Assembly (NCBI GenBank): GCA_002328565.1
Contig: DCUU01000020.1
Coordinates: forward strand, 1 to 61,255
Source of the DNA: Candidatus Moranbacteria bacterium UBA2206
GTDB taxonomy: Bacteria > Patescibacteriota > Minisyncoccia > Moranbacterales > UBA2206
Length of the DNA: 61,255 bases
Direction: 5' to 3'
Shown: positions 1 to 61,255 of the stretch, piece by piece
Position numbering within the stretch: the first letter of the stretch is position 1
Layout of the letters: each line of letters opens with the position of its first letter
Notes under the pieces: generated by a model
What the model was told of the DNA's origin: nothing
The model's database searches: none
The model's input: only the letters and a program-made list of their open reading frames with translations
Position numbers and translations under genes: made by a program

Positions 1-43
1 CTTTGGCGGGGGTGTGCTGACTAATATATTAAATGAAAACGAT

Positions 44-544
44 ATGAATGAAGAAAAGACACAACTGGTGCTAATTAAAACAAGCTTAGGTGATATTGAG
101 GTAGAACTATTCGACAGCGCGCCTAAAACTGCTAAGAATTTTGCCGATCTTGCAAAAAAAGGATTCTATAACGGCACGAAATTTCATCGGGTGATCAAAG
201 GTTTTATGATTCAAGCGGGTGATCCACTTTCCAAGGATGATTCACAAAAATCCATGTGGGGAACTGGTGGACCAGGATATAAATTTAATGACGAGCTTAC
301 TGGTAAGGAAAAATATCTCCAAGGAGCTCTTGCGATGGCTAACTCCGGCCCAAACACTAATGGTTCTCAATTTTTCATCGTCACCGCGAGCCCTGGCGCG
401 CAACTCCCACCCAGCTACACGGTTTTTGGCAAAGTAGTTTCTGGCATCGACATCGCCCTAAAAATCGAAAACGTCCAAACCGCTCCTAATGATCAGCCAG
501 TTGATGATGTGGTGATTTATAATATGGAGTTGATGGAGAAATAG
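44..544 (+). CDS. ppiB: Cyclophilin-type peptidyl-prolyl cis-trans isomerase
   Basis: Cyclophilin motifs FHRVIKGFMIQAGDP, GTGGPGYKFNDE and ANSGPNTNGSQFFI. The ORF track starts at a GTG at 14; the ATG at 44 (MNEEK) looks more likely. Confidence 0.9.
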   Translation: MNEEKTQLVLIKTSLGDIEVELFDSAPKTAKNFADLAKKGFYNGTKFHRVIKGFMIQAGDPLSKDDSQKSMWGTGGPGYKFNDELTGKEKYLQGALAMANSGPNTNGSQFFIVTASPGAQLPPSYTVFGKVVSGIDIALKIENVQTAPNDQPVDDVVIYNMELMEK

Positions 545-656
545 GAGAATAACGAAAATGTGGTATAATAAGATAGTGATTTGACATTTATCATAAAATT
601 TGATATAAATTCAAATCCTATTAGTATTAATAGTGTAATTAAGGCGTCTAAAATAT

Positions 657-983
657 ATGTCGATTACAAAAAAAGCTAAAGATTATTTGTTAAAAGCAAT
701 TAGTGGTAAAGATTTTGCGCCACAAGGACTTGTTGATATAAACAGGTATTTTAGACTTTATGGACCGATTAATTTTGAATTTAAAAAAGAAGGCGATGCT
801 ATTATTGGTATAAGCACAAATTTTAGATTTGGTTCTATTGTCACTTCAGGAAAAGATGAAAAAGAATTAGATAAAAACATTAAAGATGCTATTTTGACTT
901 CTTTTGAAATTCCTTCTTCCTATGCGAAGGAAGCTAATGTAAAAAATATTAACGAACACAATCAAGAATATGCCCTCGCGTAG
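657..983 (+). CDS. HicB-like antitoxin (putative)
   Basis: 108 aa with a HicB-like pattern (EGDAIIGISTNF...TSGKDEKELDKNIKDAILTSFEI). It overlaps the downstream HicA-like ORF by 14 nt. Confidence 0.5.
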   Translation: MSITKKAKDYLLKAISGKDFAPQGLVDINRYFRLYGPINFEFKKEGDAIIGISTNFRFGSIVTSGKDEKELDKNIKDAILTSFEIPSSYAKEANVKNINEHNQEYALA

Positions 984-1215
984 TCAACTTCCGGGAAATA
1001 TCAAAAGGAAGAAATTTATAAGGGCACTGATGCGTTGTGGTTTTGAAATAGATTTAAGTGGCGGAGACGGAAGTCACTACAAAGCAACTTGGCCAGCAAA
1101 TCAAAAATCAATCACTATTCAATCAGAGATAAGAAAAGACGTGCTGTATTATTTGTTAAAAGAGATTGAAAAATATAGTGGTGTCACTTGGGAAGAGATA
1201 AGAAGCAAAATGTAG
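970..1215 (+). CDS. hicA: HicA-like mRNA interferase toxin (YcfA/HicA family)
   Basis: 81 aa. KKFIRALMRCGFEIDLSGGDGSHYKATWP...ITIQ matches the HicA layout (KxxxxLxxxGF...GSH). Confidence 0.65.
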   Translation: MPSRSQLPGNIKRKKFIRALMRCGFEIDLSGGDGSHYKATWPANQKSITIQSEIRKDVLYYLLKEIEKYSGVTWEEIRSKM

Positions 1216-1236
1216 AAAAGAAATTATTTTTGAAAC

Positions 1237-1280
1237 AAAAAAAACAGGCAGGGTCGAAGTTCTCGGCGCCTGCCTGTTTG
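1237..1280. terminator. Bidirectional intrinsic terminator between convergent genes
   Basis: Stem acaggcagg (1244-1252) pairs with cctgcctgt (1269-1277). An A-run lies upstream and a T-run downstream. Confidence 0.75.
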
Positions 1281-1284
1281 TATT

Positions 1285-1860
1285 TTAGCTCTCAAGAAGT
1301 TTCTCAAGAGCTTTCTTCCAGTTTTTAACCTCACCAGTGTCTTGGAAAAAACCAAGTTTTGTACCATTGGTAAACTTGAATATTTCTTTAAAATGACGTC
1401 CGAAAAAAAGTGATGAATATTCAAGAATACGTCCCTCTGCACTTTGGTGATGATGTTGGGAGAATATTATTGCGGAACTTGCACCCATACTAATAGCATT
1501 AAATGCTATTTGGTAACCAACCATCTTTTCTTCCCCATAACCAGGATCATGTTGGTGAGCCTTGTAATCAAAAGGCATCATCGCGTCAGTTAAAACAACA
1601 TCCCAATAAACACTAGGGCTTTTAATTACTTTGTCAAAAGCTTTATCCCAAGGAGTTTTTTCTATAAACTTGGGTTCGGGGTTTTTGGCTGGAAAACCTT
1701 TTTCCGCCATTAATTTTTCGATAAGATTTGTATCTCCGTACCAAAGGTAGTCGAAAGTTTCTTTGTAACTTCCAATTATGGTTAAATCATGATCTTGGCC
1801 TAATTGCTCTTGAGCTGATGCTCTGTTTTTTTCTAAATCATCGATAACAAGAATTTTCAT
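1285..1860 (-). CDS. Stand-alone receiver (CheY-like) domain protein with a large internal insertion
   Basis: MKILVIDD at the N-terminus and VVLTDAMMP resemble the receiver acidic pocket and phospho-acceptor strand. There is no output domain and no kinase nearby. Confidence 0.45.
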   Translation of the reverse strand: MKILVIDDLEKNRASAQEQLGQDHDLTIIGSYKETFDYLWYGDTNLIEKLMAEKGFPAKNPEPKFIEKTPWDKAFDKVIKSPSVYWDVVLTDAMMPFDYKAHQHDPGYGEEKMVGYQIAFNAISMGASSAIIFSQHHHQSAEGRILEYSSLFFGRHFKEIFKFTNGTKLGFFQDTGEVKNWKKALEKLLES

Positions 1861-1932
1861 GAAATTCCACTCCTTTTTTATGTGATTTTTAAGAGTACTT
1901 CAAGCTAAGCCGCATACTTAACTTGACAAAGC

Positions 1933-1961
1933 AGTATAGCATATGGTTACAATATTGTCAA
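1933..1961 (-). promoter_or_regulatory. Sigma70-type promoter for the 1285..1860 gene
   Basis: The minus strand reads TTGACA, 17 nt, TATACT. On the plus strand these are tgtcaa at 1956-1961 and agtata at 1933-1938. Confidence 0.55.
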
Positions 1962-1976
1962 TAGGTTTCATTTAGT

Positions 1977-2005
1977 TTGACAACTATTTCAAGTAAGCGT
2001 ATAAT
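1977..2005 (+). promoter_or_regulatory. Sigma70-type promoter for the TrmB-like gene at 2043
   Basis: TTGACA (1977-1982), 17 nt, TATAAT (2000-2005). Confidence 0.6.
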
Positions 2006-2042
2006 ATAAGTATACAAATATGCCAAATTTAGTTTAAAATAT

Positions 2043-2813
2043 ATGAAAAAAGAAGTAATCGACAGTTTATACAAAAGCTTAGAGGAATTAGGCCTTTCAG
2101 AGTATGAAAAAAAACTCTATATTTTATCATTAGAAAATGGTCCTAGTTCAATCTCAAATCTTGCTAGGGAAATAAATATATCTCGGCCGAATGTTTATAA
2201 GATAATTGCTGGGCTAGAGAAGCATAAATTGACAAACTTTTCTCAAAATAAAAATTATACCAAAAGTTTTATGGTAGAATCTCCGTCAGCTGTTGCCGAG
2301 TTGCTTAAAAACAAAAATAAACAACTAAAAAATACAGTAGATAAATTTGAAAGTATATTGCCTGATCTTATGGTTTCTTATAAACAAGGAGAACTACCAA
2401 CTAAAATAAAAACACTAATAAAAAAAGAAGATATAATTGATGTTTTTGAGCAGGTGTTTGACGAAGCTCGTGACGAAATATTATTTTTTGGTTCATCTAA
2501 AAGTTTAAATGATTTTATTTCATTAAGTCGGGTGGAAAAACAAATTAGAAAAAGAATTAAAAGAGGAGTAAAAACAAAGTTGCTTGTTTTTTGTGATGAA
2601 GACGCTATGTCTTTTAAAAAAAGAGATATTGGCGAGCTTCGAGAAACTAGATTTTTAGAAAATTTTGATTTTTTTAGCACTAGTTTTTATTTATTTGCTA
2701 ATAAAGCTGTGATCTGGCAACCAAAAACGCCACTGGCAATTTTAATAGAAGATGAATATATAATTGCTATGCTTATGAGTATATATAAGGTACTTTGGAG
2801 TATGGCAAAATAG
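2043..2813 (+). CDS. TrmB-family transcriptional regulator (paralog 1 of 4)
   Basis: N-terminal winged HTH LGLSEYEKKLYILSLENGPSSISNLAREINISRPNVYKIIAGLEKHKL. Length and C-terminal end (...LWSMAK) resemble the other three paralogs. Confidence 0.8.
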   Translation: MKKEVIDSLYKSLEELGLSEYEKKLYILSLENGPSSISNLAREINISRPNVYKIIAGLEKHKLTNFSQNKNYTKSFMVESPSAVAELLKNKNKQLKNTVDKFESILPDLMVSYKQGELPTKIKTLIKKEDIIDVFEQVFDEARDEILFFGSSKSLNDFISLSRVEKQIRKRIKRGVKTKLLVFCDEDAMSFKKRDIGELRETRFLENFDFFSTSFYLFANKAVIWQPKTPLAILIEDEYIIAMLMSIYKVLWSMAK

Positions 2814-2852
2814 CTTTTTGTAATATTTTATACTTAACGATATACTAATAAT

Positions 2853-5528
2853 ATGCTAAACAAACCAAAAAAACTTATTCTAATAGACGGTAATGCAATC
2901 ATTCATAGGTCGTATCATGCTCTTCCTCCGCTAATGACTAAAAGTGGGGAGCTGGTAAATGCGGTGTATGGATTTGCATCCACGATACTGAGCGTTATTT
3001 TCAAGTTTCAGCCAGACTATATTTTGGCGACTTTTGATTTGGCGGGACCGACTTTTCGCCATGAGGAATATAAGGAATATAAGGCGACACGAACAAAAGC
3101 GCCGGATGAACTTTATGCGCAAATTGAAAGAGTGAAAGAAGTGGTGAGCGCCATGGGCATTCCAATTTATGAAAAAGCTGGCTTTGAGGCGGATGACGTG
3201 ATTGGGACGATGATTAGAAAATCGGAAAATGATTATGCTGATATTGAAAATATAATTGTGACGGGGGATTTGGACACAGTGCAACTTGTGAGCGAAAAAA
3301 CTCAAGTATACACAATGCGCCGAGGGCTCACGGATTCAGTGATGTATGATGAGGCAAAAGTTTTTGAAAGGTATGGCTTGAAACCAAGTCAAATTATTGA
3401 TTATAAGGGTCTTCGCGGTGATCCATCGGATAATATTTTGGGCGTCAAGGGTATTGGAGAAAAAACGGCCTCAAGTCTTTTGCAAAAATATGGGACGATT
3501 GAAGGTGTTTATGAAAATCTAAATGAAATTAAAGGGTCAGTCAAAGAAAAATTGGAACGGGATAAGATGCAAGCTATTCAAAGTAAAAGTTTAGCGACAA
3601 TTCGCACTGATGTTCCAGTAGAATTAAATTTAGAAGAAGCCAAAACGCACGAATTTGATCGACAAAAATTAGTGAAACTTTTTCAGGAGTTAAATTTCTT
3701 TTCATTGATCAAGCGCATCCCAAATAATGATGCTAATCTGCAAATAAATGCTAATCCACTAATTGCGAATGATGTGCAAGGGATAAAAGATTTCAAATAT
3801 GAATTAATTACAGATGATAAAGCAGAAGAATTTTTTGAAAATTTGAGTGCGCAAAAAGAAATTGCGATTGTAATTCGAGGGGGAGCTGAGGGGGTAGCAT
3901 TTTCTTGGAAAACCGGTCGAGCCAGTTTTGTAAAGCTAAAAGCTATAAGCTATAAGCTGAAAGCTATTCTGGAGAATGAAAATATCAATAAGATTGGATA
4001 TGATTTGAAAAATAGTATAAAAATATTAAAACAAAATAATATTAATTTAAAAGGTGAAATGTATGATGTGATGCTGGGCGCTTATATGCTAAATCCAGGA
4101 GCAAAAATGGACCTTCCTAGATTAGTTTTGGAACAATTAGGCGAAGAAATAGTTTCTGAAAAAAAGAAAGGGCAATTAGGACTAGAGATGGAAACGTCGG
4201 AAGAAATTGCAAACAAGGAATGCAAGACAGCCGACTATATTTGGAAACTCAAGGATATTTTTTCACAAAAAATTGCCAAAATATCAGTAGAACAAAAAAA
4301 GGAGGATAATTTAGAAAATGTTTTTTCTAAAATTGAAATGCCGTTAGTTAAAATTTTGGCCGAAATGGAAACGCACGGGGTAAAACTAAACACTATTATT
4401 TTCAAAGGCATTGCGGAAAAAATAAATGCTAGGATAATAAATTTAGAAAAAAATATTTATGAGTTGGCCGGAATTGAATTTAATATTAATTCTCCTAAAC
4501 AATTAGCGGAAATTCTTTTTGTGAAACTTCAAATTCCAACGGCGGACATCAAAAAAGGCAAGACCGGATTTTCTACTGCTTCAGCGGAGCTCCAAAAAAT
4601 CAAAGGAGAATTTAAGATTGCTGAGAAGATCGAAGAATACCGAGAAATTTTTAAATTAAAAACTACCTATCTCGATGCTCTACCCTTGCTTGTAGATGAA
4701 AATTCCCGCATTCACACCACTTTCAATCAAGCCGTCACAGCGACAGGGCGACTTTCTTCTTCGGAACCTAATTTGCAAAACATTCCAATTCGCACCGATC
4801 TTGGACAACTTCTTCGAGTAGCTTTCGAAGCCGAGGCTGGATATAAATTAGTGAGCGCCGATTATTCGCAAATTGATCTTCGCGCTGTAGCGCACGTTTC
4901 AGGTGACAAAAAAATGATTGAACTTTTTCATGCTGGGTCTGATATTCACACTGCCACCGCTTCTGAAATAAATAAGGTTTCACTTTCGCAAGTGACGCAG
5001 AAAATGCGAAGTTCTGCTAAGGCTTTGAATTTCGGAGTGATATATGGCATGAGTGTTTTTGGTTTTTCAGTTTCAGCTGGAATTTCTCGCGATGACGCCA
5101 AGAGATTTATCGATGCTTATTTTGAAAAATTTACCGGCGTGGCGCAGTATATGAAATCGACCAAGGAATTTGCCAAAATCAATGGATTTGTGGAAACCGA
5201 AATGGGGCGCCGTCGTTATATCCCAGAGATAAATTCTTCAAATTTTATGGTGCAAAACAGTGCGGAAAGAATGGCAATTAATATGCCCATTCAAGGCATG
5301 TCAGCCGATATTGTGAAGCTCGCGATGATTGTAGTGTATGAAGAATATAAAAATAATCCAGATGTTAAAATAATTCTTCAAGTGCACGACGAAATAATTT
5401 TGGAAGTTAAAGAGGAAATAGCCGAGGAAGTCGGTAGGAAAGTCAAAGAAATTATGGAAGGCGTTTATAAGCTCAAAGTCCCGCTAGTAGTGGATGTGAA
5501 GGCGGGGGATAATTGGGGGACTATCTAG
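2853..5528 (+). CDS. polA: DNA polymerase I
   Basis: 891 aa. Has the 5' nuclease N-terminus (LILIDGNAIIHRSYHAL), HhH (GVKGIGEKTA), polymerase motif A (DYSQIDLR), motif B (RSSAKALNFGVIYG) and motif C (QVHDE). Confidence 0.97.
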   Translation: MLNKPKKLILIDGNAIIHRSYHALPPLMTKSGELVNAVYGFASTILSVIFKFQPDYILATFDLAGPTFRHEEYKEYKATRTKAPDELYAQIERVKEVVSAMGIPIYEKAGFEADDVIGTMIRKSENDYADIENIIVTGDLDTVQLVSEKTQVYTMRRGLTDSVMYDEAKVFERYGLKPSQIIDYKGLRGDPSDNILGVKGIGEKTASSLLQKYGTIEGVYENLNEIKGSVKEKLERDKMQAIQSKSLATIRTDVPVELNLEEAKTHEFDRQKLVKLFQELNFFSLIKRIPNNDANLQINANPLIANDVQGIKDFKYELITDDKAEEFFENLSAQKEIAIVIRGGAEGVAFSWKTGRASFVKLKAISYKLKAILENENINKIGYDLKNSIKILKQNNINLKGEMYDVMLGAYMLNPGAKMDLPRLVLEQLGEEIVSEKKKGQLGLEMETSEEIANKECKTADYIWKLKDIFSQKIAKISVEQKKEDNLENVFSKIEMPLVKILAEMETHGVKLNTIIFKGIAEKINARIINLEKNIYELAGIEFNINSPKQLAEILFVKLQIPTADIKKGKTGFSTASAELQKIKGEFKIAEKIEEYREIFKLKTTYLDALPLLVDENSRIHTTFNQAVTATGRLSSSEPNLQNIPIRTDLGQLLRVAFEAEAGYKLVSADYSQIDLRAVAHVSGDKKMIELFHAGSDIHTATASEINKVSLSQVTQKMRSSAKALNFGVIYGMSVFGFSVSAGISRDDAKRFIDAYFEKFTGVAQYMKSTKEFAKINGFVETEMGRRRYIPEINSSNFMVQNSAERMAINMPIQGMSADIVKLAMIVVYEEYKNNPDVKIILQVHDEIILEVKEEIAEEVGRKVKEIMEGVYKLKVPLVVDVKAGDNWGTI
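3728..3775. repeat. 48-nt dispersed repeat, in-frame copy inside polA (codes NDANLQINANPLIANDV)
   Basis: gatgctaatctgcaaataaatgctaatccactaattgcgaatgatgtg is about 90 percent identical by eye to intergenic 46017-46064. Confidence 0.8.
3932..3966. repeat. AAGCT-word repeat inside polA (codes KLKAISYKLKAI)
   Basis: aaagctaaaagctataagctataagctgaaagctat. The same word family occurs at 5526-5556, 5622-5649, 5911-5942 and 16813-16842. Confidence 0.8.
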
Positions 5529-5649
5529 CTGTTAGCTTTTAGCTTTTAGCTTTTAGGTATAATAAAATTTATGGTGAATTCATAATGTTATGATAAAAAA
5601 TTTAAATTCTTAATTTACTAGAAGCTAAAAGCTAGTAGCTATAAGCTAT
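5526..5649. repeat. Intergenic long hairpin built from AAGCT-word repeats (polA/mutM spacer)
   Basis: agctgttagcttttagcttttagcttttag (5526-5556) is the imperfect reverse complement of aagctaaaagctagtagctataagcta (5622-5649). Confidence 0.8.
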
Positions 5650-5653
5650 TCCT

Positions 5654-6514
5654 ATGCCAGAACTACCTGAGGTCCAAACAGTCGTAAGCGACTTAAATAA
5701 AAAAATAAAGGGCGACACAATCGTTAGTTTTTGGAGTGAGTGGCTGAAAGCGATTAAGCCCGCCTCATCGGCGGATGAATTTTCGAAGAAAATTCAAAAT
5801 AGAAAAATTATCGGCGCAAGGAGAATTGGAAAAAATATATTCATTGATTTGTCGGGAGGGAAAACTTTGTATATTCATCTCAAGATGACCGGCCACCTTT
5901 TAATAAAATCTAAAAGCTATAAGCTAAAAGCTAAAAGCTATTTCGAAGATAGGGTTAATCAGTATATCAGGCATAAATTTTTTCTAAAATCGGGAAGAAC
6001 TTTGGAATTTTCGGATCTGCGAAAATTTGGCAAAATTGTTTTGGATGATACGGAAAAGATAAATAATTTAAAAGAAATAAAAGCGTTGGGGATTGACGCG
6101 CTGGATCCGAAATTTACTTTCAAAAAATTTCAAGAAATTTTAGAGAAAAAACCGAAGGTAAAAATTGGAATAATTTTGATGGATCAAAATTTAATTTCCG
6201 GTATTGGTAATATCTATCGGAGTGAAATTTTATTTGATGCTAAAGTTTTACCAGAAAGAACAGTGAAATCAATCTCAAAAAAAGATTTAGAAAAAATATA
6301 CAAAGCGACTATAAAAATCCTCAAAAAGGCTGTAAAAATGCGGGGAACTTCTGACAGTGATTATCGCGACACATCTGGCGCACCGGGGAATTTTCAAAAA
6401 GTTTTAATGGTGTATAATAAAGAAAAGCAAAAATGCAAAAAATGTGGTACAATAATTAAAAGAGAAACACTGGGGCAGAGGAGTGTTTTTATTTGTAAGA
6501 AGTGTCAGAAATAA
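5654..6514 (+). CDS. mutM: Formamidopyrimidine-DNA glycosylase
   Basis: MPELPEV catalytic N-terminus, H2TH region (GIGNIYRSEILF) and C-terminal zinc finger CKKCGT...CKKC. Confidence 0.95.
   Translation: MPELPEVQTVVSDLNKKIKGDTIVSFWSEWLKAIKPASSADEFSKKIQNRKIIGARRIGKNIFIDLSGGKTLYIHLKMTGHLLIKSKSYKLKAKSYFEDRVNQYIRHKFFLKSGRTLEFSDLRKFGKIVLDDTEKINNLKEIKALGIDALDPKFTFKKFQEILEKKPKVKIGIILMDQNLISGIGNIYRSEILFDAKVLPERTVKSISKKDLEKIYKATIKILKKAVKMRGTSDSDYRDTSGAPGNFQKVLMVYNKEKQKCKKCGTIIKRETLGQRSVFICKKCQK
5758..5779. repeat. CCGCC-TCATC-GGCGG hairpin inside mutM (codes PASSAD)
   Basis: gcccgcctcatcggcggatgaa. Related copies occur at 9371-9418 (intergenic) and 16201-16221 (in murE). Confidence 0.7.
5911..5942. 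repeat. AAGCT-word repeat inside mutM (codes KSKSYKLKAKSY)
   Basis: taaaagctataagctaaaagctaaaagctatt. Confidence 0.8.
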
Positions 6515-6601
6515 TTTTTTATAAATAATTTTAATTTACTAAAGTACGAATCAAGCGAAAATGCGAATTCGTAATTTAGTTTAATTAGTATTTTCGTAAA
6601 T

Positions 6602-7768
6602 ATGACTAAAAAACAAAAAATAATCATTGCTATTCTTGCAATAGCAATCGTAGCGGGGGGATTTTATTTTTTTCAAAAATCCAATACTTCCAATGTTAAG
6701 CAAATAGATTTGAACAAAAAACAAACCAGTTCTGGACCAGCTAACACGGGGCCGGTTAGTCCGATTTCTGGACTAAGTTGTGACAATTGGAATCGTCGTC
6801 CCGTAGCGGTGATGCAACCATCAGATGTGCAGGCTCGTCCGGCCGCCGGATTTTCCGAGGCGGATATGATAATTGAACTTCCGGCCTATACCTCATCTAA
6901 CACACGTCTTTTGGGCGTTTATGTTTGCAATCTTCCCAAAGAAGTTGGAGCGATCAGAAGTGCTCGTCATGATCACATTGCTTTGGCTGGTGGATTAGAT
7001 GCTTTTTTTGTTCATTGGGGTGGATCACATTTCGCTCTTGATCTTTTGAATAAAAATATAATTGACAGAATAGATTGTATGACAACTAATTATTGTGAAA
7101 GATGGAATTGGCAAAGTGATCCCGTAATGCGCATGGAAGATTCCGGACATATCACGGGAGAAAAAATCTTATCAGCTATGAAAAATCTAAACCTTCGAAT
7201 GGAAAGTAATTTTTCTGGCTATGCTCATCAAGAAGAATCTCCTATTGAGCAACGACCAAATGGAGGAAAGCTTCAGGTAGGTTTTGTCGAACCATATAAT
7301 GCTGAATATAAATATGAAAAAATTTCCAATTCATATCTTCGAGAATGGGGAAACAAAGAGGATACTGACAGAAACAACAATCAGAGATTAGCGCCGAAAA
7401 ATGTAGTGGTGATGTTTGCTAAATCTGAGCAGATTGTTAACAGTAAAGACTATAAAGCCTTGGGCTTACAGGATCCATGGGAGGGTGTGGAAACAATAAA
7501 AAATACCGGGGTAGAAAGTATTAGTGGGCGGTATAATAATGTAGAAATTGGCGATCCGTGGTATGACGAAACCGATAGCGGTCCAGCCAAATATTATTTC
7601 AATGGCAAAGAATATGAAGGAACTTGGAAAAAAGACAAATCGAAAATTGATAGTAAATTATTTTTCTATGATAATTCAGGAGCAGAGATAAAATTTGTTC
7701 CAGGGCAAATCTGGGTAGATATTCTAGAACCAGGACAAGCGCTTAGATGGGAACCAATTAATCAGTAG
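6602..7768 (+). CDS. DUF3048-family secreted/membrane-anchored protein
   Basis: N-terminal TM segment. RPVAVMQPSDVQARPAAGFSEADMIIELPAY resembles the conserved DUF3048 N-terminal block. Confidence 0.6.
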   Translation: MTKKQKIIIAILAIAIVAGGFYFFQKSNTSNVKQIDLNKKQTSSGPANTGPVSPISGLSCDNWNRRPVAVMQPSDVQARPAAGFSEADMIIELPAYTSSNTRLLGVYVCNLPKEVGAIRSARHDHIALAGGLDAFFVHWGGSHFALDLLNKNIIDRIDCMTTNYCERWNWQSDPVMRMEDSGHITGEKILSAMKNLNLRMESNFSGYAHQEESPIEQRPNGGKLQVGFVEPYNAEYKYEKISNSYLREWGNKEDTDRNNNQRLAPKNVVVMFAKSEQIVNSKDYKALGLQDPWEGVETIKNTGVESISGRYNNVEIGDPWYDETDSGPAKYYFNGKEYEGTWKKDKSKIDSKLFFYDNSGAEIKFVPGQIWVDILEPGQALRWEPINQ

Positions 7769-7851
7769 AAAGTAGCGAGTAGAAAGTAGAAAGCTAGGAT
7801 TTCTGTAGTCTTTGCTTTATACCTGCTACTTTATACTTACTACTTACAGCG

Positions 7852-8829
7852 ATGATTATTTTTCTCTTTGGTGATGATGCACTTCGCTCTAGCCAAAAAA
7901 TTAGCGAAATAAAAAATAAATTTTTATCTTCTGACAAGTCCGGTTCGGGCTTGTCAGTTTTTGACTATGCAGATGAGAATGAGGGTTCAAGAAAAATTGT
8001 CGAAGCTATAAACACCCCGAATTTATTAGCGCCTAAGAGACTTATAATTATTAAAAACCTAATTTCCAAAACTTTGGCCGAGGAACAGAAAAAAATTCTG
8101 GAATTTTTGAAAAAGAAAAAAAATTTAGGGCAAGACTTGGACGCGGTGATAATTTTTTGGGAAAGTGAGATGCCCAAGAAAAACAACGCTCTTTATAAAT
8201 TTTTAGTGGACAAAAACTCAGGAAGTAAAAGTCAGTATTTTGAAAAATTATCCGGCCTTAAACTAGAAGCGTGGATCCTAAAAACCTTGAAAGACACCAA
8301 TCCTATTTCAAGTATTTCTAAGGGTGCTCTTTCCAAATTGATTGCTTTTTGTGGAGAGGATAATTTTTTGTTATTTCAAGAAATTCAAAAACTAGTGTCT
8401 TATGCCGGAGAAAATTTGATTAGCGAAAAGGATGTGGAGCTTCTAGTCAAAGCTGATTTGAATAGTAATATTTTTGCAACAGTGGATGCACTTGGCGCGA
8501 ATAACAAAAAAGAAGCCCTTAGGCTTTTGCATGAACATTTGAAAAAAGGCGATGACCCATTCTATCTTTTGTCGATGTTTTTCTATCAATTTAGAAATAT
8601 GCTCAAAGTTGCAGATTTATATGAAAAAGGCATGCGCGCCGAATTTGATATCGCTCGCATGACCAAACTTCATCCCTTTGTCGTCAAAAAAACTTTGTCT
8701 CAAATGCGGAGTTTCACATTTTCCAAGTTAAAGAAAATTTATCAGACGCTGGGAGAAATTGATACTGCTGTCAAAACTGGGAAAGTCGAGATAAAATTGG
8801 CGTTGGATAAGTTTGTGGTGGAACTTTAA
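7852..8829 (+). CDS. holA: DNA polymerase III delta subunit
   Basis: 325 aa with typical HolA layout: short start MIIFLFGDD, clamp-loader-like AAA+ fold without a Walker A motif, and a C-terminal helical domain. Confidence 0.8.
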   Translation: MIIFLFGDDALRSSQKISEIKNKFLSSDKSGSGLSVFDYADENEGSRKIVEAINTPNLLAPKRLIIIKNLISKTLAEEQKKILEFLKKKKNLGQDLDAVIIFWESEMPKKNNALYKFLVDKNSGSKSQYFEKLSGLKLEAWILKTLKDTNPISSISKGALSKLIAFCGEDNFLLFQEIQKLVSYAGENLISEKDVELLVKADLNSNIFATVDALGANNKKEALRLLHEHLKKGDDPFYLLSMFFYQFRNMLKVADLYEKGMRAEFDIARMTKLHPFVVKKTLSQMRSFTFSKLKKIYQTLGEIDTAVKTGKVEIKLALDKFVVEL

Positions 8830-8957
8830 ATCAGAACCACTGATTATCACATGAGCTCACATGATTTCACTTGAACAAAAAAACAAACCTCATGGTTTGT
8901 TTTTTTATAAAAAAATTCAGTGTAATCAGGATAATCAGCGCTAATCAGTGGTTCTGA
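8830..8957. repeat. Large inverted repeat bracketing the holA/rpsT convergent spacer
   Basis: tcagaaccactgatta (8831-8846) is the exact reverse complement of taatcagtggttctga near 8941-8956. Inner words (cacatga, atcag) are repeated. Confidence 0.8.
8877..8907. terminator. Bidirectional intrinsic terminator (holA / rpsT)
   Basis: Stem acaaacc, loop tcat, stem ggtttgt, flanked by A-run and T-run. Confidence 0.8.
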
Positions 8958-9233
8958 CTATTTCTTTGCTGTGGCGGCGGTTTTGACTTGCTTATTAAGT
9001 CGGGATTTCATGCGGGCGACGCCGTTTTTAGTGAGAACTTTCTTTTGAACAGCTTTGTCCAAGGCTTTCAGGGATTTTTTCAAGTATTCTTGCGCTTTGT
9101 CGATTTCGCCCTTAGAAAGAGCAGTTTTTGTGATTTTGATTGCGCTTCGAAATTGCCCCTTAATTTTATTATTCTTTTGGGTCTTTCTCTCAGTCACTCG
9201 CATGTACTTTTTGGCTGATTTGATGATTGGCAT
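8958..9233 (-). CDS. rpsT: 30S ribosomal protein S20
   Basis: MPIIKSAKKYMRVTERKTQKNNKIK... is a typical basic S20 N-terminus; 91 aa. Confidence 0.93.
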   Translation of the reverse strand: MPIIKSAKKYMRVTERKTQKNNKIKGQFRSAIKITKTALSKGEIDKAQEYLKKSLKALDKAVQKKVLTKNGVARMKSRLNKQVKTAATAKK

Positions 9234-9236
9234 AAA

Positions 9237-9330
9237 ATTTAGTTACAAGTCTATAAAGTTACAAGTCCATAAAGAACATCTTTATCGAACCTTTGACTTT
9301 ATAAACCTTTGACTTTATAAACTTTTAGAC
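9237..9330. repeat. Tandem and inverted word repeats upstream of rpsT
   Basis: agttacaagtctataa / agttacaagtccataa, and cctttgactttataaa twice. Confidence 0.7.
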
Positions 9331-9370
9331 TCTCCTATTTTTAGCATAGCTTTCAAGTTTTGGCAAGCAA

Positions 9371-9418
9371 GCCTGCCGATGAGGTATGGCTTGTCCGCCG
9401 ATGAGGCGGATGATGAGG
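9371..9418. repeat. Intergenic copies of the GCC-GATGAGG hairpin family
   Basis: gcctgccgatgaggtatggcttgtccgccgatgaggcggatgatgagg. Confidence 0.7.
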
Positions 9419-10186
9419 TTAAATTGTGGCTATCTCCCATAACATTTCAAACCACGCCTTATTCATCGCATAGATGTTTTTATCTTCAATCAGAATGGAA
9501 ATGATATTGGCCCCGTCAATTATCTGATGGGAGATTTTACCGTCGTAAATTTGCACATCAGATTTGAAAGGGAAGTTAGTTTTTTCTAGATATTTGATTT
9601 CAGTAATAGCATCATATCTATCATCGCTAGTCCCAAAAGCCATTTCTGGTTTTTTCCCAACCCGCAGAATTCTTTTTTTCACACCACGCCGAATTCTTTT
9701 TCGTTTGTATTCTGCGTTTATTTCTTTAAACTTCTCTTCTTCGTTTAGAGAATCGGTGTTTATGAAAAGCAGAATTTCAGTTTGAGTTGTGAGTGTATCA
9801 TCCAAAATCTTTTCCATGCCCTCGGCGCCTTCGTAGAATTTTACCCCTGGTCTATTAATGGTGAGATTATAGTTAGAAACCAAGGAGGGGAGCACTTCTT
9901 CAAAAATCTTTTTGTTTTGGCTAATTTCTCTTTCTTTGCTTTCTAATATCTTTTCCAAAGCGCGCGGATGAGTAGCTCGAAAGCGCGCCACTTCTTTGGT
10001 TTTTTCAATTTTTTCCACAAGTTCCAGTGCTAAAAGTTCTTCCATGGCTTTATACACCACTCCGCGAGGCTGATTGATGCTTTTGGCAATGTCTCTGGCT
10101 TTGGCTTCGCCAAACTCAAAAAGAAAGTCCATCACCGCGGATTGGGTTTTAGTCAGGCCGAATTGTTGCAATTGATCCTTAAACAT
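9419..10186 (-). CDS. TrmB-family transcriptional regulator (paralog 2 of 4)
   Basis: N-terminal wHTH FGLTKTQSAVMDFLFEFGEAKARDIAKSINQPRGVVYKAMEELLALELV. The C-terminus (...MLWEIA) resembles the other paralogs. Confidence 0.8.
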   Translation of the reverse strand: MFKDQLQQFGLTKTQSAVMDFLFEFGEAKARDIAKSINQPRGVVYKAMEELLALELVEKIEKTKEVARFRATHPRALEKILESKEREISQNKKIFEEVLPSLVSNYNLTINRPGVKFYEGAEGMEKILDDTLTTQTEILLFINTDSLNEEEKFKEINAEYKRKRIRRGVKKRILRVGKKPEMAFGTSDDRYDAITEIKYLEKTNFPFKSDVQIYDGKISHQIIDGANIISILIEDKNIYAMNKAWFEMLWEIATI

Positions 10187-10196
10187 TTTGTTGACT

Positions 10197-10256
10197 TGTC
10201 ATCCTGAACTTGATTCAGGATCTAATTTGAGATGCTGAAATAAATTTAGCATGACA
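10197..10256. repeat. MITE-like palindromic element, copy A (TGTCATCC...ATGACA family), immediately upstream of the TrmB paralog 2 start
   Basis: tgtcatcctgaacttgattcaggatc...gctgaaataaatttagcatgaca. Terminal inverted repeats tgtcat/atgaca and internal hairpin cctgaa/ttcagg. Confidence 0.8.
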
Positions 10257-10269
10257 AAGGAGAATAATT

Positions 10270-10785
10270 TTATTTAAAACCAATTTTATCTTTTGGCATT
10301 GCATCTTCTTTCATCAGACTAGCAATCATTTGAAAAACTATTTTGAAATTCTTGTCATATTTACTTTCAATCTTTTCCATTTTTTCTTGTAGTTGTTTAT
10401 GTGTGGACAAAATTTCTCGAAGTTTTACGAAAGTTCGCACCACCTGAATGCTGACCGCTACCGCTCGTTTACTTTTCAAAACTGCCGAAAGCATCGCGAC
10501 GCCTTGTTCGGTGAAAACATAAGGGAGATATTTTGAATACTGTCCCATTTCTAAGGTTCCAAATTGGTACCTTAGAATTTTCGCCTCTTTTTCATTTAAT
10601 TGAAACATAAAATCTTCTGGAAAACGATCTAAATTTCTTTTGACAGCTTTGTTTAGCGCTTTTGTTTCTACATTGTAAAGTTCGGCTAAGTCGCGATCGA
10701 ACATTACCTTTTCCCCGCGAATCATATAGATTTTGCCAATTATTCTTTCGTGGGGGATTAATTGTTGGTTTGTGTTTTTTGTCAT
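10270..10785 (-). CDS. ORF6N (KilA-N-related) domain DNA-binding protein
   Basis: IYMIRGEKVMFDRDLAELYNVETKALNKAVKRNLDRFPEDFMFQL is the characteristic ORF6N block. Confidence 0.85.
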   Translation of the reverse strand: MTKNTNQQLIPHERIIGKIYMIRGEKVMFDRDLAELYNVETKALNKAVKRNLDRFPEDFMFQLNEKEAKILRYQFGTLEMGQYSKYLPYVFTEQGVAMLSAVLKSKRAVAVSIQVVRTFVKLREILSTHKQLQEKMEKIESKYDKNFKIVFQMIASLMKEDAMPKDKIGFK

Positions 10786-10817
10786 ATTTTTTGGTTTTTT
10801 ATTGATTTTATACTCTA

Positions 10818-10846
10818 ATTCTAGCAGATTATTTGATATTTGTCAA
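10818..10846 (-). promoter_or_regulatory. Sigma70-type promoter for the ORF6N gene
   Basis: The minus strand reads TTGACA (10841-10846), 17 nt, TAGAAT (10818-10823). Confidence 0.55.
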
Positions 10847-10941
10847 TATAAAAAATGACACTTTTTCAACGAAAATAAGCCAAAATAGTCTTTTATGGTA
10901 GGGATAATGAAGACAAAACAAATAAAATGTATCAAATATTA

Positions 10942-10970
10942 TTGACGAAATGATTAGAAAATGGTATACT
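10942..10970 (+). promoter_or_regulatory. Sigma70-type promoter giving a leader of about 140 nt before the 11116 ORF
   Basis: TTGACG (10942-10947), 17 nt, TATACT (10965-10970). Confidence 0.55.
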
Positions 10971-11115
10971 ACGCAGTTATGATGAAAAATTTGAGGGTTG
11001 TTTAAAAAATAAGTAAACTGTAAAAACCCAGATTCGCAATTAGGCGGATGGTCGATAACTACACTGATGGAAAAATTATCCAGCTCGGCGGATCAGATCG
11101 AGCAAGGAGGAAAAG

Positions 11116-11385
11116 ATGAGAAAAATGACTATTGAAGAAGCGAAAAAAATAGAAGAGTGTTTAATTGCTTATAAATACGGTCAGGGGGGTGCGGATGTAT
11201 TTATGAGAGCATTGATTGGCAGGGGCGAGTATTATTTAGTTAGTCGGCCTGTGCCAGAGGGCCAGAGAATTTATAGATCGGTGGTACAAGGTCATTCCAA
11301 GAAATGGGATGACTGGACTTACCGGTGGGTTTGGGAGGATTCATTAAGAACCCCCACTGGATATGAGAAAGTTATGATAGAGTAA
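11116..11385 (+). CDS. Hypothetical protein (89 aa)
   Basis: Strong RBS aaggaggaaaag before the ATG. I recognise no family. Confidence 0.5.
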   Translation: MRKMTIEEAKKIEECLIAYKYGQGGADVFMRALIGRGEYYLVSRPVPEGQRIYRSVVQGHSKKWDDWTYRWVWEDSLRTPTGYEKVMIE

Positions 11386-11533
11386 AAGTGGAGTTTTTGG
11401 TCTCCTAATTAAAACCAAAACCATTAACGGCGGAAGAATTTGTGAACCACACAAACTTCCGCCCTTATTACGAATCCATAAGGCTGGCTTGTGGATTTGG
11501 AAATAAGGAGAAATAAAAAAAGGAGGTTTTAAG

Positions 11534-11872
11534 ATGATAGAATTTGAGGAATTTAAAAAAACTATAGGCGAGGAAGTAAAAAAAAGAAGACAGGCTCTTG
11601 GATTAACACAAAAAAAACTTGCCGATAGAATTGGTATTTCGCAGACTATGGGCACTGCGATGGAAACAACTAATCCTCCAATAGTACTCAATAACATATG
11701 GAGGTTATGTGAAGCTTTAGGGTGTGACCCGATTGAATTTCTAAATTCAATTGTTGGAAAACATCTTCCGGCTCCGGCTCCAGCTCTAGAGGAAAAAATA
11801 GAAAGGGCTGTTCTTGGAGCCTTAAAGGGGGCATCGAAAGATGTCACGGTGATAATTCTAAAAGTGGAGTGA
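11534..11872 (+). CDS. XRE-family helix-turn-helix transcriptional regulator
   Basis: RRQALGLTQKKLADRIGISQTMGTAMETT...LCEALGCDPIEF is a Cro/C1-type HTH. RBS aaaggagg. Confidence 0.8.
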   Translation: MIEFEEFKKTIGEEVKKRRQALGLTQKKLADRIGISQTMGTAMETTNPPIVLNNIWRLCEALGCDPIEFLNSIVGKHLPAPAPALEEKIERAVLGALKGASKDVTVIILKVE

Positions 11873-11903
11873 AAACTCTCAAAGGAGGTGTGAAAATAAT
11901 TTC

Positions 11904-11931
11904 GGGCAGTCCAACGTGGCTGCCTTTTTTA
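11904..11931 (+). terminator. Intrinsic terminator after the XRE gene
   Basis: ggcag...ctgcc stem followed by tttttt. Confidence 0.6.
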
Positions 11932-11974
11932 TTTCATCTTTTTTGACTATCGTGATAAAATAAAGGAAATATAA

Positions 11975-14236
11975 GTGAAAAATATGTTTAAAATGGACAA
12001 CGCTTTTTCTAAGGCAGGAATGATAGAAAAAAACAAAGTTGAAGGCAAGAAAGATTCGATAGAAAAAGATGAAAAGATTAAAAAAAAGATATTGAAATTT
12101 CTTGAAGAAGAAGGTGTTTTGAGATATGAAAATGAAATTAGTGTTGTGAACATTGATACCCTAAAAACAGCAGAACTTTTTCAAAAAATGAGACAACAAG
12201 GAATTGGAAGAGTTAGAAAAAAAGAGGAAAAATTATCAGGAGGAGCTGGAGCGGTCTATAAGTTTTTACAAGATATGGAAGTTGTTTCCATAGAAGATTT
12301 TGAGGAATCAAAAAATAGTGGAAAAGAAATAAAAACAAAATCATTATTCAATGTTCCTGAGAGCATAGAAGATGCTTTTGATCCGGAATTAATCAGGAAC
12401 AAGGAATACTATCTCAATTTATGGGATACTTATGAAAATAATATTCAATGGGGGCAAGGAGTAGAGGTAAAAAATGGAGAAAAATTAAACATGGAAGAAT
12501 TGCATTTTGCAACAACGCTCTTTCGAGACTTAAAAGCCAAACGTGATGAAAACGGAATATTATTAGTTTATGATGAAAAACAAGATGGATATATAAGACC
12601 CAGCTTTGAATGGTTAAAGAAAAATACAAGTAGGCTTGATAAGGAAGAGGGAAGAGATGAATTTTTGAAAAATAATTGTAGCTATTTATTGGAAAAAGGA
12701 TTAATTAGCCATGCGGATTTTTATCAATTTTCTTTGGGAGAAAGGCTTGGTTATGCTAGACCAACAAAAGAAATTAGCACTGGCTCTCCTTATATAATGT
12801 TAAAAGACGTTCAGTATTATATGGGGAAGGAATTTTTTATTTTTGATGGTGAAAAAATTCCTACAAAAAATATGAAAGTAGTTTTGCTTGATGAGGAGAC
12901 TGGAGGAATTATTTCTCTTGACAACGGCGCAGAAAATTTGAAATACATTTTTAGTTTATTAAATGAAGAAGAAAAAAATCAAAGAGAAAATGAAAATGTT
13001 TCAACGTATGTTGATATTGGTGGGAAAGAGGTTAAGGAGAGAACAAAATTATGGAAAGTAGATGAAAATATTCCTCAGCGAAAAGATGAGACTGACAATG
13101 ATTATGCTGAGAAAATTTCACATTTGAAAGATTTTGGATATGTCGACGATATAACTAATAAGTTTGCGGATAATTGTCATGTAAAAATGTTAAAATTGAG
13201 CTGGCGAGAACAATCTTGGGTTGCTTCTTTAGCTTACGAAATGGATCTCAATGGAAACGGAAAAGATCTAATAGCTTTTACTAGAAAATACAGAGAAGAG
13301 GGGTTGAAGTGTTTCCTTTCTCAGGAATTTGATCAAAATAATGGACAGAAAATTATAGACATTGGAGAAAAAATAGAAACCAAAGAAGCACAAAAAGTTT
13401 TTGCTAAAATTGTCGAGCTTGGGGATTTAGCACAGAAAAAAGATGAAGAATTATCAAAAATTATTTATAAAGACAATCAAAAAGAACTTCCTGCTAGTGT
13501 GCAAACGGAACTTTTGCGAAAAGCGCATAATATCATTTCTCGATTTAGTGATGAGTTGAAAGATGGAGAAAAACCGGATGAGGAAAAAATTGCAAAAATT
13601 TTGAAAGATTTGGAACAAAGCCGAATCGAAATTGATCTCGTAGCTTCGCTTTTGATTGCGGGGAAAAAAGAAGGCGAAGTGCAAAGCCTAGAAGATATAA
13701 AAGGTTTGGAAATTTCTGAAATTAGCGGGAAAGAGGTTTTAGAAAATTCAGAATTGATAGGTAGACTTCGGGAAATGTATCTCGCGAACAATTCTCACAA
13801 ATCAAAAGAAGATTTGGAAAGGCTAATGAATGATTTTGAAAAACATTTGGAGCACGATGCAAAATTCTATTTGGTCTATTTTGATAAAGATGGAAAAAGT
13901 GGAGATAAAAAATTAGAAAACCTAGCGGGTTTTATGCGCTCGTCGAATTTCGATGGGATAAAAAAATTACCGGAGGGCGAAAGATATTTGGGTGCTATGA
14001 ATATTGATCCACTCTTGCAAAAATTCTATTTCGGAGATAATTTTTCCCGAGAGACTAATGAGAGAGAGTTAGTTTCCGGAGCTAAAAAATTAATTGCTCA
14101 TGTGCCAGAAGGTGGTAGAACTTATGAATTGCTTATGAAACAAGGATTTAAAAGAGTTGCTCAGGAAGGGGAATATAAAAATGACGACGGGAGTGTTTTG
14201 GCGAGGAGGCTAAGGGTGGAATTGACTAAAGACTAA
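11975..14236 (+). CDS. Large hypothetical protein (753 aa), family not recognised
   Basis: Long uninterrupted ORF with GTG at 11975 or ATG at 11984. Charged and helical-looking. No motif I can name. Confidence 0.6.
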   Translation: MKNMFKMDNAFSKAGMIEKNKVEGKKDSIEKDEKIKKKILKFLEEEGVLRYENEISVVNIDTLKTAELFQKMRQQGIGRVRKKEEKLSGGAGAVYKFLQDMEVVSIEDFEESKNSGKEIKTKSLFNVPESIEDAFDPELIRNKEYYLNLWDTYENNIQWGQGVEVKNGEKLNMEELHFATTLFRDLKAKRDENGILLVYDEKQDGYIRPSFEWLKKNTSRLDKEEGRDEFLKNNCSYLLEKGLISHADFYQFSLGERLGYARPTKEISTGSPYIMLKDVQYYMGKEFFIFDGEKIPTKNMKVVLLDEETGGIISLDNGAENLKYIFSLLNEEEKNQRENENVSTYVDIGGKEVKERTKLWKVDENIPQRKDETDNDYAEKISHLKDFGYVDDITNKFADNCHVKMLKLSWREQSWVASLAYEMDLNGNGKDLIAFTRKYREEGLKCFLSQEFDQNNGQKIIDIGEKIETKEAQKVFAKIVELGDLAQKKDEELSKIIYKDNQKELPASVQTELLRKAHNIISRFSDELKDGEKPDEEKIAKILKDLEQSRIEIDLVASLLIAGKKEGEVQSLEDIKGLEISEISGKEVLENSELIGRLREMYLANNSHKSKEDLERLMNDFEKHLEHDAKFYLVYFDKDGKSGDKKLENLAGFMRSSNFDGIKKLPEGERYLGAMNIDPLLQKFYFGDNFSRETNERELVSGAKKLIAHVPEGGRTYELLMKQGFKRVAQEGEYKNDDGSVLARRLRVELTKD

Positions 14237-14256
14237 ATTAAAAGGACAATATAGAT

Positions 14257-14829
14257 ATGATTGCAAAACTAACGGGGAAAATTGAATATCTCAAAAGTAA
14301 CTATGCGGTAGTGGATGTGAATAATATTGGCTACAAAGTATATTTGTCAGCTTATACTTTTGGGAAAGTGGCGGGAATACCGGAAGTGAGTTTGTTTATT
14401 CACACCTATGTGCGGGAAGACACTCTGGCACTGTATGGTTTTTTGACGAGCGAAGAATTGGAAATGTTTGAACTTTTGATTTCCATTTCTGGTATCGGTC
14501 CAAAAGCGGGCATGGGAATTCTTTCTATTGCTACGCCCAAAACAATCAAGACTGCTATTCTCAACGAAGACCCATCGATTCTCACAAAAGTTTCCGGCAT
14601 TGGCAAAAAAACCGCCGAGCGAGTTATTTTGGAACTGCGAAACAAAGTAGCGGACATGACTACTGGCGAAAAAGAGGAAGCGACAATTGATTCAGATGCA
14701 ATCGAAGCACTTATCACGATGGGCTACAGCGTCACCGAAGCGCGCGATGCTCTTAAGATTGTTCCGTTGGATGTAAAAGATGTGGGACAGAGAGTGAAGA
14801 TGGCGCTTAGGAATTTGGGGAGGAAATAA
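14257..14829 (+). CDS. ruvA: Holliday junction branch migration complex subunit RuvA
   Basis: MIAKLTGKI...VVDVNNIGYKVY start and HhH motifs LISISGIGPKAG and VSGIGKKTAERVILEL. Confidence 0.95.
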   Translation: MIAKLTGKIEYLKSNYAVVDVNNIGYKVYLSAYTFGKVAGIPEVSLFIHTYVREDTLALYGFLTSEELEMFELLISISGIGPKAGMGILSIATPKTIKTAILNEDPSILTKVSGIGKKTAERVILELRNKVADMTTGEKEEATIDSDAIEALITMGYSVTEARDALKIVPLDVKDVGQRVKMALRNLGRK

Positions 14830-14864
14830 TTCTTACGAATTACTAATCTATTACAAATATACGA

Positions 14865-15962
14865 ATGTACGAAAATTTAGAAAATAAAAAAGACTTTTTG
14901 CAATCTGAGCAGTGGCGGAAATTTCAGGAGGCGGTGGGGCGAAAGACTTTTGAAATTACCTCATCCGCCCTACGGGCACCTTCTCCTTATAAAGGAGAAG
15001 GGGATTTTTATTTTTATGCCGGTATAATTGAGCATAGCTTGCCGATAGTGGGGAAATATTTTTATGTGCCTCGTGGTCCTGTCATTTGTCATCCTGGATT
15101 TATTTCAGGATCCAAAGAAGAGATACTGAAACAAGTTCAGCATGACATGGAAAAATTAATTGATTTAGCGAAAAAAGAAAAGGTGGGGTGGATTCGGATT
15201 GAGCCGGAAAATGAGAAAATTTTAAACTTAATTAAAAATAATACGAAAAATAAAATTACTAAAGCTCCGCATGATATGCAACCGAAGGAAACTCTGATAG
15301 TAGATATTTCAAAAAGCGAAGAAGAACTTTTGGCGGGGATGAAAAGTAAGACACGCTATAATATAAAATTGGCGGAGAAAAAGGGAATAAAAGTTTTTAA
15401 TAATTGTCATCCTGAACTTGTTTCAGGATCTAATTCTGATTTAGAGATACCGAAACAAGTTCGGCATGACAAGGATTTTTATACTGAAGAGTTTTTGAGA
15501 CTGACAAAAGTTATGTCTGAGCGACAAGGGATTAAAACTCACAGCGATGAATATTATCGAAAGATGTTTGAAATTATTCCGGAGAATATAATTAAATTAT
15601 ATGTGGCAGAATATGACGAGAAAATTATCGCAGCTAATATCGTTGTTTTTTACGAAGATACTGCCTATTATTTGCACGGAGCATCGGATGATAAATATAA
15701 AAATTTGATGGCGCCGCATCTCTTGCAATGGCGTCAAATTCAAGACGCACGCGAAGCTGGATGCAAGAAGTATGATTTTTGCGGAGTAAAGGTGAATAAT
15801 AAAAAAGGAAGATCATGGGAGGGAGTGACTAGGTTTAAGCTAGGATTTTCTCCAAACACTGAACCAGTTGAATTCCCTGGGAGTTATGATATTATTATTA
15901 GTCCAGTGAGGTATTGGGGGTATAGAATAATTCAAAAAGTAAAAAGTTTTGTAAGAAGGTAG
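14865..15962 (+). CDS. FemAB-family peptidoglycan peptide-bridge transferase, carrying three in-frame repeat insertions
   Basis: FLQSEQWRKFQ, KSKTRYNIKLAEKKGI and YYLHGASDDKYKNLMAPHLLQWRQIQDAREAGCKKYDFCGV are typical FemAB/FemX blocks. Confidence 0.85.
   Translation: MYENLENKKDFLQSEQWRKFQEAVGRKTFEITSSALRAPSPYKGEGDFYFYAGIIEHSLPIVGKYFYVPRGPVICHPGFISGSKEEILKQVQHDMEKLIDLAKKEKVGWIRIEPENEKILNLIKNNTKNKITKAPHDMQPKETLIVDISKSEEELLAGMKSKTRYNIKLAEKKGIKVFNNCHPELVSGSNSDLEIPKQVRHDKDFYTEEFLRLTKVMSERQGIKTHSDEYYRKMFEIIPENIIKLYVAEYDEKIIAANIVVFYEDTAYYLHGASDDKYKNLMAPHLLQWRQIQDAREAGCKKYDFCGVKVNNKKGRSWEGVTRFKLGFSPNTEPVEFPGSYDIIISPVRYWGYRIIQKVKSFVRR
14979..15001. repeat. Perfect 10-bp-stem palindrome inside the FemAB gene (codes PSPYKGEG)
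   Basis: ccttctcctt ata aaggagaagg. Confidence 0.8.
15087..15147. repeat. MITE-like element copy B, in frame in the FemAB gene (codes CHPGFISGSKEEILKQVQHDM)
   Basis: tgtcatcctggatttatttcaggatcc...ctgaaacaagttcagcatgaca. Confidence 0.85.
15405..15471. repeat. MITE-like element copy C, in frame in the FemAB gene (codes CHPELVSGSNSDLEIPKQVRHDK)
   Basis: tgtcatcctgaacttgtttcaggatct...ccgaaacaagttcggcatgaca. Confidence 0.85.
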
Positions 15963-16116
15963 TGTCCCGCACAAAATTCCAATAAGGATTTATTTAATTT
16001 AATGATTTATGTGCGTGGCCCGTCTAGCGACTAGTTTAGGGATAATTCAAAATTATTAGAGCGAATTTTTGCGGGATACTCATGTTTGTAGTTTCTCGCT
16101 TTGCTCGAAAACAAAC

Positions 16117-17469
16117 ATGGTAAAAAAGCTTATTCCACAATCTATCAAAAACATCTACCATCTTTTCCAAGCTATCTTGGCGAATTTTATGTATGGTTTT
16201 CCTGCCTCATCGGCAGGCAGGCCTTCTAAAAATATAAAAATTATTGGCGTCACTGGAACGAATGGAAAAACTACGACTGTGCAGATGATCACAAAAATTT
16301 TGGAAGAGTCAGGCGCGAGTGTGGCGATGGCGTCGACGATTAATTTCAAATTGGGCGAAAAAGAATGGGTGAATGCCACCAAATTCACAACTCTTTCTAG
16401 TTTTCAAGTACAAAAATTTATTGCGCAGGCAGTGAAAGCTAGTTGCGAATATTTAGTTTTAGAAACTTCCTCACATTCACTGGATCAATTTCGCACTTGG
16501 GGAATAGTTTATGATACAGCAGTGATCACCAACGTCACGCGAGAACATTTAGACTATCACAAAACCATTGAAGAATATCGCCAAGCTAAATTAAAACTTT
16601 TCAAAGGTGCCAAAAATGCAGTAGTGAATTTGGATATGGAAAATCCGGAGGAATTCTTGAAGTATAATAACAAAAATATATTTTTATATTCTTGTCATCC
16701 TGAACTTGTTTCAGGATCTAGATTCCAGATCCTATGCCTACCGGCAGTCAGGAAGTCCGGAATGACATTAATTAAAGCAGAAGATATTAAGTTAGAAATT
16801 AATTTTTCTAACTATAAGCTAGGAGCTATAAGCTATAAGCTGAATATGCCTGGGTTATTTAATATCGAAAATGCGTTGGCGGCGAGTTGTGTTGGATTTG
16901 CGTATGGGATTTCGGATGATATTATAAAAAACGCTTTGGAAAAAATTCAGGGTGTGCTAGGGAGAATGGAAAAAGTGCCAAATAATCGAGGCCTTGAAAT
17001 TATCATTGATTATGCGGTGACGCCGGATAGTTTGGAAAAAGTGTATGAGCTTATTTCAGAATCGTGGACATCGAATGTCCATGATGGACATTCGATGTCC
17101 AAAGGGAGAATTATTTCCGTCTTTGGTTCCTGTGGAGAGCGTGATCGTGGCAAACGTCCGATGATGGGGGAAATTGTTTCGCGTTTTGCGGATTATATAA
17201 TCGTCACTAATGAAGATCCATATAATGAAGATCCGATGCAAATAATAAATGAAGTCGCCAGTGGAATAAAAAATAAAATCGAAAATGAAAACTTTTGGAT
17301 AATCATGGATCGCCGAGAGGCAATCAAAAAGGCCTTGCAACTTGCAAAGCCCGGAGATATTTTTGTCATCACCGGAAAAGGCGCGGAAGAAGTGATGGCG
17401 ATTGGCGCGCAAAGAATTCCTTGGAACGAAAAGAAGGTTATTTTGGAAGAGTTGGAAAAGATTACTTAA
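16117..17469 (+). CDS. murE: UDP-N-acetylmuramoyl-tripeptide synthetase (MurE-type Mur ligase) with four in-frame repeat insertions
   Basis: IIGVTGTNGKTTT P-loop, VLETSSH, NVTREHLDYH and the C-terminal Mur ligase domain (FGSCGERDRGKRPMMG). The ATG at 16117 (MVKKLIP) is preferred over the track start at 16069. Confidence 0.88.
   Translation: MVKKLIPQSIKNIYHLFQAILANFMYGFPASSAGRPSKNIKIIGVTGTNGKTTTVQMITKILEESGASVAMASTINFKLGEKEWVNATKFTTLSSFQVQKFIAQAVKASCEYLVLETSSHSLDQFRTWGIVYDTAVITNVTREHLDYHKTIEEYRQAKLKLFKGAKNAVVNLDMENPEEFLKYNNKNIFLYSCHPELVSGSRFQILCLPAVRKSGMTLIKAEDIKLEINFSNYKLGAISYKLNMPGLFNIENALAASCVGFAYGISDDIIKNALEKIQGVLGRMEKVPNNRGLEIIIDYAVTPDSLEKVYELISESWTSNVHDGHSMSKGRIISVFGSCGERDRGKRPMMGEIVSRFADYIIVTNEDPYNEDPMQIINEVASGIKNKIENENFWIIMDRREAIKKALQLAKPGDIFVITGKGAEEVMAIGAQRIPWNEKKVILEELEKIT
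16201..16221. repeat. CCTGCC-TCATC-GGCAGG hairpin inside murE (codes PASSAG)
   Basis: cctgcctcatcggcaggcagg. Confidence 0.75.
16693..16767. repeat. MITE-like element copy D, in frame in murE (codes CHPELVSGSRFQILCLPAVRKSGMT)
   Basis: tgtcatcctgaacttgtttcaggatctagattccagatcc...ccggaatgaca. Confidence 0.85.
16813..16842. repeat. AAGCT-word repeat inside murE (codes YKLGAISYKL)
   Basis: tataagctaggagctataagctataagctg. Confidence 0.8.
17066..17100. repeat. 35-nt perfect palindrome inside murE (codes WTSNVHDGHSMS)
   Basis: ggacatcgaatgtcc atgat ggacattcgatgtcc. The two 15-mers are exact reverse complements, and each is itself hairpin-capable. Confidence 0.85.
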
Positions 17470-18517
17470 TTTCTTCTATTTTTTGACGCAATGATTGTCC
17501 TGCTTTTTTTCCAATTTTCTTCAATTCAGAAATATACTCGAGGGCTTTCTTCCTTTTCTCTGGATCTTTTGGTGTAACGCCGACAATATCTTCATCAATC
17601 TTATTTTGATGAAAAGATTTTCGAAGAGATGTCAGATCGCTCGATGATCCAAAGTTTTTATTTGTTATAATACCTCCTTTTAATAAATAATCACCGTACC
17701 CCTCATCTTTTTTTTCAGGAATCTCATCTTGTTTTGACTGTCGTGATGTCCAGATTGAAGGATCTATTCCTTCTTTCTTTAATGCATTAAAAATAAATTC
17801 TGCTGTTATCCCGCAAGTACACAATAAGCTAGTAGTATGAGCGGAGGCTAATTCGTCATAAGAAACACCCATTTTTCTTGCTCTTTCATTGTTAATATCA
17901 TCTGTTTGTAACCCAGTGCCCTCAATTAAGGGATAGTTTATTCTCTTACCATCTTCAGAATATTTTCCAATAGCGCCAATGCCATGAGCACGACTTCCTT
18001 CGTCAAACACAATGATGCGTGGATTTATCTCTGTTATTGTATTTGAAATATATTCAGAAATAAATTTATTGGCTTCTTCTTCGTTGATTTTTTCTTTTTT
18101 ATTTCTTCTGTTAGCTGGTTCATATCCATGTCCTATTATTGTTTTTTCCCCAGTCACAAGAGAAGCTCTGGGATTAATTCTGAGAAACTTCGGCAGATTT
18201 TCTTTTGGATAGGCCTGTTGCCATGCCTCTTTCAATACATAGCCAGCAGGAGTTGCACTAGTATCAGTCAAAAAAATATAATCAGGTTTTATATCATCGT
18301 GCCAAGACTCTACTAGTTTTACTGCCCATTCTTCTATTTTTTTAGCTTCATAATCAGAAAATATTTTTTCAGCTCCAGCTTCATAATCTTCTTTTGTTGG
18401 TTCACTATCTTTTTCTTCCTCTGGGGCTCTCTTATTTTTTATTTCTATCGCTTTTTTTCTAATAGCATCAGCTTCATATTCTGCTGAAGATTTAGATTTA
18501 AATGAATAATTTTCCAT
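17462..18517 (-). CDS. Hypothetical protein (351 aa)
   Basis: Long ORF whose 3' end overlaps the murE 3' end convergently by 8 nt. I recognise no family. Confidence 0.55.
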   Translation of the reverse strand: MENYSFKSKSSAEYEADAIRKKAIEIKNKRAPEEEKDSEPTKEDYEAGAEKIFSDYEAKKIEEWAVKLVESWHDDIKPDYIFLTDTSATPAGYVLKEAWQQAYPKENLPKFLRINPRASLVTGEKTIIGHGYEPANRRNKKEKINEEEANKFISEYISNTITEINPRIIVFDEGSRAHGIGAIGKYSEDGKRINYPLIEGTGLQTDDINNERARKMGVSYDELASAHTTSLLCTCGITAEFIFNALKKEGIDPSIWTSRQSKQDEIPEKKDEGYGDYLLKGGIITNKNFGSSSDLTSLRKSFHQNKIDEDIVGVTPKDPEKRKKALEYISELKKIGKKAGQSLRQKIEEIK

Positions 18518-18561
18518 AGGTTTAAATAGTTTAGTCAGATTCTTTTTTTTAAAAATAAACC

Positions 18562-19002
18562 TTATCCAAGAAGTCTTACAAGAATTAACGTAAAGATTAC
18601 GCCGAGAATTCCACCGACAATCACTTCGGAGATTCGGTGGCCCATTCTTTCGTGCAGTCGAGGAAATTGATCTTCGTTTATATTTAACTGTCTAATGAGC
18701 ATATTGAGATAGCGTCCTTGATCGCCCATATACATGCGAAGTCGAGCGGCGTCATCAATCACGATAATAGCGAGAGCCACGGCGACTGTGAAAGCACCAG
18801 AATTTATGCCATCATAATAACCCACGGAAGTGACTAGTGACATAATAAAACCGGTGTGGGCACTCGGCATATGGCCGTGCGTCATGGCATATTGAATGTT
18901 CCAACCATGCTTCATAGAATAAACTATGAATTTTATTATCTGCACTACGCCTCCAACAAACATTGGAATTAGAAAGATGTAGTAGGGTTTTAGGATGTCC
19001 AT
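18562..19002 (-). CDS. Divergent PAP2-family membrane protein (DUF212/YuiD-like)
   Basis: GGVVQIIKFIVYSMKHGW...GHMPSAHTGFIMSLVTSVG...GHRISEVIVGGILG, with four or more TM segments. Confidence 0.7.
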   Translation of the reverse strand: MDILKPYYIFLIPMFVGGVVQIIKFIVYSMKHGWNIQYAMTHGHMPSAHTGFIMSLVTSVGYYDGINSGAFTVAVALAIIVIDDAARLRMYMGDQGRYLNMLIRQLNINEDQFPRLHERMGHRISEVIVGGILGVIFTLILVRLLG

Positions 19003-19109
19003 AAAAATAAATTAATTGTTAACTTGTATAAATTATAGCATAATTTTAGGGTTTTACATAGGAATCAAAAAATGATAGAATTTAGATATAATTAACTAAG
19101 AATAAAAAT

Positions 19110-19661
19110 ATGGGAGTAGGAATAATTTTATTGGGCATTGTCGTTGTTGTCGCAATTGCGATAATTGCGATGTATAACGGGCTAATTACCCTCAAAAACA
19201 GAGTGGATGAAGCTTGGAGTGATATCTCGGTGCAACTCAAAAGACGCTATGATTTGATCCCAAACTTGATTAGCACAGTCAAGGGTTATGCGGCGCATGA
19301 AAAAGAAGTTTTCGAAAAGGTGACACAGGCGAGAACGCAGGCAATGAACGCTGGAACAACAGCGGAAAAAGCCGAGGCGGAAAATATGCTCAGTGGAACT
19401 TTGAAATCTTTGTTTGCCGTTAGTGAAAATTATCCTGAACTCAAAGCCAATCAAAACTTTTTGGAACTTCAAAGAGAGCTTACTGATACTGAAGACAAGA
19501 TTATGGCTTCCAGAAGATTCTACAATGGCAATGTTCGCGACTTCAACACAAAATTACAAGTTTTTCCAACTAATATGATTGCCGGAATGCTAAAATTTAG
19601 CGCTCGTGAATTTTTTGAGATGGATGAAAAAGAGAAGGAAAATGTGAAAGTGGAATTCTAA
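19110..19661 (+). CDS. lemA: LemA-family protein
   Basis: N-terminal TM, then YNGLITLKNRVDEAWSDISVQLKRRYDLIPNL...ENYPELKANQNFLELQRELTDTEDKI...RRFYN. Confidence 0.92.
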   Translation: MGVGIILLGIVVVVAIAIIAMYNGLITLKNRVDEAWSDISVQLKRRYDLIPNLISTVKGYAAHEKEVFEKVTQARTQAMNAGTTAEKAEAENMLSGTLKSLFAVSENYPELKANQNFLELQRELTDTEDKIMASRRFYNGNVRDFNTKLQVFPTNMIAGMLKFSAREFFEMDEKEKENVKVEF

Positions 19662-19733
19662 TCATCATATAACATGCAACATGTAGCATATAACAAAAAT
19701 GTTTAATGTTTAATGTTTCATGCTTCATGCTTC
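19662..19733. repeat. CATG-word inverted repeats in the lemA/htpX spacer
   Basis: ataacatgcaacatgtagcatataac ... atgtttaatgtttaatgtttcatgcttcatgcttcatg. A related word set occurs at 25909-25940. Confidence 0.7.
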
Positions 19734-20627
19734 ATGACTTTATATAATCAAGCGGACAAAAATACTCGTCTTACCTGGCTTTATATCACCGGTTTTTTGG
19801 TGTTTGTAATTGGAGTAGGTTATGTTTTCGCTGGTGCGATGGGCAACAGTACGATACTGTACATCGCAGTTATTTTTTCTGTCGTGATGAGTTTTGCCTC
19901 TTATTGGTGGAGCGACAAAATTGTCCTGACAATGAGTGGAGCAAAAGAGGTAAAGCATAGTGAAAATCCGGAGATTTATCATCTCGTGGAAAATCTTTGC
20001 ATCACGGCGGGACTACCAGTGCCAAAGATATATATAATAGAGGATTCAGCAATGAATGCTTTTGCTACGGGGCGTGATCCAAAGCATGGTGTAATTTGTC
20101 TCACCACAGGAATAATTTCCCGCCTAGAAAAAACGGAACTCGAAGGCGTGATTGCACACGAATTGTCGCACATTGGCAATCGCGATATCTTGCTTTCCAC
20201 GGTGGTTGTAATTTTAGTTGGTTTTGTGACGCTTCTAGCTGATTGGTTTCGTCACTGGGCTTTTTTTGGAGGAAGATCGAGGGATAATGATAGTGGTGGC
20301 GGACAACTTAAAATGGTTCTCGTAATTCTAGCAATCATTCTTTCAATCTTAGCTCCAATCGCATCGGTTCTGATGCAATTGGCAATTTCTCGCAAGCGCG
20401 AATTATTGGCTGATGCTGATGGCGCGCTTCTCACCCGTTATCCGGAAGGCTTGGCAAAAGCTTTGGAAAAAATTTCTCAAGATACCGAACCGCTCGAAGC
20501 CGCTAACCGCGCCACCGCCCATCTTTTCATCGCTAATCCCTTCAAGGGGAAAAAAATGATGAAGATGTTTATGACCCACCCACCAATTGAAGAACGTATA
20601 AAAGCTTTGCGAGGGATGAGTATGTAG
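19734..20627 (+). CDS. htpX: M48-family zinc metalloprotease HtpX
   Basis: HELSHIGNRD zinc motif and TM segments. It is paired with lemA, as is common. The ATG at 19734 is preferred because 19713-19733 lies in the word repeat. Confidence 0.9.
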   Translation: MTLYNQADKNTRLTWLYITGFLVFVIGVGYVFAGAMGNSTILYIAVIFSVVMSFASYWWSDKIVLTMSGAKEVKHSENPEIYHLVENLCITAGLPVPKIYIIEDSAMNAFATGRDPKHGVICLTTGIISRLEKTELEGVIAHELSHIGNRDILLSTVVVILVGFVTLLADWFRHWAFFGGRSRDNDSGGGQLKMVLVILAIILSILAPIASVLMQLAISRKRELLADADGALLTRYPEGLAKALEKISQDTEPLEAANRATAHLFIANPFKGKKMMKMFMTHPPIEERIKALRGMSM

Positions 20628-20648
20628 TAGACTTTAGATAAAAAAATA

Positions 20649-20676
20649 AGGACGAGATAATTCTCGTCCTTTTGTG
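20649..20676. terminator. Bidirectional intrinsic terminator
   Basis: aggacgag ataatt ctcgtcct followed by ttt. Confidence 0.75.
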
Positions 20677-20701
20677 TAAGTTAATGTTGTAGTTTTATTA
20701 A

Positions 20702-21043
20702 TTAGTCCCGTAGTGGATGGTCGTCACCAATAATTTCGGATATTTTTTTAAAAAAATTATCACGAACAGACACATATTGATAAAAGCCATCCTTAAAAAT
20801 ATTACTGTGATAGCCATCGACTAGTGTCAAAGTTATTGCTAAGGCTATATCTTTAGACTCATCACACACCATAGATAAGGAGATTTTTTCAATAATACAA
20901 AAATAATAGCGATCTCCTCCGCCACCTCTACATAAATCATTAGGGATTTTATTTTCCTCACTTTTTAAGAATTCATTCAATCTGTCCAAAGTGTTAATTT
21001 TAATGTAAGGAAAGAAAATTTTTAACATAGCTGATGTTGTCAT
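20702..21043 (-). CDS. Hypothetical protein (113 aa)
   Basis: ORF with RBS-like aaggagaa upstream on the minus strand. No family recognised. Confidence 0.45.
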   Translation of the reverse strand: MTTSAMLKIFFPYIKINTLDRLNEFLKSEENKIPNDLCRGGGGDRYYFCIIEKISLSMVCDESKDIALAITLTLVDGYHSNIFKDGFYQYVSVRDNFFKKISEIIGDDHPLRD

Positions 21044-21151
21044 GACCAGTTCTCCTTAGTGGGTTGTTAAAGTAAGTTATTTAGCGTTGTAAATAATAGG
21101 GGATAGTAGCAAGGCTATTTTAATTTGTCAACAAAAAACCGATGACAAAAC

Positions 21152-21180
21152 TTGACAGCAGTCAAAAGTTGCGCTATAAT
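21152..21180 (+). promoter_or_regulatory. Sigma70-type promoter for TrmB paralog 3; the -35 box sits in a TTGAC-N4-GTCAA palindrome
   Basis: TTGACA (21152-21157), 17 nt, TATAAT (21175-21180). Palindrome cttgacagcagtcaa. Confidence 0.6.
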
Positions 21181-21238
21181 AAGGCTGTAATAAGAAGAAA
21201 AATAACGACTCGTCATTTTTGAACTGACATCAAAAAAA

Positions 21239-21973
21239 ATGGAAAAGGAGCTAAAGCAACTTGGCCTGACTAATAATGAGATAAAAGTCTATAAAACCCT
21301 CTTGGAAGTTGGGGAAGTTACAGTTGGACCGATAATTGAAAGACTAAAAATACATCGTCAGGTCATTTATGACGCCTTAAATGGCCTTATAGAAAAAAAT
21401 ATGGTAATTGGTGTGGTAAAAGGGCGACGTAATCATTATAAAATTTCTAATCCGGATAATATTTTTGACAATATAAAAACCAAAGAGCAAATTGCTAAAA
21501 ATCTCATAAAGGAAATTAACCAAAAACTTGGAGGACAGACAAGTAGACAGGAGATAAAAATTTATGAGGGAGCGCAGGCTTATCGCGAACTTGTTTTGCG
21601 AAATGATGAAAAAATGCCAGCCAATAGTGAAATATATATCTTAGCTTGTTTGGCAGAGGAGCATACTAAGATGTTGGAAGTTGGCGGAGTTCTCGAGAGG
21701 AGTAATAAATTGCGACAAGGTAAAAATATAAAATCTAAATTGTTATTTAGTGAAACATATAGAAAAGAAGCTAAAAATTTAAAAAGAATAAATAGGGAGT
21801 GTAGGTTTTTAAAGCAAGAACATACAACTCCAATTTCAATTCAAATTTGGCATAATTGCGTCACATTAATTTCTTTCGGTAAAGAAATATTTGCTATTCA
21901 AATGGATAGTCAAGATATTCATGATGCTTATCTAGGCTATTTTAAATTGCTTTGGAAAATCGCAAAAAAATAG
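21239..21973 (+). CDS. TrmB-family transcriptional regulator (paralog 3 of 4)
   Basis: LGLTNNEIKVYKTLLEVGEVTVGPIIERLKIHRQVIYDALNGLIEKNMV. C-terminus ...LLWKIAKK. Confidence 0.8.
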   Translation: MEKELKQLGLTNNEIKVYKTLLEVGEVTVGPIIERLKIHRQVIYDALNGLIEKNMVIGVVKGRRNHYKISNPDNIFDNIKTKEQIAKNLIKEINQKLGGQTSRQEIKIYEGAQAYRELVLRNDEKMPANSEIYILACLAEEHTKMLEVGGVLERSNKLRQGKNIKSKLLFSETYRKEAKNLKRINRECRFLKQEHTTPISIQIWHNCVTLISFGKEIFAIQMDSQDIHDAYLGYFKLLWKIAKK

Positions 21974-22066
21974 AAAATATATTGCCAGTTGTGGAATTTA
22001 TAAATCATGCTAAAATAGAAATGAGGGGAAAATAGTTTAAACATATAATAAATTAATAAAAAAAAT

Positions 22067-22462
22067 ATGGAAGAGCAAAAACAAGAAGAGCAACAAGCGC
22101 AACCAGCGCCACAAGAAGCACCAAAGGAGGCACCAAAAGCTAATTCAGCTGATGTGGAAAAAAACAAGCTGATGGCCATTATTGGGTATATCATTCCAAT
22201 TCTTTTCTTTATTCCTCTTTTGAATGAAGAAAGCAAGAAAAGTCCGTTTGCTAAATTTCACGCTAATCAGCAATTAGTGCTTTTAATCTCAGCTATCGCA
22301 GTTAATATTGTTGGAACACTGATTCCTATTCTTGGTTGGTTTATAATCTTGCCTATCGGAAGCATTATACTATTAGTTGTTGCAATTATCGGTATAATCA
22401 ATGCAGCTAAGGGAGAAATGAAAAAACTACCGATTATTGGAGGATTTGAAATTCTAAAATAG
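22067..22462 (+). CDS. DUF4870-family membrane protein
   Basis: EKNKLMAIIGYIIPILFFIPLL...FAKFHANQQLVLL and the TM pattern are typical of DUF4870. Confidence 0.7.
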   Translation: MEEQKQEEQQAQPAPQEAPKEAPKANSADVEKNKLMAIIGYIIPILFFIPLLNEESKKSPFAKFHANQQLVLLISAIAVNIVGTLIPILGWFIILPIGSIILLVVAIIGIINAAKGEMKKLPIIGGFEILK

Positions 22463-22477
22463 TCAGTATTATCTTTA

Positions 22478-22508
22478 AAACAGGCAAATTTAGGTTTGTC
22501 TGTTTTTG
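22478..22508 (+). terminator. Intrinsic terminator
   Basis: acaggcaaa tttagg tttgtctgt followed by tttt. Confidence 0.7.
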
Positions 22509-22550
22509 TTTGAGTTTTAATGATATAATTAGAACATAAAAAATTATTAA

Positions 22551-22637
22551 CTATTTACGAAATTACGAATCAAGCTAAATTACTAATCCTTGCTTGTTTT
22601 AATTCGTACTTTCGTTTAATTCGTACTTTCGTAAAAT
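22551..22637. repeat. TACGAAT/ACTAAT word repeats upstream of pyk
   Basis: tacgaaattacgaatcaagctaaattactaatcc...aattcgtactttcgtttaattcgtactttcgtaaa. The same words occur at 6541-6600, 14830-14864 and 24073-24118. Confidence 0.75.
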
Positions 22638-22638
22638 T

Positions 22639-24072
22639 ATGAAGAGAACTAAAATTGTAGCAACTATTGGACCCTCGACTGGGACTAAGGAAAAATTGAA
22701 AAAATTAATCAAGACAGGAATGAATGTGGCGAGGATAAATTTTTCTCATGGCGATCATAATTCTAATGGCAAGTTGATAAATTATATCAAAGAGCTTCGT
22801 GAGGAGTTGGAATTGCCGATTGGAATTATCGCCGATCTTCAGGGACCAAGAATTAGAACCGTTGTTGAAGAAGAAATAGAAGTTAAGAAAAAAGAAACAA
22901 TTTTTGTTTCGGATGTTTCGGTGGATGAAAAACTGCTGAAAATAGAAGGAAAATTATTCAAGCTTGATTGGCCGAAAATTATTTCTGATATTAAGGTTGG
23001 AAATTATATCTTAGTCGAAGATGGATTGATAAAGATGAAAGTAGTTTCCAAGGAAAAAAAATACTTGAAAGCGGAAGTAATAAGTGGAGGAGTGCTTAAG
23101 AATCATAAGGGTGTCAATATTCCCGATATTAAATTGGAAAGAGGGGCCTTCACAAAAAAGGATGAGGAAGATTTGAAGTTTGCGTTGTCGCAAGATGTTG
23201 ACTACATTGCACTTTCTTTTGTGAGTAATGCTAAGGAGATAATGAACGTGAAAAAGAAAATAGAAAAGATAGTGAAAAATAAGCTGAAGTTGCCTCAGAT
23301 AATTGCCAAAATTGAAAGAAAAGAAGCAATCAAAAATATTGCAGAAATAATTGAAGCATCAGATGCGGTGATGGTAGCTAGAGGGGATCTTGGAATTGAA
23401 ATGGATGAAAATCGGGTAGTGATTTATCAAAAAGAAATTATTGCTAAGTGCCTTCGGTCAGCCGTGCCAGTTATTGTGGCCACGCAAATGCTCAATTCAA
23501 TGATTGAAAATCCTTTGCCAACTCGCGCGGAAGTTTCGGATGTGTCTAACGCGGTAATTGATCATGCTGATGCGGTGATGCTTTCTGGTGAAACGGCTAA
23601 CGGTAAATATCCCGTGCAAGCCGTTAAGGCTATGAGTGACATAATTAGTAACACCGAAAGATCACCTTTTGATGATTTGGAACATGGATTTTTGGGAGAC
23701 AAAAAGAAATCTACTTCGGCGGCAGTGGCTAATTCAGCTCATGAACTTTTGAAAGATACGCGGGCCAAAGCGATTGTGGTGGCTAGTGTGAGTGGTTTTA
23801 CCGCGCAAATGATTTCTCGTCATCGCCCAGAATGTCCAATTTTTGTGATGACTAACAATGAAAAAACACATAATCAATTGAGTTTGGTTTGGGGCGTGCA
23901 GAGTTTTGTTTTGCCAGATTGTGAAACGATTGATGAACTGATTGATATTTCAATTAAGATTCTAAAAACCAAGAAGAAAGTTAATCTCAAAGATAAACTA
24001 GTCATCGTAATGGGTCGTCCGCACGTCACTAAGGAGCATATGAGTTTGGTGAAAGTGGAGGAGGTGGATTAG
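22639..24072 (+). CDS. pyk: Pyruvate kinase
   Basis: MKRTKIVATIGPS, NVARINFSHG, MVARGDLGIE, and ATQMLNSM leading to SGETANGKYP. Confidence 0.96.
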   Translation: MKRTKIVATIGPSTGTKEKLKKLIKTGMNVARINFSHGDHNSNGKLINYIKELREELELPIGIIADLQGPRIRTVVEEEIEVKKKETIFVSDVSVDEKLLKIEGKLFKLDWPKIISDIKVGNYILVEDGLIKMKVVSKEKKYLKAEVISGGVLKNHKGVNIPDIKLERGAFTKKDEEDLKFALSQDVDYIALSFVSNAKEIMNVKKKIEKIVKNKLKLPQIIAKIERKEAIKNIAEIIEASDAVMVARGDLGIEMDENRVVIYQKEIIAKCLRSAVPVIVATQMLNSMIENPLPTRAEVSDVSNAVIDHADAVMLSGETANGKYPVQAVKAMSDIISNTERSPFDDLEHGFLGDKKKSTSAAVANSAHELLKDTRAKAIVVASVSGFTAQMISRHRPECPIFVMTNNEKTHNQLSLVWGVQSFVLPDCETIDELIDISIKILKTKKKVNLKDKLVIVMGRPHVTKEHMSLVKVEEVD

Positions 24073-24130
24073 ATTCTACGAATTACAAATTTGTACGAAT
24101 TTACTAATATACAAATAAAATTATTTTCGA

Positions 24131-24160
24131 AAGAGCTGGCTTCGCGCCAGTTCTTTTTTT
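24131..24160 (+). terminator. Intrinsic terminator of pyk
   Basis: agagctggc ttcgc gccagttct followed by a T-run. Confidence 0.8.
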
Positions 24161-24437
24161 GTAAAAATTACCTTACTTTTTCTTTCGAGCCAAGAAAATA
24201 TTCTCCACTTACTTTTCTTTGCCTCAAAGAAAAGTAACAAAAGAAAGCGGCCACCCTAATAAAATAAAGAAATAAATTTTCGATTTTATCGCTAAATTTA
24301 CTAACTCCCCTTAGGCACAGAATGAGTAAATTTTTAACGCTCTAAAATCTCAATTTATAGTTCTTTATTTTATGGGGTGGGTTAAGATGTAAAAGGCAGA
24401 TTTTTTAAGATAAAAAGGCATTAAAAATTTTATCGAT

Positions 24438-24551
24438 AAACCCCGCACCATTTTCAAGGGAAACCTTCGAATCCTATATATTTTTAAGCGAAGCGGCTTC
24501 GCCTTTAATCTGAAAATTAAGATAATTTTTTTCAAAAAATGGTGTGGGGTA
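24438..24551 (+). ncRNA. Candidate structured RNA or large palindromic element in a 550-nt non-coding gap
   Basis: aaccccgcaccatttt (24439-24454) pairs with aaaatggtgtggggt (24536-24550). The one non-Watson-Crick position is G-U on the plus strand only. An inner hairpin gcgaag/cttcgc is present. Confidence 0.3.
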
Positions 24552-24710
24552 AAAGTGGAATAGCTAAAAAATTCTTTATTTAAGCCAAAAAAAGACATAG
24601 GTGTTTGACTTTTAGCCTTGGCAATGCTTTAATGCTTTAATTATCAGAAAACGGTCTGGTAATTGAAAGTTATTTAAAAACAATTTTTAAAGAAGAAAGG
24701 GAGGTGTGCG

Positions 24711-25778
24711 ATGGAAACAAAAAATACCATTGCGAACCGACAACCAACGCAGGCAGAAATTGAATTGTCAAAAGGGATGGGAACTGTAAACGAGGCAACC
24801 AGGAGACTTATCGAAGCTGGGGGATTCCCAATTTTTCAACGGACAATTGACGATCCAGCATACTTGGATGCACTGATTGATTTTGATCGGAACTATTTTC
24901 CGGCAGTGTTTAGTTATCCGGCGCTTTTGAGATGGTTTCAAGACAACAACCTTGAAAGGTTTCTAGATGGAGGAAGTCTAGAGAAACAAATTAGATGGCA
25001 GTCGGAAGAATTTTACGGTCACGGGAAGTTAAGAGGCTTTTATTTGGGTAAAAGTTTCAGAAGGAGAATTTTTGTTGAAGCTGATCGACTACCAGCCATT
25101 AAGGCTGGGCTTGAATCCGGCTGTATCAATTGGTTTCTTATATTATCATCTTCCGCTGAACTTTATGCAGAAAATTTAATTGAGGCTGAATTCTTTTTCT
25201 TCTGGTTGTTAAGAAGATTTAAGGAGGATGGTTTCCAGATTTGGAATGAATCAGAAACTGAACTTTGGACAAAAATGACACTTGCTGAACTTTTAGCGAG
25301 ATGCAATCCGACTGAGCCGGAAGAATTTGATCCGGTGGCTTTTGAGAATGATTGGGTGTCCGAGGCAAAAAAAATTCTTGGCAAAAAAAAATCTCCACCA
25401 AAAATTAAATCCGGAGTGGTGCGAGGGGTTTTTACCAGTAATTTGCCGGACATTCCAGTGGATCAAAAAATAATTAATAAAAAAGGCGAACTAGTAAAAC
25501 CGAAAGATCATTCTTATATTTCAGCAATCAACTCTGGTGTGCGAGTTTTGTCTCAAGGCGAAGGGATCGTTCTAGCGGCGCAAATGTTCAGTAAAGATAA
25601 AACGTATTTGGCTCCTGGTACCTGGGAATGGAGACGTGATATAATTGATCATCGAGATAAGCATACGGATCCAGATGTTTCGGTTGCCCATGCTGGATCT
25701 GGTGTCGATGGACTTTGTCTGCATTCCTTCCTTGCCGACGACTTCAGCAGTGCTTATCGTTTGCGTCTTGCTCTTTAA
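24711..25778 (+). CDS. Hypothetical protein (355 aa), orphan; visibly more GC-rich than its neighbours
   Basis: Strong RBS gaaagggagg before the ATG and its own terminator. No family recognised. Confidence 0.6.
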   Translation: METKNTIANRQPTQAEIELSKGMGTVNEATRRLIEAGGFPIFQRTIDDPAYLDALIDFDRNYFPAVFSYPALLRWFQDNNLERFLDGGSLEKQIRWQSEEFYGHGKLRGFYLGKSFRRRIFVEADRLPAIKAGLESGCINWFLILSSSAELYAENLIEAEFFFFWLLRRFKEDGFQIWNESETELWTKMTLAELLARCNPTEPEEFDPVAFENDWVSEAKKILGKKKSPPKIKSGVVRGVFTSNLPDIPVDQKIINKKGELVKPKDHSYISAINSGVRVLSQGEGIVLAAQMFSKDKTYLAPGTWEWRRDIIDHRDKHTDPDVSVAHAGSGVDGLCLHSFLADDFSSAYRLRLAL

Positions 25779-25813
25779 TTTTTTGCAAAGCAAATTTTAA
25801 ATTAACATATTTA

Positions 25814-25848
25814 CCCCCCCCACAATGGAAACATTGTGGGGCTTTTTT
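25814..25848 (+). terminator. Intrinsic terminator
   Basis: ccccacaatg gaaa cattgtgggg followed by tttttt. Confidence 0.85.
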
Positions 25849-25998
25849 ATAATAAAAAATAATTAGATTAAAATTTTTAACAAAAATACTTTTTTGTGGT
25901 ATAATAATTTCATGAAACATGTAACATAAAACATGAAGCAAATAATTAAAATTTAAAATAAAAAATTCACCTTATGTAATAAATTTTGATTACAAAAT

Positions 25999-26018
25999 TA
26001 TCTCGACAAGTCGAGATA
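25999..26018. promoter_or_regulatory. Perfect 9+9 palindrome just upstream of ppsA (candidate operator)
   Basis: tatctcgac aa gtcgagata, ending 23 nt before the ppsA ATG. Confidence 0.4.
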
Positions 26019-26041
26019 TTACATAGGGTAAAAATAAAAAA

Positions 26042-28504
26042 ATGTTAAAAAGAAAAAAACAAATCAAGAAAAATAAAAAAGATGCATTCGTGTTGTGGTT
26101 TTCGGAACTCGGGATTGGGGACATTGAATTTGGCGGAGGAAAAAATGCGTCGCTTGGGGAAATGTATTCTAATTTGAAAGGCAAGGGGATAAAAGTGCCA
26201 AATGGTTTTGCAATTACTTCTAAGGCTTATCGCTATTTTATCTCAGAAAATAATCTGGATGGAAAAATCAAAAAAATTCTGAGAGGTTTGGACACTGGTA
26301 GTATGGTGAATTTGGCCAAACGGGGACATCAAATTCGCGAGCTGATTCTTTCCGCCCAATTTCCAGAAGATCTCAGAAATGAAATTGTGGAAAATTATGC
26401 CAAATTGTCCAAAGAATATGCAAGGCACAAAGATTTTCGCATTACTTGGGACAAAGATGATCATACTAATCATTTTGCGGGTGGAGTGGACGTAGCAGTG
26501 AGATCTAGCGCCACAGCAGAAGATTTAGTGGACGCATCTTTTGCTGGTCAGCAGGAATCATATTTGAACATCGTTGGGGAATATAATCTTTTGGAATCAG
26601 TCAAAAAATGTTTCGCTTCACTTTTCACTGATCGCGCAATTTCATATCGCGTTGACAAAAAATTTGATCATTTCGCCATTGCTCTTTCGGTGGGTGTGCA
26701 AAAAATGATCAGATCAGATGAAGCAGTGAGTGGCGTGATGTTTACCATTGACACTGAATCGGGTTTTCAAGACGCGGTAGTGATAAATGGATCTTGGGGG
26801 CTGGGGGAAAATATTGTCAAAGGTAAGGTGACGCCAGATGAATTTATCGTGCATAAACCAACATTAAAAGATGGTTTCAAATCAATTATTGGCAAGAAAA
26901 TGGGAAGCAAGGAAAATAAATTGATCTATAGTGTTGGTGGAAATTCTTCCACGCAAAATGTTTCTGTCCCAATGGAAGATCGCAAAAAATTTGCCCTCAC
27001 TGACGAAGAAGTTTTGCAACTCGCCGTTTGGGGAACAAAAATTGAAGAGCATTACAAAAAACCGATGGATATCGAGTGGGCCAAAGATGGCCGAAACAAT
27101 GAACTCTACATCGTTCAGGCTCGGCCAGAAACAGTGGAATCGCAAAAAGACAAAAACTTTTTAGAAGAATATATTTTGCGCCAGAAAGGAAAATTACTTT
27201 GTCAGGGTTCAGCGGTGGGTGGAAAAATCGGGCAAGGTCAAGCTAATGTGATAAAAAATGTGGCAAAAATTGCCCAGTTCAAAAAAGGTCAAGTGCTTGT
27301 CACTGAAATGACTGATCCAGATTGGGAACCAATTATGAAAATTGCCAGTGCTATTGTCACAAATTCCGGTGGCAGAACTAGTCACGCGGCCATTGTGAGT
27401 CGAGAACTTGGAATCCCGTGTATTGTGGGAGTGGGAAATGCGACGCATGCTATAAAAGACGGACAAAATATCACAGCTAGTTGCGCCGAAGGGGAGGAAG
27501 GAAAGATTTATGATGGAATGCTAAAATATGAAATCAAACGAACCAATCTTAAGCATCTTCGTAAAACTAAAACAAAAATTATGATGAATGTTGGTAATCC
27601 CGACCAAGCTTTTGATCTTTCTTTTATTCCCAACGACGGCGTGGGACTGGCAAGAGAAGAATTTATCATCACAGAGTACATCAAAATTCATCCGATGGCT
27701 CTCCGGCATTTTGAAAAAATCAAAGACAAAGACGAAAGAAGGAAAATTGAAGAAATTACTCAAGGTTATCCAAATAAGGAAGAATTTTTTGTGGATAAAT
27801 TAGCTGAAGGCATCGGTCGAATTGGCGCCGCTTTTTTTCCAAAAGATGTGATTGTTCGAATGTCAGATTTCAAAACAAACGAATATTCCACACTGATTGG
27901 TGGGAAAAATTTCGAGCCAGCCGAAGAAAATCCTATGATTGGTTGGCGTGGAGCTTCGCGCTATTATGACGCTGATTATGTGGATGGTTTTGCCTTAGAA
28001 TGTCGCGCTTTCAAAAAAGTGCGAGAAACGATGGGGCTTACGAACGTCAAGATTATGATTCCTTTTTGTCGAACAATTGAAGAAGGAAAAAAAGTTTTAG
28101 CCCAAATGAAAAAACATGGGCTAGAACGAGGAAAGAAAGGTTTAGAAGTTTATGTGATGTGTGAAATTCCATCTAATGTTATCTTGGCGCACGAATTTGC
28201 CAAAATTTTTGATGGCTTTTCAATTGGTTCTAATGACCTTACTCAACTTACACTGGGAGTAGATCGAGACAGCGCTAAGGTGGCGCATGTGTATGACGAA
28301 AGAAATGAAGCTGTCAAAGAGCTTATCCGTCAAGTGATTAGAAAGGCGCATATTGCCAAAAGAAAAGTTGGAATTTGCGGACAAGCGCCATCGGATTTTC
28401 TGGATTTTGCCAAATTCCTCGTGGAAGAAGGCATTGATTCAATTTCTCTTAATCCCGACACAGTGATCAAAACTACCATTGAAATTGGGAAGATGGAAAA
28501 ATAA
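26042..28504 (+). CDS. ppsA: Phosphoenolpyruvate synthase (pyruvate, water dikinase)
   Basis: GGKNASLGEM, RSSATAEDL, phospho-histidine motif GGRTSHAAIVSRELGIPC and the C-terminal PEP-utilising domain (GSNDLTQL). Confidence 0.96.
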   Translation: MLKRKKQIKKNKKDAFVLWFSELGIGDIEFGGGKNASLGEMYSNLKGKGIKVPNGFAITSKAYRYFISENNLDGKIKKILRGLDTGSMVNLAKRGHQIRELILSAQFPEDLRNEIVENYAKLSKEYARHKDFRITWDKDDHTNHFAGGVDVAVRSSATAEDLVDASFAGQQESYLNIVGEYNLLESVKKCFASLFTDRAISYRVDKKFDHFAIALSVGVQKMIRSDEAVSGVMFTIDTESGFQDAVVINGSWGLGENIVKGKVTPDEFIVHKPTLKDGFKSIIGKKMGSKENKLIYSVGGNSSTQNVSVPMEDRKKFALTDEEVLQLAVWGTKIEEHYKKPMDIEWAKDGRNNELYIVQARPETVESQKDKNFLEEYILRQKGKLLCQGSAVGGKIGQGQANVIKNVAKIAQFKKGQVLVTEMTDPDWEPIMKIASAIVTNSGGRTSHAAIVSRELGIPCIVGVGNATHAIKDGQNITASCAEGEEGKIYDGMLKYEIKRTNLKHLRKTKTKIMMNVGNPDQAFDLSFIPNDGVGLAREEFIITEYIKIHPMALRHFEKIKDKDERRKIEEITQGYPNKEEFFVDKLAEGIGRIGAAFFPKDVIVRMSDFKTNEYSTLIGGKNFEPAEENPMIGWRGASRYYDADYVDGFALECRAFKKVRETMGLTNVKIMIPFCRTIEEGKKVLAQMKKHGLERGKKGLEVYVMCEIPSNVILAHEFAKIFDGFSIGSNDLTQLTLGVDRDSAKVAHVYDERNEAVKELIRQVIRKAHIAKRKVGICGQAPSDFLDFAKFLVEEGIDSISLNPDTVIKTTIEIGKMEK

Positions 28505-28621
28505 AACTTACAATTTAGTAAAGAAATATCACATTGGCGTATAGGTGGTATTTTTTTATACACAAGATTGGTGGTATGGCTTAGTTGCATATTGAAAATA
28601 TTGTGATATAATATAAATAAT

Positions 28622-29665
28622 ATGACTAGAATAAAATTTAAAAAAGGATTGCAATCTAAATTTTTGAGTAGTTGTTTTGATCGGAGTGGATTAAGCTGGA
28701 TTGAAATTGCAAAAAAAATAGAAATTTCCCAAAGAACATTATTAGATTGGAGACGAGAAAAATATACTATATCCCAAAAAGCATTGGAAAAATTAGTTAA
28801 ATTAGCTGGAAAATCTTTAAAAATTCCACAATATACAGCACTTCCTGATTATTGGAGTATTGAAAAAGCTGCTAAAATTGGTGGTAAAGTTACGGCTGAA
28901 AAATATGGTGGTCCTGGCACTCCAGAGGGGAGGAAAAAAGGAGGAGAAATTTCTCAAAAAAAACGCAAATTATTTCCAGAATTATATTCGAATTGTAATT
29001 TACGTAAAATTATTTCTATTCCTCGAAAATCTTCTGCTCTAGCCGAATTTATTGGTATATTTTTAGGGGATGGTGGGTTTAGTAATGATTTTCAGATTGC
29101 CATTTCTTTTAACAGAATAAATGGACAAAATTATTATGAAAAAGTTGAAAAGTTGATTGAAAATCTTTTTGGAATCAAATCAGTGGTATATAAATTGTCC
29201 TCTCCTGTGAGTAAAAATGTCATAAGATTGGTGGTATCTTCAGTTGAGCTAGTTGAATTTTTAGAAAAAAATAAAATAAAGAAAGGGAATAAAGTTAGGA
29301 ATCAAGTTGATGTTTCTAATTGGATCAAAAAAAATGCAAAATATTCCAAAGACTGCTTGAGAGGATTGATTGACACAGATGGCGGAGTCTATTACCATCA
29401 ACATAGTAATGGCAAATGGGAATCTTTTAATATAGGATTATGTTTTACGAATAAGTCAAAGCCATTATTGGCTTTTGTAGAGAAAGTATTAATTTCTGAA
29501 GGGTTTCATCCTAAAAGAAGCTGGAGTGGTGATAATATTTTTCTCCATAGAGAAGCGGAGGTTTTACAATATGAAAGAAAAATAGGTTTTACTAATGTAC
29601 ATCAGAAAAAGAGATTATTAGAATATTTAAAACTCAAAAAAAGGAAGGGTGCAAGAGTGGTTTAA
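28622..29665 (+). CDS. Free-standing double-motif LAGLIDADG homing endonuclease with an N-terminal HTH-like region
   Basis: Two LAGLIDADG motifs: FIGIFLGDGGF and LRGLIDTDGGVY. The N-terminus (SWIEIAKKIEISQRTLLDWRR) looks like an HTH. Confidence 0.8.
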   Translation: MTRIKFKKGLQSKFLSSCFDRSGLSWIEIAKKIEISQRTLLDWRREKYTISQKALEKLVKLAGKSLKIPQYTALPDYWSIEKAAKIGGKVTAEKYGGPGTPEGRKKGGEISQKKRKLFPELYSNCNLRKIISIPRKSSALAEFIGIFLGDGGFSNDFQIAISFNRINGQNYYEKVEKLIENLFGIKSVVYKLSSPVSKNVIRLVVSSVELVEFLEKNKIKKGNKVRNQVDVSNWIKKNAKYSKDCLRGLIDTDGGVYYHQHSNGKWESFNIGLCFTNKSKPLLAFVEKVLISEGFHPKRSWSGDNIFLHREAEVLQYERKIGFTNVHQKKRLLEYLKLKKRKGARVV

Positions 29666-29730
29666 TTGGCACGCTTGGAAAGCGTGTGTGGGGCAACTCA
29701 CCGAGGGTTCGAATCCCTCCTCTTCCGCCA
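29643..29730 (+). tRNA. tRNA-Ser (anticodon GGA), encoded CCA
   Basis: Hand-folded. Acceptor ggaaggg/ctcttcc with one G-U pair, anticodon stem cacgc/gcgtg, loop ttGGAaa, long variable arm, T-arm gaggg-ttcgaat-ccctc, then gCCA. Confidence 0.85.
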
Positions 29731-29735
29731 ATAAT

Positions 29736-29764
29736 AACCTGCCGATTTAGCAGGTTTTATTTTA
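29736..29764 (+). terminator. Intrinsic terminator after tRNA-Ser
   Basis: acctgc cgattta gcaggt followed by ttt. Confidence 0.7.
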
Positions 29765-29835
29765 CGGAAAAATTAATAATTGACAGTTTCAGGGGATGTG
29801 GTAGAATAATGATATAATATCACTAGAATAAAAAT

Positions 29836-30876
29836 ATGAAAAAAAATAATTCAACATTGGAAAAATTTAATAACTTTGTTATTTTTCAAACAAAAAATGG
29901 TAAAGTGAATATCGATGTTTTTTTTAGAGATGACACTCTTTGGCTTACTCAAAAGAAAATGGGGGAGCTATTTGAAGTTAATATCCCCGCAATTTCAAAA
30001 CATCTTAAAAATATTTTTGAAATTGGAGAATTAGATGAAAAAGTGGTTGTTTCCATTTTGGAACATACCACTCAGCATGGTGCGATAGAAGGGAAAACTC
30101 AAATTAAATCCGTTAAATATTATAATCTTAAAGCAATCACTGCGGTTGGGTATCGAGTGAATTCTCACAGGGCAATGGAATTTCGAAAATGGGCGACGGA
30201 AATTTTACACGAATACATCATCAAGGGTTTTGCGATGGATGATGAAAGGCTTAAGCAAATAAAACATTTTGGGCAAGATTATTTTGATGAGGCACTTGAG
30301 AGAATCCGCGAAATCCGCTTGAGTGAAAGAAGATTTTATCAAAAAGTTACTGATATTTATGCATTATCTGCTGATTATGATCCGAACGATTCGCTAACTA
30401 AAGATTTTTTTGCAACTGTTCAAAATAAGCTCCATTGGGCAATCACTGGTAAAACGGCTGCAGAGATTATCTATACCGAAGTTGACGCAAAAAAAGTGTA
30501 TATGGGGTTGAAAACTTGGAAACAAGCGCCAAAAGGTAAAATTTCAAAATTAGATGTTGCGATTGCAAAAAATTATCTTAATCAAGATTACCTAGAACAA
30601 CTAGAAAGAATTGTATCTGCTTATTTGGATTTAGCTGAAAACAGGGCGCGAAGACATATTGTGATGAATATGAAAGACTGGATTAGCTTTTTAGATAAAT
30701 TTTTAGCTGTTTCGGATTATTGCATCCTTACAAATGCGGGAAAAATTACAGCGTTGGAAGCAAAAATAAAAGCCGAGTCAGAATATGAAAAATATCGTGT
30801 GGAGCAAGATAAAAATTATATTTCTGATTTTGATCGAGAAGTGAAAAAGCTTTTAGAAACAAAAAAGAAAAAATAA
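29836..30876 (+). CDS. rhuM: RhuM-family protein
   Basis: TLWLTQKKMGELFEVNIPAISKHLKNIF...KYYNLKAITAVGYRVNSHRAMEFRKWATEIL...DERLK is the characteristic RhuM block. Confidence 0.85.
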   Translation: MKKNNSTLEKFNNFVIFQTKNGKVNIDVFFRDDTLWLTQKKMGELFEVNIPAISKHLKNIFEIGELDEKVVVSILEHTTQHGAIEGKTQIKSVKYYNLKAITAVGYRVNSHRAMEFRKWATEILHEYIIKGFAMDDERLKQIKHFGQDYFDEALERIREIRLSERRFYQKVTDIYALSADYDPNDSLTKDFFATVQNKLHWAITGKTAAEIIYTEVDAKKVYMGLKTWKQAPKGKISKLDVAIAKNYLNQDYLEQLERIVSAYLDLAENRARRHIVMNMKDWISFLDKFLAVSDYCILTNAGKITALEAKIKAESEYEKYRVEQDKNYISDFDREVKKLLETKKKK

Positions 30877-30996
30877 TTTCAAAAAATTAAAATTAGATTT
30901 GTATATATTTTAATAAGCACTGGGTGAAAAACTAAACAACATAATTAGAATAGGCTGTGTCTTATCACAAGATACAAATCTTATTTAACAGGGTAA

Positions 30997-31764
30997 ATGA
31001 AAATAATAAGTACAGATAATGAAAAGATTAAATTTTTAAAGAAGCTTGGAGATAAAAAGGTTCGTGATGTCTCGGGGCAGTTTTTGGTGGAAAATTTAAT
31101 CATCATTCATGATGCAATGCGAGCTGGATTTATGCCGGTGCAAATTTTTGTCACAGAAGATCTGCTAAATAAAGCTGATGAAAAAATAAATTTCATAGTT
31201 GAAAAATTTCCTGAGCATTTTGTGATGAATGAAAAAGTTAATAAATATTTTTCTTCGCTAACCACCCCATCAGGAATCTGCGCAATTTTTGACAAGCAAG
31301 AAAAAGAGATAAATTTGAAGGAAAAAATAATTTATCTAAATGCTATAGCTGACCCAGGGAATCTGGGTACAATTTTGCGAACAGCCATCGCGTTTGACCT
31401 TAAAAATATTATCATCGATGAAAAATGTGCCGATGTTTTCAACGCTAAAACAATTAGCGCGGCCAAAGATGCTATTTTTAAATTAAATATTTCCAAAGAT
31501 GAAAATTTGAAAATATTTAGAGAAATCAAAAAAGTTATGCCGGTTTTTGTCACTAGTTTAGAAGGCGAAGTCATAAACAGTAAGATTTTTCAAGAAGAAA
31601 AGTTTTGTCTGGTTTTGGGAAATGAAGCGAATGGAGTAGAGGAAAAAATAATAAAATTGTCGGATAAAAAAATGAAGATTTCACAGTCTCGTGAAATTGA
31701 ATCATTGAATGTGGCAGTGGCAGCGGGAATATTATTTGAAAAAATATATAATGAAAGTTTCTAA
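30997..31764 (+). CDS. TrmH/SpoU-family RNA 2'-O-methyltransferase
   Basis: DPGNLGTILRTAIAF, LVLGNEANGV and SLNVAVAAGILF are SpoU motifs 1-3. Confidence 0.85.
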   Translation: MKIISTDNEKIKFLKKLGDKKVRDVSGQFLVENLIIIHDAMRAGFMPVQIFVTEDLLNKADEKINFIVEKFPEHFVMNEKVNKYFSSLTTPSGICAIFDKQEKEINLKEKIIYLNAIADPGNLGTILRTAIAFDLKNIIIDEKCADVFNAKTISAAKDAIFKLNISKDENLKIFREIKKVMPVFVTSLEGEVINSKIFQEEKFCLVLGNEANGVEEKIIKLSDKKMKISQSREIESLNVAVAAGILFEKIYNESF

Positions 31765-32128
31765 ACAACAATTTGAATCTTGGGTGGCGGAGGCCATTGA
31801 CAGTGTGCCGGAAAAATTTCGCGAGAAAATAAACAACCTAGCTTTTTTTGTGGAGGATTATCCAACACAGGAACAATTGCGCAAAGCTAAACTGGATGAC
31901 AAAAAAGACACTTTGCTTTTGGGGCTATATGAAGGCTATCATCAAGCGAAGAGAATTAATGTTGGACCGGTTTTTCCGGACAAAATTACGATTTTCAAAA
32001 ATGCGATAGAGAGTTTGTGTCAAACAGAAAAAGATTTGCAAAAGCAAATCTCAGAAACTGTTTGGCATGAAATTGCTCATCACTTTGGTTCGGATGAGAC
32101 GGGGGCGCGAAAAGCCAGTAAGAGATAG
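31751..32128 (+). CDS. DUF1025-family putative zinc metallopeptidase
   Basis: The C-terminal HEIAHHFG motif and length fit. The ATG at 31751 (MKVSKQQ) is preferred over 31709. Confidence 0.65.
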   Translation: MKVSKQQFESWVAEAIDSVPEKFREKINNLAFFVEDYPTQEQLRKAKLDDKKDTLLLGLYEGYHQAKRINVGPVFPDKITIFKNAIESLCQTEKDLQKQISETVWHEIAHHFGSDETGARKASKR

Positions 32129-32135
32129 CCAATTT

Positions 32136-32738
32136 TCAAATTTTTACTTTTTCTCCCCCTTGGCGTAAAATTTTAACTTTCCCATCTTTGATTTCAATTA
32201 ATGTTGAAGGTAAGGATTTTTGGAGACCTTCATCTATATAGCAATCGACAGAATTGCTAAAATATTCTCTAGCTTTGGTAATTGTTTTAGCGGAATGTTT
32301 TCCTTCGGGATTGGCGCTGGTAGAAACAAGTGGCCCAGTAATTTTGAGTAAATTTTTTAAATCAGTTTTGGCAGGTAAGCGAAAAGCTAGCGAATCATTT
32401 CCTCGATGTAAATAGTGAAACCTTCTATTTAAACAGGGCAAAACAACACTCACTTTTCCTGGCCAGACCGTTTCTAGGATTTTTTTGGTATATTTGTCAA
32501 TTTTAATTTCAAATAAAGATAAATCAGAAATTACAGATAAGAGTATAATAAGGGGTTTTTCCGGATTTCTCTTTTTTATTTGATAAATTCTTTCTATGCT
32601 TTTTGGCAAAAAAGCGCTAGTTGTCAATCCATAAATTGTGTCAGTTGGAATGACAGTAATTTCACCATTTTTCAATTTTTTTGCCAGAACGCTAGAGTGT
32701 ATTTTCATATTATCTAAAGTATTGCTCATTATAATCAA
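32136..32738 (-). CDS. tsaC: L-threonylcarbamoyladenylate synthase (TsaC/YrdC type)
   Basis: VIPTDTIYGL, ...KPLIILL..., and LRLP followed by GPLVSTSANPEGK. Confidence 0.88.
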   Translation of the reverse strand: MIIMSNTLDNMKIHSSVLAKKLKNGEITVIPTDTIYGLTTSAFLPKSIERIYQIKKRNPEKPLIILLSVISDLSLFEIKIDKYTKKILETVWPGKVSVVLPCLNRRFHYLHRGNDSLAFRLPAKTDLKNLLKITGPLVSTSANPEGKHSAKTITKAREYFSNSVDCYIDEGLQKSLPSTLIEIKDGKVKILRQGGEKVKI

Positions 32739-32848
32739 TTATACAAGGTCTAGAAGCAGTGTTTTGAAGGAACAGTCTCCCGAGAGAGAGGCTGTTTTTG
32801 ATTTTTGGTTAAATATAAAACAGTAGGGCTTGGGCTGTAATTAAAAAT

Positions 32849-32877
32849 TTGACAAAAATTAGTATCTGGAGTAGACT
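32849..32877 (+). promoter_or_regulatory. Sigma70-type promoter of the type I R-M operon; the ATG lies 6 nt after the -10 box (possible leaderless start)
   Basis: TTGACA (32849-32854), 17 nt, TAGACT (32872-32877), then gatttt and ATG at 32884. Confidence 0.55.
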
Positions 32878-32883
32878 GATTTT

Positions 32884-33459
32884 ATGAAAGATAAAAAAGA
32901 TCTAGAAGATATTGCGGAAGTGATTGCGGGCTACTCCTTCCGGACTGCTCTACGGAGTAAAGAAAATGCCTCATGTTTTGCACTTCAGGCGAAAAATATT
33001 TTGGAAAATTCGACTGTGGATGAAGAGAATTTGGACGGAATAGATTTTGAAAATTATCGCTCAAAAGCAATTGTGAAAAAAGGAGATGTAGTTATTTCTT
33101 CGCGTGGGAGTTTTCGCGCGGGATCAGTGAGTTTGGAATTAAAAAATATAGTCGCTACATCATCTGTTTATATTTTAAAAATAAAAAATGAAAATGTTCT
33201 ACCGGAATATCTGGCAATTTATCTAAACTCAATCGAAGGACAAAAGAAACTCAATGAAAGAGCGACTGGGGCGGTCATTAAATCGATTCGTAGAAATGAT
33301 TTGGAAAATATGTCAATCGTTCTGCCTAGCATAGAAACGCAAAATAAAATAATAGAAATATATAATACCGACAAAGAATTACAAAAATCCTTAAATAAAA
33401 AAATTAATTTGGTAAAAGACATCAATGAGATTGCTATAAATAAATTATTAAACAAATAA
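32884..33459 (+). CDS. hsdS: Type I R-M specificity subunit, half-size (single TRD plus conserved helix)
   Basis: 191 aa. KKGDVVISSRGSF, EYLAIYLNS, and LPSIETQNKII followed by a coiled-coil tail, as in HsdS half-modules. Confidence 0.75.
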   Translation: MKDKKDLEDIAEVIAGYSFRTALRSKENASCFALQAKNILENSTVDEENLDGIDFENYRSKAIVKKGDVVISSRGSFRAGSVSLELKNIVATSSVYILKIKNENVLPEYLAIYLNSIEGQKKLNERATGAVIKSIRRNDLENMSIVLPSIETQNKIIEIYNTDKELQKSLNKKINLVKDINEIAINKLLNK

Positions 33460-33463
33460 AATT

Positions 33464-34981
33464 ATGACTGCAGTAAAAAAATATACGCAAGAAGAACTTA
33501 ATAAAATTCTATGGGCAGCCGCTGATTCTTCGAGAAGTAGTGTTGATGCTGGTGTGTATAAGGACTATGCGTTGGTGATGCTTTTTTTCAAGTATCTTAG
33601 TGATCTCTCAAAAAAGAAACACGAGGAATACAAGAAGCGATTTGGCAGTGATGAAAAACGCATTGAAGAAAAGATGAAGCTCGACCGTTTTTATCTGCCA
33701 CCAAAAGCTTCGTTTGATTATATTTACAGCATCATTGAACAGGATAATATCGGTGAAGAAATAAATAAGGCATTGCACAAAATCGAAGATGCCAACAAGG
33801 AAAAGCTCGAGGGTGTTTTTAGTGTGGATTTCAACTCTGAGTCAACTTTGGGAAAACTCGAACAAAGAAACAAAATGCTCCGTCATTTGATTCATGATTT
33901 CTATAAAATAGATCTTTCTGACGCAGGCGATGATATCATCGGGAATTCCTATATGTATATGATTGAACGTTTTGGTGCAGATGCAGGAAAGAAAGCTGGC
34001 GAGTTTTTTACGATTACCGCAGTAGCAAAATTATTAGCAAAACTTGCGCAACCAAAGGAGGGGGCAAGAATATGTGATCCTTGTTGCGGAAGCGCGAACC
34101 TGCTTTTGCTTGCAGGCGAGGAAATAGAAAAGCAAGGTTCAGAAAATTATGCTCTTTATGGACAAGAATCAACTGGTTCAACTTATCAATTAGCACGGAT
34201 GAACATTTTTTTACATGGAAAAGATTCGGCTAGGCTTGAGTGGGGCGATACCTTAAACAATCCCTTGCTTGTGGAAAACGACCAGTTAATGAAATATGAC
34301 ACCCAGGTTTGCAATCCCCCGTTTTCTTTGAAAAAATGGGGCGCAGAAAATGCCGAAGCGGATAAATATAAAAGATTTTGGCGAGGTGTACCACCAAAAG
34401 ACAAAGGTGATTTTGCTTTTATCACGCATATGGTGGAAACTGCTAAGCCAAAAACAGGACGCATCGCAGTGATTGTTCCTCATGGTGTGCTGTTTCGTGG
34501 TGGTGCCGAAGGAAAAATCCGCGAACAACTTCTAATGGAAAATATTATTGATGCTGTGATTGGACTTCCGGCTGGACTTTTTCAAACAACTGGCATTCCA
34601 GTAGCAATTCTCGTCATTGATCGATCGCGCGAGAAAGGCGGAGCGAATGAAAAAAAGAAGGATGTGATTTTCATTGAGGCATCAAAAGAATTCAAACCGG
34701 GCAAGGCGCAAAACACGCTCACTGAAGAAAACATTGAAAAAATTTATAATACCTACGCCAAGCGCAAGGAGATTGAAAAGTTCTCTCGCAAGGTGAACTT
34801 TAAAGAGATTGAAGAAAATGATTTCAATCTCAATATCACGCGTTATGTGGATACATTCGAAGAAGAAGCACCGATTGATATTAAGGCAAATTTAAAAGAA
34901 TTGGCTGAGCTTGAGCCGGAGATCAAGGAGTTGGAAAAACAGATGGATAAATATTTGAGAGAATTAAAAATTGTAAAATAA
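33464..34981 (+). CDS. hsdM: Type I R-M N6-adenine DNA methyltransferase subunit
   Basis: N-terminal HsdM helical domain, motif I DPCCGSANLL and motif IV NPPFSLKKW. Confidence 0.95.
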   Translation: MTAVKKYTQEELNKILWAAADSSRSSVDAGVYKDYALVMLFFKYLSDLSKKKHEEYKKRFGSDEKRIEEKMKLDRFYLPPKASFDYIYSIIEQDNIGEEINKALHKIEDANKEKLEGVFSVDFNSESTLGKLEQRNKMLRHLIHDFYKIDLSDAGDDIIGNSYMYMIERFGADAGKKAGEFFTITAVAKLLAKLAQPKEGARICDPCCGSANLLLLAGEEIEKQGSENYALYGQESTGSTYQLARMNIFLHGKDSARLEWGDTLNNPLLVENDQLMKYDTQVCNPPFSLKKWGAENAEADKYKRFWRGVPPKDKGDFAFITHMVETAKPKTGRIAVIVPHGVLFRGGAEGKIREQLLMENIIDAVIGLPAGLFQTTGIPVAILVIDRSREKGGANEKKKDVIFIEASKEFKPGKAQNTLTEENIEKIYNTYAKRKEIEKFSRKVNFKEIEENDFNLNITRYVDTFEEEAPIDIKANLKELAELEPEIKELEKQMDKYLRELKIVK

Positions 34982-34985
34982 AAAT

Positions 34986-35822
34986 ATGACAAAAACTAAT
35001 AACAAACTCATTACAATTTTTGAAGAACATCCGGTGCGACGACATTGGGATGGAAAACAAGAACGGTGGTATTTTTCCGTGGTTGATATAATTGCAATTC
35101 TAACGCAAAGTACTGACCCAAGAAATTATTGGAAAGTGTTGAAAAATCGCTTAAATAAAGAAGGATCTGAGGTGGTTACAAAATGTAACCAACTGAAAAT
35201 GACAGCTTCTGATGGCAAAAAATATCTTACTGATGCTACGGATGTGGAAACAATTTTACGCCTAATTCAATCCGTTCCAAGCAAAAAAGCTGAACCAATT
35301 AAGCTATGGTTAGCGAAAGTTGGCTATGAAAGAATAGAAGAAATATCCGATCCGGAGAAAGCTCTTAATCGCAGTCGAGAATATTGGCAAAAAATGGGGC
35401 GAAGCAAGTCATGGGTCCAACAGAGAATGATGGGGCAGGAGATTCGTAACAAACTTACGGATTATTGGAAAAATAACGAAGTTAAAAAGCATGACGAATA
35501 TGCCATTCTCACTAATATTATTCACCAAGAGTGGAGTGATTTGTCGGTGAGGGGTCACAAAAAGTTAAAGGGATTGAAAAATCAAAATCTGCGAGATCAT
35601 ATGACCGATGCAGAGCTTGTTTTCACGGCGCTTGCCGAACTCTCTACTCGTCAAATAGCGGAAACTTTGGAAACCAAAGGTTTGGAAGAAAATAAAACTC
35701 CAGCACGGCGCGGTGGCCGGATTGCCAAAAACGCGCGGTTAGAGTTGGAGCAAAAAACAGGGAAGAGGGTGGTGAGCGAGCGAAATTATTTGAAATCTAG
35801 AATTAAGAAACAATTAAAATAA
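34986..35822 (+). CDS. BRO-N / DinD-like DNA-binding protein nested in the R-M operon
   Basis: WYFSVVDIIAILTQSTDPRNYWKVLKNRL...DGKKYLTDATDVETILRLIQSVPSKKAEPIKLW is a Bro-N-type block. The C-terminus (NLRDHMTDAELVF) resembles DinD-type proteins. Confidence 0.7.
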   Translation: MTKTNNKLITIFEEHPVRRHWDGKQERWYFSVVDIIAILTQSTDPRNYWKVLKNRLNKEGSEVVTKCNQLKMTASDGKKYLTDATDVETILRLIQSVPSKKAEPIKLWLAKVGYERIEEISDPEKALNRSREYWQKMGRSKSWVQQRMMGQEIRNKLTDYWKNNEVKKHDEYAILTNIIHQEWSDLSVRGHKKLKGLKNQNLRDHMTDAELVFTALAELSTRQIAETLETKGLEENKTPARRGGRIAKNARLELEQKTGKRVVSERNYLKSRIKKQLK

Positions 35823-35823
35823 T

Positions 35824-35845
35824 CCATCGCCAAATTTGGCGATGG
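35824..35845. promoter_or_regulatory. Perfect 22-bp palindrome at the junction of the DinD-like gene and the acidic ORF
   Basis: ccatcgccaaa tttggcgatgg. It overlaps the candidate start codons (TTG 35836, ATG 35842). Confidence 0.4.
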
Positions 35846-36303
35846 ACAATAACTCTATGAAAATTGAATTTAACAAAGAACAATTTGAAAACTTGATGAA
35901 GTTGGTTTATCTTGGAAACTGGATGGCCAACGCAAATCGCACAGACGATAGGATTGAGAAATATGAAGACTTGGAAAGTTATGTCTTTTCTTTTGCCAAA
36001 AATTTTGGATTGGAAGAATATGTGGATGATGAATCTGTTGGCGACGGAAAATTTTATCCAACTAGATTTTTTGAAGAAGAAACAGACATTAATGAGCTTC
36101 ATGATGAGTATGATGATGAAACTTTTTGGACTGAGCTGTCTGATCATTTGGGGGAGAGGGATTTTATGAGAAAATATTCAAAAGATGATTGGGATAAAAT
36201 GACACAAGAAGAGAGGTTTTTAAAAAGGCAGGAATGTGAGATTGGGTGGGAGGAGGAATTTGAGAAGAATGGGATTGAGAGGTTGGAGATAAGGGAGAAA
36301 TAA
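35836..36303 (+). CDS. Highly acidic hypothetical protein (155 aa)
   Basis: By hand count about 44 Asp/Glu versus about 21 Lys/Arg. No family recognised. It lies in the operon with the R-M genes. Confidence 0.55.
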   Translation: MAMDNNSMKIEFNKEQFENLMKLVYLGNWMANANRTDDRIEKYEDLESYVFSFAKNFGLEEYVDDESVGDGKFYPTRFFEEETDINELHDEYDDETFWTELSDHLGERDFMRKYSKDDWDKMTQEERFLKRQECEIGWEEEFEKNGIERLEIREK

Positions 36304-36354
36304 AAAATTGGAAAAACAGATGGCTAATTATTTAAAAAATTTAAAAATATTAAT

Positions 36355-37146
36355 ATGTGGCAAAAAATTGTTGATTCAAGGTTGGTTAAAAAATGGGGGA
36401 AACTAATTGCACTTTTATTCAATCCGTGGTTTTTGATTTCAGCTGGCATAACTGGTGTCGCGCTCTATCTCTCCGTCTATTATAAAGCTAATGTTCCATT
36501 TTCAAATACTATGACAATTTTTGGCAGTATTTTTGGTGGTATTGCGGGTGCTTTTTTCAAGGATGAATATGACAGAATATCTAACAAAAATATTCTTGAA
36601 AAAAAAGGTCGGTCAGCAGTTCGAAATATTGAAGGAATTCGAGCACAACTTCGCAACATCGAGTCTTGGATAATTGAATTTTCAAAACGCACGCGAAAAC
36701 AGGAGGATAAGAGAACTCTTGAGGAGGTGAATCGGCATGTCGCAACAATAGATTTGAACATAGCTGCTGGTCTTGCAGATTGGGTTGATATTGTTCCAGA
36801 GTTAAAACAAAAAGAGGAACTACAAAGAACTCAAAAAGATACTATACAATCTTATATTGATGAAATTTTGAAAAACAAGAAAACGCTTTTGCATGCGAGT
36901 AAACAAGATGGTGAAATGATTAAAAGAAAAATAGAAGATCTTGAAAAAGAAGTACGGGAAATAAAAAATGATTCAGGACTGGTGTTTGGTAATCTAAGCC
37001 CAGATTCCTATGTTTCTGGACATTCAATGCTTGGGTTGGGTTCAATTAATAATCATGGTCTAAACTCTTTCAATATTAATAACGAAGATTCTATGTTAGC
37101 CTCAGAACTTATAAATGGACATAAGGAAAAGAATGGTAAAAAATAA
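36355..37146 (+). CDS. Hypothetical membrane protein: two N-terminal TM helices plus a coiled-coil-like region
   Basis: TM1 LIALLFNPWFLISAGITGVALYLSVYY and TM2 MTIFGSIFGGIAGAFF, then a long charged helical segment. Confidence 0.55.
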   Translation: MWQKIVDSRLVKKWGKLIALLFNPWFLISAGITGVALYLSVYYKANVPFSNTMTIFGSIFGGIAGAFFKDEYDRISNKNILEKKGRSAVRNIEGIRAQLRNIESWIIEFSKRTRKQEDKRTLEEVNRHVATIDLNIAAGLADWVDIVPELKQKEELQRTQKDTIQSYIDEILKNKKTLLHASKQDGEMIKRKIEDLEKEVREIKNDSGLVFGNLSPDSYVSGHSMLGLGSINNHGLNSFNINNEDSMLASELINGHKEKNGKK

Positions 37147-37603
37147 ATCACAAAAAAATAGTAAAAAAAATGATCATAAGGGGAAGCCTTTTATAAATAT
37201 TGGTACAAAAAATTCTTGTCTTTTTTTAAATCTTTCAAAGCGGTTGATAGAAATTTTGAAGAGAAATCCTTTATTGTATTTTGCTATTGAAGAATCCCAG
37301 AAGTGTGCTTCCATCGACTGTTATTCTGCGGGAATACTCGCTTGTTCTCAGATTTTAAATTGTTATGGAAAGAAAACATCGCCAGTAAGACATAAGGTTG
37401 CACATGAAATCTTGATAAATAGACCCAATAAAAAAGACTACGAAGCAATATTTAAACAGTTAAAATCTGCTGCTGAAGAATCTTATTTTAATGAATTGGA
37501 TGGGAGCAAAAAGAATAAAGAAAAATTTAATAGGGATCTTGTTTTTGAATGGAGTGATTATGCAAGAGATCTTTTTATAGAATCAATAAAAAATGAAAAA
37601 TAA
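37115..37603 (+). CDS. Hypothetical protein (about 156-162 aa)
   Basis: It overlaps the preceding ORF's end and the hsdS start, which suggests translational coupling. The ATG at 37133 is also possible. No family recognised. Confidence 0.5.
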   Translation: MDIRKRMVKNKSQKNSKKNDHKGKPFINIGTKNSCLFLNLSKRLIEILKRNPLLYFAIEESQKCASIDCYSAGILACSQILNCYGKKTSPVRHKVAHEILINRPNKKDYEAIFKQLKSAAEESYFNELDGSKKNKEKFNRDLVFEWSDYARDLFIESIKNEK

Positions 37604-38807
37604 CTTATTACAAAAAAATATTCCTGATGGATGGCTTTATAAAACCCTGGGTGATTTTTTAGAAAAAATTGAGGGCGGAGGAACACCATCTAAAGAAAGA
37701 CCGGACTTTTGGAATGGATCAATTCCGTGGGCAAGTGTTAAGGATGTTGTTACGCATAATCCATATGATACGCAGGATCATATTTCCGAGGAGGGTTTGC
37801 ATAACAGTTCTAGCAGGATTGTTCCAAAAGGAACATTGATTGTTCCAACTCGTATGGCATTAGGCCATGCTGTAGTTTTTGGTGTCAATGTCGCGATTAA
37901 TCAAGACCTAAAAGCTTTGTATCCTAAAAAAGAATTATTGGATAAGTTTCTTTTTTATTGGTTTAAATCAAAAAAAGAATTTATAGAAAGGCTTGGTTCT
38001 GGTAGTACTGTTTCTGGTATTCAGCAAAATGAACTCAAAGCTATAAAATTTTTGTTGCCACCAATTTCTGAGCAGAAGCGTATTGTTTCAGTACTGAAAA
38101 CGCTGGATTTGGTAATTGAAAAATTAGTGAAGAAAATTAAGATCAAAAAAAATATCAAAAAAGGTTTGACGCAGAATCTTTTAACTGGAAAGGTTCGGTT
38201 GGCCAGATTTAATAAGAAATTGGAGCAATGCAAGGTAAATGATATTTGTGAAATAAAAAAAGGTCAAGAGCTCTCAAAAGAAAAATTAAGCAGTGATGGA
38301 AAATATAAGTGTATTTTGTATGGCGAGCTTTATACAAAATATTCAGAGTTAATTGGAAATGTTTTGAGTAGAACAAATTTCAAAGAAGGAGTTGTTTCAA
38401 TTAGTGGTGATATATTAATTCCAGCATCCACCACAACCAGTGCAATGGATTTGGCAATCGCAGCTTGCCTAAATGAAGATGATATTTTACTGGGTGGAGA
38501 TATCAATATTTTACGAGCAAAAAAGAAATATGATTCTAGGTTTTTAGCATTATACTTAACTCACGTAAAAAAACATAGCCTAGCTCGATTGGCGCAAGGA
38601 ATTACAATCGTACATCTTTATGGGAAAGATTTTAAAAAATTGAGCATTGAAATTCCTGAAATAAAAGAGCAGTCGGCGATTGCTGATATTTTTGTAGCGA
38701 TAGATAAAGAAATTGAAGCGCTGAATAAAAAACTCATAATCCTAAAAGACCAGAAAAAATATTTGTTGAATAATTTAATTACCGGAAATATAAGAATTAA
38801 AGTATAA
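37593..38807 (+). CDS. hsdS: Type I R-M specificity subunit, full length (two TRDs)
   Basis: 404 aa with two TRD and conserved-region modules (LPPISEQKRIVSVL... and IPEIKEQSAIADIF...). Confidence 0.9.
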   Translation: MKNNLLQKNIPDGWLYKTLGDFLEKIEGGGTPSKERPDFWNGSIPWASVKDVVTHNPYDTQDHISEEGLHNSSSRIVPKGTLIVPTRMALGHAVVFGVNVAINQDLKALYPKKELLDKFLFYWFKSKKEFIERLGSGSTVSGIQQNELKAIKFLLPPISEQKRIVSVLKTLDLVIEKLVKKIKIKKNIKKGLTQNLLTGKVRLARFNKKLEQCKVNDICEIKKGQELSKEKLSSDGKYKCILYGELYTKYSELIGNVLSRTNFKEGVVSISGDILIPASTTTSAMDLAIAACLNEDDILLGGDINILRAKKKYDSRFLALYLTHVKKHSLARLAQGITIVHLYGKDFKKLSIEIPEIKEQSAIADIFVAIDKEIEALNKKLIILKDQKKYLLNNLITGNIRIKV

Positions 38808-38811
38808 AAAT

Positions 38812-41800
38812 ATGTTAGAAAAAGTTCACTTTGACGAAGCCAGACAATCACAACTCACATTCATCGAGCTTCTTTTGAACATGGGATATAAATATATCTC
38901 CGCCGAAGAATCTTTGAAGCAAAGACAAAATGACACGACTAATTTTATTCTCTCCGATATCGCGGTTAAAAAACTTATGGAAATAAACAGCTATGAGATT
39001 GATGGGGTGGATTATAAATTTAGTGAAAAAGATGTGAGAGATGCAATTGATGAATTGGAGAATATCCAATACGAAGGTTTGATCGATACGGCGCAGAAAA
39101 TATACAATATCATTATGCCAACTAGTGGAGGCAAGACGATCAAGGTTAATCACAGTGGAAAGTCGATGTCAAAAAATTTCCGTTTTATTGATTTCAAAAA
39201 TCCAGAGAATAATGAATTTCATGTGACGGCGGAATTTGAGGCGACTGGCAAACAAAACATTCGACCAGACATTGTTTGTTTTGTGAATGGGATTCCATTT
39301 GCGATTATTGAGAATAAGAAATCGAGCGTATCAGTTTTGGAAGCAATTGGCCAATTAAACAGATATCAAAATCCTGAACATTGCCCAAGACTTTTTGCTT
39401 ATGCCCAACTTTTGGTTGGTACTAATAACAAAGAATTTCAATATGGAACAACAGGCACCCCAAATAAGTTTTATGCAGTTTGGAAGGAAAAAGAAATTTC
39501 GAAAGTTGAAATGGACGTGCGCGTTAAGAATCTCATCCAAAAACAAATTCCTAGCGATATTTATAATCAAATACTAATTGATTTAAATGGTGCAACAGAT
39601 GGACATATTCAAAAACTTGATCGATTGCCTACTCAGCAAGATCGTGGCGTGATTTCACTTTTTGAACCAGTACGACTTTTGGATCTGACTAAAAACTATA
39701 TTCTGTTTGATGCTGGCGTGAAAAAACTTTCTCGCTATCAACAATATTTTGCTATTCACAAAATGCTCAAGAGGATTGATGAAGAAGAAGTTACTGAAAA
39801 AAAGTTAGCTCGTCGAAAAGGTGGTCTTGTGTGGCATACACAAGGATCTGGAAAATCTCTGACGATGGTAATGTTTGTGAAAGCTTTGATTGAAAATCCA
39901 CATATCAGTAATCCGCGAGTGATTATCGTGACCGATCGAAAAGATTTAGACAAACAGATTAAGGATACATTCAAAAATTGTAATTTGAAGAAAGATGTTA
40001 TCCAAGCAACTAGTGGTCAACACTTGCTTGATTTGATTAAGGAAAAAAATCTTTCAGTTATCACTACCTTGGTACATAAATTTGAATCAGCGCACAAAAA
40101 AAATACTGGACTCGTTGATCTTGACAAGAATATTTTTGTCTTGGTGGATGAGGCACACCGCACGCAAAATGGAATTGCTAATCTGGAAATGAATCGGATT
40201 ATCCCTGGAGCTTGCTACATTGGATTCACTGGAACACCTCTCATGAAAAACGAAGGAGAAAGTTGGCGAAAATTTGGGGGCTATATTGATAAATATACAA
40301 TTGATGATGCCCTGGAGGATAAAATTATTTTGCCACTTATTTATGAAGGGCGATATACTGAAATGACACAAGATTCTGAACAGATAGATCGTTTAGAAAA
40401 ACGCCAAGCTGATCGTATTTGTGATAATTCTAGCAATAAATATATCGCTAAGGCCCAAAAGGCGATTAATGCCAAAGTTATCAAAGATAACCCAGGAAGA
40501 ATCAGAGAAATTTCCTATGACATTGAAAAACATTATTGCGAGAATTTTCAAAACACAGGGCTCAAGGCGCAGATTGTTGCTCCTTCAAAATTTTCAGCTG
40601 TTTTGTTTCAGAAATTTTTTGAGAGTAGTGGAAAAGTGCGAACTGCCATTGTGATTTCTGATGAGCATGAAGACGGCGATGAGGAGAATACTCATAAAAA
40701 AGAAGTGGTGGCATATTTGGATAAGGTTCGGGAAAATAATGGTAATGTGTCTAAGTATGAAAAAGATGTAATCGAAAGCTTTAAACATAATGAAGACGGT
40801 ATAGAAATTATTATTGTAGTGGATAAGCTTTTAACTGGTTTTGATGCTCCTTGCAACACGGTGCTATATCTAACAAAAGATTTGAGGGATCATAATTTGC
40901 TTCAAGCGATTGCGCGTGTTAATCGTTTGCATGAGAATAAGAAGCTCCCAAAAACTGCTGGATATATTATTGATTATTCTGAAAATGCCAAAAATATTAA
41001 TACCGCAATGAAATTATTTGGAAATTATGATGAGTTAGATGTTAAGGGAACGCTTATTGATGTATCGGAGAAAATTCAGGAGCTGGAACAAAGTTATGGT
41101 CTGGTGCATGATATTTTCAAAGAAATAAAATCATCATCGGATGATGAGGCATATTTGCAATTTCTTAGTGATGGTCCCAAGAGAGAAACTTTTTACAAAG
41201 CACTTAATGATTTTATTAAAAATTTGAATGAGTGTTTTGTGCTTCAAGAATTTGTGCATGAATTTGATCATTTGGATGTTTATAAGAAAGAGTTAAAAAA
41301 GCTCATGGAGCTTAGACGTGCGGCCAGTTTGAAATATGCTGATCGAATTGATTTAGCGCAATATAAACAATCGTTGATAAATATTTTGGATAAATATGTG
41401 GATGCGCGCGGAGTGGAACTTTTGACTAAACAAGTTAATATAACTGATCGTAAACAATTTGAAGAAGCGATTGAAAATCTGGGATCAGATAAATCTAAAG
41501 CTGAGGCAATTGCCGCACAAACTCAAAAGACTATTACTGAGAAAATGGATATGGATCCAGAGTTTTACGAAAGATTTTCCAAAAAGATTTCAGAAATACT
41601 TGAAGAAATGAGAGTTGGCAAAATGGCTGATATTGAGGCGTTGAAACAAATGAAGCTTATTCGCGATGATGTGGTGGATAAAAAAGATGAAACTCTTCCG
41701 GATAAGATAAGCTCTCACAAAGGAGCGGATGTATTTTATCGCAATTTGCGAGAATCTTTTGGAAAACACATTGCCGATGATCAGGTTTATATTGATGTCG

Positions 41801-42012
41801 TGCTGGATGTTCTAAATATTATCAAAGACGAAGCGATTGTTGATTGGTACAAAAACGGAGATGTGAAGCGCAAAATGATGAACGCTATTGATGATTATTT
41901 ATATGATGTGGTCAAAAATAAAAAAAACATAGAGCTGACCCATGAAGAAATGAAAGCGATTATTGATACCGCAATGCAATTGGCGGAAAATAATAATGAG
42001 GTTATTGCTTAA
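38812..42012 (+). CDS. hsdR: Type I restriction enzyme R subunit
   Basis: PD-(D/E)xK-like PDIVCFVNGIPFAIIENKK, Walker A HTQGSGKSLTM, DEAH box VDEAHRTQ and helicase C motifs (QAIARVNR). Confidence 0.95.
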   Translation: MLEKVHFDEARQSQLTFIELLLNMGYKYISAEESLKQRQNDTTNFILSDIAVKKLMEINSYEIDGVDYKFSEKDVRDAIDELENIQYEGLIDTAQKIYNIIMPTSGGKTIKVNHSGKSMSKNFRFIDFKNPENNEFHVTAEFEATGKQNIRPDIVCFVNGIPFAIIENKKSSVSVLEAIGQLNRYQNPEHCPRLFAYAQLLVGTNNKEFQYGTTGTPNKFYAVWKEKEISKVEMDVRVKNLIQKQIPSDIYNQILIDLNGATDGHIQKLDRLPTQQDRGVISLFEPVRLLDLTKNYILFDAGVKKLSRYQQYFAIHKMLKRIDEEEVTEKKLARRKGGLVWHTQGSGKSLTMVMFVKALIENPHISNPRVIIVTDRKDLDKQIKDTFKNCNLKKDVIQATSGQHLLDLIKEKNLSVITTLVHKFESAHKKNTGLVDLDKNIFVLVDEAHRTQNGIANLEMNRIIPGACYIGFTGTPLMKNEGESWRKFGGYIDKYTIDDALEDKIILPLIYEGRYTEMTQDSEQIDRLEKRQADRICDNSSNKYIAKAQKAINAKVIKDNPGRIREISYDIEKHYCENFQNTGLKAQIVAPSKFSAVLFQKFFESSGKVRTAIVISDEHEDGDEENTHKKEVVAYLDKVRENNGNVSKYEKDVIESFKHNEDGIEIIIVVDKLLTGFDAPCNTVLYLTKDLRDHNLLQAIARVNRLHENKKLPKTAGYIIDYSENAKNINTAMKLFGNYDELDVKGTLIDVSEKIQELEQSYGLVHDIFKEIKSSSDDEAYLQFLSDGPKRETFYKALNDFIKNLNECFVLQEFVHEFDHLDVYKKELKKLMELRRAASLKYADRIDLAQYKQSLINILDKYVDARGVELLTKQVNITDRKQFEEAIENLGSDKSKAEAIAAQTQKTITEKMDMDPEFYERFSKKISEILEEMRVGKMADIEALKQMKLIRDDVVDKKDETLPDKISSHKGADVFYRNLRESFGKHIADDQVYIDVVLDVLNIIKDEAIVDWYKNGDVKRKMMNAIDDYLYDVVKNKKNIELTHEEMKAIIDTAMQLAENNNEVIA

Positions 42013-42021
42013 AATAAAAAT

Positions 42022-42720
42022 ATGAATAAGTTTGTGTATGGATCGTTTGCGTATGAATATGAGCTTATACGGGAAAATCGAAAGACCCTAGGTCTCACCG
42101 TTATGCCCGATATGAGTATTTTCGTAAAGTGTCCGCTAAGAGCGGATGCCCAGCGCATTGAAACATTCCTAAAGAAGAAGTGGTTTTGGTTGCAAAAGCA
42201 ATTGAATTTTTTCAAGAAATTTCAAAAAAAGATTTACAAGAAAGAATATGTGTCAGGAGAGAGCTTTTTATATCTTGGCAGGCAATATCAATTAGTTGTT
42301 AAAAAAGCAAAAGAAGATAAAGTGGTTTTGCAAAATGGAAAACTAGTATTTTTTACAACTCAATCAGTGAGTGATGGTGTGCATACGCGGATATATTTGA
42401 ATGCTTGGTATAACAGACGGGCTCGAGAAATATTCAAAGATAGATATGAGGAGGTATTCAAAAAATTTGATTATGATCAAAAGTTGAGGTTGGAAATACG
42501 GAAAATGCCCAAGCGTTGGGGTAGCTGTGCGCGAGGAAAAAATATCGCTCTTAACCCCCTTCTCATTCACGCTTCAAAAGATTGCATTGATTATGTGATT
42601 ACTCACGAGCTTTGCCATGTGAAATATAAAAATCATGATAAGCGATTTTATAAATTGATGAATTCCAAATATCCAAAGTGGGAGAGGATAAAAGAGAAAT
42701 TGGAGATGAGGCTCTCGTAA
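42022..42720 (+). CDS. DUF45/YgjP-like (M48 superfamily) metal-dependent hydrolase
   Basis: The HELCHVKYKNH motif and 232-aa size fit. Genes of this family are commonly found next to hsdR. Confidence 0.75.
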   Translation: MNKFVYGSFAYEYELIRENRKTLGLTVMPDMSIFVKCPLRADAQRIETFLKKKWFWLQKQLNFFKKFQKKIYKKEYVSGESFLYLGRQYQLVVKKAKEDKVVLQNGKLVFFTTQSVSDGVHTRIYLNAWYNRRAREIFKDRYEEVFKKFDYDQKLRLEIRKMPKRWGSCARGKNIALNPLLIHASKDCIDYVITHELCHVKYKNHDKRFYKLMNSKYPKWERIKEKLEMRLS

Positions 42721-42837
42721 TACAAAAAATTTATTACGTAATATGTTAGATTATCTAGCGTTGTGTGCTAAAAGGATAAAATCTCAAATCTTGCAATTTT
42801 TTGCCTATTTTCTTGTAGTATAGTACGATTGCACTAT

Positions 42838-44643
42838 ATGGGAACCGAAATAGAAGAAATAAAAGCAAAACTCAATATAGTTGATGTTTTGGGCGAATAT
42901 ATTCGACTGGACAAGGCAGGGGCTAATTATAGGGCACTCTGTCCTTTTCATAATGAAAAATCCCCGTCTTTTATGGTGAATGAAGAGAAACAGTTTTGGC
43001 ATTGTTTTGGTTGTCAAAAATCAGGCGATATCTTTGCTTTTGTGATGGAAATGGAAGGGTTGGAGTTTCGAGAAGCGTTGAATTCATTGGCTGAAAAAGC
43101 GGGAGTGAAACTGCAATCCTACAGTCCACAAAAATCGCAGGAGAAAAATCGAACATTGGAAATCTTAGAATTAGCCACGAAATTTTATGAAGTGCAACTG
43201 TGGAAAGGGGAGGGTAAGGAAAAAATATTGAAATATTTAAAAGATAGAGGGCTTAATGATGAAACTATCAAGGAATTTCGTTTGGGTTATGCGCCGAACG
43301 GCTGGAGAAATATATTGTCATTTTTATTAAAAAGAGGATATAAAATTGAAGAAATAAATAAAACGGGATTGCTTGTAAAAAAAGAAAATTCGCAAGATTA
43401 TTATGACCGCTTTAGGAATCGAATTATTTTTCCAATCGGCGATTTTTCAGGGAAAATTTTGGGTTATACGGCGCGGGTGACTCCCGGAGGTGATGAATCA
43501 CAAGCTAAATATGTCAATTCTCCAGAAACGGACTTTTATCATAAAAGTCGGATTCTCTATGGCCTAGACAGAGCTAAGATTGAGATAAAAAAGCAAGACG
43601 CAATTCTTTTGGTGGAAGGACAGATGGATGTGATTGCTTCACATCAAGCTGGGATAAAAAACACTGTAGCGGTGAGTGGTACCGCGCTTACGCTCGAGCA
43701 AATTGCTATTATAAAAAGATACACAAAAAATATTCAAATGTTTTTTGATATGGATAGTGCCGGGGAAAATGCCACCAAAAAAAGTGTGAAATTATGTTTG
43801 TCCAGTGGTATGGCAGTACGAATTGTGAGCTTGGAAAATGGAAAAGACGCGGCTGATATGGCCAAGGAAAACCCGAAAAAGTTAGAAGAAAATGTGGCTG
43901 GTGCGTTGCCTGTTATGGAATATTTTTTGAAAAGGACATTTGAAAAATTTGATAAAAATAAAGTGGAGGATAAGAAAAAAATAACCACAGAAATGTTGGA
44001 TATAATTTCAAATTTAGAAAATGAAGTGGAAAAAAATTATTGGATAAAAAAAGTTGCGCAAGGATTAGGTGTTTCAGAATCAGCATTGACGGATGAGCTT
44101 AAAAAGGCTAGTCTTAAAGATAAGAACTACAAAGATAGTGGCCCGAAAGAAGATATTGAAAGAATCGGACCAAAAACTAAAAAAGAGATGCTTATTTGGG
44201 AAATGATCGGCCTCATGTTGGTTTCGAGTTTTGTTTGGAAAAAAGCGGGAGAAGAAGCAAAAACAAATAAATTTTTCTTGCCGGATAATCTTTTTAAGCT
44301 GATGGTGGAAAAGGGAGAAGAAGTTAATTTTGATTTAGCAATTCTCTTGAATAAAATTATAGACAATAGAGAGCTTAGTGAAAAAGCGCAAACTCTATTC
44401 TCTCGCAAAAAATACCAATTGAATTTGAATAATAATTTAGAAGAAATAATAATCGAAGATCCTTGGAAAGAATTTCAGGCTTGTCAGCGAGAAATGGAGA
44501 GAGAGGAAAAAAAGGAAGAACTGAATCGCATAGGGAATGATTTGAAATTGGCCGAAGAAAGAAATGATGTGCAGGCAAAAATGTTTCTGCTCGAACAATC
44601 AGACAAAATTTCCAAAGAGTTAGCAAAATTAATGGAACTTTAA
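42838..44643 (+). CDS. dnaG: DNA primase
   Basis: Zinc-binding CPFHNEKSPSF...WHCFGC, RNA polymerase core (RIIFPI) and TOPRIM (LVEGQMDVI...DMDSAG). The ATG at 42838 is preferred. Confidence 0.95.
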   Translation: MGTEIEEIKAKLNIVDVLGEYIRLDKAGANYRALCPFHNEKSPSFMVNEEKQFWHCFGCQKSGDIFAFVMEMEGLEFREALNSLAEKAGVKLQSYSPQKSQEKNRTLEILELATKFYEVQLWKGEGKEKILKYLKDRGLNDETIKEFRLGYAPNGWRNILSFLLKRGYKIEEINKTGLLVKKENSQDYYDRFRNRIIFPIGDFSGKILGYTARVTPGGDESQAKYVNSPETDFYHKSRILYGLDRAKIEIKKQDAILLVEGQMDVIASHQAGIKNTVAVSGTALTLEQIAIIKRYTKNIQMFFDMDSAGENATKKSVKLCLSSGMAVRIVSLENGKDAADMAKENPKKLEENVAGALPVMEYFLKRTFEKFDKNKVEDKKKITTEMLDIISNLENEVEKNYWIKKVAQGLGVSESALTDELKKASLKDKNYKDSGPKEDIERIGPKTKKEMLIWEMIGLMLVSSFVWKKAGEEAKTNKFFLPDNLFKLMVEKGEEVNFDLAILLNKIIDNRELSEKAQTLFSRKKYQLNLNNNLEEIIIEDPWKEFQACQREMEREEKKEELNRIGNDLKLAEERNDVQAKMFLLEQSDKISKELAKLMEL

Positions 44644-44671
44644 TTTTTATATTATCTCTTAAATATTTACT

Positions 44672-46012
44672 ATGGCTAAAGTTAAAAAAAATAAGAAAAA
44701 AATCTTGAAAAATAAAAAAACTTCGAAGAAAATCAAGGTGAACCCGAAGAAGAATAAAAAGAAAAATCTTTCTGGAAAAAAGAAAGTTGTTTTTAAGAAG
44801 GCTAAAAAAAAGACTAAAATAGCGCCAAAAAAGAAGATTGAGAAAAAAAAGCCAGCCAAGAAAAAGGTCGTCAAGCAGATTTCCAAGAGGATGGAAGAAA
44901 AAAATTCCCAAAGACGTGGGGATATTGACGAATTGGTTTATCGCGGAAAACAAAGAGGATTTATCACTGAAGATGAGATCTTGCATGTAATTCCAGATGC
45001 AGAGAGGGATATTGAAAAATTGGAAGAACTCTATGAAAAATTAGAAAGCAAGAATATTCGAGTGGTTAATTCCGATGAAATGATTCGCATGGAAACAGAT
45101 AGGGTTTCTGAAGATTTTGACAAGCAGAAAACCGGCAAGAAAAAAACAAGAAAAGAAATGATGGATGTCGGTCCAGAAGAAGCTTCTTCGGATTTAGTAC
45201 AGATGTATCTTCGAGAAATTGGTCGAGTGGATCTTTTGAATACGGAAGAAGAAATAAGTTTAGCCAAAAGAATTGAAAAGGGTGATGCGATGGCCAAGCA
45301 AAGACTAACCGAAGCTAATCTTCGACTTGTGGTGAGTATCGCCAAAAAATATGTTGGTCGTTCACATAATCTTTCGCTTTTGGATTTGATTCAAGAAGGT
45401 AATATTGGACTTTTTCGCGCAGTGGAAAAATTTGACTATCGAAAAGGCTATAAATTTTCTACTTATGCAACTTGGTGGATTCGTCAAGCCGTCACTCGCG
45501 CACTAGCTGATCAATCTAGAACAATTCGTATTCCGGTGCATATGGTGGAAACGATTAATAAATATACGCAAATTACCAGAAGACTAGTGCAAGATCTTGG
45601 GCGTGAACCACTTCCGGAAGAAATTGCAGTAGAGATGGGAATAGAGGTGGACAAAATTCGCCACATCCAAAAAATTTCTCAAGAAACAGTTTCTTTGGAA
45701 ACTTCTGTCGGAGACTCTGACGACGACAGTGTACTTGGAGATTTCATTGAAGACACGGAAACAGTGATGCCCAATCAAATTGCCAGCCGAAAAATGCTCA
45801 AAGAACATGTGGTGGAAATTCTAAGAGACCTCACACCAAGAGAGCAAAAAATTCTGAAAATTCGTTTTGGTCTGGAGGATGGTGTAACTCATACCCTAGA
45901 AGAGGTGGGGCAGGAGTTTGGCGTGACTCGCGAACGAATCCGACAGATTGAAGCCAAGGCGCTGGAAAAAATTCGTGAACATAAAACTATCAAGAAACTT
46001 CGAGATTACTAA
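44672..46012 (+). CDS. rpoD: Primary RNA polymerase sigma factor with a poly-lysine N-terminal extension
   Basis: Region 2 ([36 protein letters not shown]), region 3 and region 4 ([20 protein letters not shown]). Confidence 0.96.
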
Positions 46013-46016
46013 AAAC

Positions 46017-46064
46017 GATGCTAATCTAGGAATAAATGCCAATCTACTAATTGCGAATAATATG
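46017..46064. repeat. 48-nt dispersed repeat, intergenic copy (pairs with the polA copy at 3728-3775)
   Basis: gatgctaatctaggaataaatgccaatctactaattgcgaataatatg. Confidence 0.8.
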
Positions 46065-46085
46065 AAGTTATCCACAGCTTCGGAT

Positions 46086-46113
46086 TTGACAAAAAAAATA
46101 GGTATGCTAAATT
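46086..46113 (+). promoter_or_regulatory. Promoter of small-ORF unit 1
   Basis: TTGACA (46086-46091), 16 nt, TAAATT (46108-46113), then 6 nt and the ATG. Confidence 0.55.
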
Positions 46114-46119
46114 AGTCTT

Positions 46120-46218
46120 ATGAAAAACATGCAAACTAAAATATCATTTATATTGTCTGTGATTATTTTGCTGGTCTTTGAGACCGGCCTTGGTTTACGT
46201 GAAATGAAAAAAGCATAA
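46120..46218 (+). CDS. Small apparently leaderless ORF 1 (32 aa, Ile/Leu/Val-rich): MKNMQTKISFILSVIILLVFETGLGLREMKKA
   Basis: The ATG lies 6 nt after the -10 box and there is no SD. It is paralogous in architecture and 3' sequence to 47194-47289. It is below the ORF-track length cut-off. Confidence 0.4.
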   Translation: MKNMQTKISFILSVIILLVFETGLGLREMKKA

Positions 46219-46245
46219 GGAAAAAAATCATTTCAAATAAATCAA

Positions 46246-46275
46246 GACCGATCTCTTCAAAAGGACCGGTTTTTT
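46246..46275 (+). terminator. Intrinsic terminator of unit 1 (candidate attenuator)
   Basis: ccgatct cttcaaa aggaccgg followed by tttttt. The 5' arm can alternatively pair with gagaccgg at 46180-46187, inside the small ORF. Confidence 0.55.
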
Positions 46276-46383
46276 AGTTCTTTAAAACAAAACTAGCAGT
46301 CAAAACAATAATTTTGCGAGAACTCGAAATTATTGGTTTGGCTGTTAGATGAAAATAAACAAAAATATTATACGGGAGGGAGT

Positions 46384-46590
46384 ATGGATATAATTGTTAT
46401 AAGACCCATAGCAACTATGGGTGAAGAAAAAGCAATAGTTTCTCCAGGGGAATATAAATTGGTGTTAGTTTATATAGTAAAAGAAGGAAGAGATCTATTT
46501 TTCTTTCTTGGGCTAGAGGGCATCTGCGTTGGAGTGACTATGTTATGTATAATGGAAAAAATTGGTCTGATAAAAATAAAAAAACAGTAA
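46384..46590 (+). CDS. Hypothetical small protein (68 aa) with a hydrophobic C-terminal half
   Basis: RBS gggaggga 5 nt before the ATG at 46384. The track ORF 46333..46590 starts upstream at a non-ATG codon. Confidence 0.45.
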   Translation: MDIIVIRPIATMGEEKAIVSPGEYKLVLVYIVKEGRDLFFFLGLEGICVGVTMLCIMEKIGLIKIKKQ

Positions 46591-46604
46591 GGTAAGGAGA
46601 AAAA

Positions 46605-46781
46605 ATGGATAACGATAAAGAAAAAAATATTATTCCAGATAAATCTGAAAAACCCCAGCCGTTCACGCAGATAATCTCTGCGCCGCCAATTGATTTGTCA
46701 GAGGCAATATTAAGGGCGGGGCTCGAAAAAAACAAGGGAATTCCAGTTACAGAAATTTTAACGGTTTATAAGAAATTATAA
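46605..46781 (+). CDS. Hypothetical small protein (58 aa)
   Basis: RBS aaggaga 6 nt before the ATG. Hand-translated as MDNDKEKNIIPDKSEKPQPF...TVYKKL. Not in the ORF track because it is under 60 aa. Confidence 0.4.
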   Translation: MDNDKEKNIIPDKSEKPQPFTQIISAPPIDLSEAILRAGLEKNKGIPVTEILTVYKKL

Positions 46782-46921
46782 AAAACTCTGTGCTACGGCA
46801 ATAGGGCTCGTAGTGTCCCGATACCCGGGTCTCCTTATTCTAGTTACTGGATACCCCATAACTAGAAAGTTAGGAAAGGCAGTGTTGAACAATTAGAGTA
46901 GTATAGGAGGGAGGTGAAAGT

Positions 46922-47071
46922 ATGGCGGAGGAAGATAACGCTCCGAGAGAGCAGTTATCATCCGCAGTTCTTCCTGATTGTAAAAAAGATCAACAACAAT
47001 CGCAAGGATGGGTTGGTCAAGGAGGATACGATCCGGATGACTGTGGAGATAATTTTATCGGTAGCCGATGA
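46922..47071 (+). CDS. Hypothetical small acidic/Gln-rich protein (49 aa)
   Basis: Strong RBS ggagggagg with 7-nt spacing to the ATG. Hand-translated as MAEEDNAPREQLSSAVLPDCKKDQQQSQGWVGQGGYDPDDCGDNFIGSR. It competes with the track ORF 46914..47162 in another frame. Confidence 0.35.
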   Translation: MAEEDNAPREQLSSAVLPDCKKDQQQSQGWVGQGGYDPDDCGDNFIGSR

Positions 47072-47158
47072 TAAATCATTTAGGCTATCGTGGGGAGAGC
47101 AGATGATTTCATCTGCTTCTCCTCAAACTCTAAAAATAAAGTCAGTTTTTATATATAG

Positions 47159-47187
47159 TTGACAAAAAAAATAGAAGGCGCTAAGAT
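47159..47187 (+). promoter_or_regulatory. Promoter of small-ORF unit 2
   Basis: TTGACA (47159-47164), 17 nt, TAAGAT (47182-47187), then 6 nt and the ATG. Confidence 0.55.
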
Positions 47188-47193
47188 AGCAAT

Positions 47194-47289
47194 ATGTTAA
47201 AACAACCTAGTCAAAAATTTTATAGCTTTTCTTACTTTTATTTCTGGTTTAGCCAGATCGGTTTTGTTTTGCATAAAATGAAAGCATAA
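47194..47289 (+). CDS. Small apparently leaderless ORF 2 (31 aa, aromatic-rich): MLKQPSQKFYSFSYFYFWFSQIGFVLHKMKA
   Basis: The ATG lies 6 nt after the -10 box. Nine of residues 9-19 are Phe, Tyr or Trp. A terminator follows. It lies upstream of the Phe/Tyr biosynthesis genes. Confidence 0.45.
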   Translation: MLKQPSQKFYSFSYFYFWFSQIGFVLHKMKA

Positions 47290-47316
47290 AAGACATATTC
47301 ATTTTAGATAAGCCAA

Positions 47317-47345
47317 AGCCGATCTCACGCGAGACCGGTTTTTTT
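47317..47345 (+). terminator. Intrinsic terminator of unit 2 (candidate attenuator)
   Basis: ccgatctc acgc gagaccgg followed by ttttttt. The 5' arm is perfectly complementary to agatcgg at 47255-47261, inside the small ORF. Confidence 0.6.
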
Positions 47346-47473
47346 GTTCTTTGAAACTGTTTTTTGGAGTTTTGATGGTTAAAATAATAATTTTATTTTT
47401 ATCTAGAATTTTTATTTTAACTATCAACACTAACCAACAAAAAACAAACAACAAGAAAGAGAGGAATTAAATT

Positions 47474-47869
47474 ATGAAAAAAGTAAATTTTACCGGCAGA
47501 AAAAGTCTTCCTGTTGATTTCGCTCAAATGACCGTGAATGATCTCGCATTGGCTCTGGAAATCATTAATAGTTTTTATGAAGATGCAGAGAAAAAAGACA
47601 GGGTCATTCAGCGCGATTTCAAGAAAGTCACTGTTCCCCTTAAGCTTCTCGCAAAAGTTTTTGGGGTGGAGTATTCAATAAATATTTCCAGAACAACAGA
47701 AATCGAAAAAACGCTTTCTGAAATTATGGAAAATATTAATGCTCTGTGTGATTTCGAGGAAACTTTTTTTCAAAGAATAAAAGAAAGTTTCCAAAAATCA
47801 GAAAAAAAACCCAAAACAAGAAAGATAGGTTTGGTCGAAAGAAAAGCTGGCGTTTACGTGGCTGGCTAA
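47474..47869 (+). CDS. Hypothetical protein (131 aa)
   Basis: RBS agagagga before the ATG. It is followed by a 9-bp stem (caatggcag/ctgccattg) with no T-run. No family recognised. Confidence 0.5.
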   Translation: MKKVNFTGRKSLPVDFAQMTVNDLALALEIINSFYEDAEKKDRVIQRDFKKVTVPLKLLAKVFGVEYSINISRTTEIEKTLSEIMENINALCDFEETFFQRIKESFQKSEKKPKTRKIGLVERKAGVYVAG

Positions 47870-47973
47870 GCAACTCTTTCTTGAAGCAATGGCAGACGGT
47901 AACACCCGCCTGCCATTGCCTCAAACTATTAAAATTGATAAACTTTAAATATTACTAAAAATAAATCAAACTT

Positions 47974-48549
47974 ATGTCTCAAAAAATTAAAATCGGTGTT
48001 TCGGGGAATCGAGGAAGTTTCTCGGAAGAAGCGGCTAATTATTATTGCGGAAAAAACAGCATAAATGAATACGAACTTTCCTATCTGACTAGTGTGGAAA
48101 ATGTTCTCTCGACATTGGACGAAGGAAAAATTGACAAGGGAGTTTTCCCAATTGAAAATTCTAATGGTGGAATTGTGATTGAGGCAGTGCAGGCTATGTC
48201 AAAACATATTTTCAACATTGAAAAAATGTTTGAAATAGACATCCGAATGAATTTGATGGCGAAAAAAGACATAAAATTAGAGGATATAAAAAAGATAACT
48301 TCTCATCAACAAGCGCTCAGACAATGTCGAATGTATCTCAAGCGAAAATGGCCGGAAGCAGAACTTTCTGAATATTGCGACACCGCTAGCGCAGCCAAAG
48401 ATTTGAGTGAGGGAACTTTGCCAGAAAATTCCGCGGTTATCGCTCCGAGAGTTTGCTCTGAGTTATATAATCTCGAACTCCTAGAAGAGGGGATCCAAGA
48501 TCTAAAGTTTAATTTTACAACTTTTATTGTGGCTGTTAAGGTTAAATAA
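47974..48549 (+). CDS. pheA: Prephenate dehydratase, catalytic domain only (no ACT domain)
   Basis: GNRGSFSEEAA, FPIENSNGGIV, SHQQALRQC and NFTTFIV match PDT-domain blocks. At 191 aa there is no room for an ACT domain. Confidence 0.8.
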   Translation: MSQKIKIGVSGNRGSFSEEAANYYCGKNSINEYELSYLTSVENVLSTLDEGKIDKGVFPIENSNGGIVIEAVQAMSKHIFNIEKMFEIDIRMNLMAKKDIKLEDIKKITSHQQALRQCRMYLKRKWPEAELSEYCDTASAAKDLSEGTLPENSAVIAPRVCSELYNLELLEEGIQDLKFNFTTFIVAVKVK

Positions 48550-48737
48550 AAGATTAAAAAATTTAATACTTATAGGACTTACGCATTTGCTCACGTCAAG
48601 ATATGCTCGTCGCAAAAGCAACTATGAAATTCAACAATTCGCCAGTAATTAAAAATTATTTAAAATAGAATATTTTCCTGGCGACTGCGTTAATATCTTT
48701 TCCGTAATCAAATGTGTGAGTCCTGAGTTATATTTTT

Positions 48738-49763
48738 ATGAAATCAAAGAAGAAAATTTGCATAGTGGGTCTTGGGCGTTTCGGGACGCTCATTGCTTCG
48801 ATTTTGAAAAAAGATTTTGAAGTTTCTGCGATAGTCAGTGATGCGAAAAAATATTCTGAAAAAGCAAAAAATTTAGGAATAAAAATCATAGACAAAGAAG
48901 ATTTGAAAAATTTTGACATCATCATTCTTTGCCCACCAATTTCAAAAACCGAACAAATAATCCAAGAAATTGGGCCACTCCTAAAAGAAAAATCAATGCT
49001 GGTTGACACTTGCTCAGTCAAAACTCTGCCTTGTCAGTGGATGAAAAAGCATGTGCCAAAAAACATTGAAATTTTAGGAACGCATCCAATGTTTGGGCCG
49101 GTGACGACAAAATTTAGCTTTGAAAAACAAACTTGGAAATTGGATGGCCTTCAGATTGTTCTTTGCCCTTTGAGAATAAATCAAAAAAGATTAGAAAGCA
49201 TAAGGAAATTTTTGAAAAAACTAAAATTGAAAGTGATTGAAACTACTCCCAAAGAGCATGACCGACAAAACGCCAAAACTTTGGCACTAGTGCATTTTCT
49301 AGGCCGAGCTTTGGTGGCTTCTGGTGTCAAAGAACAAGAAATTTTCACTCCGGGATATACTGATCTTTTGAAAATTATTCCTCACACCGCCAGCGACAAC
49401 TGGCAACTTTTTTTTGATATGAATAATTTCAATCCATTTTCCGAGAAGATTAGAAAAGATTTTTTGAGAAGTTGCCATAATTTGGATTTTAAGATTGCGG
49501 CTTCAGTTGGAGAGGATGAGCTGGAATCATCTAGAAATATAATTGATTCAGTTGATGAAAAGATATTTGAGCTTCTCAAAATTCGTTTTGGGGAAGTTGA
49601 GAAAATTGGAAAGATAAAAAAGAAAAGCGGAAAAAATGTTCGAGATATGGAAAGAGAAGAGAGAATTATTGAAAATAAAGTTAAAAAATTTAAAATGGAT
49701 AAAGAATTAGTGGAAAATATTTACAAAGCTATTTTTAATCATTCATATAAAATTCAAAAATGA
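48738..49763 (+). CDS. tyrA: Prephenate dehydrogenase fused to a C-terminal chorismate mutase (type II) domain
   Basis: ICIVGLGRFGTLIA Rossmann motif, GTHPMFGP, and the C-terminal IDSVDEKIFELLKIRF...RDMEREERIIE CM-like helices. Confidence 0.8.
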   Translation: MKSKKKICIVGLGRFGTLIASILKKDFEVSAIVSDAKKYSEKAKNLGIKIIDKEDLKNFDIIILCPPISKTEQIIQEIGPLLKEKSMLVDTCSVKTLPCQWMKKHVPKNIEILGTHPMFGPVTTKFSFEKQTWKLDGLQIVLCPLRINQKRLESIRKFLKKLKLKVIETTPKEHDRQNAKTLALVHFLGRALVASGVKEQEIFTPGYTDLLKIIPHTASDNWQLFFDMNNFNPFSEKIRKDFLRSCHNLDFKIAASVGEDELESSRNIIDSVDEKIFELLKIRFGEVEKIGKIKKKSGKNVRDMEREERIIENKVKKFKMDKELVENIYKAIFNHSYKIQK

Positions 49764-50863
49764 TACTCTCAAAAAGAATTCAAAAAATTGAAAGCTCGGG
49801 AATCAGAAAAGTTTTTGATTTAGCCGCCAAGAACAAGGGAAAATATGTGAATTTTTCTATTGGCCAACCGCATTTTGAGACACCGAAAAAACTTAAGATT
49901 TCAGCGCAAAAAGCTATTTCAGATAATTGCAATGCTTATACTCCAACCAAAGGAATCTTGAAACTCCGAGAAGAAATTTCTGAGAACCTCAAAAAAACAC
50001 GAAAAATCAAAGCTAATCCAGAAAATATTATTGTCACTGCCGGAACTTCTGGGGCGATTTTCTTGCTTTTTTCTTCAATTTTTGACCCAGGAGATGAAGT
50101 GATTTTGCCAGATCCATATTTTGTGATGTACCAACAAATGTTGAATTTTTTAGGAGTGAAGATAAAATACCTTGATACTTATCCAGACTTTCATATAAAT
50201 TCGAAAAAACTGGAAAAATTAATTAACAAAAAAACTAAAGCAATAGTTCTCAATTCTCCTAATAATCCAACCGGGGCAGTTTATACTAAAAGTGAAATTA
50301 AAAATATAGTCGAAGTTGCCAAGAAGAATGATGTATTAATTATTTCTGATGAAATTTATGACGCATATAATTATGATCAAAATTTTTTTTCGCCCGCTTC
50401 AATTTATGCAAAAACAATAATTCTCAGTGGTTTCTCTAAGAGTCACTCGATCACTGGTTGGAGAATAGGATATGCCTATGCATCAAATGAAATCATTGAA
50501 GCGATGAATAAGTTGCAACAATATACTTTCGTCTGCGCGCCTTCCTTTGCGCAATTTGCAATGCTGGGTAATATTGATTCAATTCCAAAAAATGAAATTG
50601 CAAATTACAAGAATAAAAGAAATTTTGTATATGAAAATCTCAAAGATTTATATGAAATAAATATGCCCGAAGGCGCTTTCTATGCTTTCATAAAAATTCC
50701 AAAAGATCAGAAAAATTTCCTCGAAAAACTTTTGAAAAATAATCTGCTGGTTGTGCCAGGGGAAGTTTTTTCTCAGAAAAAAGGCTACTTCCGAATCTCT
50801 TTTGCCGTGCCAGATTCAGAATTGAAAAAGGGGATAGACATTCTTAAAAAAGCAATTGCCTAA
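49760..50863 (+). CDS. Class I/II pyridoxal-phosphate aminotransferase (aspartate/aromatic type)
   Basis: NSPNNPTG, and SGFSKSHSITGWRIGY with the PLP lysine. Its start overlaps the tyrA stop by 4 nt. Confidence 0.88.
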   Translation: MILSKRIQKIESSGIRKVFDLAAKNKGKYVNFSIGQPHFETPKKLKISAQKAISDNCNAYTPTKGILKLREEISENLKKTRKIKANPENIIVTAGTSGAIFLLFSSIFDPGDEVILPDPYFVMYQQMLNFLGVKIKYLDTYPDFHINSKKLEKLINKKTKAIVLNSPNNPTGAVYTKSEIKNIVEVAKKNDVLIISDEIYDAYNYDQNFFSPASIYAKTIILSGFSKSHSITGWRIGYAYASNEIIEAMNKLQQYTFVCAPSFAQFAMLGNIDSIPKNEIANYKNKRNFVYENLKDLYEINMPEGAFYAFIKIPKDQKNFLEKLLKNNLLVVPGEVFSQKKGYFRISFAVPDSELKKGIDILKKAIA

Positions 50864-50904
50864 TCTTTGCTGGGATTTACACACTTAAAAATATTAAACG
50901 TTAA

Positions 50905-50937
50905 AATAAAACCTTCTTGTTGGAGGTTTTATTTTTT
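50905..50937 (+). terminator. Intrinsic terminator of the aromatic operon
   Basis: aaaaccttc ttgtt ggaggtttt followed by a T-run. Confidence 0.7.
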
Positions 50938-50943
50938 AAAAAT

Positions 50944-51058
50944 TGTCATTCTGAGCGAAGCCGAAGAATCTACTAAATAATAATTCTAGTAATAATAAAC
51001 AGCAGATCCTTCGACTACGTTCTGACGTTAAAACGCCATCACTCCGCTCAGGATGACA
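50944..51058. repeat. MITE-like element copy E (115 nt, intergenic, just upstream of the cop promoter)
   Basis: tgtcattctgagcg ... cgctcaggatgaca, a terminal inverted repeat of about 14 nt. Confidence 0.85.
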
Positions 51059-51078
51059 ACTATGGGAGATTGAAATAT

Positions 51079-51106
51079 TTGACAACTTTCGAGAGTAGTA
51101 TATGAT
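51079..51106 (+). promoter_or_regulatory. Promoter of the csoR-copA operon
   Basis: TTGACA (51079-51084), 16 nt, TATGAT (51101-51106). Confidence 0.6.
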
Positions 51107-51107
51107 G

Positions 51108-51124
51108 TACCTAGGGGGGAGGTA
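51108..51124. promoter_or_regulatory. Candidate CsoR operator (G-tract-centred inverted repeat)
   Basis: TACCT-AGGGGGG-AGGTA lies immediately after the -10 box. It resembles the GC-centred pseudo-palindromes bound by CsoR-family repressors. Confidence 0.5.
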
Positions 51125-51170
51125 TGTATAAAATTTTTAATTTTTAATTTACAATTTTTAAACTACAAAT

Positions 51171-51437
51171 ATGGAAGAGAATAAAAACACAATAACAGCC
51201 TTAAAAAAGGCGCATAGCCATTTGGGCAATGTGATAAAAATGGCGGAGGAAAAAGAGTATTGCATTGATATTTTGCAACAGAATTTAGCAGTAATGGGAC
51301 TTTTGAAATCAGCTAATTCAAAAATATTAGAAGGACATCTAAATTCTTGTTTTCAAAATGCTATGCGCGGAACTAATGAAAAAAGAAAAAAAGAAATGAT
51401 TGAAGAGATTTTGGTAATTAATAAGTTGAGTAAATAA
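51171..51437 (+). CDS. csoR: CsoR/RcnR-family metal-sensing transcriptional repressor
   Basis: 88 aa. LKKAHSHLGNVIKMAEEKEYCIDILQQ...LEGHLNSC shows DUF156 topology with Cys and His ligand positions. Confidence 0.8.
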   Translation: MEENKNTITALKKAHSHLGNVIKMAEEKEYCIDILQQNLAVMGLLKSANSKILEGHLNSCFQNAMRGTNEKRKKEMIEEILVINKLSK

Positions 51438-51441
51438 TAAA

Positions 51442-52800
51442 ATGAAAAAGAAAATATACATCAAAGGAATGCATTGCGTGGCATGTGAAAAAATTCTTGA
51501 GGATGAGCTTATGCATGTCCCTTTCGTGAAAGAAGTGAAGGCCGACAGAAAAAAAGGCGAAGTAGAGATTCGTTATGGAGAAAAGGAACCTAACACGTTG
51601 GCTATCAAAGAAATGGTAAAAAAAATTGGTTATGAAGCTTTTGAAGAAAAACCAGGGAAAGATAACAGCAGGGAAGAAAAAACAACCTTTATGCAGTGGT
51701 TAAAAGCCATTATAATTGTGGCAATAGTTTTAGTTGTATTTAGAATTTTTCAGGATGCTGGGATAGTGGACAACATAAACATCAGGGGCGTGGAAGTCTC
51801 ACTCGGAATTTCTTTTCTAGTGGGGATAGTAGCTTCACTCTCATCGTGTCTCATTATCGTTGGGGGAGTGATAATCGCTTTTGGAGAAAAATATAAAGGC
51901 GAAGGAAAAGATTTTTTTTCTCGAGCAGTTAAGCCAAATCTAATATTTCACCTTGGAAGACTTACGACTTTTTTTGTACTGGGTGGATTCCTAGGACTTT
52001 TGGGCGGACAGATAAATATCAGTGGTAATTTTGTCGCTGTTTTTTCGATAGCAATCGCACTTATTATGGGATGGCTGGGACTAAATATCTTGGGCATCGT
52101 TCCTTCAATTTCTAATTTAGGTTTAGGATTACCTAAAAGCCTTACTAGACACTGGGATTCCTTGAAAAGTTCGGAGCATAAAGCCGCTCCATTTTTACTT
52201 GGAGTTTCAAGTTTCTTTTTGCCTTGTGGCTTTACTCAAAGCATGCAAATTTTCGCTCTAACTTCGGGTAGTTTTTGGACAGGGGGATTGAGTCTGCTTC
52301 TTTTTGCTCTAGGTACTGTGCCATCGCTTTTGATTTTAGGTATCACAGCTTCTTGGTCAAGCAGTAGAAAAATGGTGGTGTTTCAAAAAGTAGCTGGGAT
52401 ATTAGTTGTGTTATTCGCTTTTTTTACTTTGCAATCCGGTTTGGCCTTGAGGGGAGTAGCGACAAATGTCATTAGCACTAATGATACAAAACAAACAACT
52501 CCTTCATCTTCTACTGAGAAAAAAATTGATGATAAAAATGTGCAAATTGTAGAAATGCGTGTGACGAGCTCAGGTTTTCAACCAGCCGTGCTTAAAATCA
52601 AAAAAGATATTCCGGTTAAGTGGATTGTGAAAGGCGATCAACTTAGTGGTTGTACTAATAAAATAATTGTTCCAAGTCTGGAAATTTCCAAGGCATTGGT
52701 GTCAGGAGATAATATAATAAATTTCACACCTAAAACTACCGGAACGATTCCTTTTAGTTGTTGGATGGGCATGGTGAAGGGAAAGTTTATCGTTGAATAA
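51442..52800 (+). CDS. Fusion protein: HMA metal-binding domain, TauE/DsbD-like polytopic membrane domain and C-terminal cupredoxin-like domain
   Basis: GMHCVAC at the N-terminus, about 6 TM segments with LPCGFTQ, and a C-terminal beta-rich domain (FQPAVLKIKKDIPVKWIV...IPFSCWMGM). Confidence 0.7.
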   Translation: MKKKIYIKGMHCVACEKILEDELMHVPFVKEVKADRKKGEVEIRYGEKEPNTLAIKEMVKKIGYEAFEEKPGKDNSREEKTTFMQWLKAIIIVAIVLVVFRIFQDAGIVDNINIRGVEVSLGISFLVGIVASLSSCLIIVGGVIIAFGEKYKGEGKDFFSRAVKPNLIFHLGRLTTFFVLGGFLGLLGGQINISGNFVAVFSIAIALIMGWLGLNILGIVPSISNLGLGLPKSLTRHWDSLKSSEHKAAPFLLGVSSFFLPCGFTQSMQIFALTSGSFWTGGLSLLLFALGTVPSLLILGITASWSSSRKMVVFQKVAGILVVLFAFFTLQSGLALRGVATNVISTNDTKQTTPSSSTEKKIDDKNVQIVEMRVTSSGFQPAVLKIKKDIPVKWIVKGDQLSGCTNKIIVPSLEISKALVSGDNIINFTPKTTGTIPFSCWMGMVKGKFIVE

Positions 52801-52902
52801 AAATTAACCCTGTTAAATAATTTTAATTTTTTTAAAATTAAAATTAGATTTGTACATATTTAAAATTAACAATAAATAGAACAATTAATAATAATTTAAA
52901 TT

Positions 52903-55071
52903 ATGAGCAAAAAAATAATCCTAAAAATCTCCGGCATGACTTGTGCTAGTTGTGCGCTGAGCAATGAAAAAGAATTGATCAAATCTAAAGGAATAATTTC
53001 TGCTTCAGTTAATTTTGCTTCAAAAAATGCGCAAGTGGAATATGAACCGGAAATCATTGATGAAAGCCAAGTCAAAAAAATCATCAAAGATAATGGCTAT
53101 AACATTGAAGAACGTGGCGAGCATCATCATGAGATGGAAAGTATAACTAAAAATTGGAACAGTTTTATCTGGTCAGCAGTTTTGAGTGCGCCGTTAATTT
53201 TGGAAATGTTTTATAAGTTTAGATTAGATCGAAATATTTTCAATATTGATTTAGTTATGTGGGCCCATCTTCTCTTAGCGACAATTGTTGTTTTTGTTTT
53301 TGGTTGGCGTTTTCATCGCACAATGCTTCTTAAACTAAAAAAGTTTGAAGCTAATATGGACACCTTAGTTTCAATTGGAACTCTAGTGGCCTATTTCTAT
53401 AGCTTTTGGGCATTTTTTTCCGGCCAAGAAGGTTATCTAGAATCAGCCGTGGCAATTATTACTCTCATTCTTTTGGGTAAGTATTTTGAAACTAGAAGTA
53501 TGGGGCGGGCAGGAGAAGCGATGAGAAAACTTATGGAATTTGGAGTGAAATATGCTCGGGTGATCGATGCAAAAAACAAAGAAGAAATGATTGAAGTTGA
53601 TAAGGTGAAAATTGGCGACATTCTTCTTGTGAAACCGAGTGAAAAAATTCCACTCGATGGAGAAATAATTTCGGGCGTTTCCAGCGTGGACGAATCAATG
53701 CTCACCGGCGAATCTTTGCCAGTAGAAAAAAAGATAGGCGAAAAAGTGTATGGTGCGACAATCAATCAAGATGGTGTGATAAGAATTAAGGTGAGCCAGA
53801 TTGGCGAAGGCACAGTGCTTGCGCAAATAATAAAAACCGTGGAAGAGGCGCAAATGTCCAAGGCGCCAATACAAAAATTAGCTGACAAGATATCAGGAAT
53901 TTTTGTTCCAATTATCATAATAATAGCTTTCGGAACTTTCTTTTTTTGGAATCTATTTTCAGGCAATCTTTCTCTTTCTATCATCAACGCGGTGGCAGTT
54001 TTAGTTATCGCGTGTCCATGTGCTCTTGGACTGGCTACGCCAACGGCCATTATGGTAGGAACAGGACGCGCTTCAAAGAGGGGTATACTTTTCAAAACGG
54101 GGGAAAGTTTTGAAAGAGCCGAGAAAATTTCCACCGTAGTTTTTGACAAAACTGGTACGCTCACGCAGGGGAAGCCGGAAGTCAAAAAAATCATAATAAA
54201 CCCGCAGGAGAATTTTTCGAGCGAGTCAGTTTTGAAAATTGCCTCGTCTCTTTCGAACAATTCCGAGCATCCAATTTCCAGCGCGATTAACAACTATGCC
54301 AAAGATAAAAATATTATTCTAGCGCGTTTGGAAGAAATTAAAGAAGAAAAAGGCAAGGGGATCTCGGCAATTTGTGAGGAGCACAAAACCAAACTTCTCT
54401 TGGGGAATAAGAAACTACTAGAAGATTATGGCGTGGATTTGGCTTGGGTGGAAAATATTTTAAACGAAGAAAATCAAACAGGGGGCTCATATCTTTTTGT
54501 TGCTCACGGTGAAAAAGTAATCGGTGCAATTTTAGTGGCAGACAAAGCTAGGGTCGAAGCAAGGAAGGTTATTGAAAAAATCAAGAAAATGAAAATTACC
54601 GTGGCGATGATAACTGGGGATAACAAAAAAACAGCCGAAACAATTGGAAAGGAATTAGGCATAGAAAAAATAATCGCCGAAGTTTTGCCGGAGGGAAAAA
54701 CTAGGGAGATAAAAAAACTTCAAGAAAATGGCGAAGGAGTGATTTTTGTGGGAGACGGGATAAATGATGCGCCAAGTCTTGTTCAGGCTAATTTGGGAAT
54801 CGCGATGGGGAGCGGTACTGATATTGCCAAAGAAGCCGGGCAAATAATTCTGCTGGAAAACAATTTAGAAAAAGTGGTGGAAGCGATTGAAATTTCCAAA
54901 ATTACTTTTCGTACAATCAAGCAAAATTTATTCTGGGCTTTTTTCTATAATATCGTAGCTATTCCGCTAGCTGCTTTTGGATTTTTGTCTCCCGCCATTG
55001 CTGCGGGCGCAATGTCGCTTAGCTCAGTGTCGGTCGTGCTAAATAGTCTTCGAATTTATAGGAAAAAGTAG
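52903..55071 (+). CDS. copA: Copper-translocating P1B-type ATPase
   Basis: HMA GMTCASC, TGES, the CPC transmembrane motif, DKTGTLT and GDGINDAP. Confidence 0.96.
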
Positions 55072-55086
55072 CATAATATAATTTTT

Positions 55087-55166
55087 ATAAATAAAAAACA
55101 CTACCGTATTCTAGTATACGGTAGTAAAATAATTTTTCTGAATCTTCCTAACATTCAATGTTAGGA
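55087..55166. repeat. 80-nt double-hairpin terminator cassette, copy 1 (between convergent copA and TrmB paralog 4)
   Basis: ataaataaaaaacactaccgtattctagtatacggtagt...cctaacattcaatgttagga is about 85 percent identical by eye to 58021-58099. Confidence 0.8.
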
Positions 55167-55171
55167 AATAA

Positions 55172-55942
55172 TTATTTTGTTAAGCTCCAAAGTTTTTTCA
55201 ATATCTCGCGCATATTCTGAGCGAGAAGCTCATCGTGAATTTCGATGGCATAGAAAGGATGTTGGCGAGTAGAAATTGTCACTAGGTAATTTCCGCAAAC
55301 CCAAACAGTGGAAGTAAAATTCATATCAGGGAAAAATTTCACTTGTCTTTTGGGTTGATATTTTCCGATTAATTTTTTTTCAACTTCAGAAACATTAGTA
55401 AGGACCTGGGCTTGATAATTTCCATCTTTACTTTCTTTAGTTTTCCATGTTTCTTCAATCCATTTGGGAAAATTTTCCACGAAGCTATGATCTTGAAATC
55501 CCCACCACACGCCGTCAATTGAAATAATTTCTTTTTGCCATTTCACAATATTATCAAACAAAAATTTTTCTAAATTATTTTCTTCGATAAATCTAATTTT
55601 GGGAACGGGATAATTTTTTTCGCAGTTGATAAGATTAAGTTCATTTACAGCACCTTTGATTAAGAGTTCTTTTTCTTTTATTTCTCTTTTGGTTTGATCT
55701 AGGATTCTGTTCAAATTTTCAGGAGGCAAAGCGATGAAATATAAAATCTTGTTGCTTAGGTCTTCCGCAATGATTCCTTTAGATACAAGTCCCTTAGCTA
55801 CAGCATAGAGTGTAGCGCGATTAAGATTCGTTGTCTTGGCTAAATCAGACGGTTTTGTTTTGCCGTGCTTCAAAAGAGCAAGATATATGCGTATCTCTTT
55901 TTCATTTAGTCCAAGTTTTTGGAGGGTTTTGTTTATTGGCAT
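55172..55942 (-). CDS. TrmB-family transcriptional regulator (paralog 4 of 4)
   Basis: LGLNEKEIRIYLALLKHGKTKPSDLAKTTNLNRATLYAVAKGLVSKGII. C-terminus ...LKKLWSLTK. Confidence 0.8.
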   Translation of the reverse strand: MPINKTLQKLGLNEKEIRIYLALLKHGKTKPSDLAKTTNLNRATLYAVAKGLVSKGIIAEDLSNKILYFIALPPENLNRILDQTKREIKEKELLIKGAVNELNLINCEKNYPVPKIRFIEENNLEKFLFDNIVKWQKEIISIDGVWWGFQDHSFVENFPKWIEETWKTKESKDGNYQAQVLTNVSEVEKKLIGKYQPKRQVKFFPDMNFTSTVWVCGNYLVTISTRQHPFYAIEIHDELLAQNMREILKKLWSLTK

Positions 55943-55950
55943 AAAAATAT

Positions 55951-56080
55951 GGTCATCCTCGCACCCGCTTTCGCGAGTATAAACTCCAGCGGGGATCTAG
56001 TCTAAGAGTTTATTTATTTAGAAAGACTTAAAATATACAAAAGGCTTTTTCACTAGATTCCTGCCTGCGCAGGAATGACA
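55951..56080. repeat. MITE-like element copy F (130 nt), occupying the predicted 5' leader of TrmB paralog 4
   Basis: ggtcatcctcgcacccgctttcgcgag ... ctagattcctgcctgcgcaggaatgaca. Confidence 0.75.
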
Positions 56081-56085
56081 TATTC

Positions 56086-56114
56086 ATTATACTCCGTTGT
56101 CAGGATATTGTCAA
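56086..56114 (-). promoter_or_regulatory. Sigma70-type promoter of TrmB paralog 4
   Basis: The minus strand reads TTGACA (56109-56114), 17 nt, TATAAT (56086-56091). Transcription would start at the edge of MITE copy F. Confidence 0.6.
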
Positions 56115-56279
56115 CAATTGTTGGACAAAAATTGACAATATTTATAATTCTTGCTAAGTTTAGTTATTAATTTAGAAATTAATCTAAATTAAAGTTATTT
56201 AAAAAATGCAATAAAAAAAGGAGGACGATGGGAATTGGTCGTGTTTTGATTTTAACTTGCAAATGAAGGAGAGAAGCTC

Positions 56280-57269
56280 ATGAATCAAATAAAAAGAAAT
56301 AAGAAATATCTTATTGCAACTATCATATCATTTATAATATTAATAATTGAAGTAGTGGCTTTGGTTTTGTGTGGCATAGTTTGTTCTTTTTTCTCGTCGC
56401 CTTGCCCGCTTCTTTCTAAAAATATTGTGATAGTATTACTAGTCACATTATTCGTATTCACAGAAGCAGGTTTCGCTTTTCTTTGTTGCTATATGAGTGG
56501 AGATTGGAAATTTCTGAAAAATTGGCGCATTATATTAAGAGGTGGTAATGATAGTAATATTGTTCATCTACCTGAGTCTGAAACATATGAGTTAGAAATG
56601 AAATATTTTCCCTGGGGAAGACTCATAGAAAAAGTTGTTGATTATGTTTGTGAAATCGCCCCAAGAAATGGTCGAGTAGTTGATTTGATGTGCGGGCCAG
56701 GTTATTTGCTTGGCAAGATTAAAGAAAAAAGACCCGACCTGATTTTAACAGGCATTGATAGTAACGAAGATTTTATCGGTTATGCCAGAAATATTTATAC
56801 CGATATTTCTTTTAAGCTTGCGAATATCTTGGCTTATAAATCAGAAATAAAATACGAGATTGTTTTGTGCACTGGGGGTGTTCATCATTTGCCCTATACG
56901 GAACAAGCCGGCTTTATAAAATTAATCTCAATAATGCTAAAGCCAGCCGGCGTTGCCATTATCGCAGATCCATTAGTTGAAGAATATTCTTCAGAAGCGG
57001 AGAGGAAAATAAGTGCTACCAAGCTCGGCTATAAATATCTTCTGGCTACAATAAAGAAAAATGCTCCTGACAAACTTTTGAAGGCGGCAATTGATATTAT
57101 GTGTAATGATGTTTTGCAATTGGAGTATAAGAATCATCATCGCAATATGGTGGCGATGCTGAAAAGTTATTTTTGCCAAATAAGTGAATACCGATTTTGG
57201 CCTGAAAGGGAGGTGATTTCTGAAAAATATGGGGACTATGTTTTTATTTGCAAACAACCTATAAAATAA
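56280..57269 (+). CDS. Membrane-anchored class I SAM-dependent methyltransferase
   Basis: N-terminal TM helices, then SAM motif I VVDLMCGPGYL and a post-I acidic residue (GIDSNEDF). Confidence 0.7.
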   Translation: MNQIKRNKKYLIATIISFIILIIEVVALVLCGIVCSFFSSPCPLLSKNIVIVLLVTLFVFTEAGFAFLCCYMSGDWKFLKNWRIILRGGNDSNIVHLPESETYELEMKYFPWGRLIEKVVDYVCEIAPRNGRVVDLMCGPGYLLGKIKEKRPDLILTGIDSNEDFIGYARNIYTDISFKLANILAYKSEIKYEIVLCTGGVHHLPYTEQAGFIKLISIMLKPAGVAIIADPLVEEYSSEAERKISATKLGYKYLLATIKKNAPDKLLKAAIDIMCNDVLQLEYKNHHRNMVAMLKSYFCQISEYRFWPEREVISEKYGDYVFICKQPIK

Positions 57270-57280
57270 AGGAGAAGCTC

Positions 57281-57973
57281 ATGAAAAAACTGCTTATTTT
57301 GATGGAAATTATGGCAAGTTTATTGTTTATAAAAACAGTCAATGCGGAAATGACAAGTTTTTCTGATGCTGGCCTATATTCTGCTTATGTAAGTGGTCGC
57401 AAAGGAAATATTAACTGTGATAATCCAGTTATTCAAGGAGATTATATCCATAGATTCCCTTTTGTGGATATTGGTTTCTGGTTTTCGGCCGGAATAGACA
57501 GGTTCAATAATAATTATGGTGATGAAGTTGATTCATTCCTAATTAAAAAGTATTACTATCAAGATTTCCGTTTCAAAATTAGCTTGGCCTATTTTTTAAT
57601 CTACAATCTTGAAAAATCAAAAGACGATGTGCTCTCTTGGGAAATTGACGGATCATATGAAAAAAAATTATTTCCCTATGTTAATTTATCAGCCGAATAT
57701 CCGGTTAATGGAACTGATGGCGCAATAATGTGGCGCGTGGGAATTTGTCCAAAGTTTTTCAATGAAAAACTTGGTGTGGATTTTTCACTGGCTGGACATG
57801 ATGGTGCCTATAATCACAACGCATATCTTTTGGCCTCTGGGAAAACAAGGATTTTTTGGACATGTAAGTTTCCGAAATTTTTAATGACTCTGGAGATTAA
57901 TTTTCAAAAAGTTCTGTCCAATGATAAGGTGGCTCAAAATAAGATCTGGGGAGGGATAAATTTTTCGCGGTAA
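57281..57973 (+). CDS. Secreted hypothetical protein with a beta-strand-like alternating pattern
   Basis: RBS aaggagaagctc before the ATG at 57281. The signal peptide MKKLLILMEIMASLLFIKTVNA is followed by aromatic-rich alternating segments. Confidence 0.5.
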   Translation: MKKLLILMEIMASLLFIKTVNAEMTSFSDAGLYSAYVSGRKGNINCDNPVIQGDYIHRFPFVDIGFWFSAGIDRFNNNYGDEVDSFLIKKYYYQDFRFKISLAYFLIYNLEKSKDDVLSWEIDGSYEKKLFPYVNLSAEYPVNGTDGAIMWRVGICPKFFNEKLGVDFSLAGHDGAYNHNAYLLASGKTRIFWTCKFPKFLMTLEINFQKVLSNDKVAQNKIWGGINFSR

Positions 57974-57976
57974 ACC

Positions 57977-58018
57977 AAAGAGACACGCCCCAACCGGGAA
58001 ACGGTCTCTTTTTATTTT
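57977..58018 (+). terminator. Intrinsic terminator
   Basis: aaagagac ... gtctcttt followed by a T-run. Confidence 0.7.
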
Positions 58019-58020
58019 TC

Positions 58021-58099
58021 ATAAATAAAAAACACTACAGTATACTAGTATACTGTAGTGAAATATTTTTTTAGATTAGCCTAGCGTTGAATGTTAGGA
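58021..58099. repeat. 80-nt double-hairpin terminator cassette, copy 2
   Basis: ataaataaaaaacactacagtatactagtatactgtagtg...cctagcgttgaatgttagga. The first hairpin is a perfect 13-bp palindrome. Confidence 0.8.
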
Positions 58100-58104
58100 G
58101 GATG

Positions 58105-58707
58105 TTATTGGTAAACCTTATTATAATATATTCCAACATCGGCGATCCATTTATCAACGCTTTCGTCGCTATGTCCGGCGCAATTCCAACCGCACTTCCA
58201 AACAATCATTTGTTCTGGGGTGGATAGATTAGAATCATTAATAAGGGCGCTTATTCTTTTTCCGACAATATCGACTGCTTGTTTTGGACTGTCAAAACAA
58301 GTGTAGCCACTAGGCGTTACATTTTCCTCTTGTCCGCGGTAGCCCCAATAATTGAAACAATCTTTTCCATTAAGCTTGGGAGAATATTTCCCCCAATTAC
58401 TTTCTTTCTTAGCAATACCAATTAGAAAAGCGGCCGTTCTTTTTTCTTTGGCGGAAATGTAAGGCGCCATTTTTTCCATTGGATAGCCGGCCACTAAACT
58501 ATTAATATTTTTTTCTAGGGGAGTTATGACTTTTGTTTTGACTACATTCTCAGCAACCGGAATTGATTTAGAGTAACCTAAAATCAATATATCATAAAAG
58601 AGAGCTAGTGCAACCATAAAGAACAGGATAGCTTTTTTGTTCAAAACCTCCTCTGGTGGGGGGATAATGAACTTTTTAGAAAGTATTTTAGTTATATATT
58701 TTTTCAT
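58105..58707 (-). CDS. Membrane-anchored hypothetical protein, possibly with a lysozyme-like or transglycosylase fold
   Basis: N-terminal TM. GIAKKESNWGKY resembles the catalytic E-S region of SLT-type enzymes. The assignment is weak. Confidence 0.35.
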   Translation of the reverse strand: MKKYITKILSKKFIIPPPEEVLNKKAILFFMVALALFYDILILGYSKSIPVAENVVKTKVITPLEKNINSLVAGYPMEKMAPYISAKEKRTAAFLIGIAKKESNWGKYSPKLNGKDCFNYWGYRGQEENVTPSGYTCFDSPKQAVDIVGKRISALINDSNLSTPEQMIVWKCGWNCAGHSDESVDKWIADVGIYYNKVYQ

Positions 58708-58806
58708 AAAAATGGCTTATTTAAAAAGAAAAACGGGCTTGCACCCGTTTTTATATTTTCCTACTCACAACTTAATTATAGCACAGTTTTGGCCAAAATG
58801 CAAGGC

Positions 58807-59739
58807 TTAAAAATTGCAAGCTGCGCCGTCGGCACAGCCGGAAAAGTCGAGCTGGTTTTGGTCGCGGACGATATCTTTTTGGGTGCTGATCTTGTAGCGG
58901 TAGGTAGCAGAAGGATAATTCACATTGGAATTATTAGTGGTGGAATTGTTGGTAGAATTATTTTGATTAGTAGTAGAGCCACTATTGGTTGACGAGACTA
59001 TTTGATTGTTGGTGATGGTCAAAACGGAGTTGCCATTTTGGGCTTCATAGGTGAAGCTTGAGCCGTCCTCAGAAAAATAAAAACTAATCACATCATCGTA
59101 GCCTTGGCTTTTTTGACCATCAACCACTACATAGATTTTGTCATTTTCTTTGATTACATAGGCAATCTTACTACCATCATCATTCATAATTATCGCGGTA
59201 GATTTTCCATCAGCGTCTTTAGCTAGAGCTATTTCTTGAAATGATTTACTTTCTTTTAAGGTGTCAGTGATATTTAGAATTTCGGCGCTGATTACCACAT
59301 AATCACGGTCGCCTTTAGTAGCCACAAAGGCGATGACTTTTCCGTTTTTACTAAAAGTAATGTAGTTGGATTTTTGGTAAGCATAAATTTCTTGAGTGTT
59401 GTTGACCACCACATAAGCTTGTCCGCCGATTTCTGCGTTATAGGCAATTTGAGTTCCGTCGGCGCTGAAAACCGGATTGGAAACGAAGTCATACGATTTT
59501 CCTTCGGTGCCATTCCAAATTACTGACCACTGGTCACCTTTTTTGACTTTGTAAACCGTATTTTTCCCGTTCGAAGCAAAAAAGATATCTGGATTTTCTT
59601 GCGCTGGTTTGGCGGTTACTACAGGCGCAGTATTTTCTGCCGGCTTATCTTTTTTTAGCAGAACAATAGAAAAAATAATCAGCACTGAAAAAAGGATAAT
59701 AAGAAGAATGGGTAATACTTTTTGTTTTTCATTTGGCAT
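58807..59739 (-). CDS. Membrane-anchored protein with PD40/TolB-like beta-propeller repeats
   Basis: N-terminal TM and repeated units FSADGTQIAY, FSKNGKVIAF, MNDDGSKIAY and FSEDGSSFTY. Confidence 0.6.
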   Translation of the reverse strand: MPNEKQKVLPILLIILFSVLIIFSIVLLKKDKPAENTAPVVTAKPAQENPDIFFASNGKNTVYKVKKGDQWSVIWNGTEGKSYDFVSNPVFSADGTQIAYNAEIGGQAYVVVNNTQEIYAYQKSNYITFSKNGKVIAFVATKGDRDYVVISAEILNITDTLKESKSFQEIALAKDADGKSTAIIMNDDGSKIAYVIKENDKIYVVVDGQKSQGYDDVISFYFSEDGSSFTYEAQNGNSVLTITNNQIVSSTNSGSTTNQNNSTNNSTTNNSNVNYPSATYRYKISTQKDIVRDQNQLDFSGCADGAACNF

Positions 59740-59929
59740 TTTGTTTTGTTAAATTTAATTATATTACGACTTCCGCATTTCCCTTCAAATCTATTGTTCG
59801 CTGAAATTACAAAAAAATAAACTAAGATTATAGATAGAAATTATTGATTGTAATCCTGTCATTGTACTGGCTACATAAATAGATTTTCAGGCAAACGCGT
59901 AAGTCTTGTATTTTTATAATAGCATGAAT

Positions 59930-61042
59930 TTATTTGAGTGTGATGACGACAATCTCGGGTGTGTTACCAAGACGCATAGTTGGTCCCCAAGTGCCGGTGC
60001 CATTAGAAGTGTGCAGGGTATAGTTTTCCATTTCAAATAGGCCATGGTCATAACCACGGTAAACTAATTTCGTGATTAGGTTAAAAGGAAAAAATTGTCC
60101 GACGTGTGTGTGGCCACAAAGTTCCAAATTGATGCCTTGATTTTTGATTTTCAAAATATTAGTGGGTGTGTGGTAGAGTAAGATATTGGGTTGGCCGAAA
60201 TAATCTTTTTTGAGTGATTCGAGAATCGCGACAACATCTTTTTTTTCATTGCGCTCAGGATAGCTGATGCCAATTAATTTCAAACCATTTATGTCGATCA
60301 CTTCATCATGCATAATCCTTATCGAAATATTTTTGAGTTCTTGAAAAACATTGTCTAGTCCTAGATAGGTTTCATGATTTCCGATGACAAAAAATGTTCC
60401 TTTTGGTGCGCGAATATTTTCAAGTGGTTTTACAATAGGAGCTAGATTTCCATCCATTCCATCAAAAAGATCGCCCGTGATAAGGACCATTTCAGGTTTT
60501 TCGTGGTTTAATTTTTCTACAATTCTTTTGATATATTTTTCTCGATAGATGTGGCCAAGATGAACGTCAGAAAGTTGGATGATTTTTTTGCCTTGCCACT
60601 GTGCCGGCAAATTGGGAATGGAAACTGAAATATTTTTTATCTCAGGATTAAACGCATTCCAAACGCCATAGATGGAAAGAAAAAAAGCGATGACAAAAAT
60701 GGGGGAGGCGAGGATTGCTGGATTTAAATTTAAATTGAAAAATCTTGCGATGAGAATGATAAGCCAAATTAGAATGGTAGCCAAAACAAAGTTATTGAGA
60801 ATTCCGAGCCAAACGCCAGAGAGAAAATAGTAAGTACGAAAAAAAATATTATCATTCCAATGCGCCAAGATGGAAGAAAGAATGAAACTTATCCCAAAAA
60901 AAATCAAAAAGCCCAGAAGAATTTTTTGCGAGCTTCCGCTGAGGCTGAAAAAACTGATAAAGGAAAAATATAAAAACCAATGTGCGCCCAAAAGAATGGC
61001 GACAAGAAGGGAAAGGAAAAAAATTGGAATTAGGATGTTCAT
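59930..61042 (-). CDS. Membrane-anchored metallophosphoesterase (YkuE/calcineurin-like)
   Basis: Multiple N-terminal TM segments, then the motifs LSDVHLG, GDLFDG, GNHE and GHTH. Confidence 0.88.
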   Translation of the reverse strand: MNILIPIFFLSLLVAILLGAHWFLYFSFISFFSLSGSSQKILLGFLIFFGISFILSSILAHWNDNIFFRTYYFLSGVWLGILNNFVLATILIWLIILIARFFNLNLNPAILASPIFVIAFFLSIYGVWNAFNPEIKNISVSIPNLPAQWQGKKIIQLSDVHLGHIYREKYIKRIVEKLNHEKPEMVLITGDLFDGMDGNLAPIVKPLENIRAPKGTFFVIGNHETYLGLDNVFQELKNISIRIMHDEVIDINGLKLIGISYPERNEKKDVVAILESLKKDYFGQPNILLYHTPTNILKIKNQGINLELCGHTHVGQFFPFNLITKLVYRGYDHGLFEMENYTLHTSNGTGTWGPTMRLGNTPEIVVITLK

Positions 61043-61146
61043 AACTTAATAATAGTACAAAAGGGGGGAAAAGAGAAGTAACGCTATTTCTTTATAAAAC
61101 ACAAAAAAAAGCTACTATACTAATAATACAGATACTAATTATAGAA

Positions 61147-61255
61147 TTATTTCATCGCTTCAAAAATATCCTGCCGAAGCTTATTGAATTCTGGTGAAAA
61201 TTTTATTTCTTCCGCTCGTGGGCGAGGAAACCTACTTTCTAGCTTGAACTGCAAC
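61147..61255 (-). CDS. Partial CDS (C-terminal ~35 codons), running off the window edge
   Basis: The minus-strand frame is open from the window end to a stop whose complement lies at 61147-61149 (...EEIKFSPEFNKLRQDIFEAMK). Product unknown. Confidence 0.35.
   Translation of the reverse strand, partial: LQFKLESRFPRPRAEEIKFSPEFNKLRQDIFEAMK

Follow-up and report, generated by a model that had tools for sequence, protein, structure and literature searches.

CGTC-tagged palindromic repeats in frame within the cell-wall genes femX and murE of a Moranbacteria (CPR) genome

Inverted-repeat elements lie in frame within two genes for cell-wall enzymes in a CPR genome of the Moranbacteria, which raises the question of what kind of repeat they are, how they came to lie there and what becomes of them in the gene products. 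The sequence examined here, the window, is a stretch of 61,255 nt of contig DCUU01000020.1 (GCA_002328565.1) from Candidatus Moranbacteria bacterium UBA2206, and element counts refer to this 61 kb only. The original prediction listed six copies of one MITE-like element with 6-nt terminal repeats and compared the coding copies to Rickettsia palindromic elements (RPEs). All six were found at the predicted coordinates, with ends TGTCAT and ATGACA (except copy F, which starts GGTCAT). The best explanation as a whole, and a very probable one, is that they are dimers of CGTC-tagged repetitive extragenic palindromes (REPs) that have been moved or copied without target-site duplication, the coding copies being translated as tolerated loops. 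The novelty consists of a new host for a known phenomenon, the repeat family being already described and pan-bacterial.

Anatomy and family of the repeats

Each element consists of two inverted arms of 25-27 nt, with tags outermost and a spacer of 10-16 nt between them, and each supposed 6-nt terminal repeat is in fact the end of such a hairpin arm. From 5' to 3', an arm comprises an unpaired (T/C)GTC tag, an 8-bp stem that opens with an A-T and then a T-A pair, a 5-nt loop and a short tail with C as its first base (mostly CTA or CTC). Arm loops sometimes hold nested small hairpins, and solo arms and head-to-tail arrays occur besides dimers. A covariance model trained only on arms from unrelated genomes identified seven arms in the window with E values of 5e-7 to 7e-5 (both arms of copies A, B and C and the left arm of D), followed by marginal matches to the right arm of F (E = 0.15), the left arm of E (0.18) and the right arm of D (5). 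No further arm in the window had an E value below 0.5, leaving the earlier list complete for the A-D family. The exact element boundaries are uncertain by 1-2 nt, since the TGTCAT-to-ATGACA span is 75 nt in D but 3n+1 in B and C by the same measure.

The six copies do not all represent one element: the CCTGAA/TTCAGG hairpin is confined to A-D, which form one family, and E and F, which carry other, longer hairpins, are loose relatives only. Copy A (10197-10256) is an intergenic CGTC-2-type dimer with arms at 10197-10224 (+) and 10229-10256 (-), which score 40.2 and 31.6 bits. It lies between the stop of an ORF6N gene (10270, minus strand) and the start of a trmB-like gene (10186, minus strand), and its fold as single-stranded DNA (z = -3.4) is a pair of separate 8-bp hairpins. 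Copy E (50944-51058), intergenic and downstream of an aminotransferase gene, is a degenerate CGTC-type variant dimer with longer, interrupted hairpins (DNA fold z = -4.3; left arm 16.5 bits). Copy F (55951-56080; DNA fold z = -3.6) is a variant dimer in which the left arm loop is expanded, while the right arm (56054-56080; 16.8 bits) has an 8-bp stem, perfect at 56057-56076, and a CGTC-1-like 4-nt loop; the copy is 8 nt upstream of a trmB-like gene start (55942, minus strand).

In anatomy and family, copies A-D are dimers of the CGTC-2 type, a family of CGTC-tagged REPs described by Di Nocera, De Gregorio & Rocco (2013, BMC Genomics 14:522; PMC3733652) within a superfamily that forms dimers and has some intragenic copies. 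This identification is based on the match to the published account in the unpaired CGTC/TGTC tag, the 8-bp stem starting from A-T, the 5-nt loop, the short tail, the inverted dimers (often heterodimers), the in-frame intragenic copies and the lack of a dedicated transposase (PMC3733652). The repeats differ in their spacer (10-16 nt here compared to the usual 20-100), in their tail (CTA/CTC here, CCA there) and in location, with seven of the eight canonical dimers in the approximately 110 kb of Moranbacteria sequence examined lying within genes. The host phylum also differs from the five phyla, mostly Alphaproteobacteria, recorded in 2013 (PMC3733652), in a paper that predates most CPR genomes. 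A CPR host is nevertheless unusual rather than unique, as the identical 25-mer is present in many phyla and also in viral contigs; two Novosphingobium loci (L019 and L078) carry homodimers of it, which fits the published CGTC-2 homodimers of N. aromaticivorans (PMC3733652).

The CGTC family is old and spread across bacteria, and it takes in the RPE-4 and RPE-6 repeats of Rickettsia and the dRS3 repeats of Neisseria. Unlike the repeats studied here, the dRS3 repeats are mostly clustered; filamentous prophages use them as integration targets, and intergenic mosaic elements are bounded by them. The 2013 survey classed them as CGTC-1, as it did R. conorii RPE-6, with RPE-4 placed in CGTC-4 (PMC3733652). 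The predicted likeness to RPEs is therefore more than an analogy, the two belonging to the same published superfamily. Both insert in frame in unrelated housekeeping genes and are tolerated in loops, and R. conorii also has such repeats in the cell-wall genes MurB, PBP1C and AmpG. However, the Moranbacteria repeats occupy another host and belong to another sub-family than RPE-4 and RPE-6 (CGTC-2 arms, CCTGAA stem), and RPE-1 is a longer (~150 bp) and unrelated palindrome.

In-frame copies in femX and murE

As predicted, the host of copies B and C is a FemAB-family gene and that of copy D is murE, an assignment with which Pfam agrees. The first gene, femX (14865-15962, plus strand), encodes a FemAB-family aminoacyl-transferase (Pfam FemAB, 7e-40) for which 2304 homologues were found. 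The second, murE (16117-17469, plus strand), encodes a Mur ligase (Pfam Mur_ligase_M and Mur_ligase_C) that matches PDB MurE structures at 1e-54 and retains all columns invariant in an alignment of 40 orthologues. Copy B (15087-15147, plus strand; 33.3 and 40.0 bits) encodes CHPGFISGSKEEILKQVQHD, residues 75-94 of FemX, and copy C (15405-15471, plus strand; 40.9 and 39.5 bits) encodes CHPELVSGSNSDLEIPKQVRHD, residues 181-202. Copy D (16693-16767, plus strand; CHPELVSGSRFQILCLPAVRKSGMT) corresponds to residues 193-217 of the 450-aa MurE; its left arm scores 40.9 bits and its right arm, in whose loop a CLPA-type small hairpin is nested, only 10.1 bits.

The net inserted lengths at B, C and D are 60, 66 and 75 nt, adding 20, 22 and 25 codons to their host genes. 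In each, one frame of the six is free of stops, and this is the host frame, read as the CHP(E/G)(L/F)(V/I)SGS... peptide of the original prediction; in copy A, which is intergenic, the CHP frame is interrupted by a stop codon. Pfam domains match on either side of the inserts, and all six inserted segments of FemX and MurE are low-pLDDT loops in AlphaFold2 models whose mean pLDDT is 80 (FemX) and 81 (MurE). The model falls below 50 at residues 77-79 for copy B, at residues 182-200 for copy C and, for copy D, at residues 200-204, between strands 187-192 and 216-220. Judging from the sequences, femX and murE probably remain functional genes with their inserts.

The repeats are not restricted to cell-wall genes: PolA of a relative carries a palindromic insert, and the same peptide occurs in other phyla in a methylase-like and a nuclease-like protein (labels that come from reading the sequences, not from a database match). 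In line with the assignment to the CGTC family, the FemX and MurE orthologues of Moranbacteria contain the insert peptide types SFPRKRES, VIPAKAGI, CHSRESGNP, DSRFRGND and RHPGLDPGS, all of which are listed as CGTC intragenic peptides in the 2013 survey (PMC3733652).

Movement, maintenance and spread

Insert presence differs among orthologues of 65-85% identity, so that forms of both FemX and MurE with and without inserts exist. Copy B is present in FemX orthologues P0001, P0002, P0005, P0008, P0011 and P0012 and absent from P0003, P0004, P0006 and P0013-P0017. Copy D is common to MurE orthologues P0121-P0125, decayed in P0138 and absent from the others. Proteins with an element at site B, C or D differ from empty orthologues by more than the insert, as adjoining loop residues are different too; these insertions are thus old or the loops hypervariable. 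At MurE residue ~319, P0135 has a clean 22-codon insertion with intact flanks compared to P0134, P0127 and P0133. This murE copy (L122, 2881-2947) is identical to window copy C in femX at 66 of 67 positions, spacer included, while the same relative's orthologous femX copy shows 5 mismatches to copy C across the 13 spacer positions. A near-identical copy at a non-homologous site demonstrates that the units move or are copied from site to site, and together with the whole codons and predicted loops it bears out the claim of RPE-like in-frame insertion in a CPR genome.

It is possible, but unlikely, that the copies are immobile relics, inherited vertically from ancient insertions, with a likeness due to short-hairpin constraint or gene conversion instead of ongoing transposition. 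The femX site-4 and murE site-193 copies are common to several species, no polymorphism separates three assemblies of the same strain (one contig of that strain, L184, begins at window position 15404, one base before copy C), and no transposase is known for a family that its authors suggested may be heading to extinction (PMC3733652). However, constraint on short hairpins does not extend to the spacer, which is included in the 66/67 identity yet diverges by 36% between orthologous copies; close relatives differ sporadically in whether the MurE-319 site is occupied, and the identical 25-mer is found in very distant phyla and viral contigs.

Comparison of the orthologous femX copy in four related genomes (six non-independent pairs) gave a divergence of 4-6% in the arms (9% at third codon positions) and 17-21% in the flanking coding sequence (37% at third positions). 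The arms are thus conserved approximately four times more than synonymous positions in the host gene and the spacer is free to drift, a pattern indicating that the hairpin, rather than the peptide, is what is maintained inside genes, by selection or by conversion from other copies. Such conservation could reflect a host function: between genes the elements might terminate transcription or act as hairpins that affect mRNA stability, and within genes they might form a structure with a role in regulation or recombination. This explanation is slightly less likely still than immobility. The trmB-like start codons 8-10 nt downstream of copies A and F, the CGTC arm that a relative has at the same spot and the argument of the survey that many REPs act as RNA elements (PMC3733652) would be consistent with this explanation. 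However, conversion explains arm conservation equally well, nothing resembling a terminator or a promoter was found at copy A, the elements are only patchily present in close relatives, and the same FemX and MurE loops are occupied by different repeat families, which suggests tolerance rather than function.

The proposal that the units are classical MITEs, i.e., IS deletion derivatives moved as double-stranded DNA by a DDE transposase that recognises terminal inverted repeats, is very improbable, and the label fits poorly. They do have terminal inverted repeats, a small size (60-130 nt), multiple copies and differing sites in related genomes, and they share with ERIC, Correia, Coxiella QMITE and Anabaena MITEs a small inverted-repeat form that can create in-frame fusions (PMC10969869). 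MITEs, however, are by review definition IS-derived and make target-site duplications (PMC10969869), whereas none was present at the 45 dimers inspected, whose junction direct repeats of 0-1 nt equal chance expectation. Pairing in the arm hairpin is 91%, compared to 24-50% once the 3' partners are slid, six of the eight stem pairs have compensatory changes, and 58 double-sided changes were counted (20 +/- 3.5 in shuffles). Compensatory changes would not be maintained under sequence-specific double-strand recognition and argue for a REP-like recognition of structure. In addition, solo arms and head-to-tail arrays exist, no IS with CGTC-arm ends was found in 1.5 Mb of loci, and the published survey found no transposase associated with CGTC REPs (PMC3733652).

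Further parallels are the REPINs and GTAG REPs, which RAYT (Y1 HUH) transposases move and which share an unpaired tag 5' of the hairpin, inverted doublets of ~60-130 nt, compensatory stem changes and the absence of target duplication. They differ in their tag (GTAG/GTGG rather than YGTC) and in their lineage-specific REPIN-RAYT pairs, whereas identical CGTC arms are found across phyla. No RAYT gene flanked by CGTC arms was found, and the hairpins on either side of the two CPR Y1-transposase genes examined are unrelated to CGTC arms. Nor was a transposase gene found in the window or beside 120 loci from other genomes. The CGTC-tagged dimers may spread as single-stranded hairpins cut at or adjoining the tag by an enzyme supplied in trans, most likely of the HUH/Y1 nuclease class. 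Copies landing in genes would survive only with a whole number of codons, in the one stop-free frame and in a tolerant surface loop. B, C and D combine all three properties, and these, along with their open frames and conservation, suggest that they are translated as 20-25-residue loops (CHPELVSGS...VRHD) of FemX and MurE. Post-transcriptional or post-translational removal, intron- or intein-like, which would leave enzymes without extra loops, is scarcely credible despite the strong hairpins into which the elements fold, as removal would not select for whole codons open only in the host frame (with a stop in intergenic A), an intein would have to be far longer than 20-25 residues, the sequences match no intron or ribozyme family, the inserts are still open across orthologues of 68-85% identity, and R. 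conorii proteins with RPE-1, a longer and different palindrome, are expressed in vivo (PMC3733652).

Other palindromic inserts in femX and murE

Three in-frame palindromic inserts of other types, omitted from the earlier list, were observed in the same genes. In femX, the insert at 14955-15005 (plus strand; SALRAPSPYKGEGD) belongs to another family and has a 10-bp stem at 14979-15001 (z = -5.7); it is absent in P0006 and P0012-P0017, and the model drops under 50 in pLDDT at residues 36-45. In murE, a small hairpin inserted at 16201-16221 (plus strand; CCTGCCTCATCGGCAGGCAGG) encodes PASSAGR, with pLDDT below 50 at residues 29-33. The third is a perfect 37-nt palindrome in murE at 17065-17101 (plus strand), which encodes WTSNVHDGHSMS and has a 17-bp stem and a 3-nt loop (-19.7 kcal/mol, z = -7.3). 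Compared to PDB 4bub it adds 11 residues, with pLDDT below 50 at residues 321-326, and it occupies the loop (residue ~319) that in relatives holds a CHPELVSGS dimer.

Anatomy, distribution and family of the elements

The window, which has a G+C content of 35.5% and is assigned to Candidatus Moranbacteria (CPR/Parcubacteria) by the names on its closest FemX and MurE homologues, carries six inverted-repeat elements at the positions originally predicted. A (10197-10256), E (50944-51058) and F (55951-56080) are intergenic, B (15087-15147) and C (15405-15471) lie in femX, and D (16693-16767) lies in murE. The predicted ends, TGTCAT...ATGACA, were likewise confirmed (F opens with GGTCAT); however, they are not 6-nt terminal repeats as had been proposed, each end being a hairpin arm of 25-27 nt. 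An arm reads (T/C)GTC + ATCCTGAA + CTTGT + TTCAGGAT + C(T/C)N, and the opposite end is an inverted copy, usually with another stem (ATGCTGAA, ATGCCGAA), such that all six elements are inverted dimers with their tags outermost. The tag TGTC opens every arm of A to E and the right arm of F, while the left arm of F opens with GGTC. The stems are ATCCTGAA/TTCAGGAT and variants, with perfect 8-bp stems at 10201-10221, 15409-15429 and 16697-16717. A, B and C have a 5-nt loop in each arm, as does D in its left arm, and the right arm of F has a loop of 4 nt; loops of 4-5 nt are not found in the right arm of D, where an extra small hairpin is nested in the loop, in either arm of E or in the left arm of F, all of which have expanded or nested loops. 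When folded as single-stranded DNA, all six elements were more stable than shuffled sequence (z of -2.7 to -6.9).

An exact-pattern scan for the 25-mer GTCATCCTG-N7-TTCAGGATC, using one genome per species, returned at least 120 loci, with about 17 matches expected by chance (18 fixed bases and 1.2e12 positions, by our own arithmetic). The matches are considered real because their loop is non-random (mostly AACTTGT or AATTTAT), because an inverted partner with a hairpin lies within 260 nt of 65 of the 135 arms from other genomes (median element 89 nt), and because 207 canonical arms were observed compared to none in a shuffled control. Hosts named in the record titles include other CPR lineages (Gracilibacteria, Saccharibacteria, Nomurabacteria and Falkowbacteria), Proteobacteria (Sphingomonas, Novosphingobium, other Alphaproteobacteria and Gammaproteobacteria), flavobacterial and sphingobacterial genera (Roseivirga, Salegentibacter and Pedobacter), and Gastranaerophilales, Treponema, Elusimicrobiota, Sulfurovaceae and a Rickettsiales MAG.

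Arms from unrelated genomes were gathered by position only, as the first ATGAC downstream of a pattern match, and 48 arms were left for stem statistics after those with obviously expanded loops had been removed by eye. In these arms the 8-bp stem was 91% paired, compared to 24-50% when the partners were slid, and changes on both sides were seen at six of the eight stem pairs, amounting to 58 double-sided cells versus 20 +/- 3.5 in shuffles. The first pair was A-U in 42 arms and the second U-A in 45, the first C of the tail was kept in at least 90% of arms, and the bases before GTC and after GAC were T..A or C..G in 34 of 45 dimers of other genomes. In the window, a covariance model built from the arms gave seven matches with E-values of 5e-7 to 7e-5, two in each of A, B and C and one in the left arm of D. 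Matches were marginal for copy F (right arm, E-value 0.15), copy E (left arm, E-value 0.18) and copy D (right arm, E-value 5), and no other arm reached E < 0.5. The prediction that all six are copies of one element therefore holds for A to D, as the model matches fall on their arms, but not for E and F, which share only the tag and general plan, have longer or interrupted hairpins, and each form a complete dimer alone. Overall, the 61 kb contain four canonical and two variant dimers.

This anatomy is that of the CGTC-tagged repetitive extragenic palindromes (REPs). In these, an unpaired tag (CGTC, frequently TGTC, or CCTC) adjoins a stem of 8-9 bp that almost always opens with an A and a T in complementary positions, the loop measures 4-5 nt and the tail 3 nt. 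They occur mostly as dimers (heterodimers being common in CGTC-2), include intragenic copies in several species, and "apparently lack a dedicated transposase" (Di Nocera, De Gregorio, Rocco 2013; PMC3733652). The tag, the 8-bp stem with its A/T start, the 4-5 nt loop, the inverted dimers and the lack of a flanking transposase were all found here; tails in the window are CTA, CCA and CTC, while the published consensus, CCA, is common in arms from other genomes. A to D have CGTC-2 geometry (8-bp stem, 5-nt loop), and the right arm of F has CGTC-1 geometry, as does an arm in L123, a locus from a syntenic relative. The superfamily is further characterized by tens to thousands of units scattered over a genome. 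REPIN/RAYT systems differ in their tag, which is GTAG or GTGG as opposed to YGTC, and in that their REPs flank a RAYT gene.

The original prediction likened the coding copies to Rickettsia palindromic elements (RPEs), and this likeness proved to be one of shared superfamily membership and not only of analogy. In R. conorii, RPE-6 corresponds to CGTC-1 and RPE-4 to CGTC-4, and the Neisseria dRS3 repeat is also CGTC-1 (PMC3733652). Since A to D have CGTC-2 geometry, they are relatives rather than members of RPE-4 and RPE-6, and the tie to RPEs runs through these published equivalences. The published intragenic peptides (SFPRKRES, VIPAKAGI, CHSRESGNP, DSRFRGND, RHPGLDPGS and others, with R. conorii hosts that include MurB, PBP1C and AmpG; PMC3733652) are of the same types as those in Moranbacteria FemX and MurE, and the R. 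conorii dimer peptides share the tag-outermost layout. These elements are not a new kind: the original observation is real and its interpretation essentially right, but earlier work has described both this class of element and its in-frame insertion. New points are the CPR/Moranbacteria host, how densely femX and murE orthologues carry such inserts, the evidence of recent copying, and the wide cross-phylum and viral occurrence of the 25-mer. No paper on these repeats in CPR was found in the literature, and a literature search by sequence string returned nothing relevant.

The 25-mer also occurs in 57 viral contigs (IMG/VR). In several of these (L144, L147 and L163), up to seven units, of different GTCAT-hairpin types, lie head-to-tail on one strand, about 10-15 nt apart and interleaved with C-rich/G-rich hairpins, in a layout unlike that of the dimers; these arrays may be relevant to strand-specific insertion or to how the 25-mer spreads across phyla.

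In-frame insertions in femX and murE

Pfam matches identify the host genes as a FemAB-family gene (femX, 14865-15962) and a Mur ligase gene (murE, 16117-17469). The coding copies read CHPGFISGSKEEILKQVQHD (B) and CHPELVSGSNSDLEIPKQVRHD (C) in femX and CHPELVSGSRFQILCLPAVRKSGMT (D) in murE. As predicted, all three are stop-free in the same frame, and the host frame is the sole open frame of six in each, while the intergenic copy A has a stop in the CHP frame. Each arm, left or right, lacks stops in two of its three frames, and any given spacer leaves a single combination open; the shared frame of the coding copies is thus attributable to selection.

Comparison of orthologues with and without the inserts, as the original prediction proposed, was based on 28 aligned FemX and 120 aligned MurE sequences and showed that relatives of comparable identity may either carry or lack each copy. 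The cleanest case is near MurE residue 319, where three orthologues (P0134, P0127 and P0133) read ...SQSKKE|DSKII... with no insert, whereas P0135 reads ...SQSKNT + CHPELVSGSNSDLEMPKQVRHD + SCKII..., exactly 22 added codons with all flanking residues kept. Among the best 120 listed homologues of each protein, the frame-1 dimer peptide occurs in 16 FemX and at least seven MurE sequences, and lengths vary by up to about 100 residues. Insertion-sized length differences in the aligned orthologues consist of hairpin-repeat-like peptides in a few variable loops, and the same loops hold other repeat types in other relatives (AGIQ...LDSGSKAGMT, CHSRENGNP...DSRLRGND, LPLEKGE...SKGGE and others). The variable loops of FemX and MurE are tolerant hot spots.

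The predicted list of coding copies misses three further in-frame palindromic inserts in the same two genes. The window murE contains a perfect 37-nt palindrome (17065-17101; 17-bp stem, 3-nt loop) that reads WTSNVHDGHSMS and belongs to a repeat family other than the CGTC dimers. Among the closest 22 orthologues it is found only in the window protein and P0126, and it fills the loop where relatives hold the CHPELVSGS dimer or other repeats; the window insert at this position, near residue 319, adds 11 residues compared to a solved MurE structure. Two smaller hairpin inserts, one in femX (14955-15005; 10-bp stem, reading SALRAPSPYKGEGD) and one in murE (16201-16221; CCTGCC...GGCAGG, reading PASSAGR), are each missing from many orthologues and lie in low-confidence model loops. 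The AlphaFold2 segments with pLDDT < 50 (FemX 36-45, 77-79 and 182-200; MurE 29-33, 200-204 and 321-326) together cover all six inserts. RPEs are defined by in-frame palindromic repeats in coding genes at places compatible with the fold, and this is what is seen in both proteins.

Pfam domains match on either side of the inserts, the window MurE retains every column invariant in 40 orthologues, and three independent assemblies of the strain carry the same sequence. Neither gene is decayed. Removal of the inserts at the RNA or protein level, as introns or inteins, is very unlikely: they add whole codons and are open in the host frame only, stay open across 68-85% identity, are just 20-25 residues long, and match no ribozyme or intron model, with no Rfam family found at gathering thresholds in the whole window or at E <= 1 in 10100-17500.

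Despite the original emphasis on cell-wall genes, the elements are not confined to these: the PolA protein of a relative contains a palindromic insert. In addition, two large proteins of other taxa have two CHPELVSGS units each; from our own reading of their sequences, we take one to be methylase-like and the other AddB-type nuclease-like. A 30-residue peptide query against 1.84 billion representatives gave 12 matches at E <= 0.001, the query being too short for these to serve as a count. In-frame decoration of core enzymes with palindromic repeats, best known from Rickettsia, is also found, and commonly so, in a CPR lineage. Low-complexity loops of this kind should be anticipated in CPR proteins during annotation and structure prediction, and assemblers break at these repeats.

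Mobility and candidate mobilization machinery

Movement is indicated by L122, the locus encoding P0135, in which the murE copy (2881-2947) is 66/67 identical to copy C in the window femX, including the 13-nt spacer. The femX copy of L122 itself, which is orthologous to C, differs from C at five of 13 spacer positions. The presence of a near-identical unit in another gene therefore implies that the C-type unit moves or is copied between sites, and contradicts for this unit the alternative that the elements are immobile relics, although B and D may be such relics. In four genomes with a copy at femX site 4, the arms differ by 4-6% (9% at third codon positions), while the flanking gene differs by 17-21% (37% at third positions) and the spacer by 36%; in these four genomes only, it is the hairpin arms and not the peptide that are conserved or homogenized. 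Two same-strain contigs with identical MurE are 99.995-100% identical to the window and contain no empty sites.

The elements do not fit a classical DDE-type MITE, contrary to the MITE-like label of the original prediction. No target-site duplications were detected in 45 dimers, in which direct repeats at the junctions measured 0-1 nt (chance level), and no parent IS was found in the 1.5 Mb of loci. The flanks of the dimers are merely A/T-rich, with no target consensus found, and solo arms, loop-nested insertions and one-strand arrays all occur. IS200/IS605 and REP/RAYT systems recognize a folded single strand, and the features observed here fit the same mode; recognition of a folded single strand would account for the lack of duplication, the compensatory changes, and the solo, nested and array units.

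The machinery was sought by motif search and by tblastn, using E. coli RayT and a Y1 protein from Moranbacteria as queries, across the window and the collected loci (1.5 Mb in total). No transposase was found within the window, no Y1 gene adjoins arms in 120 loci, and the search for homologues of E. coli RayT listed only enterobacterial proteins among its matches, none of use for CPR. Two CPR genes of the RAYT (Y1) class were met by chance. The first, in a syntenic Moraniibacteriota contig (L125, GCA_049303905.1), is a 222-aa Y1_Tnp gene (4594-5262) in the polA-fpg region between trmB and fpg, flanked by and containing TCCTAAAGC-N3-GCTTTAGGA hairpins; its counterpart in the window is only a 126-nt polA-fpg spacer. 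The second (L034 3726-4385) is flanked by GTGCACC-TCCAA-GGTGCAC hairpins. Both look like CPR REP/RAYT pairs, separate from the CGTC elements. This type of flanking hairpin (TCCTAAAGC...GCTTTAGGA and GTGCACC...GGTGCAC) is absent from the window. A RAYT was rejected as the mobilizer, as none adjoins arms in the 1.5 Mb of window and loci and the two CPR Y1 genes carry other hairpins; in line with this, CGTC units are reported never to flank RAYT genes (PMC3733652).

No transposase is known for the family, yet the 25-mer extends from Sphingomonads to CPR and viral contigs; the enzyme could usefully be sought in a host whose genome is small and in which copying is apparently recent. CPR genomes are tiny, with about 1 Mb and 1000 genes. 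It is a tentative and rather doubtful proposition that CGTC REP dimers are being actively copied in Moranbacteria today and their hairpins kept even within coding sequence (conservation of the arms is four-fold that of synonymous sites, and a nearly identical unit occupies a new site in a sister genome), that CPR could narrow the search for the mobilization machinery, that loops of CPR core enzymes might regularly vary through repeat insertion, and that viral contigs might be a vehicle of the 25-mer across phyla.

Two further observations concern insertion sites. The GTCAT...ATGAC core has a length of 2 mod 3 in 24 of 45 canonical dimers (L001-L120), mostly intergenic; this is more than the expected one-third, though the copies are not independent of one another. 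With the single additional base present at clean insertions, such a core amounts to whole codons. A same-strain Logan contig (L184) that aligns to 15404-24202 begins one base before the left boundary of C, which hints at further copies in the genome, as this is how assemblers behave at repeats present elsewhere.

Intergenic copies and neighborhood

On the minus strand, A lies 10 nt and F 8 nt upstream of trmB-like start codons (10186-10256 and 55942-56080, respectively). In L123, a CGTC-1 arm of different sequence (2988-3023) lies 8 nt upstream of the orthologue of the first trmB-like gene. Either insertion has recurred at a single spot, or the repeats play a part in the 5' region of these genes. 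A host function of the repeats as terminators, as mRNA-stability or regulatory hairpins, or through a link to trmB-like starts is less likely; a scan of copy A found no consensus terminator- or promoter-like site.

E and F bracket a copper-handling cassette (50944-56080) that encodes a DsbD_2/HMA/cupredoxin protein (51442-52800), a P-type ATPase (52903-55071) and a trmB-like regulator (55172-55942). E and F could be read as the two ends of a composite element enclosing this cassette, but each of them is by itself a complete dimer. Two other features of the window are unrelated to the repeats: a type I restriction-modification system lies at 32884-42012, and an ORF with HTH and LAGLIDADG-like domains (28622-29665) overlaps the start of tRNA-Ser (29643-29730), the only tRNA gene in the window.

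Follow-up and report, generated by a model that had tools for sequence, protein, structure and literature searches.

Do the four genes that lie between hsdM and hsdS of a type I restriction-modification (R-M) operon in a Patescibacteria genome form one new defence system, or did they arrive there separately? The question arises from a 61,255-nucleotide stretch of Candidatus Moranbacteria bacterium UBA2206 (contig DCUU01000020.1), hereafter the window, in which an initial annotation had proposed a four-gene cassette with a sensor/effector layout. Embedding in defence operons is a proven route to new immune genes. The search for defence genes that lie within operons of type I R-M, BREX, DISARM and Hma systems, called 'guilt-by-embedding', is a published and partly validated predictor and the source of the PDC candidates in PADLOC (Payne et al. 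2024, bioRxiv 10.1101/2024.01.29.577857). Published embedding screens used RefSeq, and lineages such as Patescibacteria were missed.

The operon and the genes g1, g2 and g4

A check of the open reading frames revealed nine co-directional genes on the forward strand from 32884 to 42720, which are separated by 4-51 nt or overlap by 11-32 nt. They are arranged in the order half-hsdS, hsdM, g1, g2, g3, g4, hsdS, hsdR and a YgjP peptidase gene. Ten genes had been counted before; the order, the strand and the small gaps or overlaps were described correctly, but the number was not. The operon begins with a half-size hsdS containing one target-recognition domain (32884-33459; Pfam Methylase_S, E 3e-12, in one stretch), followed by the type I methyltransferase gene hsdM (33464-34981; TIGR00497, 266.9 bits against a cut-off of 242.75; N6_Mtase, E 1e-93), and this order of half-S and hsdM is kept in five loci of the same hsd lineage (L018, L020, L101, L104 and L128). 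Downstream of the four genes are an hsdS with two target-recognition domains (37593-38807; Methylase_S, E 7e-46, in two stretches; PADLOC Specificity_I, E 1.5e-69), hsdR (38812-42012; TIGR00348, 485 bits against a cut-off of 284.55; HSDR_N, SWI2_SNF2 and T1R_D3-like domains) and a YgjP-like (DUF45) metallopeptidase gene (42022-42720; PF01863, E 3e-53), which is the regular last gene of these operons (L001, L003, L005, L100, L101, L104, L107, L108 and L146). The proposed nesting of four genes inside a type I R-M operon was therefore borne out by the reading frames and by the profile matches of HsdM, HsdS and HsdR, which are encoded in one operon. A promoter-like site, TTGACA-17-TAGACT (32849-32877, forward strand), is located just 5' of the first gene by consensus match alone, and the number of such sites across the region does not exceed the shuffle expectation.

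Because each of g1, g2, g3 and g4 has conserved homologues elsewhere, all four are real genes. Profile scans of g2, g3 and g4 against Pfam, NCBIfam, PADLOC 2.0 and PHROGs gave nothing above noise, in agreement with the earlier statement that these three were not recognisable as a known system. Their alignments showed at most coiled-coil or zinc-finger noise against PDB profiles, where that of g2 had no match.

The first gene, g1 (34986-35822, forward strand), encodes a basic Bro-N protein of 278 amino acids with a pI of 9.8. It was expected to be a BRO-N protein and just passes the gathering score of Bro-N (Pfam PF02498; 25.9 bits against 25.6; residues 23-111). It is not novel, however, since it matches the PADLOC candidate PDC-S13 (PDLC04920) over its full length (E 1.7e-121; residues 6-273 on profile positions 4-271 of 286) as well as phrog_15286 (E 1e-95). 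PDC-S13 stems from the guilt-by-embedding screen (bioRxiv 10.1101/2024.01.29.577857), and no description under that name was found in the literature searched. Most likely, g1 is this known embedded-defence candidate, a putative Bro-N DNA-binding protein. One of its homologues is embedded between cas4 and cas1 and another adjoins an MNT/HEPN pair, placing them in CRISPR and toxin-antitoxin loci, while plasmid homologues, annotated as 'Bro-N domain-containing protein', occur without g2, g3 and g4. Directly after the g1 stop codon there is a 22-nt perfect palindrome, CCATCGCCAAATTTGGCGATGG (35824-35845), of which none is expected by chance. It recurs with one mismatch after the RhuM stop codon of L001 (6805-6826), and was rejected as a widespread cassette end on being seen in the window and L001/L002 only.

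The second gene, g2 (35857-36303, forward strand), encodes about 148 amino acids from its likely true start, the ATG at 35857 that is used in homologues; the reading frame opens at 35836. With a pI of 4.35 and a net charge of -22, the protein is as acidic as first described. We found 284 homologues; in species genomes there are 260 relatives, spread over many phyla. Among the loci of the best 80 of these 260 relatives, 18 show g2 between M and S of an hsd operon and 62 are outside R-M contexts, some of them adjoining housekeeping genes; the Leptospira loci lie in conserved housekeeping neighbourhoods. The neighbours in these 80 loci comprise 75 singleton families. Elsewhere, g2 comes after NYN, DUF3800, LPD3 or hsdM itself. 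Since only L018 and the window have a g1-like gene ahead of g2, the idea that g1 and g2 form an obligate pair was rejected, and so was a relationship between g2 and g3. The AlphaFold model of g2 (pLDDT 84) gave no fold match in Foldseek searches, with best E-values of about 0.9-1.5 over PDB (1.5) and BFVD. Like the DNA-mimic anti-restriction proteins Ocr and ArdA, g2 is acidic, but the fold searches of PDB and BFVD and the search of PDB profiles showed no similarity that would place it with them. It may be an acidic nucleic-acid mimic or a regulator.

The gene next to hsdS, g4 (37133-37603, forward strand), encodes a small basic protein with an RHxxAHE (Rx4H) motif, 156 amino acids long from the likely start at 37133 in a reading frame that opens at 37115. 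Consistent with the initial annotation, it overlaps both neighbours, the g3 stop codon being at 37146 and the hsdS start at 37593, and its first nine codons (37133-37161) derive from the 5' end of hsdS. Only two homologues were found, and the motif R86-H87-K-V-A-H91-E is invariant in all three sequences. The relatives are on small Replic_Relax contigs, P0046, the one looked up, adjoining a Replic_Relax gene, and none is in any hsd locus. HEPN-domain proteins such as DUF4145 and AbiU2 were reportedly described by Anantharaman et al. in 2013 as embedded in R-M operons. Points of resemblance are that g4 is small (about 135-156 amino acids), that its Rx4H motif is invariant and that it lies directly upstream of hsdS, but g4 has no profile match to any HEPN family, and its hhalign comparison with junction passengers was not significant. 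Other genes of about 150 codons before hsdS (L003 and L115) contain R[DN]xxxH at a place that corresponds to that of the g4 motif. Judged by the motif alone, g4 is possibly a small HEPN-type RNase.

A membrane-protein family beside R-M genes

The third gene, g3 (36355-37146, forward strand), encodes 263 amino acids, in which the homologue family, the alignment and AlphaFold indicate a hairpin in the membrane, a helical domain that is conserved, and a coiled coil. Two transmembrane helices and a coiled-coil region had been proposed, and hydrophobicity and the model agree on them: two hydrophobic helices have a mean Kyte-Doolittle value of 1.5 across the family, and the AlphaFold model (pLDDT 74) places helices at 24-42 and 47-75, followed by four long helices. 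The hairpin is glycine-rich with GxxxG-like motifs, and the region 81-150 contains invariant polar residues and is followed by the coiled coil. Both termini are predicted to be cytoplasmic. Most members contain a CxxC...CxxC zinc ribbon at the C-terminus, which is lost in the subclade of the window. The alignment has 21 invariant columns, which argues for a selected function. The family comprises 44 close homologues and about 535 clusters at 50% identity. It has no match in Pfam, NCBIfam, PADLOC, PHROG or PDB and no description in the literature searched; ten distant members gave nothing against Pfam, including no SLATT at E<=0.1, and the best Foldseek hit of the model against PDB had an E-value of 0.63.

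Examination of its neighbourhoods revealed g3 beside hsdM or hsdS in 29 of 38 informative loci. A methyltransferase is located upstream in 24 of the 33 loci with informative upstream DNA (18 of the 24 abut g3), and hsdS is downstream in 26 of the 32 with informative downstream DNA (21 of the 26 abut or overlap g3). A gene that lies so close between M and S, with coupled translation, could also encode a true accessory subunit or a regulator. Of the loci that depart from this pattern, most contain other R-M or defence genes, namely two N6_N4 methyltransferases with HNH, Tsp45I, DpnII, Mrr_cat, SMODS-SLATT and a GHKL ATPase. The gene was found with at least four HsdM clades, and in most loci it is alone between M and S. 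Based on these observations, we suggest that g3 founds, in this analysis, a family of membrane proteins that lacks annotation and is nearly always encoded next to R-M genes, and that it is a new candidate for an R-M-linked membrane effector. Its association with R-M genes, which is one of position, is closer than that of most validated embedded systems, and therefore g3 offers a well-defined target for functional testing.

One way to account for this position is that g3 serves the R-M enzymes themselves, either as a membrane tether or activator that brings methyltransferase and restriction complexes to the envelope, through which foreign DNA comes in, or as an R-M regulator. Such a role would suit a gene that nearly always comes after a DNA methyltransferase and before or overlapping hsdS, with 0-30 nt between start and stop codons, and that is found elsewhere behind type II methyltransferases or restriction enzymes; the predicted cytoplasmic termini, the long helical arm and the terminal zinc ribbon of most members would be in keeping with it. 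However, g3 and HsdM do not vary together (86% against 39% identity between the window and L001), g3 is also found beside SMODS-SLATT and the GHKL ATPase without an adjacent R-M gene, and most type I systems work without a g3-like protein. We consider this role unlikely. Our best guess is instead that g3 would act as a stand-alone back-up or abortive-infection effector, in which a cytoplasm-facing, sensor-like helical domain would be held at the membrane by the glycine-rich two-helix hairpin and the protein would damage the membrane upon failure of restriction. Such an effector would travel with several R-M types rather than contact one particular HsdM. This mechanism is put forward tentatively, as a possibility that we would not yet call probable.

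Assembly of the hsdM-hsdS junction

Comparison of the window with related loci showed that its nearest relatives differ from block to block. The g3 block (36326-37160) is 80% identical in DNA to L001 (6841-7674) over 835 nt, and the g3 proteins are 86% identical, whereas HsdM and HsdR of these two loci are 39% and 28.5% identical, respectively. On the other hand, hsdM and hsdR share 69-75% DNA identity with L018, L101, L104 and L128, whose g3 genes match weakly. Judged from these sequence comparisons, the backbone (half-hsdS, hsdM, the 3' part of hsdS, hsdR and YgjP) is shown to belong to one hsd lineage and the g3 block to another.

The block edges fall on two short, conserved stretches at the junctions, one formed by the final 25-80 nt of hsdM and the other by the initial 28 nt or so of hsdS, and these are duplicated at the insert edges. 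One copy of the direct repeat is the hsdM 3' tail itself (34931-34979, forward strand; blastn-short, 26-nt core, 92%, E 1.8e-6, control 20 bits). The other, identified by blastn-short and alignment, is a non-coding remnant after g1-g2 and immediately upstream of g3 (36308-36356, forward strand), and constitutes the left edge of the 835-nt block common to the window and L001. At the opposite edge, the g3-end/g4-start of the window equals the g3-end/hsdS-start of L001. The hsdM-tail repeat is also present in L018 (E 3e-24, three copies) and L128 (E 7e-6), and the hsdS-head repeat in L003 (E 1e-9) and in L141 and L143 (E 9e-11). As a universal signature, the hsdM-tail duplication was rejected. 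Because it is significant in about 4 of 19 multi-passenger loci (the window, L018, L128 and, marginally, L001) and the hsdS-head duplication in three loci, junction recombination is not shown to be a general mechanism.

Based on these observations, we are confident that the junction has a mosaic architecture, and at least three passenger units were most likely acquired there independently of one another: g1 together with g2, next g3 and finally g4. Passengers may have been swapped by recombination at the hsdM-tail and hsdS-head sequences and would then be expressed from the hsd operon, often through translational coupling, with g4 borrowing the hsdS start codon. The fellow passengers at this junction in related loci (Bro-N/PDC-S13, RhuM/PDC-S05, DUF3800, NYN, Shedu SduA_C, reverse transcriptase, HEPN_AbiU2 and DUF4145) are known or candidate defence genes, mostly of recognised families.

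Could g1-g4 nevertheless be one co-evolved defence system, in which a sensor that binds DNA works with an acidic partner, an effector in the membrane and a fourth component? The four genes are tightly packed and co-directional; L117 has the order hsdM, a 267-aa gene, g2, a 249-aa gene, g3 and hsdS; L131 and L133 each contain g2 and g3 on one contig; and g1 homologues occur immediately before g3 in L143 and near g3 in L011. These points are outweighed by the solitary g3 between M and S in most loci, the 75 singleton families beside g2 in the best 80 of 260 relatives, the g4 homologues outside every hsd locus, the plasmid g1 homologues that lack the other three genes and the mosaic of the DNA itself. 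The four-gene reading does not hold, since the genes differ from one another in distribution, and there is no conserved co-occurrence of g1-g4 across genomes. It is already largely refuted by these distributions, and we regard it as highly improbable: one gene of the proposed module, g1, is already catalogued, and the module does not exist as a unit. The related expectation that homologues recur in hsd operons or defence islands holds for g3 and in part for g2, but not for g4. A functional link between g1 and g3 is conceivable, given the recurrence of Bro-N genes upstream of g3: g1-type genes are present there in the window, in L011 and in L143, where the copy directly upstream is 64% identical to g1, and other Bro-N variants in L101, L104, L128 and L131.

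Separately acquired genes may also do nothing for host defence. The passengers could have gathered in a 'genomic sink' as neutral or selfish cargo, or could act against defence, with g2, for example, a restriction-alleviating DNA mimic and g1 a prophage-derived antirepressor remnant. The strong acidity of g2 would fit, as would the location of most g2 loci outside defence contexts, conserved Leptospira housekeeping neighbourhoods included (best 80 of 260 relatives), the annotation of Bro-N proteins as typical phage or antirepressor proteins, and the Replic_Relax contigs of the g4 relatives. Against this, g2 and g3 are both absent from the 2.9 million viral contigs of IMG/VR, and a phage origin of the two was rejected; moreover, the g2 model has no match among solved structures in the PDB search, the fellow passengers mostly belong to recognised defence families, and g3 is strongly conserved. 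We consider the cargo explanation improbable. The reading that we prefer as a whole, with moderate confidence, is that the junction holds independent embedded accessory defence candidates.

A broader proposal, which we regard as a speculation with little chance of being right in full, has two parts. In the first, g3 would represent a new class of R-M companion, anchored in the membrane and reaching into the cytoplasm with a helical arm and a zinc ribbon, which couples several restriction types to the envelope or triggers membrane collapse when restriction is overcome. In the second, hsdM tail and hsdS head would be docking sites that make Patescibacteria hsd operons integron-like platforms swapping defence cassettes by short-homology recombination.

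Comparison with known systems

It is well established that the anticodon nucleases PrrC and RloC are located in hsd (prr) loci and serve as a latent back-up once restriction is defeated. The genes of the window are likewise inside a type I R-M operon, and the logic proposed for them is alike. However, scans with Pfam, NCBIfam and PADLOC detected no ABC-type ATPase or anticodon-nuclease domain in g1-g4, which instead comprise a membrane protein and small proteins and show none of the features of a PrrC-type anticodon nuclease.

The SLATT and other two-transmembrane effectors of CBASS, Pycsar and retrons resemble g3 in having an N-terminal two-helix hairpin, both ends cytoplasmic and a soluble helical domain, and one g3 homologue (L007) is two genes away from a SMODS-SLATT pair. 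However, g3 has no sequence or profile similarity to SLATT, including no Pfam match, and hhalign against a SLATT_4 protein gave a probability of 3.6%. The signalling-enzyme partner (SMODS/SLOG) of two-transmembrane abortive-infection effectors is absent in the window and in the 29 of 38 g3 loci that are R-M contexts, and nearby in L007 only; g3 goes with R-M genes instead. An assignment of g3 as a SLATT two-transmembrane effector was rejected.

There is a further likeness to the genes found by guilt-by-embedding, which are also nested on the same strand in type I R-M operons. One of them, PDC-S13, is g1 itself, and the passengers of related loci include PDC-S05 (RhuM), NYN, DUF3800 and Shedu, although g2, g3 and g4 are absent from PADLOC 2.0. 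A further difference is that the insert edges here bear duplicated hsdM-tail and hsdS-head sequences, which provide a first concrete clue to how embedding happens, a question left open in the published screen (bioRxiv 10.1101/2024.01.29.577857).

Organization of the hsd operon and its surroundings

The ORF map of the window revealed nine co-directional genes at 32884-42720, in the order half-hsdS, hsdM, g1, g2, g3, g4, hsdS, hsdR and a YgjP-like peptidase gene, where g1-g4 are the four passenger genes between hsdM and hsdS. The initial annotation had counted ten genes; its other descriptive statements agreed with the ORF map and the profile searches. Neighboring genes are separated by gaps of 4-51 nt or overlap by 11-32 nt, and the passengers are integrated into the operon, their start and stop codons abutting or overlapping those of their neighbors. 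In the profile searches, HsdM matched TIGR00497, HsdR matched TIGR00348 and the YgjP-like protein matched PF01863; HsdS has two domains and the half-hsdS product is a one-domain HsdS. The remainder of the window carries housekeeping genes, including those for PolA, DnaG, RpoD, pyruvate kinase and a Mur ligase, and the GC content is uniform over the operon region, indicating that the operon is chromosomal. The closest relatives come from Patescibacteria/CPR metagenome bins. The proposed embedding of g1-g4 in a type I R-M operon with a defense neighborhood was confirmed.

The half-hsdS (32884-33459) lies directly 5' of hsdM and is kept in the homologous loci L018, L020, L101, L104 and L128, with a full hsdS also present downstream, which suggests two possible specificities from a single operon. 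Terminator-like hairpins are about three times as frequent at 32000-43500 as in shuffled sequence (19 versus 6.4 ± 2.8), and several fall within coding regions of the operon. Four separate proteins of the whole window match the TrmB transcriptional-regulator family of Pfam, an unusual number for 61 kb of a small genome. A RhuM-family gene (29836-30876) is located immediately 3' of the only tRNA gene of the window, tRNA-Ser GGA (29643-29730), and its product shares 43% identity with the RhuM that is embedded in the L001 hsd operon; an ORF6N-domain protein was also reported by Pfam in the window.

Genomic context of g3 and of the other passengers

The genomic context of g3 is the strongest result of our analysis. 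Exact-protein look-ups and 40 metagenome loci gave 42 non-redundant g3 loci, which we labelled using iterated HMMs for HsdM, HsdS, HsdR and YgjP. A methyltransferase gene is located 5' of g3 in 24 of the 33 loci with informative upstream DNA, abutting g3 in 18 of them, and hsdS is located 3' of g3 in 26 of the 32 loci with informative downstream DNA, abutting or overlapping it in 21. At least one of these partners is present in 29 of 38 informative loci. The HsdM partners belong to at least four clades, namely a MerR-fused type of ~568 aa, the half-hsdS plus 505-aa type of the window, a ~650-aa type and an Eco57I-like type of 419 aa. The g3 loci outside this arrangement are mostly R-M or defense loci all the same, containing two N6_N4 methyltransferases with HNH (L112), Tsp45I (L119), a DpnII system (L145), a LexA-methyltransferase with Mrr (L122), SMODS-SLATT (L007) or a GHKL ATPase with NERD and Mrr (L009). 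Seemingly unrelated contexts were seen only in L136 and L137, both weak or distant.

The MerR-hsdM operons have a second embedding slot in the hsdS-hsdR interval. It holds unannotated genes encoding 340-449 aa in L001 (8867-10216), L146 (4333-5667) and L005 (10029-11051), those of L001 and L146 being 30% identical, and GIY-YIG-like small genes in L003 and L141. Genes for large serine recombinases (Resolvase, Recombinase, Zn_ribbon_recom) are found directly 5' of the g3-carrying MerR-hsdM operons of L003 (2331-6131) and L005 (4823-6139), and these whole operons may reside on integrative elements.

The initial annotation had read g1-g4 as one candidate novel defense module. However, g3 is alone between hsdM and hsdS in most g3 loci, g2 accompanies it only in L117, L131 and L133, and g4 was found in no hsd locus besides the window among the loci examined; g1-g4 is therefore not a single four-gene system. 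Genes of the g1 type occur 5' of g3 in L143 (64% identity) and near g3 in L011, and the slot 5' of g3 is filled by other Bro-N/PDC-S13 variants in L101, L104, L128 and L131 and by RhuM in L001. This recurrence fits g1-type genes and g3 as frequent passengers of one site, with a functional link between them as a conceivable alternative. The passengers at the hsdM-hsdS junction include Bro-N/PDC-S13, RhuM/PDC-S05 (PDC denoting PADLOC candidate families), DUF3800, NYN, LPD3, AntA, Shedu SduA_C, reverse transcriptase, HEPN_AbiU2 and DUF4145. The expected recurrence of homologues in hsd operons held for g3, partly for g2 and not for g4.

The g1 protein (278 aa, pI 9.8) matches Bro-N marginally (25.9 bits versus a cut-off of 25.6), PDC-S13 over its full length (E 1.7e-121) and also phrog_15286. 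PDC entries are candidates from a published guilt-by-embedding screen (bioRxiv 10.1101/2024.01.29.577857); g1 is already catalogued and is not novel. Full-length plasmid homologues are single genes in three kinds of embedding: next to an MNT/HEPN pair, in a SLOG-containing island, and in the cas4-cas1 interval of a type I-B CRISPR-Cas operon, as in L138 (Arcobacter cloacae plasmid pACLO, 5992-6888, 51% identity). None of g2, g3 and g4 was found near the plasmid homologues examined. A perfect 22-nt palindrome, CCATCGCCAAATTTGGCGATGG, lies 3' of the g1 stop codon (35824-35845), and a copy with a single mismatch comes after the stop codon of the unrelated RhuM gene 5' of g3 in L001/L002 (L001 6805-6826), with none in the other 135 loci searched; it could be an RNA hairpin, a recombination site or an operator site.

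The g2 gene probably starts at ATG 35857, giving a protein of 148 aa (pI 4.4, net charge -22). It has 284 homologues, and 260 relatives were detected by a scan of species genomes; they span Patescibacteria, Omnitrophota, Nitrospirota, Elusimicrobia, Aminicenantes and cultured Leptospira. In the best 80 of these 260 loci, g2 is in an hsdM-hsdS context in 18, usually immediately 5' of hsdS, and the genes directly beside it, housekeeping genes among them, form 75 singleton families. AlphaFold gave a confident model (pLDDT 84), for which neither PDB nor BFVD held a matching fold; a PDB profile search likewise gave no match, and g2 was not found in IMG/VR. In cultured Leptospira (L071, L076, L081, L082, L084 and L086), g2 homologues occupy a conserved position immediately 5' of a gene that by eye resembles one for a rumA-like RNA methyltransferase, a non-defense context for a gene elsewhere often R-M-embedded.

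The g4 protein (156 aa from ATG 37133) has only two homologues. All three sequences share an invariant R-H-x-x-A-H-E (Rx4H, the HEPN signature), and profile searches gave no support for HEPN; judged by this motif, g4 may be a candidate small HEPN RNase. The homologue looked up, P0046, occurs on six short contigs (L012 39-950 and five others), always directly 3' of a ~300-aa gene. On the single contig for which a family was called, this gene encodes a Replic_Relax (replication-relaxation) protein, which suggests that g4 came from a small plasmid-like element.

Mosaic ancestry and duplications at block boundaries

DNA comparison revealed a mosaic ancestry of the operon. The half-hsdS and hsdM (32992-34983) match L018, L101, L104 and L128 at 74-75%, the 3' part of hsdS, hsdR and the YgjP gene match L101 and L104 at 69%, and the matches to g2 are in L018 and L020 (75%). 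The g3 block (36326-37160) is 80.5% identical to L001 over 835 nt, although the HsdM and HsdR proteins of L001 are just 39% and 28.5% identical to those of the window. With the backbone relatives L101 and L104, the match in g3 is confined to the conserved core (67-70%).

The block boundaries carry duplications. At the left edge, a second copy of the final ~49 nt of hsdM (34931-34979) is present at 36308-36356, just 5' of g3, so that hsdM-tail copies flank g1-g2. This repeat has a 26-nt core (92%, E 1.8e-6; control, 20 bits) and was also recovered in alignment A6. L018, the closest locus also containing g1-g2, carries a nearly perfect repeat of ~80 nt of the hsdM tail behind g2 (E 3e-24) and a further copy behind the passenger that comes next. 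The three tail copies of L018 (~2010-2092, 3383-3465 and 4361-4415), one per successive passenger, resemble an array of cassettes. The pattern is repeated in L128 (E 7e-6), and the hsdM tail motif precedes the g3 ATG where g3 abuts hsdM. At the right edge, the homology with L001 stops at 37160, within the conserved hsdS head ATGnnAAnAATAAnnnnCAAAAAAATA. This head is the hsdS start in L001 (MERNKSQKNIPQGW) and the g4 start in the window (MVKNKSQKN-SKKND...), where the real hsdS head lies 3' of g4. Inserts flanked by duplications of the hsdS head with the same break point also occur in L141 and L143 (211 aa; E 9e-11) and in L003 (two genes; E 1e-9).

A significant hsdM-tail copy is present in only ~4 of 19 multi-passenger loci. 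We infer recombination at hsdM-tail and hsdS-head sites in several loci, not as a general rule; passengers would be swapped via these conserved ends and would use hsd transcription and translation. The published guilt-by-embedding study left the mechanism of embedding open (bioRxiv 10.1101/2024.01.29.577857), and our analysis yielded the junction duplications as a useful by-product.

Architecture and possible role of g3

In a 40-sequence alignment, the 263-aa g3 protein has two hydrophobic helices; small residues are abundant in the second (GSIFGGIAGAF), and an invariant juxtamembrane block, LEKKGxSxxRN...Q, comes after them. The other invariant residues are W105, E124, R127, H128, T131, D142, W143, D145 and P148, after which comes a coiled coil (KKKIxDLEKQIKEIK). 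A CxxC...CxxC zinc ribbon forms the C-terminal end in most family members and is lost in the window subclade. The AlphaFold model (pLDDT 74) has helices at 24-42 and 47-75; four more, all long, reach residue 207 and precede a disordered tail. The K/R-rich N-terminus suggests that both termini are cytoplasmic, and g3 combines a membrane hairpin with a conserved cytoplasmic domain. Foldseek and PDB profile searches returned generic coiled coils only. An exhaustive HMM search gave 535 cluster representatives at E<=1e-3, 335 of these at E<=1e-10; ten distant members matched no Pfam family, and no viral copies of g3 were found. Comparison with SLATT gave no relationship. The g3 proteins form a new, well-defined R-M-associated family and a candidate for testing, and the g1-g4 locus belongs among embedded defense candidates.

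Since g3 does not co-vary with HsdM and is found with type I R-M, type II R-M and other defense genes, an autonomous module is favored over a dedicated subunit. The main alternative, that g3 tethers R-M enzymes to the membrane or activates them, seems rather unlikely. The architecture of g3 is a sensor-like cytoplasmic domain mounted on a glycine-rich hairpin, and its simplest interpretation, which we propose tentatively, is that g3 could be a membrane-acting back-up or abortive effector, resembling PrrC in its proposed logic and two-TM effectors in its proposed output.

Follow-up and report, generated by a model that had tools for sequence, protein, structure and literature searches.

The window analysed here is a stretch of 61,255 nucleotides from Candidatus Moranbacteria bacterium UBA2206 (contig DCUU01000020.1). 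The matches of its RpoD likewise place the organism in Candidatus Moranbacteria (Patescibacteria/CPR). Two exact copies of TTGACAAAAAAAATAG were found in this 61-kb window, at 46086 and 47159; copies with 3 mismatches occurred at chance level. Each exact copy opens a short unit, unit 1 at 46086–46275 and unit 2 at 47159–47345, and in both, 6 nt separate the -10 box from the ATG. The elements at the 5′ side of the two units are as follows.

46086 to 46113, plus strand: promoter of unit 1 (promoter scan), TTGACA, 16-nt spacer and TG-extended TAAATT, with an exact 16-mer in common with unit 2
46120 to 46218, plus strand: leader ORF of unit 1, MKNMQTKISFILSVIILLVFETGLGLREMKKA, 32 codons and stop, without Shine-Dalgarno sequence, predicted to be leaderless
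47159 to 47187, plus strand: promoter of unit 2 (promoter scan), TTGACA, 17-nt spacer and TAAGAT
47194 to 47289, plus strand: leader ORF of unit 2, MLKQPSQKFYSFSYFYFWFSQIGFVLHKMKA, 31 codons and stop, predicted to be leaderless

The first-pass annotation had described a promoter, a short ORF and a terminator in each unit and had regarded the units as paralogs. All of these elements were recovered where it had placed them, and the two units aligned over their full length with 76% column identity, indicating that they are paralogs. The alignment takes in the 3′ UTR, the sequence ccgatctc...gaccgg with its T-run, and then GTTCTTT(A/G)AAAC past the T-run. Both peptides carry G-[FL]-G-[LF]-x-K-M as a C-terminal motif. 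Between residues 8 and 21, the median is 9 Ile/Leu/Val and 2 aromatic residues for unit 1, and 8.5 aromatic residues and 1 Ile/Leu/Val for unit 2; the unit 2 peptide of the window has 9 Phe/Tyr/Trp among residues 9–19. With a Kyte-Doolittle 19-residue mean of about 1.6 or above taken as the threshold for a membrane span, the unit 1 peptide shows this feature (2.3; 1.63–2.39 across unit-1 copies), and the unit 2 peptide is too polar for a transmembrane helix (0.79; 0.58–1.22 across orthologs).

The RNA structures of both units were then predicted. Three overlapping hairpins were obtained per unit, namely an anti-antiterminator (P1), an antiterminator (P2) and a terminator (P3), followed by a second long hairpin (HP2) behind the terminator.

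46170 to 46188, plus strand: unit 1 P1 (segments 1:2), anti-antiterminator, GCUGGUCU-UUG-AGACCGGC, -11.8 kcal/mol
46181 to 46254, plus strand: unit 1 P2 (segments 2:3 and apical stem), antiterminator, -22.5 kcal/mol; its 3′ arm is the terminator 5′ arm
46248 to 46275, plus strand: unit 1 terminator, segment 3 CCGAUCUC, segment 4 GGACCGG (46260–46269 including an AAAGG extension), U6 at 46270–46275
46293 to 46348, plus strand: HP2 after unit 1, stem of about 22 bp without U-tract, within the read-through leader of the next gene
47243 to 47257, plus strand: unit 2 P1, UCUGGU-UUA-GCCAGA, -6.8 kcal/mol
47255 to 47325, plus strand: unit 2 P2, antiterminator, AGAUCGGUUUUG paired with CAAAGCCGAUCU, then apical stem, -24.2 kcal/mol
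47319 to 47345, plus strand: unit 2 terminator P3, CCGAUCUC-ACGC-GAGACCGG, U7 at 47339–47345, -7.5 kcal/mol
47372 to 47427, plus strand: HP2 after unit 2

The pairing between a segment of the ORF and the terminator 5′ arm CCGATCTC, which the first-pass annotation had pointed out, was reproduced for gagaccgg at 46180–46187 in unit 1 and for agatcgg at 47255–47261 in unit 2. The stop codons (46216–46218 in unit 1 and 47287–47289 in unit 2) lie inside the apical loop of P2. Against dinucleotide shuffles, both free RNAs were far more stable (z of -4.9 for unit 1 and -3.1 for unit 2), and neither predicted fold placed a base pair within the first 50 nt, which include the ATG. Unit 1 has only a weak local P3 (-4.2 kcal/mol), and its segment 1 has an alternative long-range pairing with segment 4, indicating that the helix adjoining the U-tract in the free RNA is the 1:4 pairing. 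For both window units the free RNA folded into a rod (1:4 and 2:3) ending at the U-tract, and on this folding model the units could be constitutively terminated small transcripts. No Rfam family reached its gathering score in the window, and no leader family, e.g., Phe_leader, Leu_leader, His_leader, Thr_leader or Trp_leader, appeared at E ≤ 10 in 45950–47500.

The genes behind the two units were also inspected.

46384 to 47071, plus strand: genes presumably under unit 1, A (46384–46590, 68 aa), B (46605–46781, 58 aa) and C (46922–47071, 49 aa)
47474 to 50863, plus strand: apparent operon from the unit 2 promoter (NCBIfam and Pfam matches), made up of the next four entries
47474 to 47869, plus strand: ORFan D1, the first gene after unit 2
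47974 to 48549, plus strand: prephenate dehydratase (PDT; NCBIfam/Pfam)
48738 to 49763, plus strand: prephenate dehydrogenase and chorismate mutase (PDH-CM; NCBIfam/Pfam)
49760 to 50863, plus strand: aminotransferase (NCBIfam/Pfam)
50908 to 50937, plus strand: first intrinsic terminator past the aminotransferase gene, AACCUUC-UUGUU-GGAGGUU and a U-rich tail, read from the sequence

At every locus with data, the next gene lies on the same strand, 35–158 nt away, and has a Shine-Dalgarno sequence; the gap is usually promoterless, and no promoter was found between unit 1 and gene A. Neither a terminator nor a strong promoter was found in the internal gaps of the 47474–50863 operon, and from unit 2 onwards no terminator was found in the window up to 50908–50937, which is likely to be the end of the unit 2 transcription unit. 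On the upstream side, rpoD showed no terminator of its own ahead of unit 1. Genes A, B and C have GGAGG-type Shine-Dalgarno sequences and are fast-evolving ORFans; no homologs were found for the gene A of the window, and Pfam gave no match for a 141-aa gene A homologue in the related genome L005, for D1 or for other flanking proteins. The proposal that the unit 1 peptide is rich in Ile/Leu/Val was correct, but the genes behind it are small ORFan proteins without a link to branched-chain amino acids, not ilv or leu.

Unit 2 had been noted to lie upstream of Phe/Tyr genes. This is the case in roughly 7 of some 15 related genomes, counting the window: unit 2 is followed by PDT/(PDH-CM)/aminotransferase genes in the window itself and in L005, L114, L152, L215 and L214 (RpoD 86% identical), and by an aminotransferase gene in L151. 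In about half of the related genomes, however, a small ORFan alone, from one of three unrelated families, follows unit 2 in place of aromatic genes.

More than 15 related Moranbacteria genomes carry the pair of units as well, with 84–97% nucleotide identity for the units but only about 50% for the genes between them. The ORF is open in all 33 distinct copies (15 of unit 1 and 18 of unit 2) and all indels are multiples of three, whereas the other two frames carry stops in every copy, 2–4 each. Residues 8–21 include 7–10 Phe/Tyr/Trp in all 18 unit-2 orthologs and 5–10 Ile/Leu/Val in the unit-1 copies. The aromatic enrichment was thus retained throughout unit 2, and loss of the aromatic run, which the first-pass annotation had named as evidence against attenuation, was seen in none of the orthologs. 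The -35 TTGACA is kept in 26 of 30 orthologous or paralogous units, and the ATG is kept although its distance from the -10 box varies among orthologs; some unit-2 orthologs have leaders of 14–20 nt without a Shine-Dalgarno sequence, and two have no promoter. For unit 1, a dN/dS of about 0.55 indicates weak constraint at the amino-acid level. For unit 2, dS is 0.12 in the structured half against 0.9 in the N-terminal part, which suggests that selection in the structured half acts on the RNA; the N-terminal part has a dN/dS of 0.26. In the unstructured 5′ half, the amino-acid class is kept while the nucleotides change.

The structure was followed in nine representative lineages. The overlap of the P1, P2 and P3 arms is kept in all nine despite differing helix sequences, with the terminator arm pairs CCGAUCUC/GAGACCGG, CUGGUCUC/GAGAUCAG, CCGGUCUC/GAGCCGG and CCGAUCC/GGAUCGG. 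P2, at -22 to -34 kcal/mol, is far more stable than P3 (-4 to -10 kcal/mol). Covariation, which the first-pass annotation had proposed to look for in homologous units, was found in the apical stem of unit 2 P2 among orthologs. A hairpin of equal size to HP2, at the same position and unrelated in sequence, is present in nearly all lineages. The open ORFs, the in-frame indels and the kept overlap support the logic of a translation-coupled attenuator that had been suggested for the two units.

The influence of a ribosome on the fold was modelled with a partition-function profile, using equilibrium folding and an assumed footprint of -15 to +12 nt around the A-site. The codons at which an A-site changed terminator pairing are given below.

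46159 to 46173, plus strand: unit 1 regulatory codons V14 I15 I16 L17 L18; an A-site here abolishes terminator pairing (mask profile)
47233 to 47247, plus strand: unit 2 regulatory codons Y14 F15 Y16 F17 W18 (mask profile)

Pairing of the terminator arm was about 0.99 in most states of both units, and dropped to 0.0–0.6 in unit 1 and 0.2–0.5 in unit 2 only with the A-site on codons 14–18. When all copies were compared, the arm was mostly paired at p ≥ 0.9 in the free RNA or with a ribosome at the stop codon (0.6–0.9 in a few units), and only an A-site on codons 14–19 or so brought pairing down to 0–0.4 (as high as about 0.6 in a few copies). These codons are branched-chain ones in unit 1 and aromatic ones in unit 2. 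The dip is present in nearly all 33 copies, although shallow in a few; the same dip was given by 0–1 of 60 shuffled controls overall and by 0 of 60 for unit 2.

Taken together, what was seen in the sequence and its conservation, along with the alternative pairings and the way the RNAs fold at equilibrium, argues that both units are probably ribosome-mediated, leader-peptide transcription attenuators. From this we infer the following course of events, which runs from the start of transcription and leaderless translation to stalling, read-through and the physiological signal. The near-consensus sigma-70 promoter would start the RNA at or very near the ATG, and the short ORF would be read as a leaderless mRNA. 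Four mutually complementary segments would be involved, segments 1 and 2 in codons 17–23 of the ORF and segments 3 and 4 just ahead of the U-tract. With segment 1 unmasked, P1 (1:2) and the terminator P3 (3:4) would form or, in the window units, the alternative rod (1:4 and 2:3), with its basal helix directly against the U-tract; both forms would stop transcription after about 150 nt. When charged tRNA is short, the leading ribosome would stall on Val/Ile/Leu codons 14–18 of unit 1 or Tyr/Phe/Trp codons 14–18 of unit 2 and cover segment 1. Segment 2 would then pair with segment 3 in the long antiterminator P2, segment 4 would be left partnerless, and RNA polymerase would read on across the conserved HP2 to the downstream genes with their Shine-Dalgarno sequences. 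Scarcity of aromatic amino acids would in this way raise the expression of D1, prephenate dehydratase, prephenate dehydrogenase/chorismate mutase and the aminotransferase through unit 2, and scarcity of branched-chain amino acids would raise that of the three small ORFan proteins through unit 1.

Other explanations were weighed against leader-peptide attenuation. Each unit may be a gene in its own right that encodes a small hydrophobic or aromatic peptide, for example one acting in a membrane or at an interface, and that has its own promoter, while the downstream genes are expressed separately; we consider this unlikely. In its favour, the ORF and start codon are conserved in every copy, the units persist even without amino-acid genes behind them, and the stable free-RNA rod ending at the U-tract, an unusually long rod-shaped terminator, would also stabilise a short mRNA. 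The shared C-terminal motif and the low N-terminal dN/dS of unit 2 make it possible that the peptide itself is functional. The membrane-peptide alternative raised at first pass fits unit 1, whose peptide resembles a transmembrane helix, but not unit 2, whose hydrophobicity is too low in all orthologs. In addition, the dN/dS of unit 1 is about 0.55, and the conserved C-terminal codons are those of the P2 stem, with frozen synonymous sites. A peptide gene requires neither P1 nor the exact P2/P3 overlap, yet both have been kept through sequence change; it also leaves the match between peptide composition and downstream pathway unexplained, and promoters of their own are mostly absent from the downstream genes. 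Type I toxins, i.e., small membrane-damaging peptides restrained by antisense RNA, are highly improbable. Like toxin mRNAs, the units are short, highly structured RNAs encoding a small peptide with a hydrophobic core, and the size and layout of the peptides (polar N-terminus, hydrophobic core, basic C-terminus) are reminiscent of Fst, TisB or Ldr-type toxins. However, nothing in the fold sequesters the start codon, which lies in the unstructured 5′ region downstream of a near-consensus promoter, and translation of a toxin would thus be unrestrained. No antisense partner is present and the promoter scan gave no credible antisense promoter, the best minus-strand match being GTGAGA-16-TAAAAT (9/12). 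The unit 2 peptide lacks hydrophobicity, and every unit has the sense orientation relative to the genes that it precedes. The toxin alternative offered in the first-pass annotation is therefore weak.

The function might instead reside in the structured RNA of about 150 nt, as an sRNA gene or as an operon terminator plus sRNA, with unit 1 also terminating the dnaG-rpoD operon and the ORF incidental or secondary, as in attenuator-derived sRNAs such as rnTrpL. The extreme nucleotide conservation of the structured 3′ half (dS 0.12), the covariation of the apical stem, the lack of a separate rpoD terminator and the precedent of trans-acting attenuator RNAs (PMC6614838) agree with this reading, which we nevertheless judge to be quite improbable. 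Open ORFs in all copies with in-frame indels only, next to frames rich in stops, are unexpected for a non-coding RNA; the amino-acid class of the unstructured 5′ half is kept despite nucleotide change; and no Rfam family matched. A role in trans would moreover supplement attenuation rather than replace it.

Leader composition matches the downstream pathway twice, once in the aromatic unit 2 and once in an Ile-rich unit of two related genomes. In L096 and L125, a third, leaderless and Ile-rich unit, MQKIARKIFEIISIVIIRRQFFVRVYA, with a terminator lies upstream of a gene for citramalate synthase (TIGR00977, 746 bits against a cut-off of 450). Tentatively, and with somewhat less than even confidence, we suggest that these units belong to a modular family of paralogous attenuators, all leaderless, which share a single RNA scaffold and differ only in the codon run, and that they serve as a ribosome-directed starvation regulon controlling retained amino-acid genes and ORFans, with HP2 processing or stabilising the read-through mRNA. 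The runs would be Ile (u0), Ile/Leu/Val (u1), Leu triplet (u3) and Phe/Tyr/Trp (u2). The amino-acid targets would be the few retained salvage or biosynthesis genes, namely citramalate synthase and PDT/PDH-CM/aminotransferase; other targets would be hypervariable small ORFan proteins, which may act in a host-dependent lifestyle. HP2, a conserved dsRNA hairpin, would be the element that processes or stabilises the read-through mRNA. Such a family, if real, would give CPR bacteria their first defined regulatory RNA system and would be evidence of tight transcription-translation coupling in these organisms.

CPR bacteria (Patescibacteria) combine tiny genomes with very limited biosynthetic capacity and few recognisable regulators, and their nutrient sensing is largely obscure. 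To our knowledge, leaderless translation in CPR bacteria has not yet been demonstrated, and our literature search returned no paper on attenuation or leader peptides in CPR/Patescibacteria. An attenuator that works as proposed would show that the ribosome itself monitors the charged-tRNA pool in these bacteria, and would show transcription-translation coupling and leaderless initiation. The units are short, self-contained and portable, making them testable in surrogate hosts or cell-free systems without cultivation. If attenuation is true, the units also single out the ORFans, which evolve fast, as genes induced by starvation, an initial hint of what they do.

Finally, the units were compared with known systems; they are probably new examples of the already known leader-peptide attenuation. 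They resemble the enterobacterial attenuators (the pheA leader pheL, the ilvGMEDA leader ilvL, trpL, hisL, leuL and thrL) in a promoter-proximal short ORF in which codons for the regulated amino acid or acids are clustered, in overlapping hairpins 1:2, 2:3 and 3:4 ahead of a U-tract, and in termination as the untranslated default. The proposed release of segment 2 into an antiterminator by a ribosome stalled on these codons is also alike, as is multivalent sensing, ilvL being the counterpart for Ile/Leu/Val and pheL for aromatic residues. In contrast, the Moranbacteria leader ORFs are predicted to be leaderless, without Shine-Dalgarno sequence, and are long (31–36 codons); they end within the antiterminator's apical loop instead of between segments 1 and 2; the helix adjoining the U-tract in the window units can be the long-range 1:4 pairing; and the conserved HP2 stands behind the terminator. 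They also lack an Rfam leader match, belong to a CPR host, and include one unit that would control ORFans only.

Beyond enterobacteria, the Sinorhizobium trpL attenuator gives rise to the trans-acting sRNA rnTrpL and the peptide peTrpL (PMC6614838, PMC7298713), an example of how both the leader peptide and the terminated RNA of an attenuator can gain extra functions. Functions of this kind are a possible reason why units persist without cognate genes, although a trans target is neither known nor predicted for the Moranbacteria units. The first-pass annotation had presented the finding as new, which overstates it, since attenuators with leader peptides in Actinobacteria and leaderless attenuator ORFs in mycobacteria are already known. 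In Actinobacteria, leader-peptide attenuators of trp, ilvB, trpS and leuS were predicted by comparative genomics (Seliverstov et al., 2005, PMC1262725), and they likewise combine leader peptides with terminators outside Proteobacteria; their sequences are unrelated and from another phylum, whereas the Moranbacteria units form a paralogous family on one scaffold. The mycobacterial leaderless polycysteine short ORFs (Canestrari et al., bioRxiv 10.1101/834739) are similar in being leaderless short ORFs at operon 5′ ends, in having an amino-acid run that makes the ribosome a sensor, and in occurring as several units per genome that form a ribosome-directed regulon. They are reported to control translation by unmasking a downstream ribosome-binding site. 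The Moranbacteria units, in contrast, carry a canonical intrinsic terminator, look like transcription attenuators, and would sense different amino acids.

Both promoter/mini-ORF/terminator units described in the first-pass annotation were confirmed by reading positions 45700-47700 and by an ORF listing. Their parts are as follows:

46086-46113, forward strand: unit 1 promoter, TTGACA at 46086 and TG-extended TAAATT ending at 46113, 10/12 in the promoter scan
46120-46218, forward strand: unit 1 ORF, ATG at 46120, product MKNMQTKISFILSVIILLVFETGLGLREMKKA
to 46275, forward strand: unit 1 terminator region, CCGATCTC...GGACCGG followed by T6
47159-47187, forward strand: unit 2 promoter, TTGACA at 47159 and TAAGAT ending at 47187, 10/12 in the promoter scan
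47194-47289, forward strand: unit 2 ORF, ATG at 47194, product MLKQPSQKFYSFSYFYFWFSQIGFVLHKMKA
to 47345, forward strand: unit 2 terminator region, CCGATCTC-ACGC-GAGACCGG followed by T7

The 16-mer TTGACAAAAAAAATAG occurred exactly twice in the whole window. The units could be aligned end to end (76% column identity), and the alignment extends through the 3′ UTR and a GTTCTTT(A/G)AAAC motif after the T-run. Both unit RNAs folded far better than their shuffles (z = -4.9 and -3.1). Rfam, searched with the whole window at gathering scores and with 45950-47500 at E ≤ 10, returned a single tRNA and chance microRNA-like matches, and no family fitting the units. The upstream gene rpoD has no terminator of its own (46013-46085), and the first one 3′ of it is that of unit 1; therefore unit 1 probably also ends the dnaG-rpoD transcript.

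The closest homologs of this rpoD were from Candidatus Moranbacteria/Moraniibacteriota, a CPR lineage. Related loci (L-numbers below) were collected by exact look-ups with the unit-1 peptide and RpoD homologs and by one terminator-motif DNA-pattern scan of metagenome contigs, and blastn and nhmmer were run over all retrieved sequences. The collection comprised 33 distinct unit sequences, drawn from more than 15 genomes and falling into close unit-1, divergent unit-1 and unit-2 groups. Both units were also present in the still more distant genome L214 (RpoD 86% identical). A contig scan with RpoD gave mostly universal sigma-70 matches and one close genome, the Moranbacteria genome L010 (RpoD 85% identical), in which rpoD was followed by a plain terminator and a large NTPase-like gene, without units, indicating that the units are not universal even among Moranbacteria. 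The locus order was constant, with unit 1 followed by a small-gene cassette and then unit 2. Between genomes the units were 84-97% identical, whereas the cassette genes there were only ~50% identical or wholly replaced. The exact look-ups found the unit-1 peptide annotated as a gene once, and both peptides were absent from the cluster table.

The reading frame was open in all 33 sequences and every indel was a multiple of three, while the other two frames contained 1.7-4.3 stops on average and were open in none. Chance ORFs in U-rich RNA were thus ruled out. The ATG was invariant. Its spacing from the -10 box varied: the window's units and many others are leaderless, at 6 nt, and some unit-2 orthologs have a spacing of up to ~20 nt and no Shine-Dalgarno sequence. 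Summed over pairs, dN/dS was ~0.55 over the full length of unit 1 and 0.26 in the N-terminal part of unit 2. Synonymous divergence had collapsed in the 3′, structured half of unit 2 (dS 0.12 versus 0.9), indicating selection on the RNA there. These comparisons indicate that the ORFs are read, yet the peptides are under weak constraint. What is kept in the hydrophobic stretch is the amino-acid class: the median counts for residues 8-21 were 9 Ile/Leu/Val and 2 aromatic in unit 1, against 8.5 aromatic and 1 Ile/Leu/Val in unit 2.

Local folding of nine representative lineages gave an identical layout of three overlapping hairpins. The anti-antiterminator P1 (segments 1:2; -6 to -12 kcal/mol) lies inside the ORF. 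The long antiterminator P2 (2:3; -22 to -34 kcal/mol) overlaps the P1 3′ arm with its 5′ arm, takes the whole terminator 5′ arm as its 3′ arm and carries the stop codon in its apical loop. The terminator P3 (3:4; -4 to -10 kcal/mol) adjoins the U-tract. The helices found were:

P3, unit 2: CCGAUCUC/GAGACCGG
P3, unit 1 of L214: CUGGUCUC/GAGAUCAG
P3, unit 1 of L175: CCGGUCUC/GAGCCGG
P3, unit 1 of L168: CCGAUCC/GGAUCGG
P1 variants: GCUGGUCU/AGACCGGC; GUCUUGAU/AUCAAGGC; AUCUGGA/UCCAGGU; UCUGGU/GCCAGA

Since the helix sequences differ between lineages, the topology has been kept through compensating change. The informative covariation lies between subfamilies; among unit 2 orthologs it was confined to the apical stem and the basal segments were invariant, so that RNAalifold on unit 2 alone showed little of it. 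Segments 1 and 4 can additionally pair in the window's units, and the free RNA is therefore predicted to fold into a rod, with its basal helix ending at the U-tract.

The translation-coupled switch proposed at first pass was modeled by moving a ribosome mask (-15 to +12 nt relative to the A-site), within which pairing was barred, along the ORF codon by codon and reading the pairing probability of the last four bases before the U-tract. The folds were consistent with the proposal in this equilibrium model with an assumed footprint: terminator pairing was lost only in a narrow codon window in nearly all 33 copies. Pairing was mostly 0.9-0.99 (0.6-0.9 in a few units) for the free RNA, for early codons and with the ribosome at the stop codon. 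It dropped to 0-0.4 only within the narrow A-site window, the dip being shallow in a few of the 33 copies (up to ~0.6). The codons of the dip were:

window's unit 1: V14 I15 I16 L17 L18
window's unit 2: Y14 F15 Y16 F17 W18
divergent unit 1: F15 I I S V L I21

In the minimum-energy structures the dip arises because the ribosome masks segment 1, segments 2 and 3 pair, and segment 4 is left single-stranded. When the upstream part was dinucleotide-shuffled and the terminator retained, only 0-1 of 60 shuffles showed a dip.

A perfect TTGACA promoter was present in 26 of 30 units. The next gene was on the same strand without exception, 35-158 nt downstream, with a GGAGG-type Shine-Dalgarno sequence, and promoter-like matches in the gap were rare. 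A clear intrinsic terminator lies at 50908-50937 in the window, and between unit 2 and this site neither a terminator-like sequence nor a good promoter was found. From the sequence, the unit 2 promoter therefore seems to drive the ORFan D1 (47474-47869), prephenate dehydratase (PDT), prephenate dehydrogenase with chorismate mutase (PDH-CM) and an aminotransferase (AT). L005, L114, L152, L215 and the distant L214 have the same aromatic genes after unit 2, and in L151 it is followed by an aminotransferase. The aromatic genes are absent after unit 2 in L002, L009, L095, L097, L207/L210, L209 and others, where a single small ORFan comes next; these ORFans belong to at least three unrelated families. 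We infer that this patchy link would be explained if some lineages had lost the PDT-AT block and retained unit 2 with its first gene. The genes after unit 1 included, in every case, a member of a rapidly evolving family of small proteins (motif PPGxY...FFFL), together with other ORFans. Pfam gave no match for D1, a homologue of the first cassette gene (gene A, 46384-46590) or seven other flanking proteins, the exceptions being the aminotransferase and an M28 peptidase of L151. Homolog searches with D1 and gene A retrieved nothing beyond the queries, and a single-sequence AlphaFold model of D1 (pLDDT 44) gave no usable structure.

In the divergent clade, citramalate synthase (TIGR00977, 746 bits versus a cut-off of 450) and not rpoD lies upstream of unit 1. 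A third unit of the same design was found 5′ of this gene in L096 and L125, the two contigs reaching far enough, and a fourth type inside the cassette of L175 and L179:

L096 2479-2650 (reverse-strand coordinates) and L125 325-492: third unit, leaderless, TTGACA-17-TAAACT, ATG 6 nt later, terminator CCCGG-CGGAA-CCGGG-U6
L175 5515-5680 and L179 2026-2190 (reverse-strand coordinates): fourth unit, leaderless, product MLKNIQNNLAQLLLQNSPIRRLF or MQNIQNNQSQLLLQNPPIRRLF with a Leu triplet

The Ile-rich third-unit ORF has 27 codons (product MQKIARKIFEIISIVIIRRQFFVRVYA or MQKIVKKIIGFISIVIIRRKFFTLVCA), and the last few of them can pair with the terminator 5′ arm. Isoleucine synthesis from pyruvate begins with citramalate synthase, and this Ile-rich unit is thus a second, independent match between leader codons and pathway. 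The fourth type (M..IQNN..QLLLQN.PIRRLF) is followed by a further gene of the PxGxY small-protein family, and its switch in the mask model was less clear.

Several other features were observed around the units. A long, near-perfect hairpin without U-tract (HP2; stem 20-28 bp) lies ~15-25 nt past each terminator, at 46293-46348 and 47372-47427 in the window and also in L001, L002, L005, L009, L095, L125, L175, L207, L209 and others. Its size and position are kept, and its sequence is unrelated across lineages and between units 1 and 2. HP2 may be an RNase III site or a stabilizing 5′ hairpin of the read-through mRNA. Directly 3′ of the U-tract (46277-46288 and 47346-47357), GTTCTTT(A/G)AAA(C) is common to units 1 and 2 and the Leu-triplet unit of L175/L179, which have otherwise diverged. 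The D1-dehydratase gap holds a hairpin (10 bp, 14-nt loop; 47887-47920; GCAATGGCAG...CTGCCATTGC) that lacks a U-tract. GGAGG precedes the small ORFan genes nearby, but the PDT and PDH-CM genes have no recognizable Shine-Dalgarno sequence (47955-47976, 48720-48740). The dehydratase, only 191 aa long, lacks an ACT regulatory domain.

The cassette (46384-47071) is hypervariable among close relatives, with three small genes in the window; in L005 it has a single gene (141 aa), in L002 a Cys-rich gene of 53 aa and in L151 the M28 peptidase. Only its first gene family, with the PPGxY...FFFL motif, recurs. An integron-like or MITE-like mobile cassette bounded by the units was considered and rejected: no integrase was found, and there are just two copies per locus in fixed order and orientation, each with promoter and ORF. 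A MITE-like inverted repeat (TGTCATTCTGAGCGAAGCCGAAGAATC ... CGCTCAGGATGACA) lies at ~50944-51066, between the aminotransferase terminator and the promoter of a csoR-like gene (51171). Similar palindromes adjoin units in L096, L125 and L179, that of L096 and L125 being inserted between the third unit and the citramalate synthase gene. Just 5′ of the csoR-like gene, 51079-51170 carries an 11/12 promoter (TTGACA-16-TATGAT), a strong Shine-Dalgarno sequence GGGGGGAGG and a 7-codon mini-ORF, MYKIFNF (ATG at 51126).

Taken together, the comparisons and the folding model suggest that the units are probably leader-peptide transcription attenuators, because the frame is conserved, the P1/P2/P3 overlap is kept despite sequence change, the codon runs are suitably placed, the downstream genes mostly lack promoters, and two leader compositions match a pathway. 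Against this, the targets of unit 1 are ORFans, unit 2 is kept in genomes without the aromatic genes, and the window's units could be constitutively terminated rods. A role of the RNA alone would sit with the selection on the 3′ half of unit 2, but the frame is open in every copy, and we consider it improbable. The C-terminal motif common to the peptides is retained, which also counts against attenuators; that the units are independent small-peptide genes is a somewhat stronger candidate, though still unlikely given the weak peptide constraint. Membrane peptides or type I toxins had been raised at first pass; by Kyte-Doolittle hydropathy unit 1 could pass as a membrane helix (2.3), whereas unit 2 could not (0.58-1.22), and type I toxins are very improbable. 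A dual role, as attenuator and as active peptide or sRNA, is compatible with attenuation, and Sinorhizobium trpL provides a precedent (PMC6614838, PMC7298713). A literature search found no paper linking CPR/Patescibacteria with attenuation or leader peptides.

Mechanistically, the proposal follows the classical attenuators of enterobacteria (pheA, ilv, trp and his). The premise that amino-acid attenuators are essentially proteobacterial proved too narrow, since leader-peptide attenuators have been predicted in Actinobacteria (PMC1262725), and leaderless amino-acid-sensing short ORFs, acting on translation, have been documented for mycobacteria (10.1101/834739). If the reading is true, CPR bacteria would gain their first defined regulatory RNA mechanism, and the units are easy to test. 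The principle itself is textbook. The units are unusual in their long leaderless leader ORFs, the stop codon in the antiterminator loop, the reuse of one scaffold with different codon runs, the ORFan targets and the conserved hairpin after the terminator.
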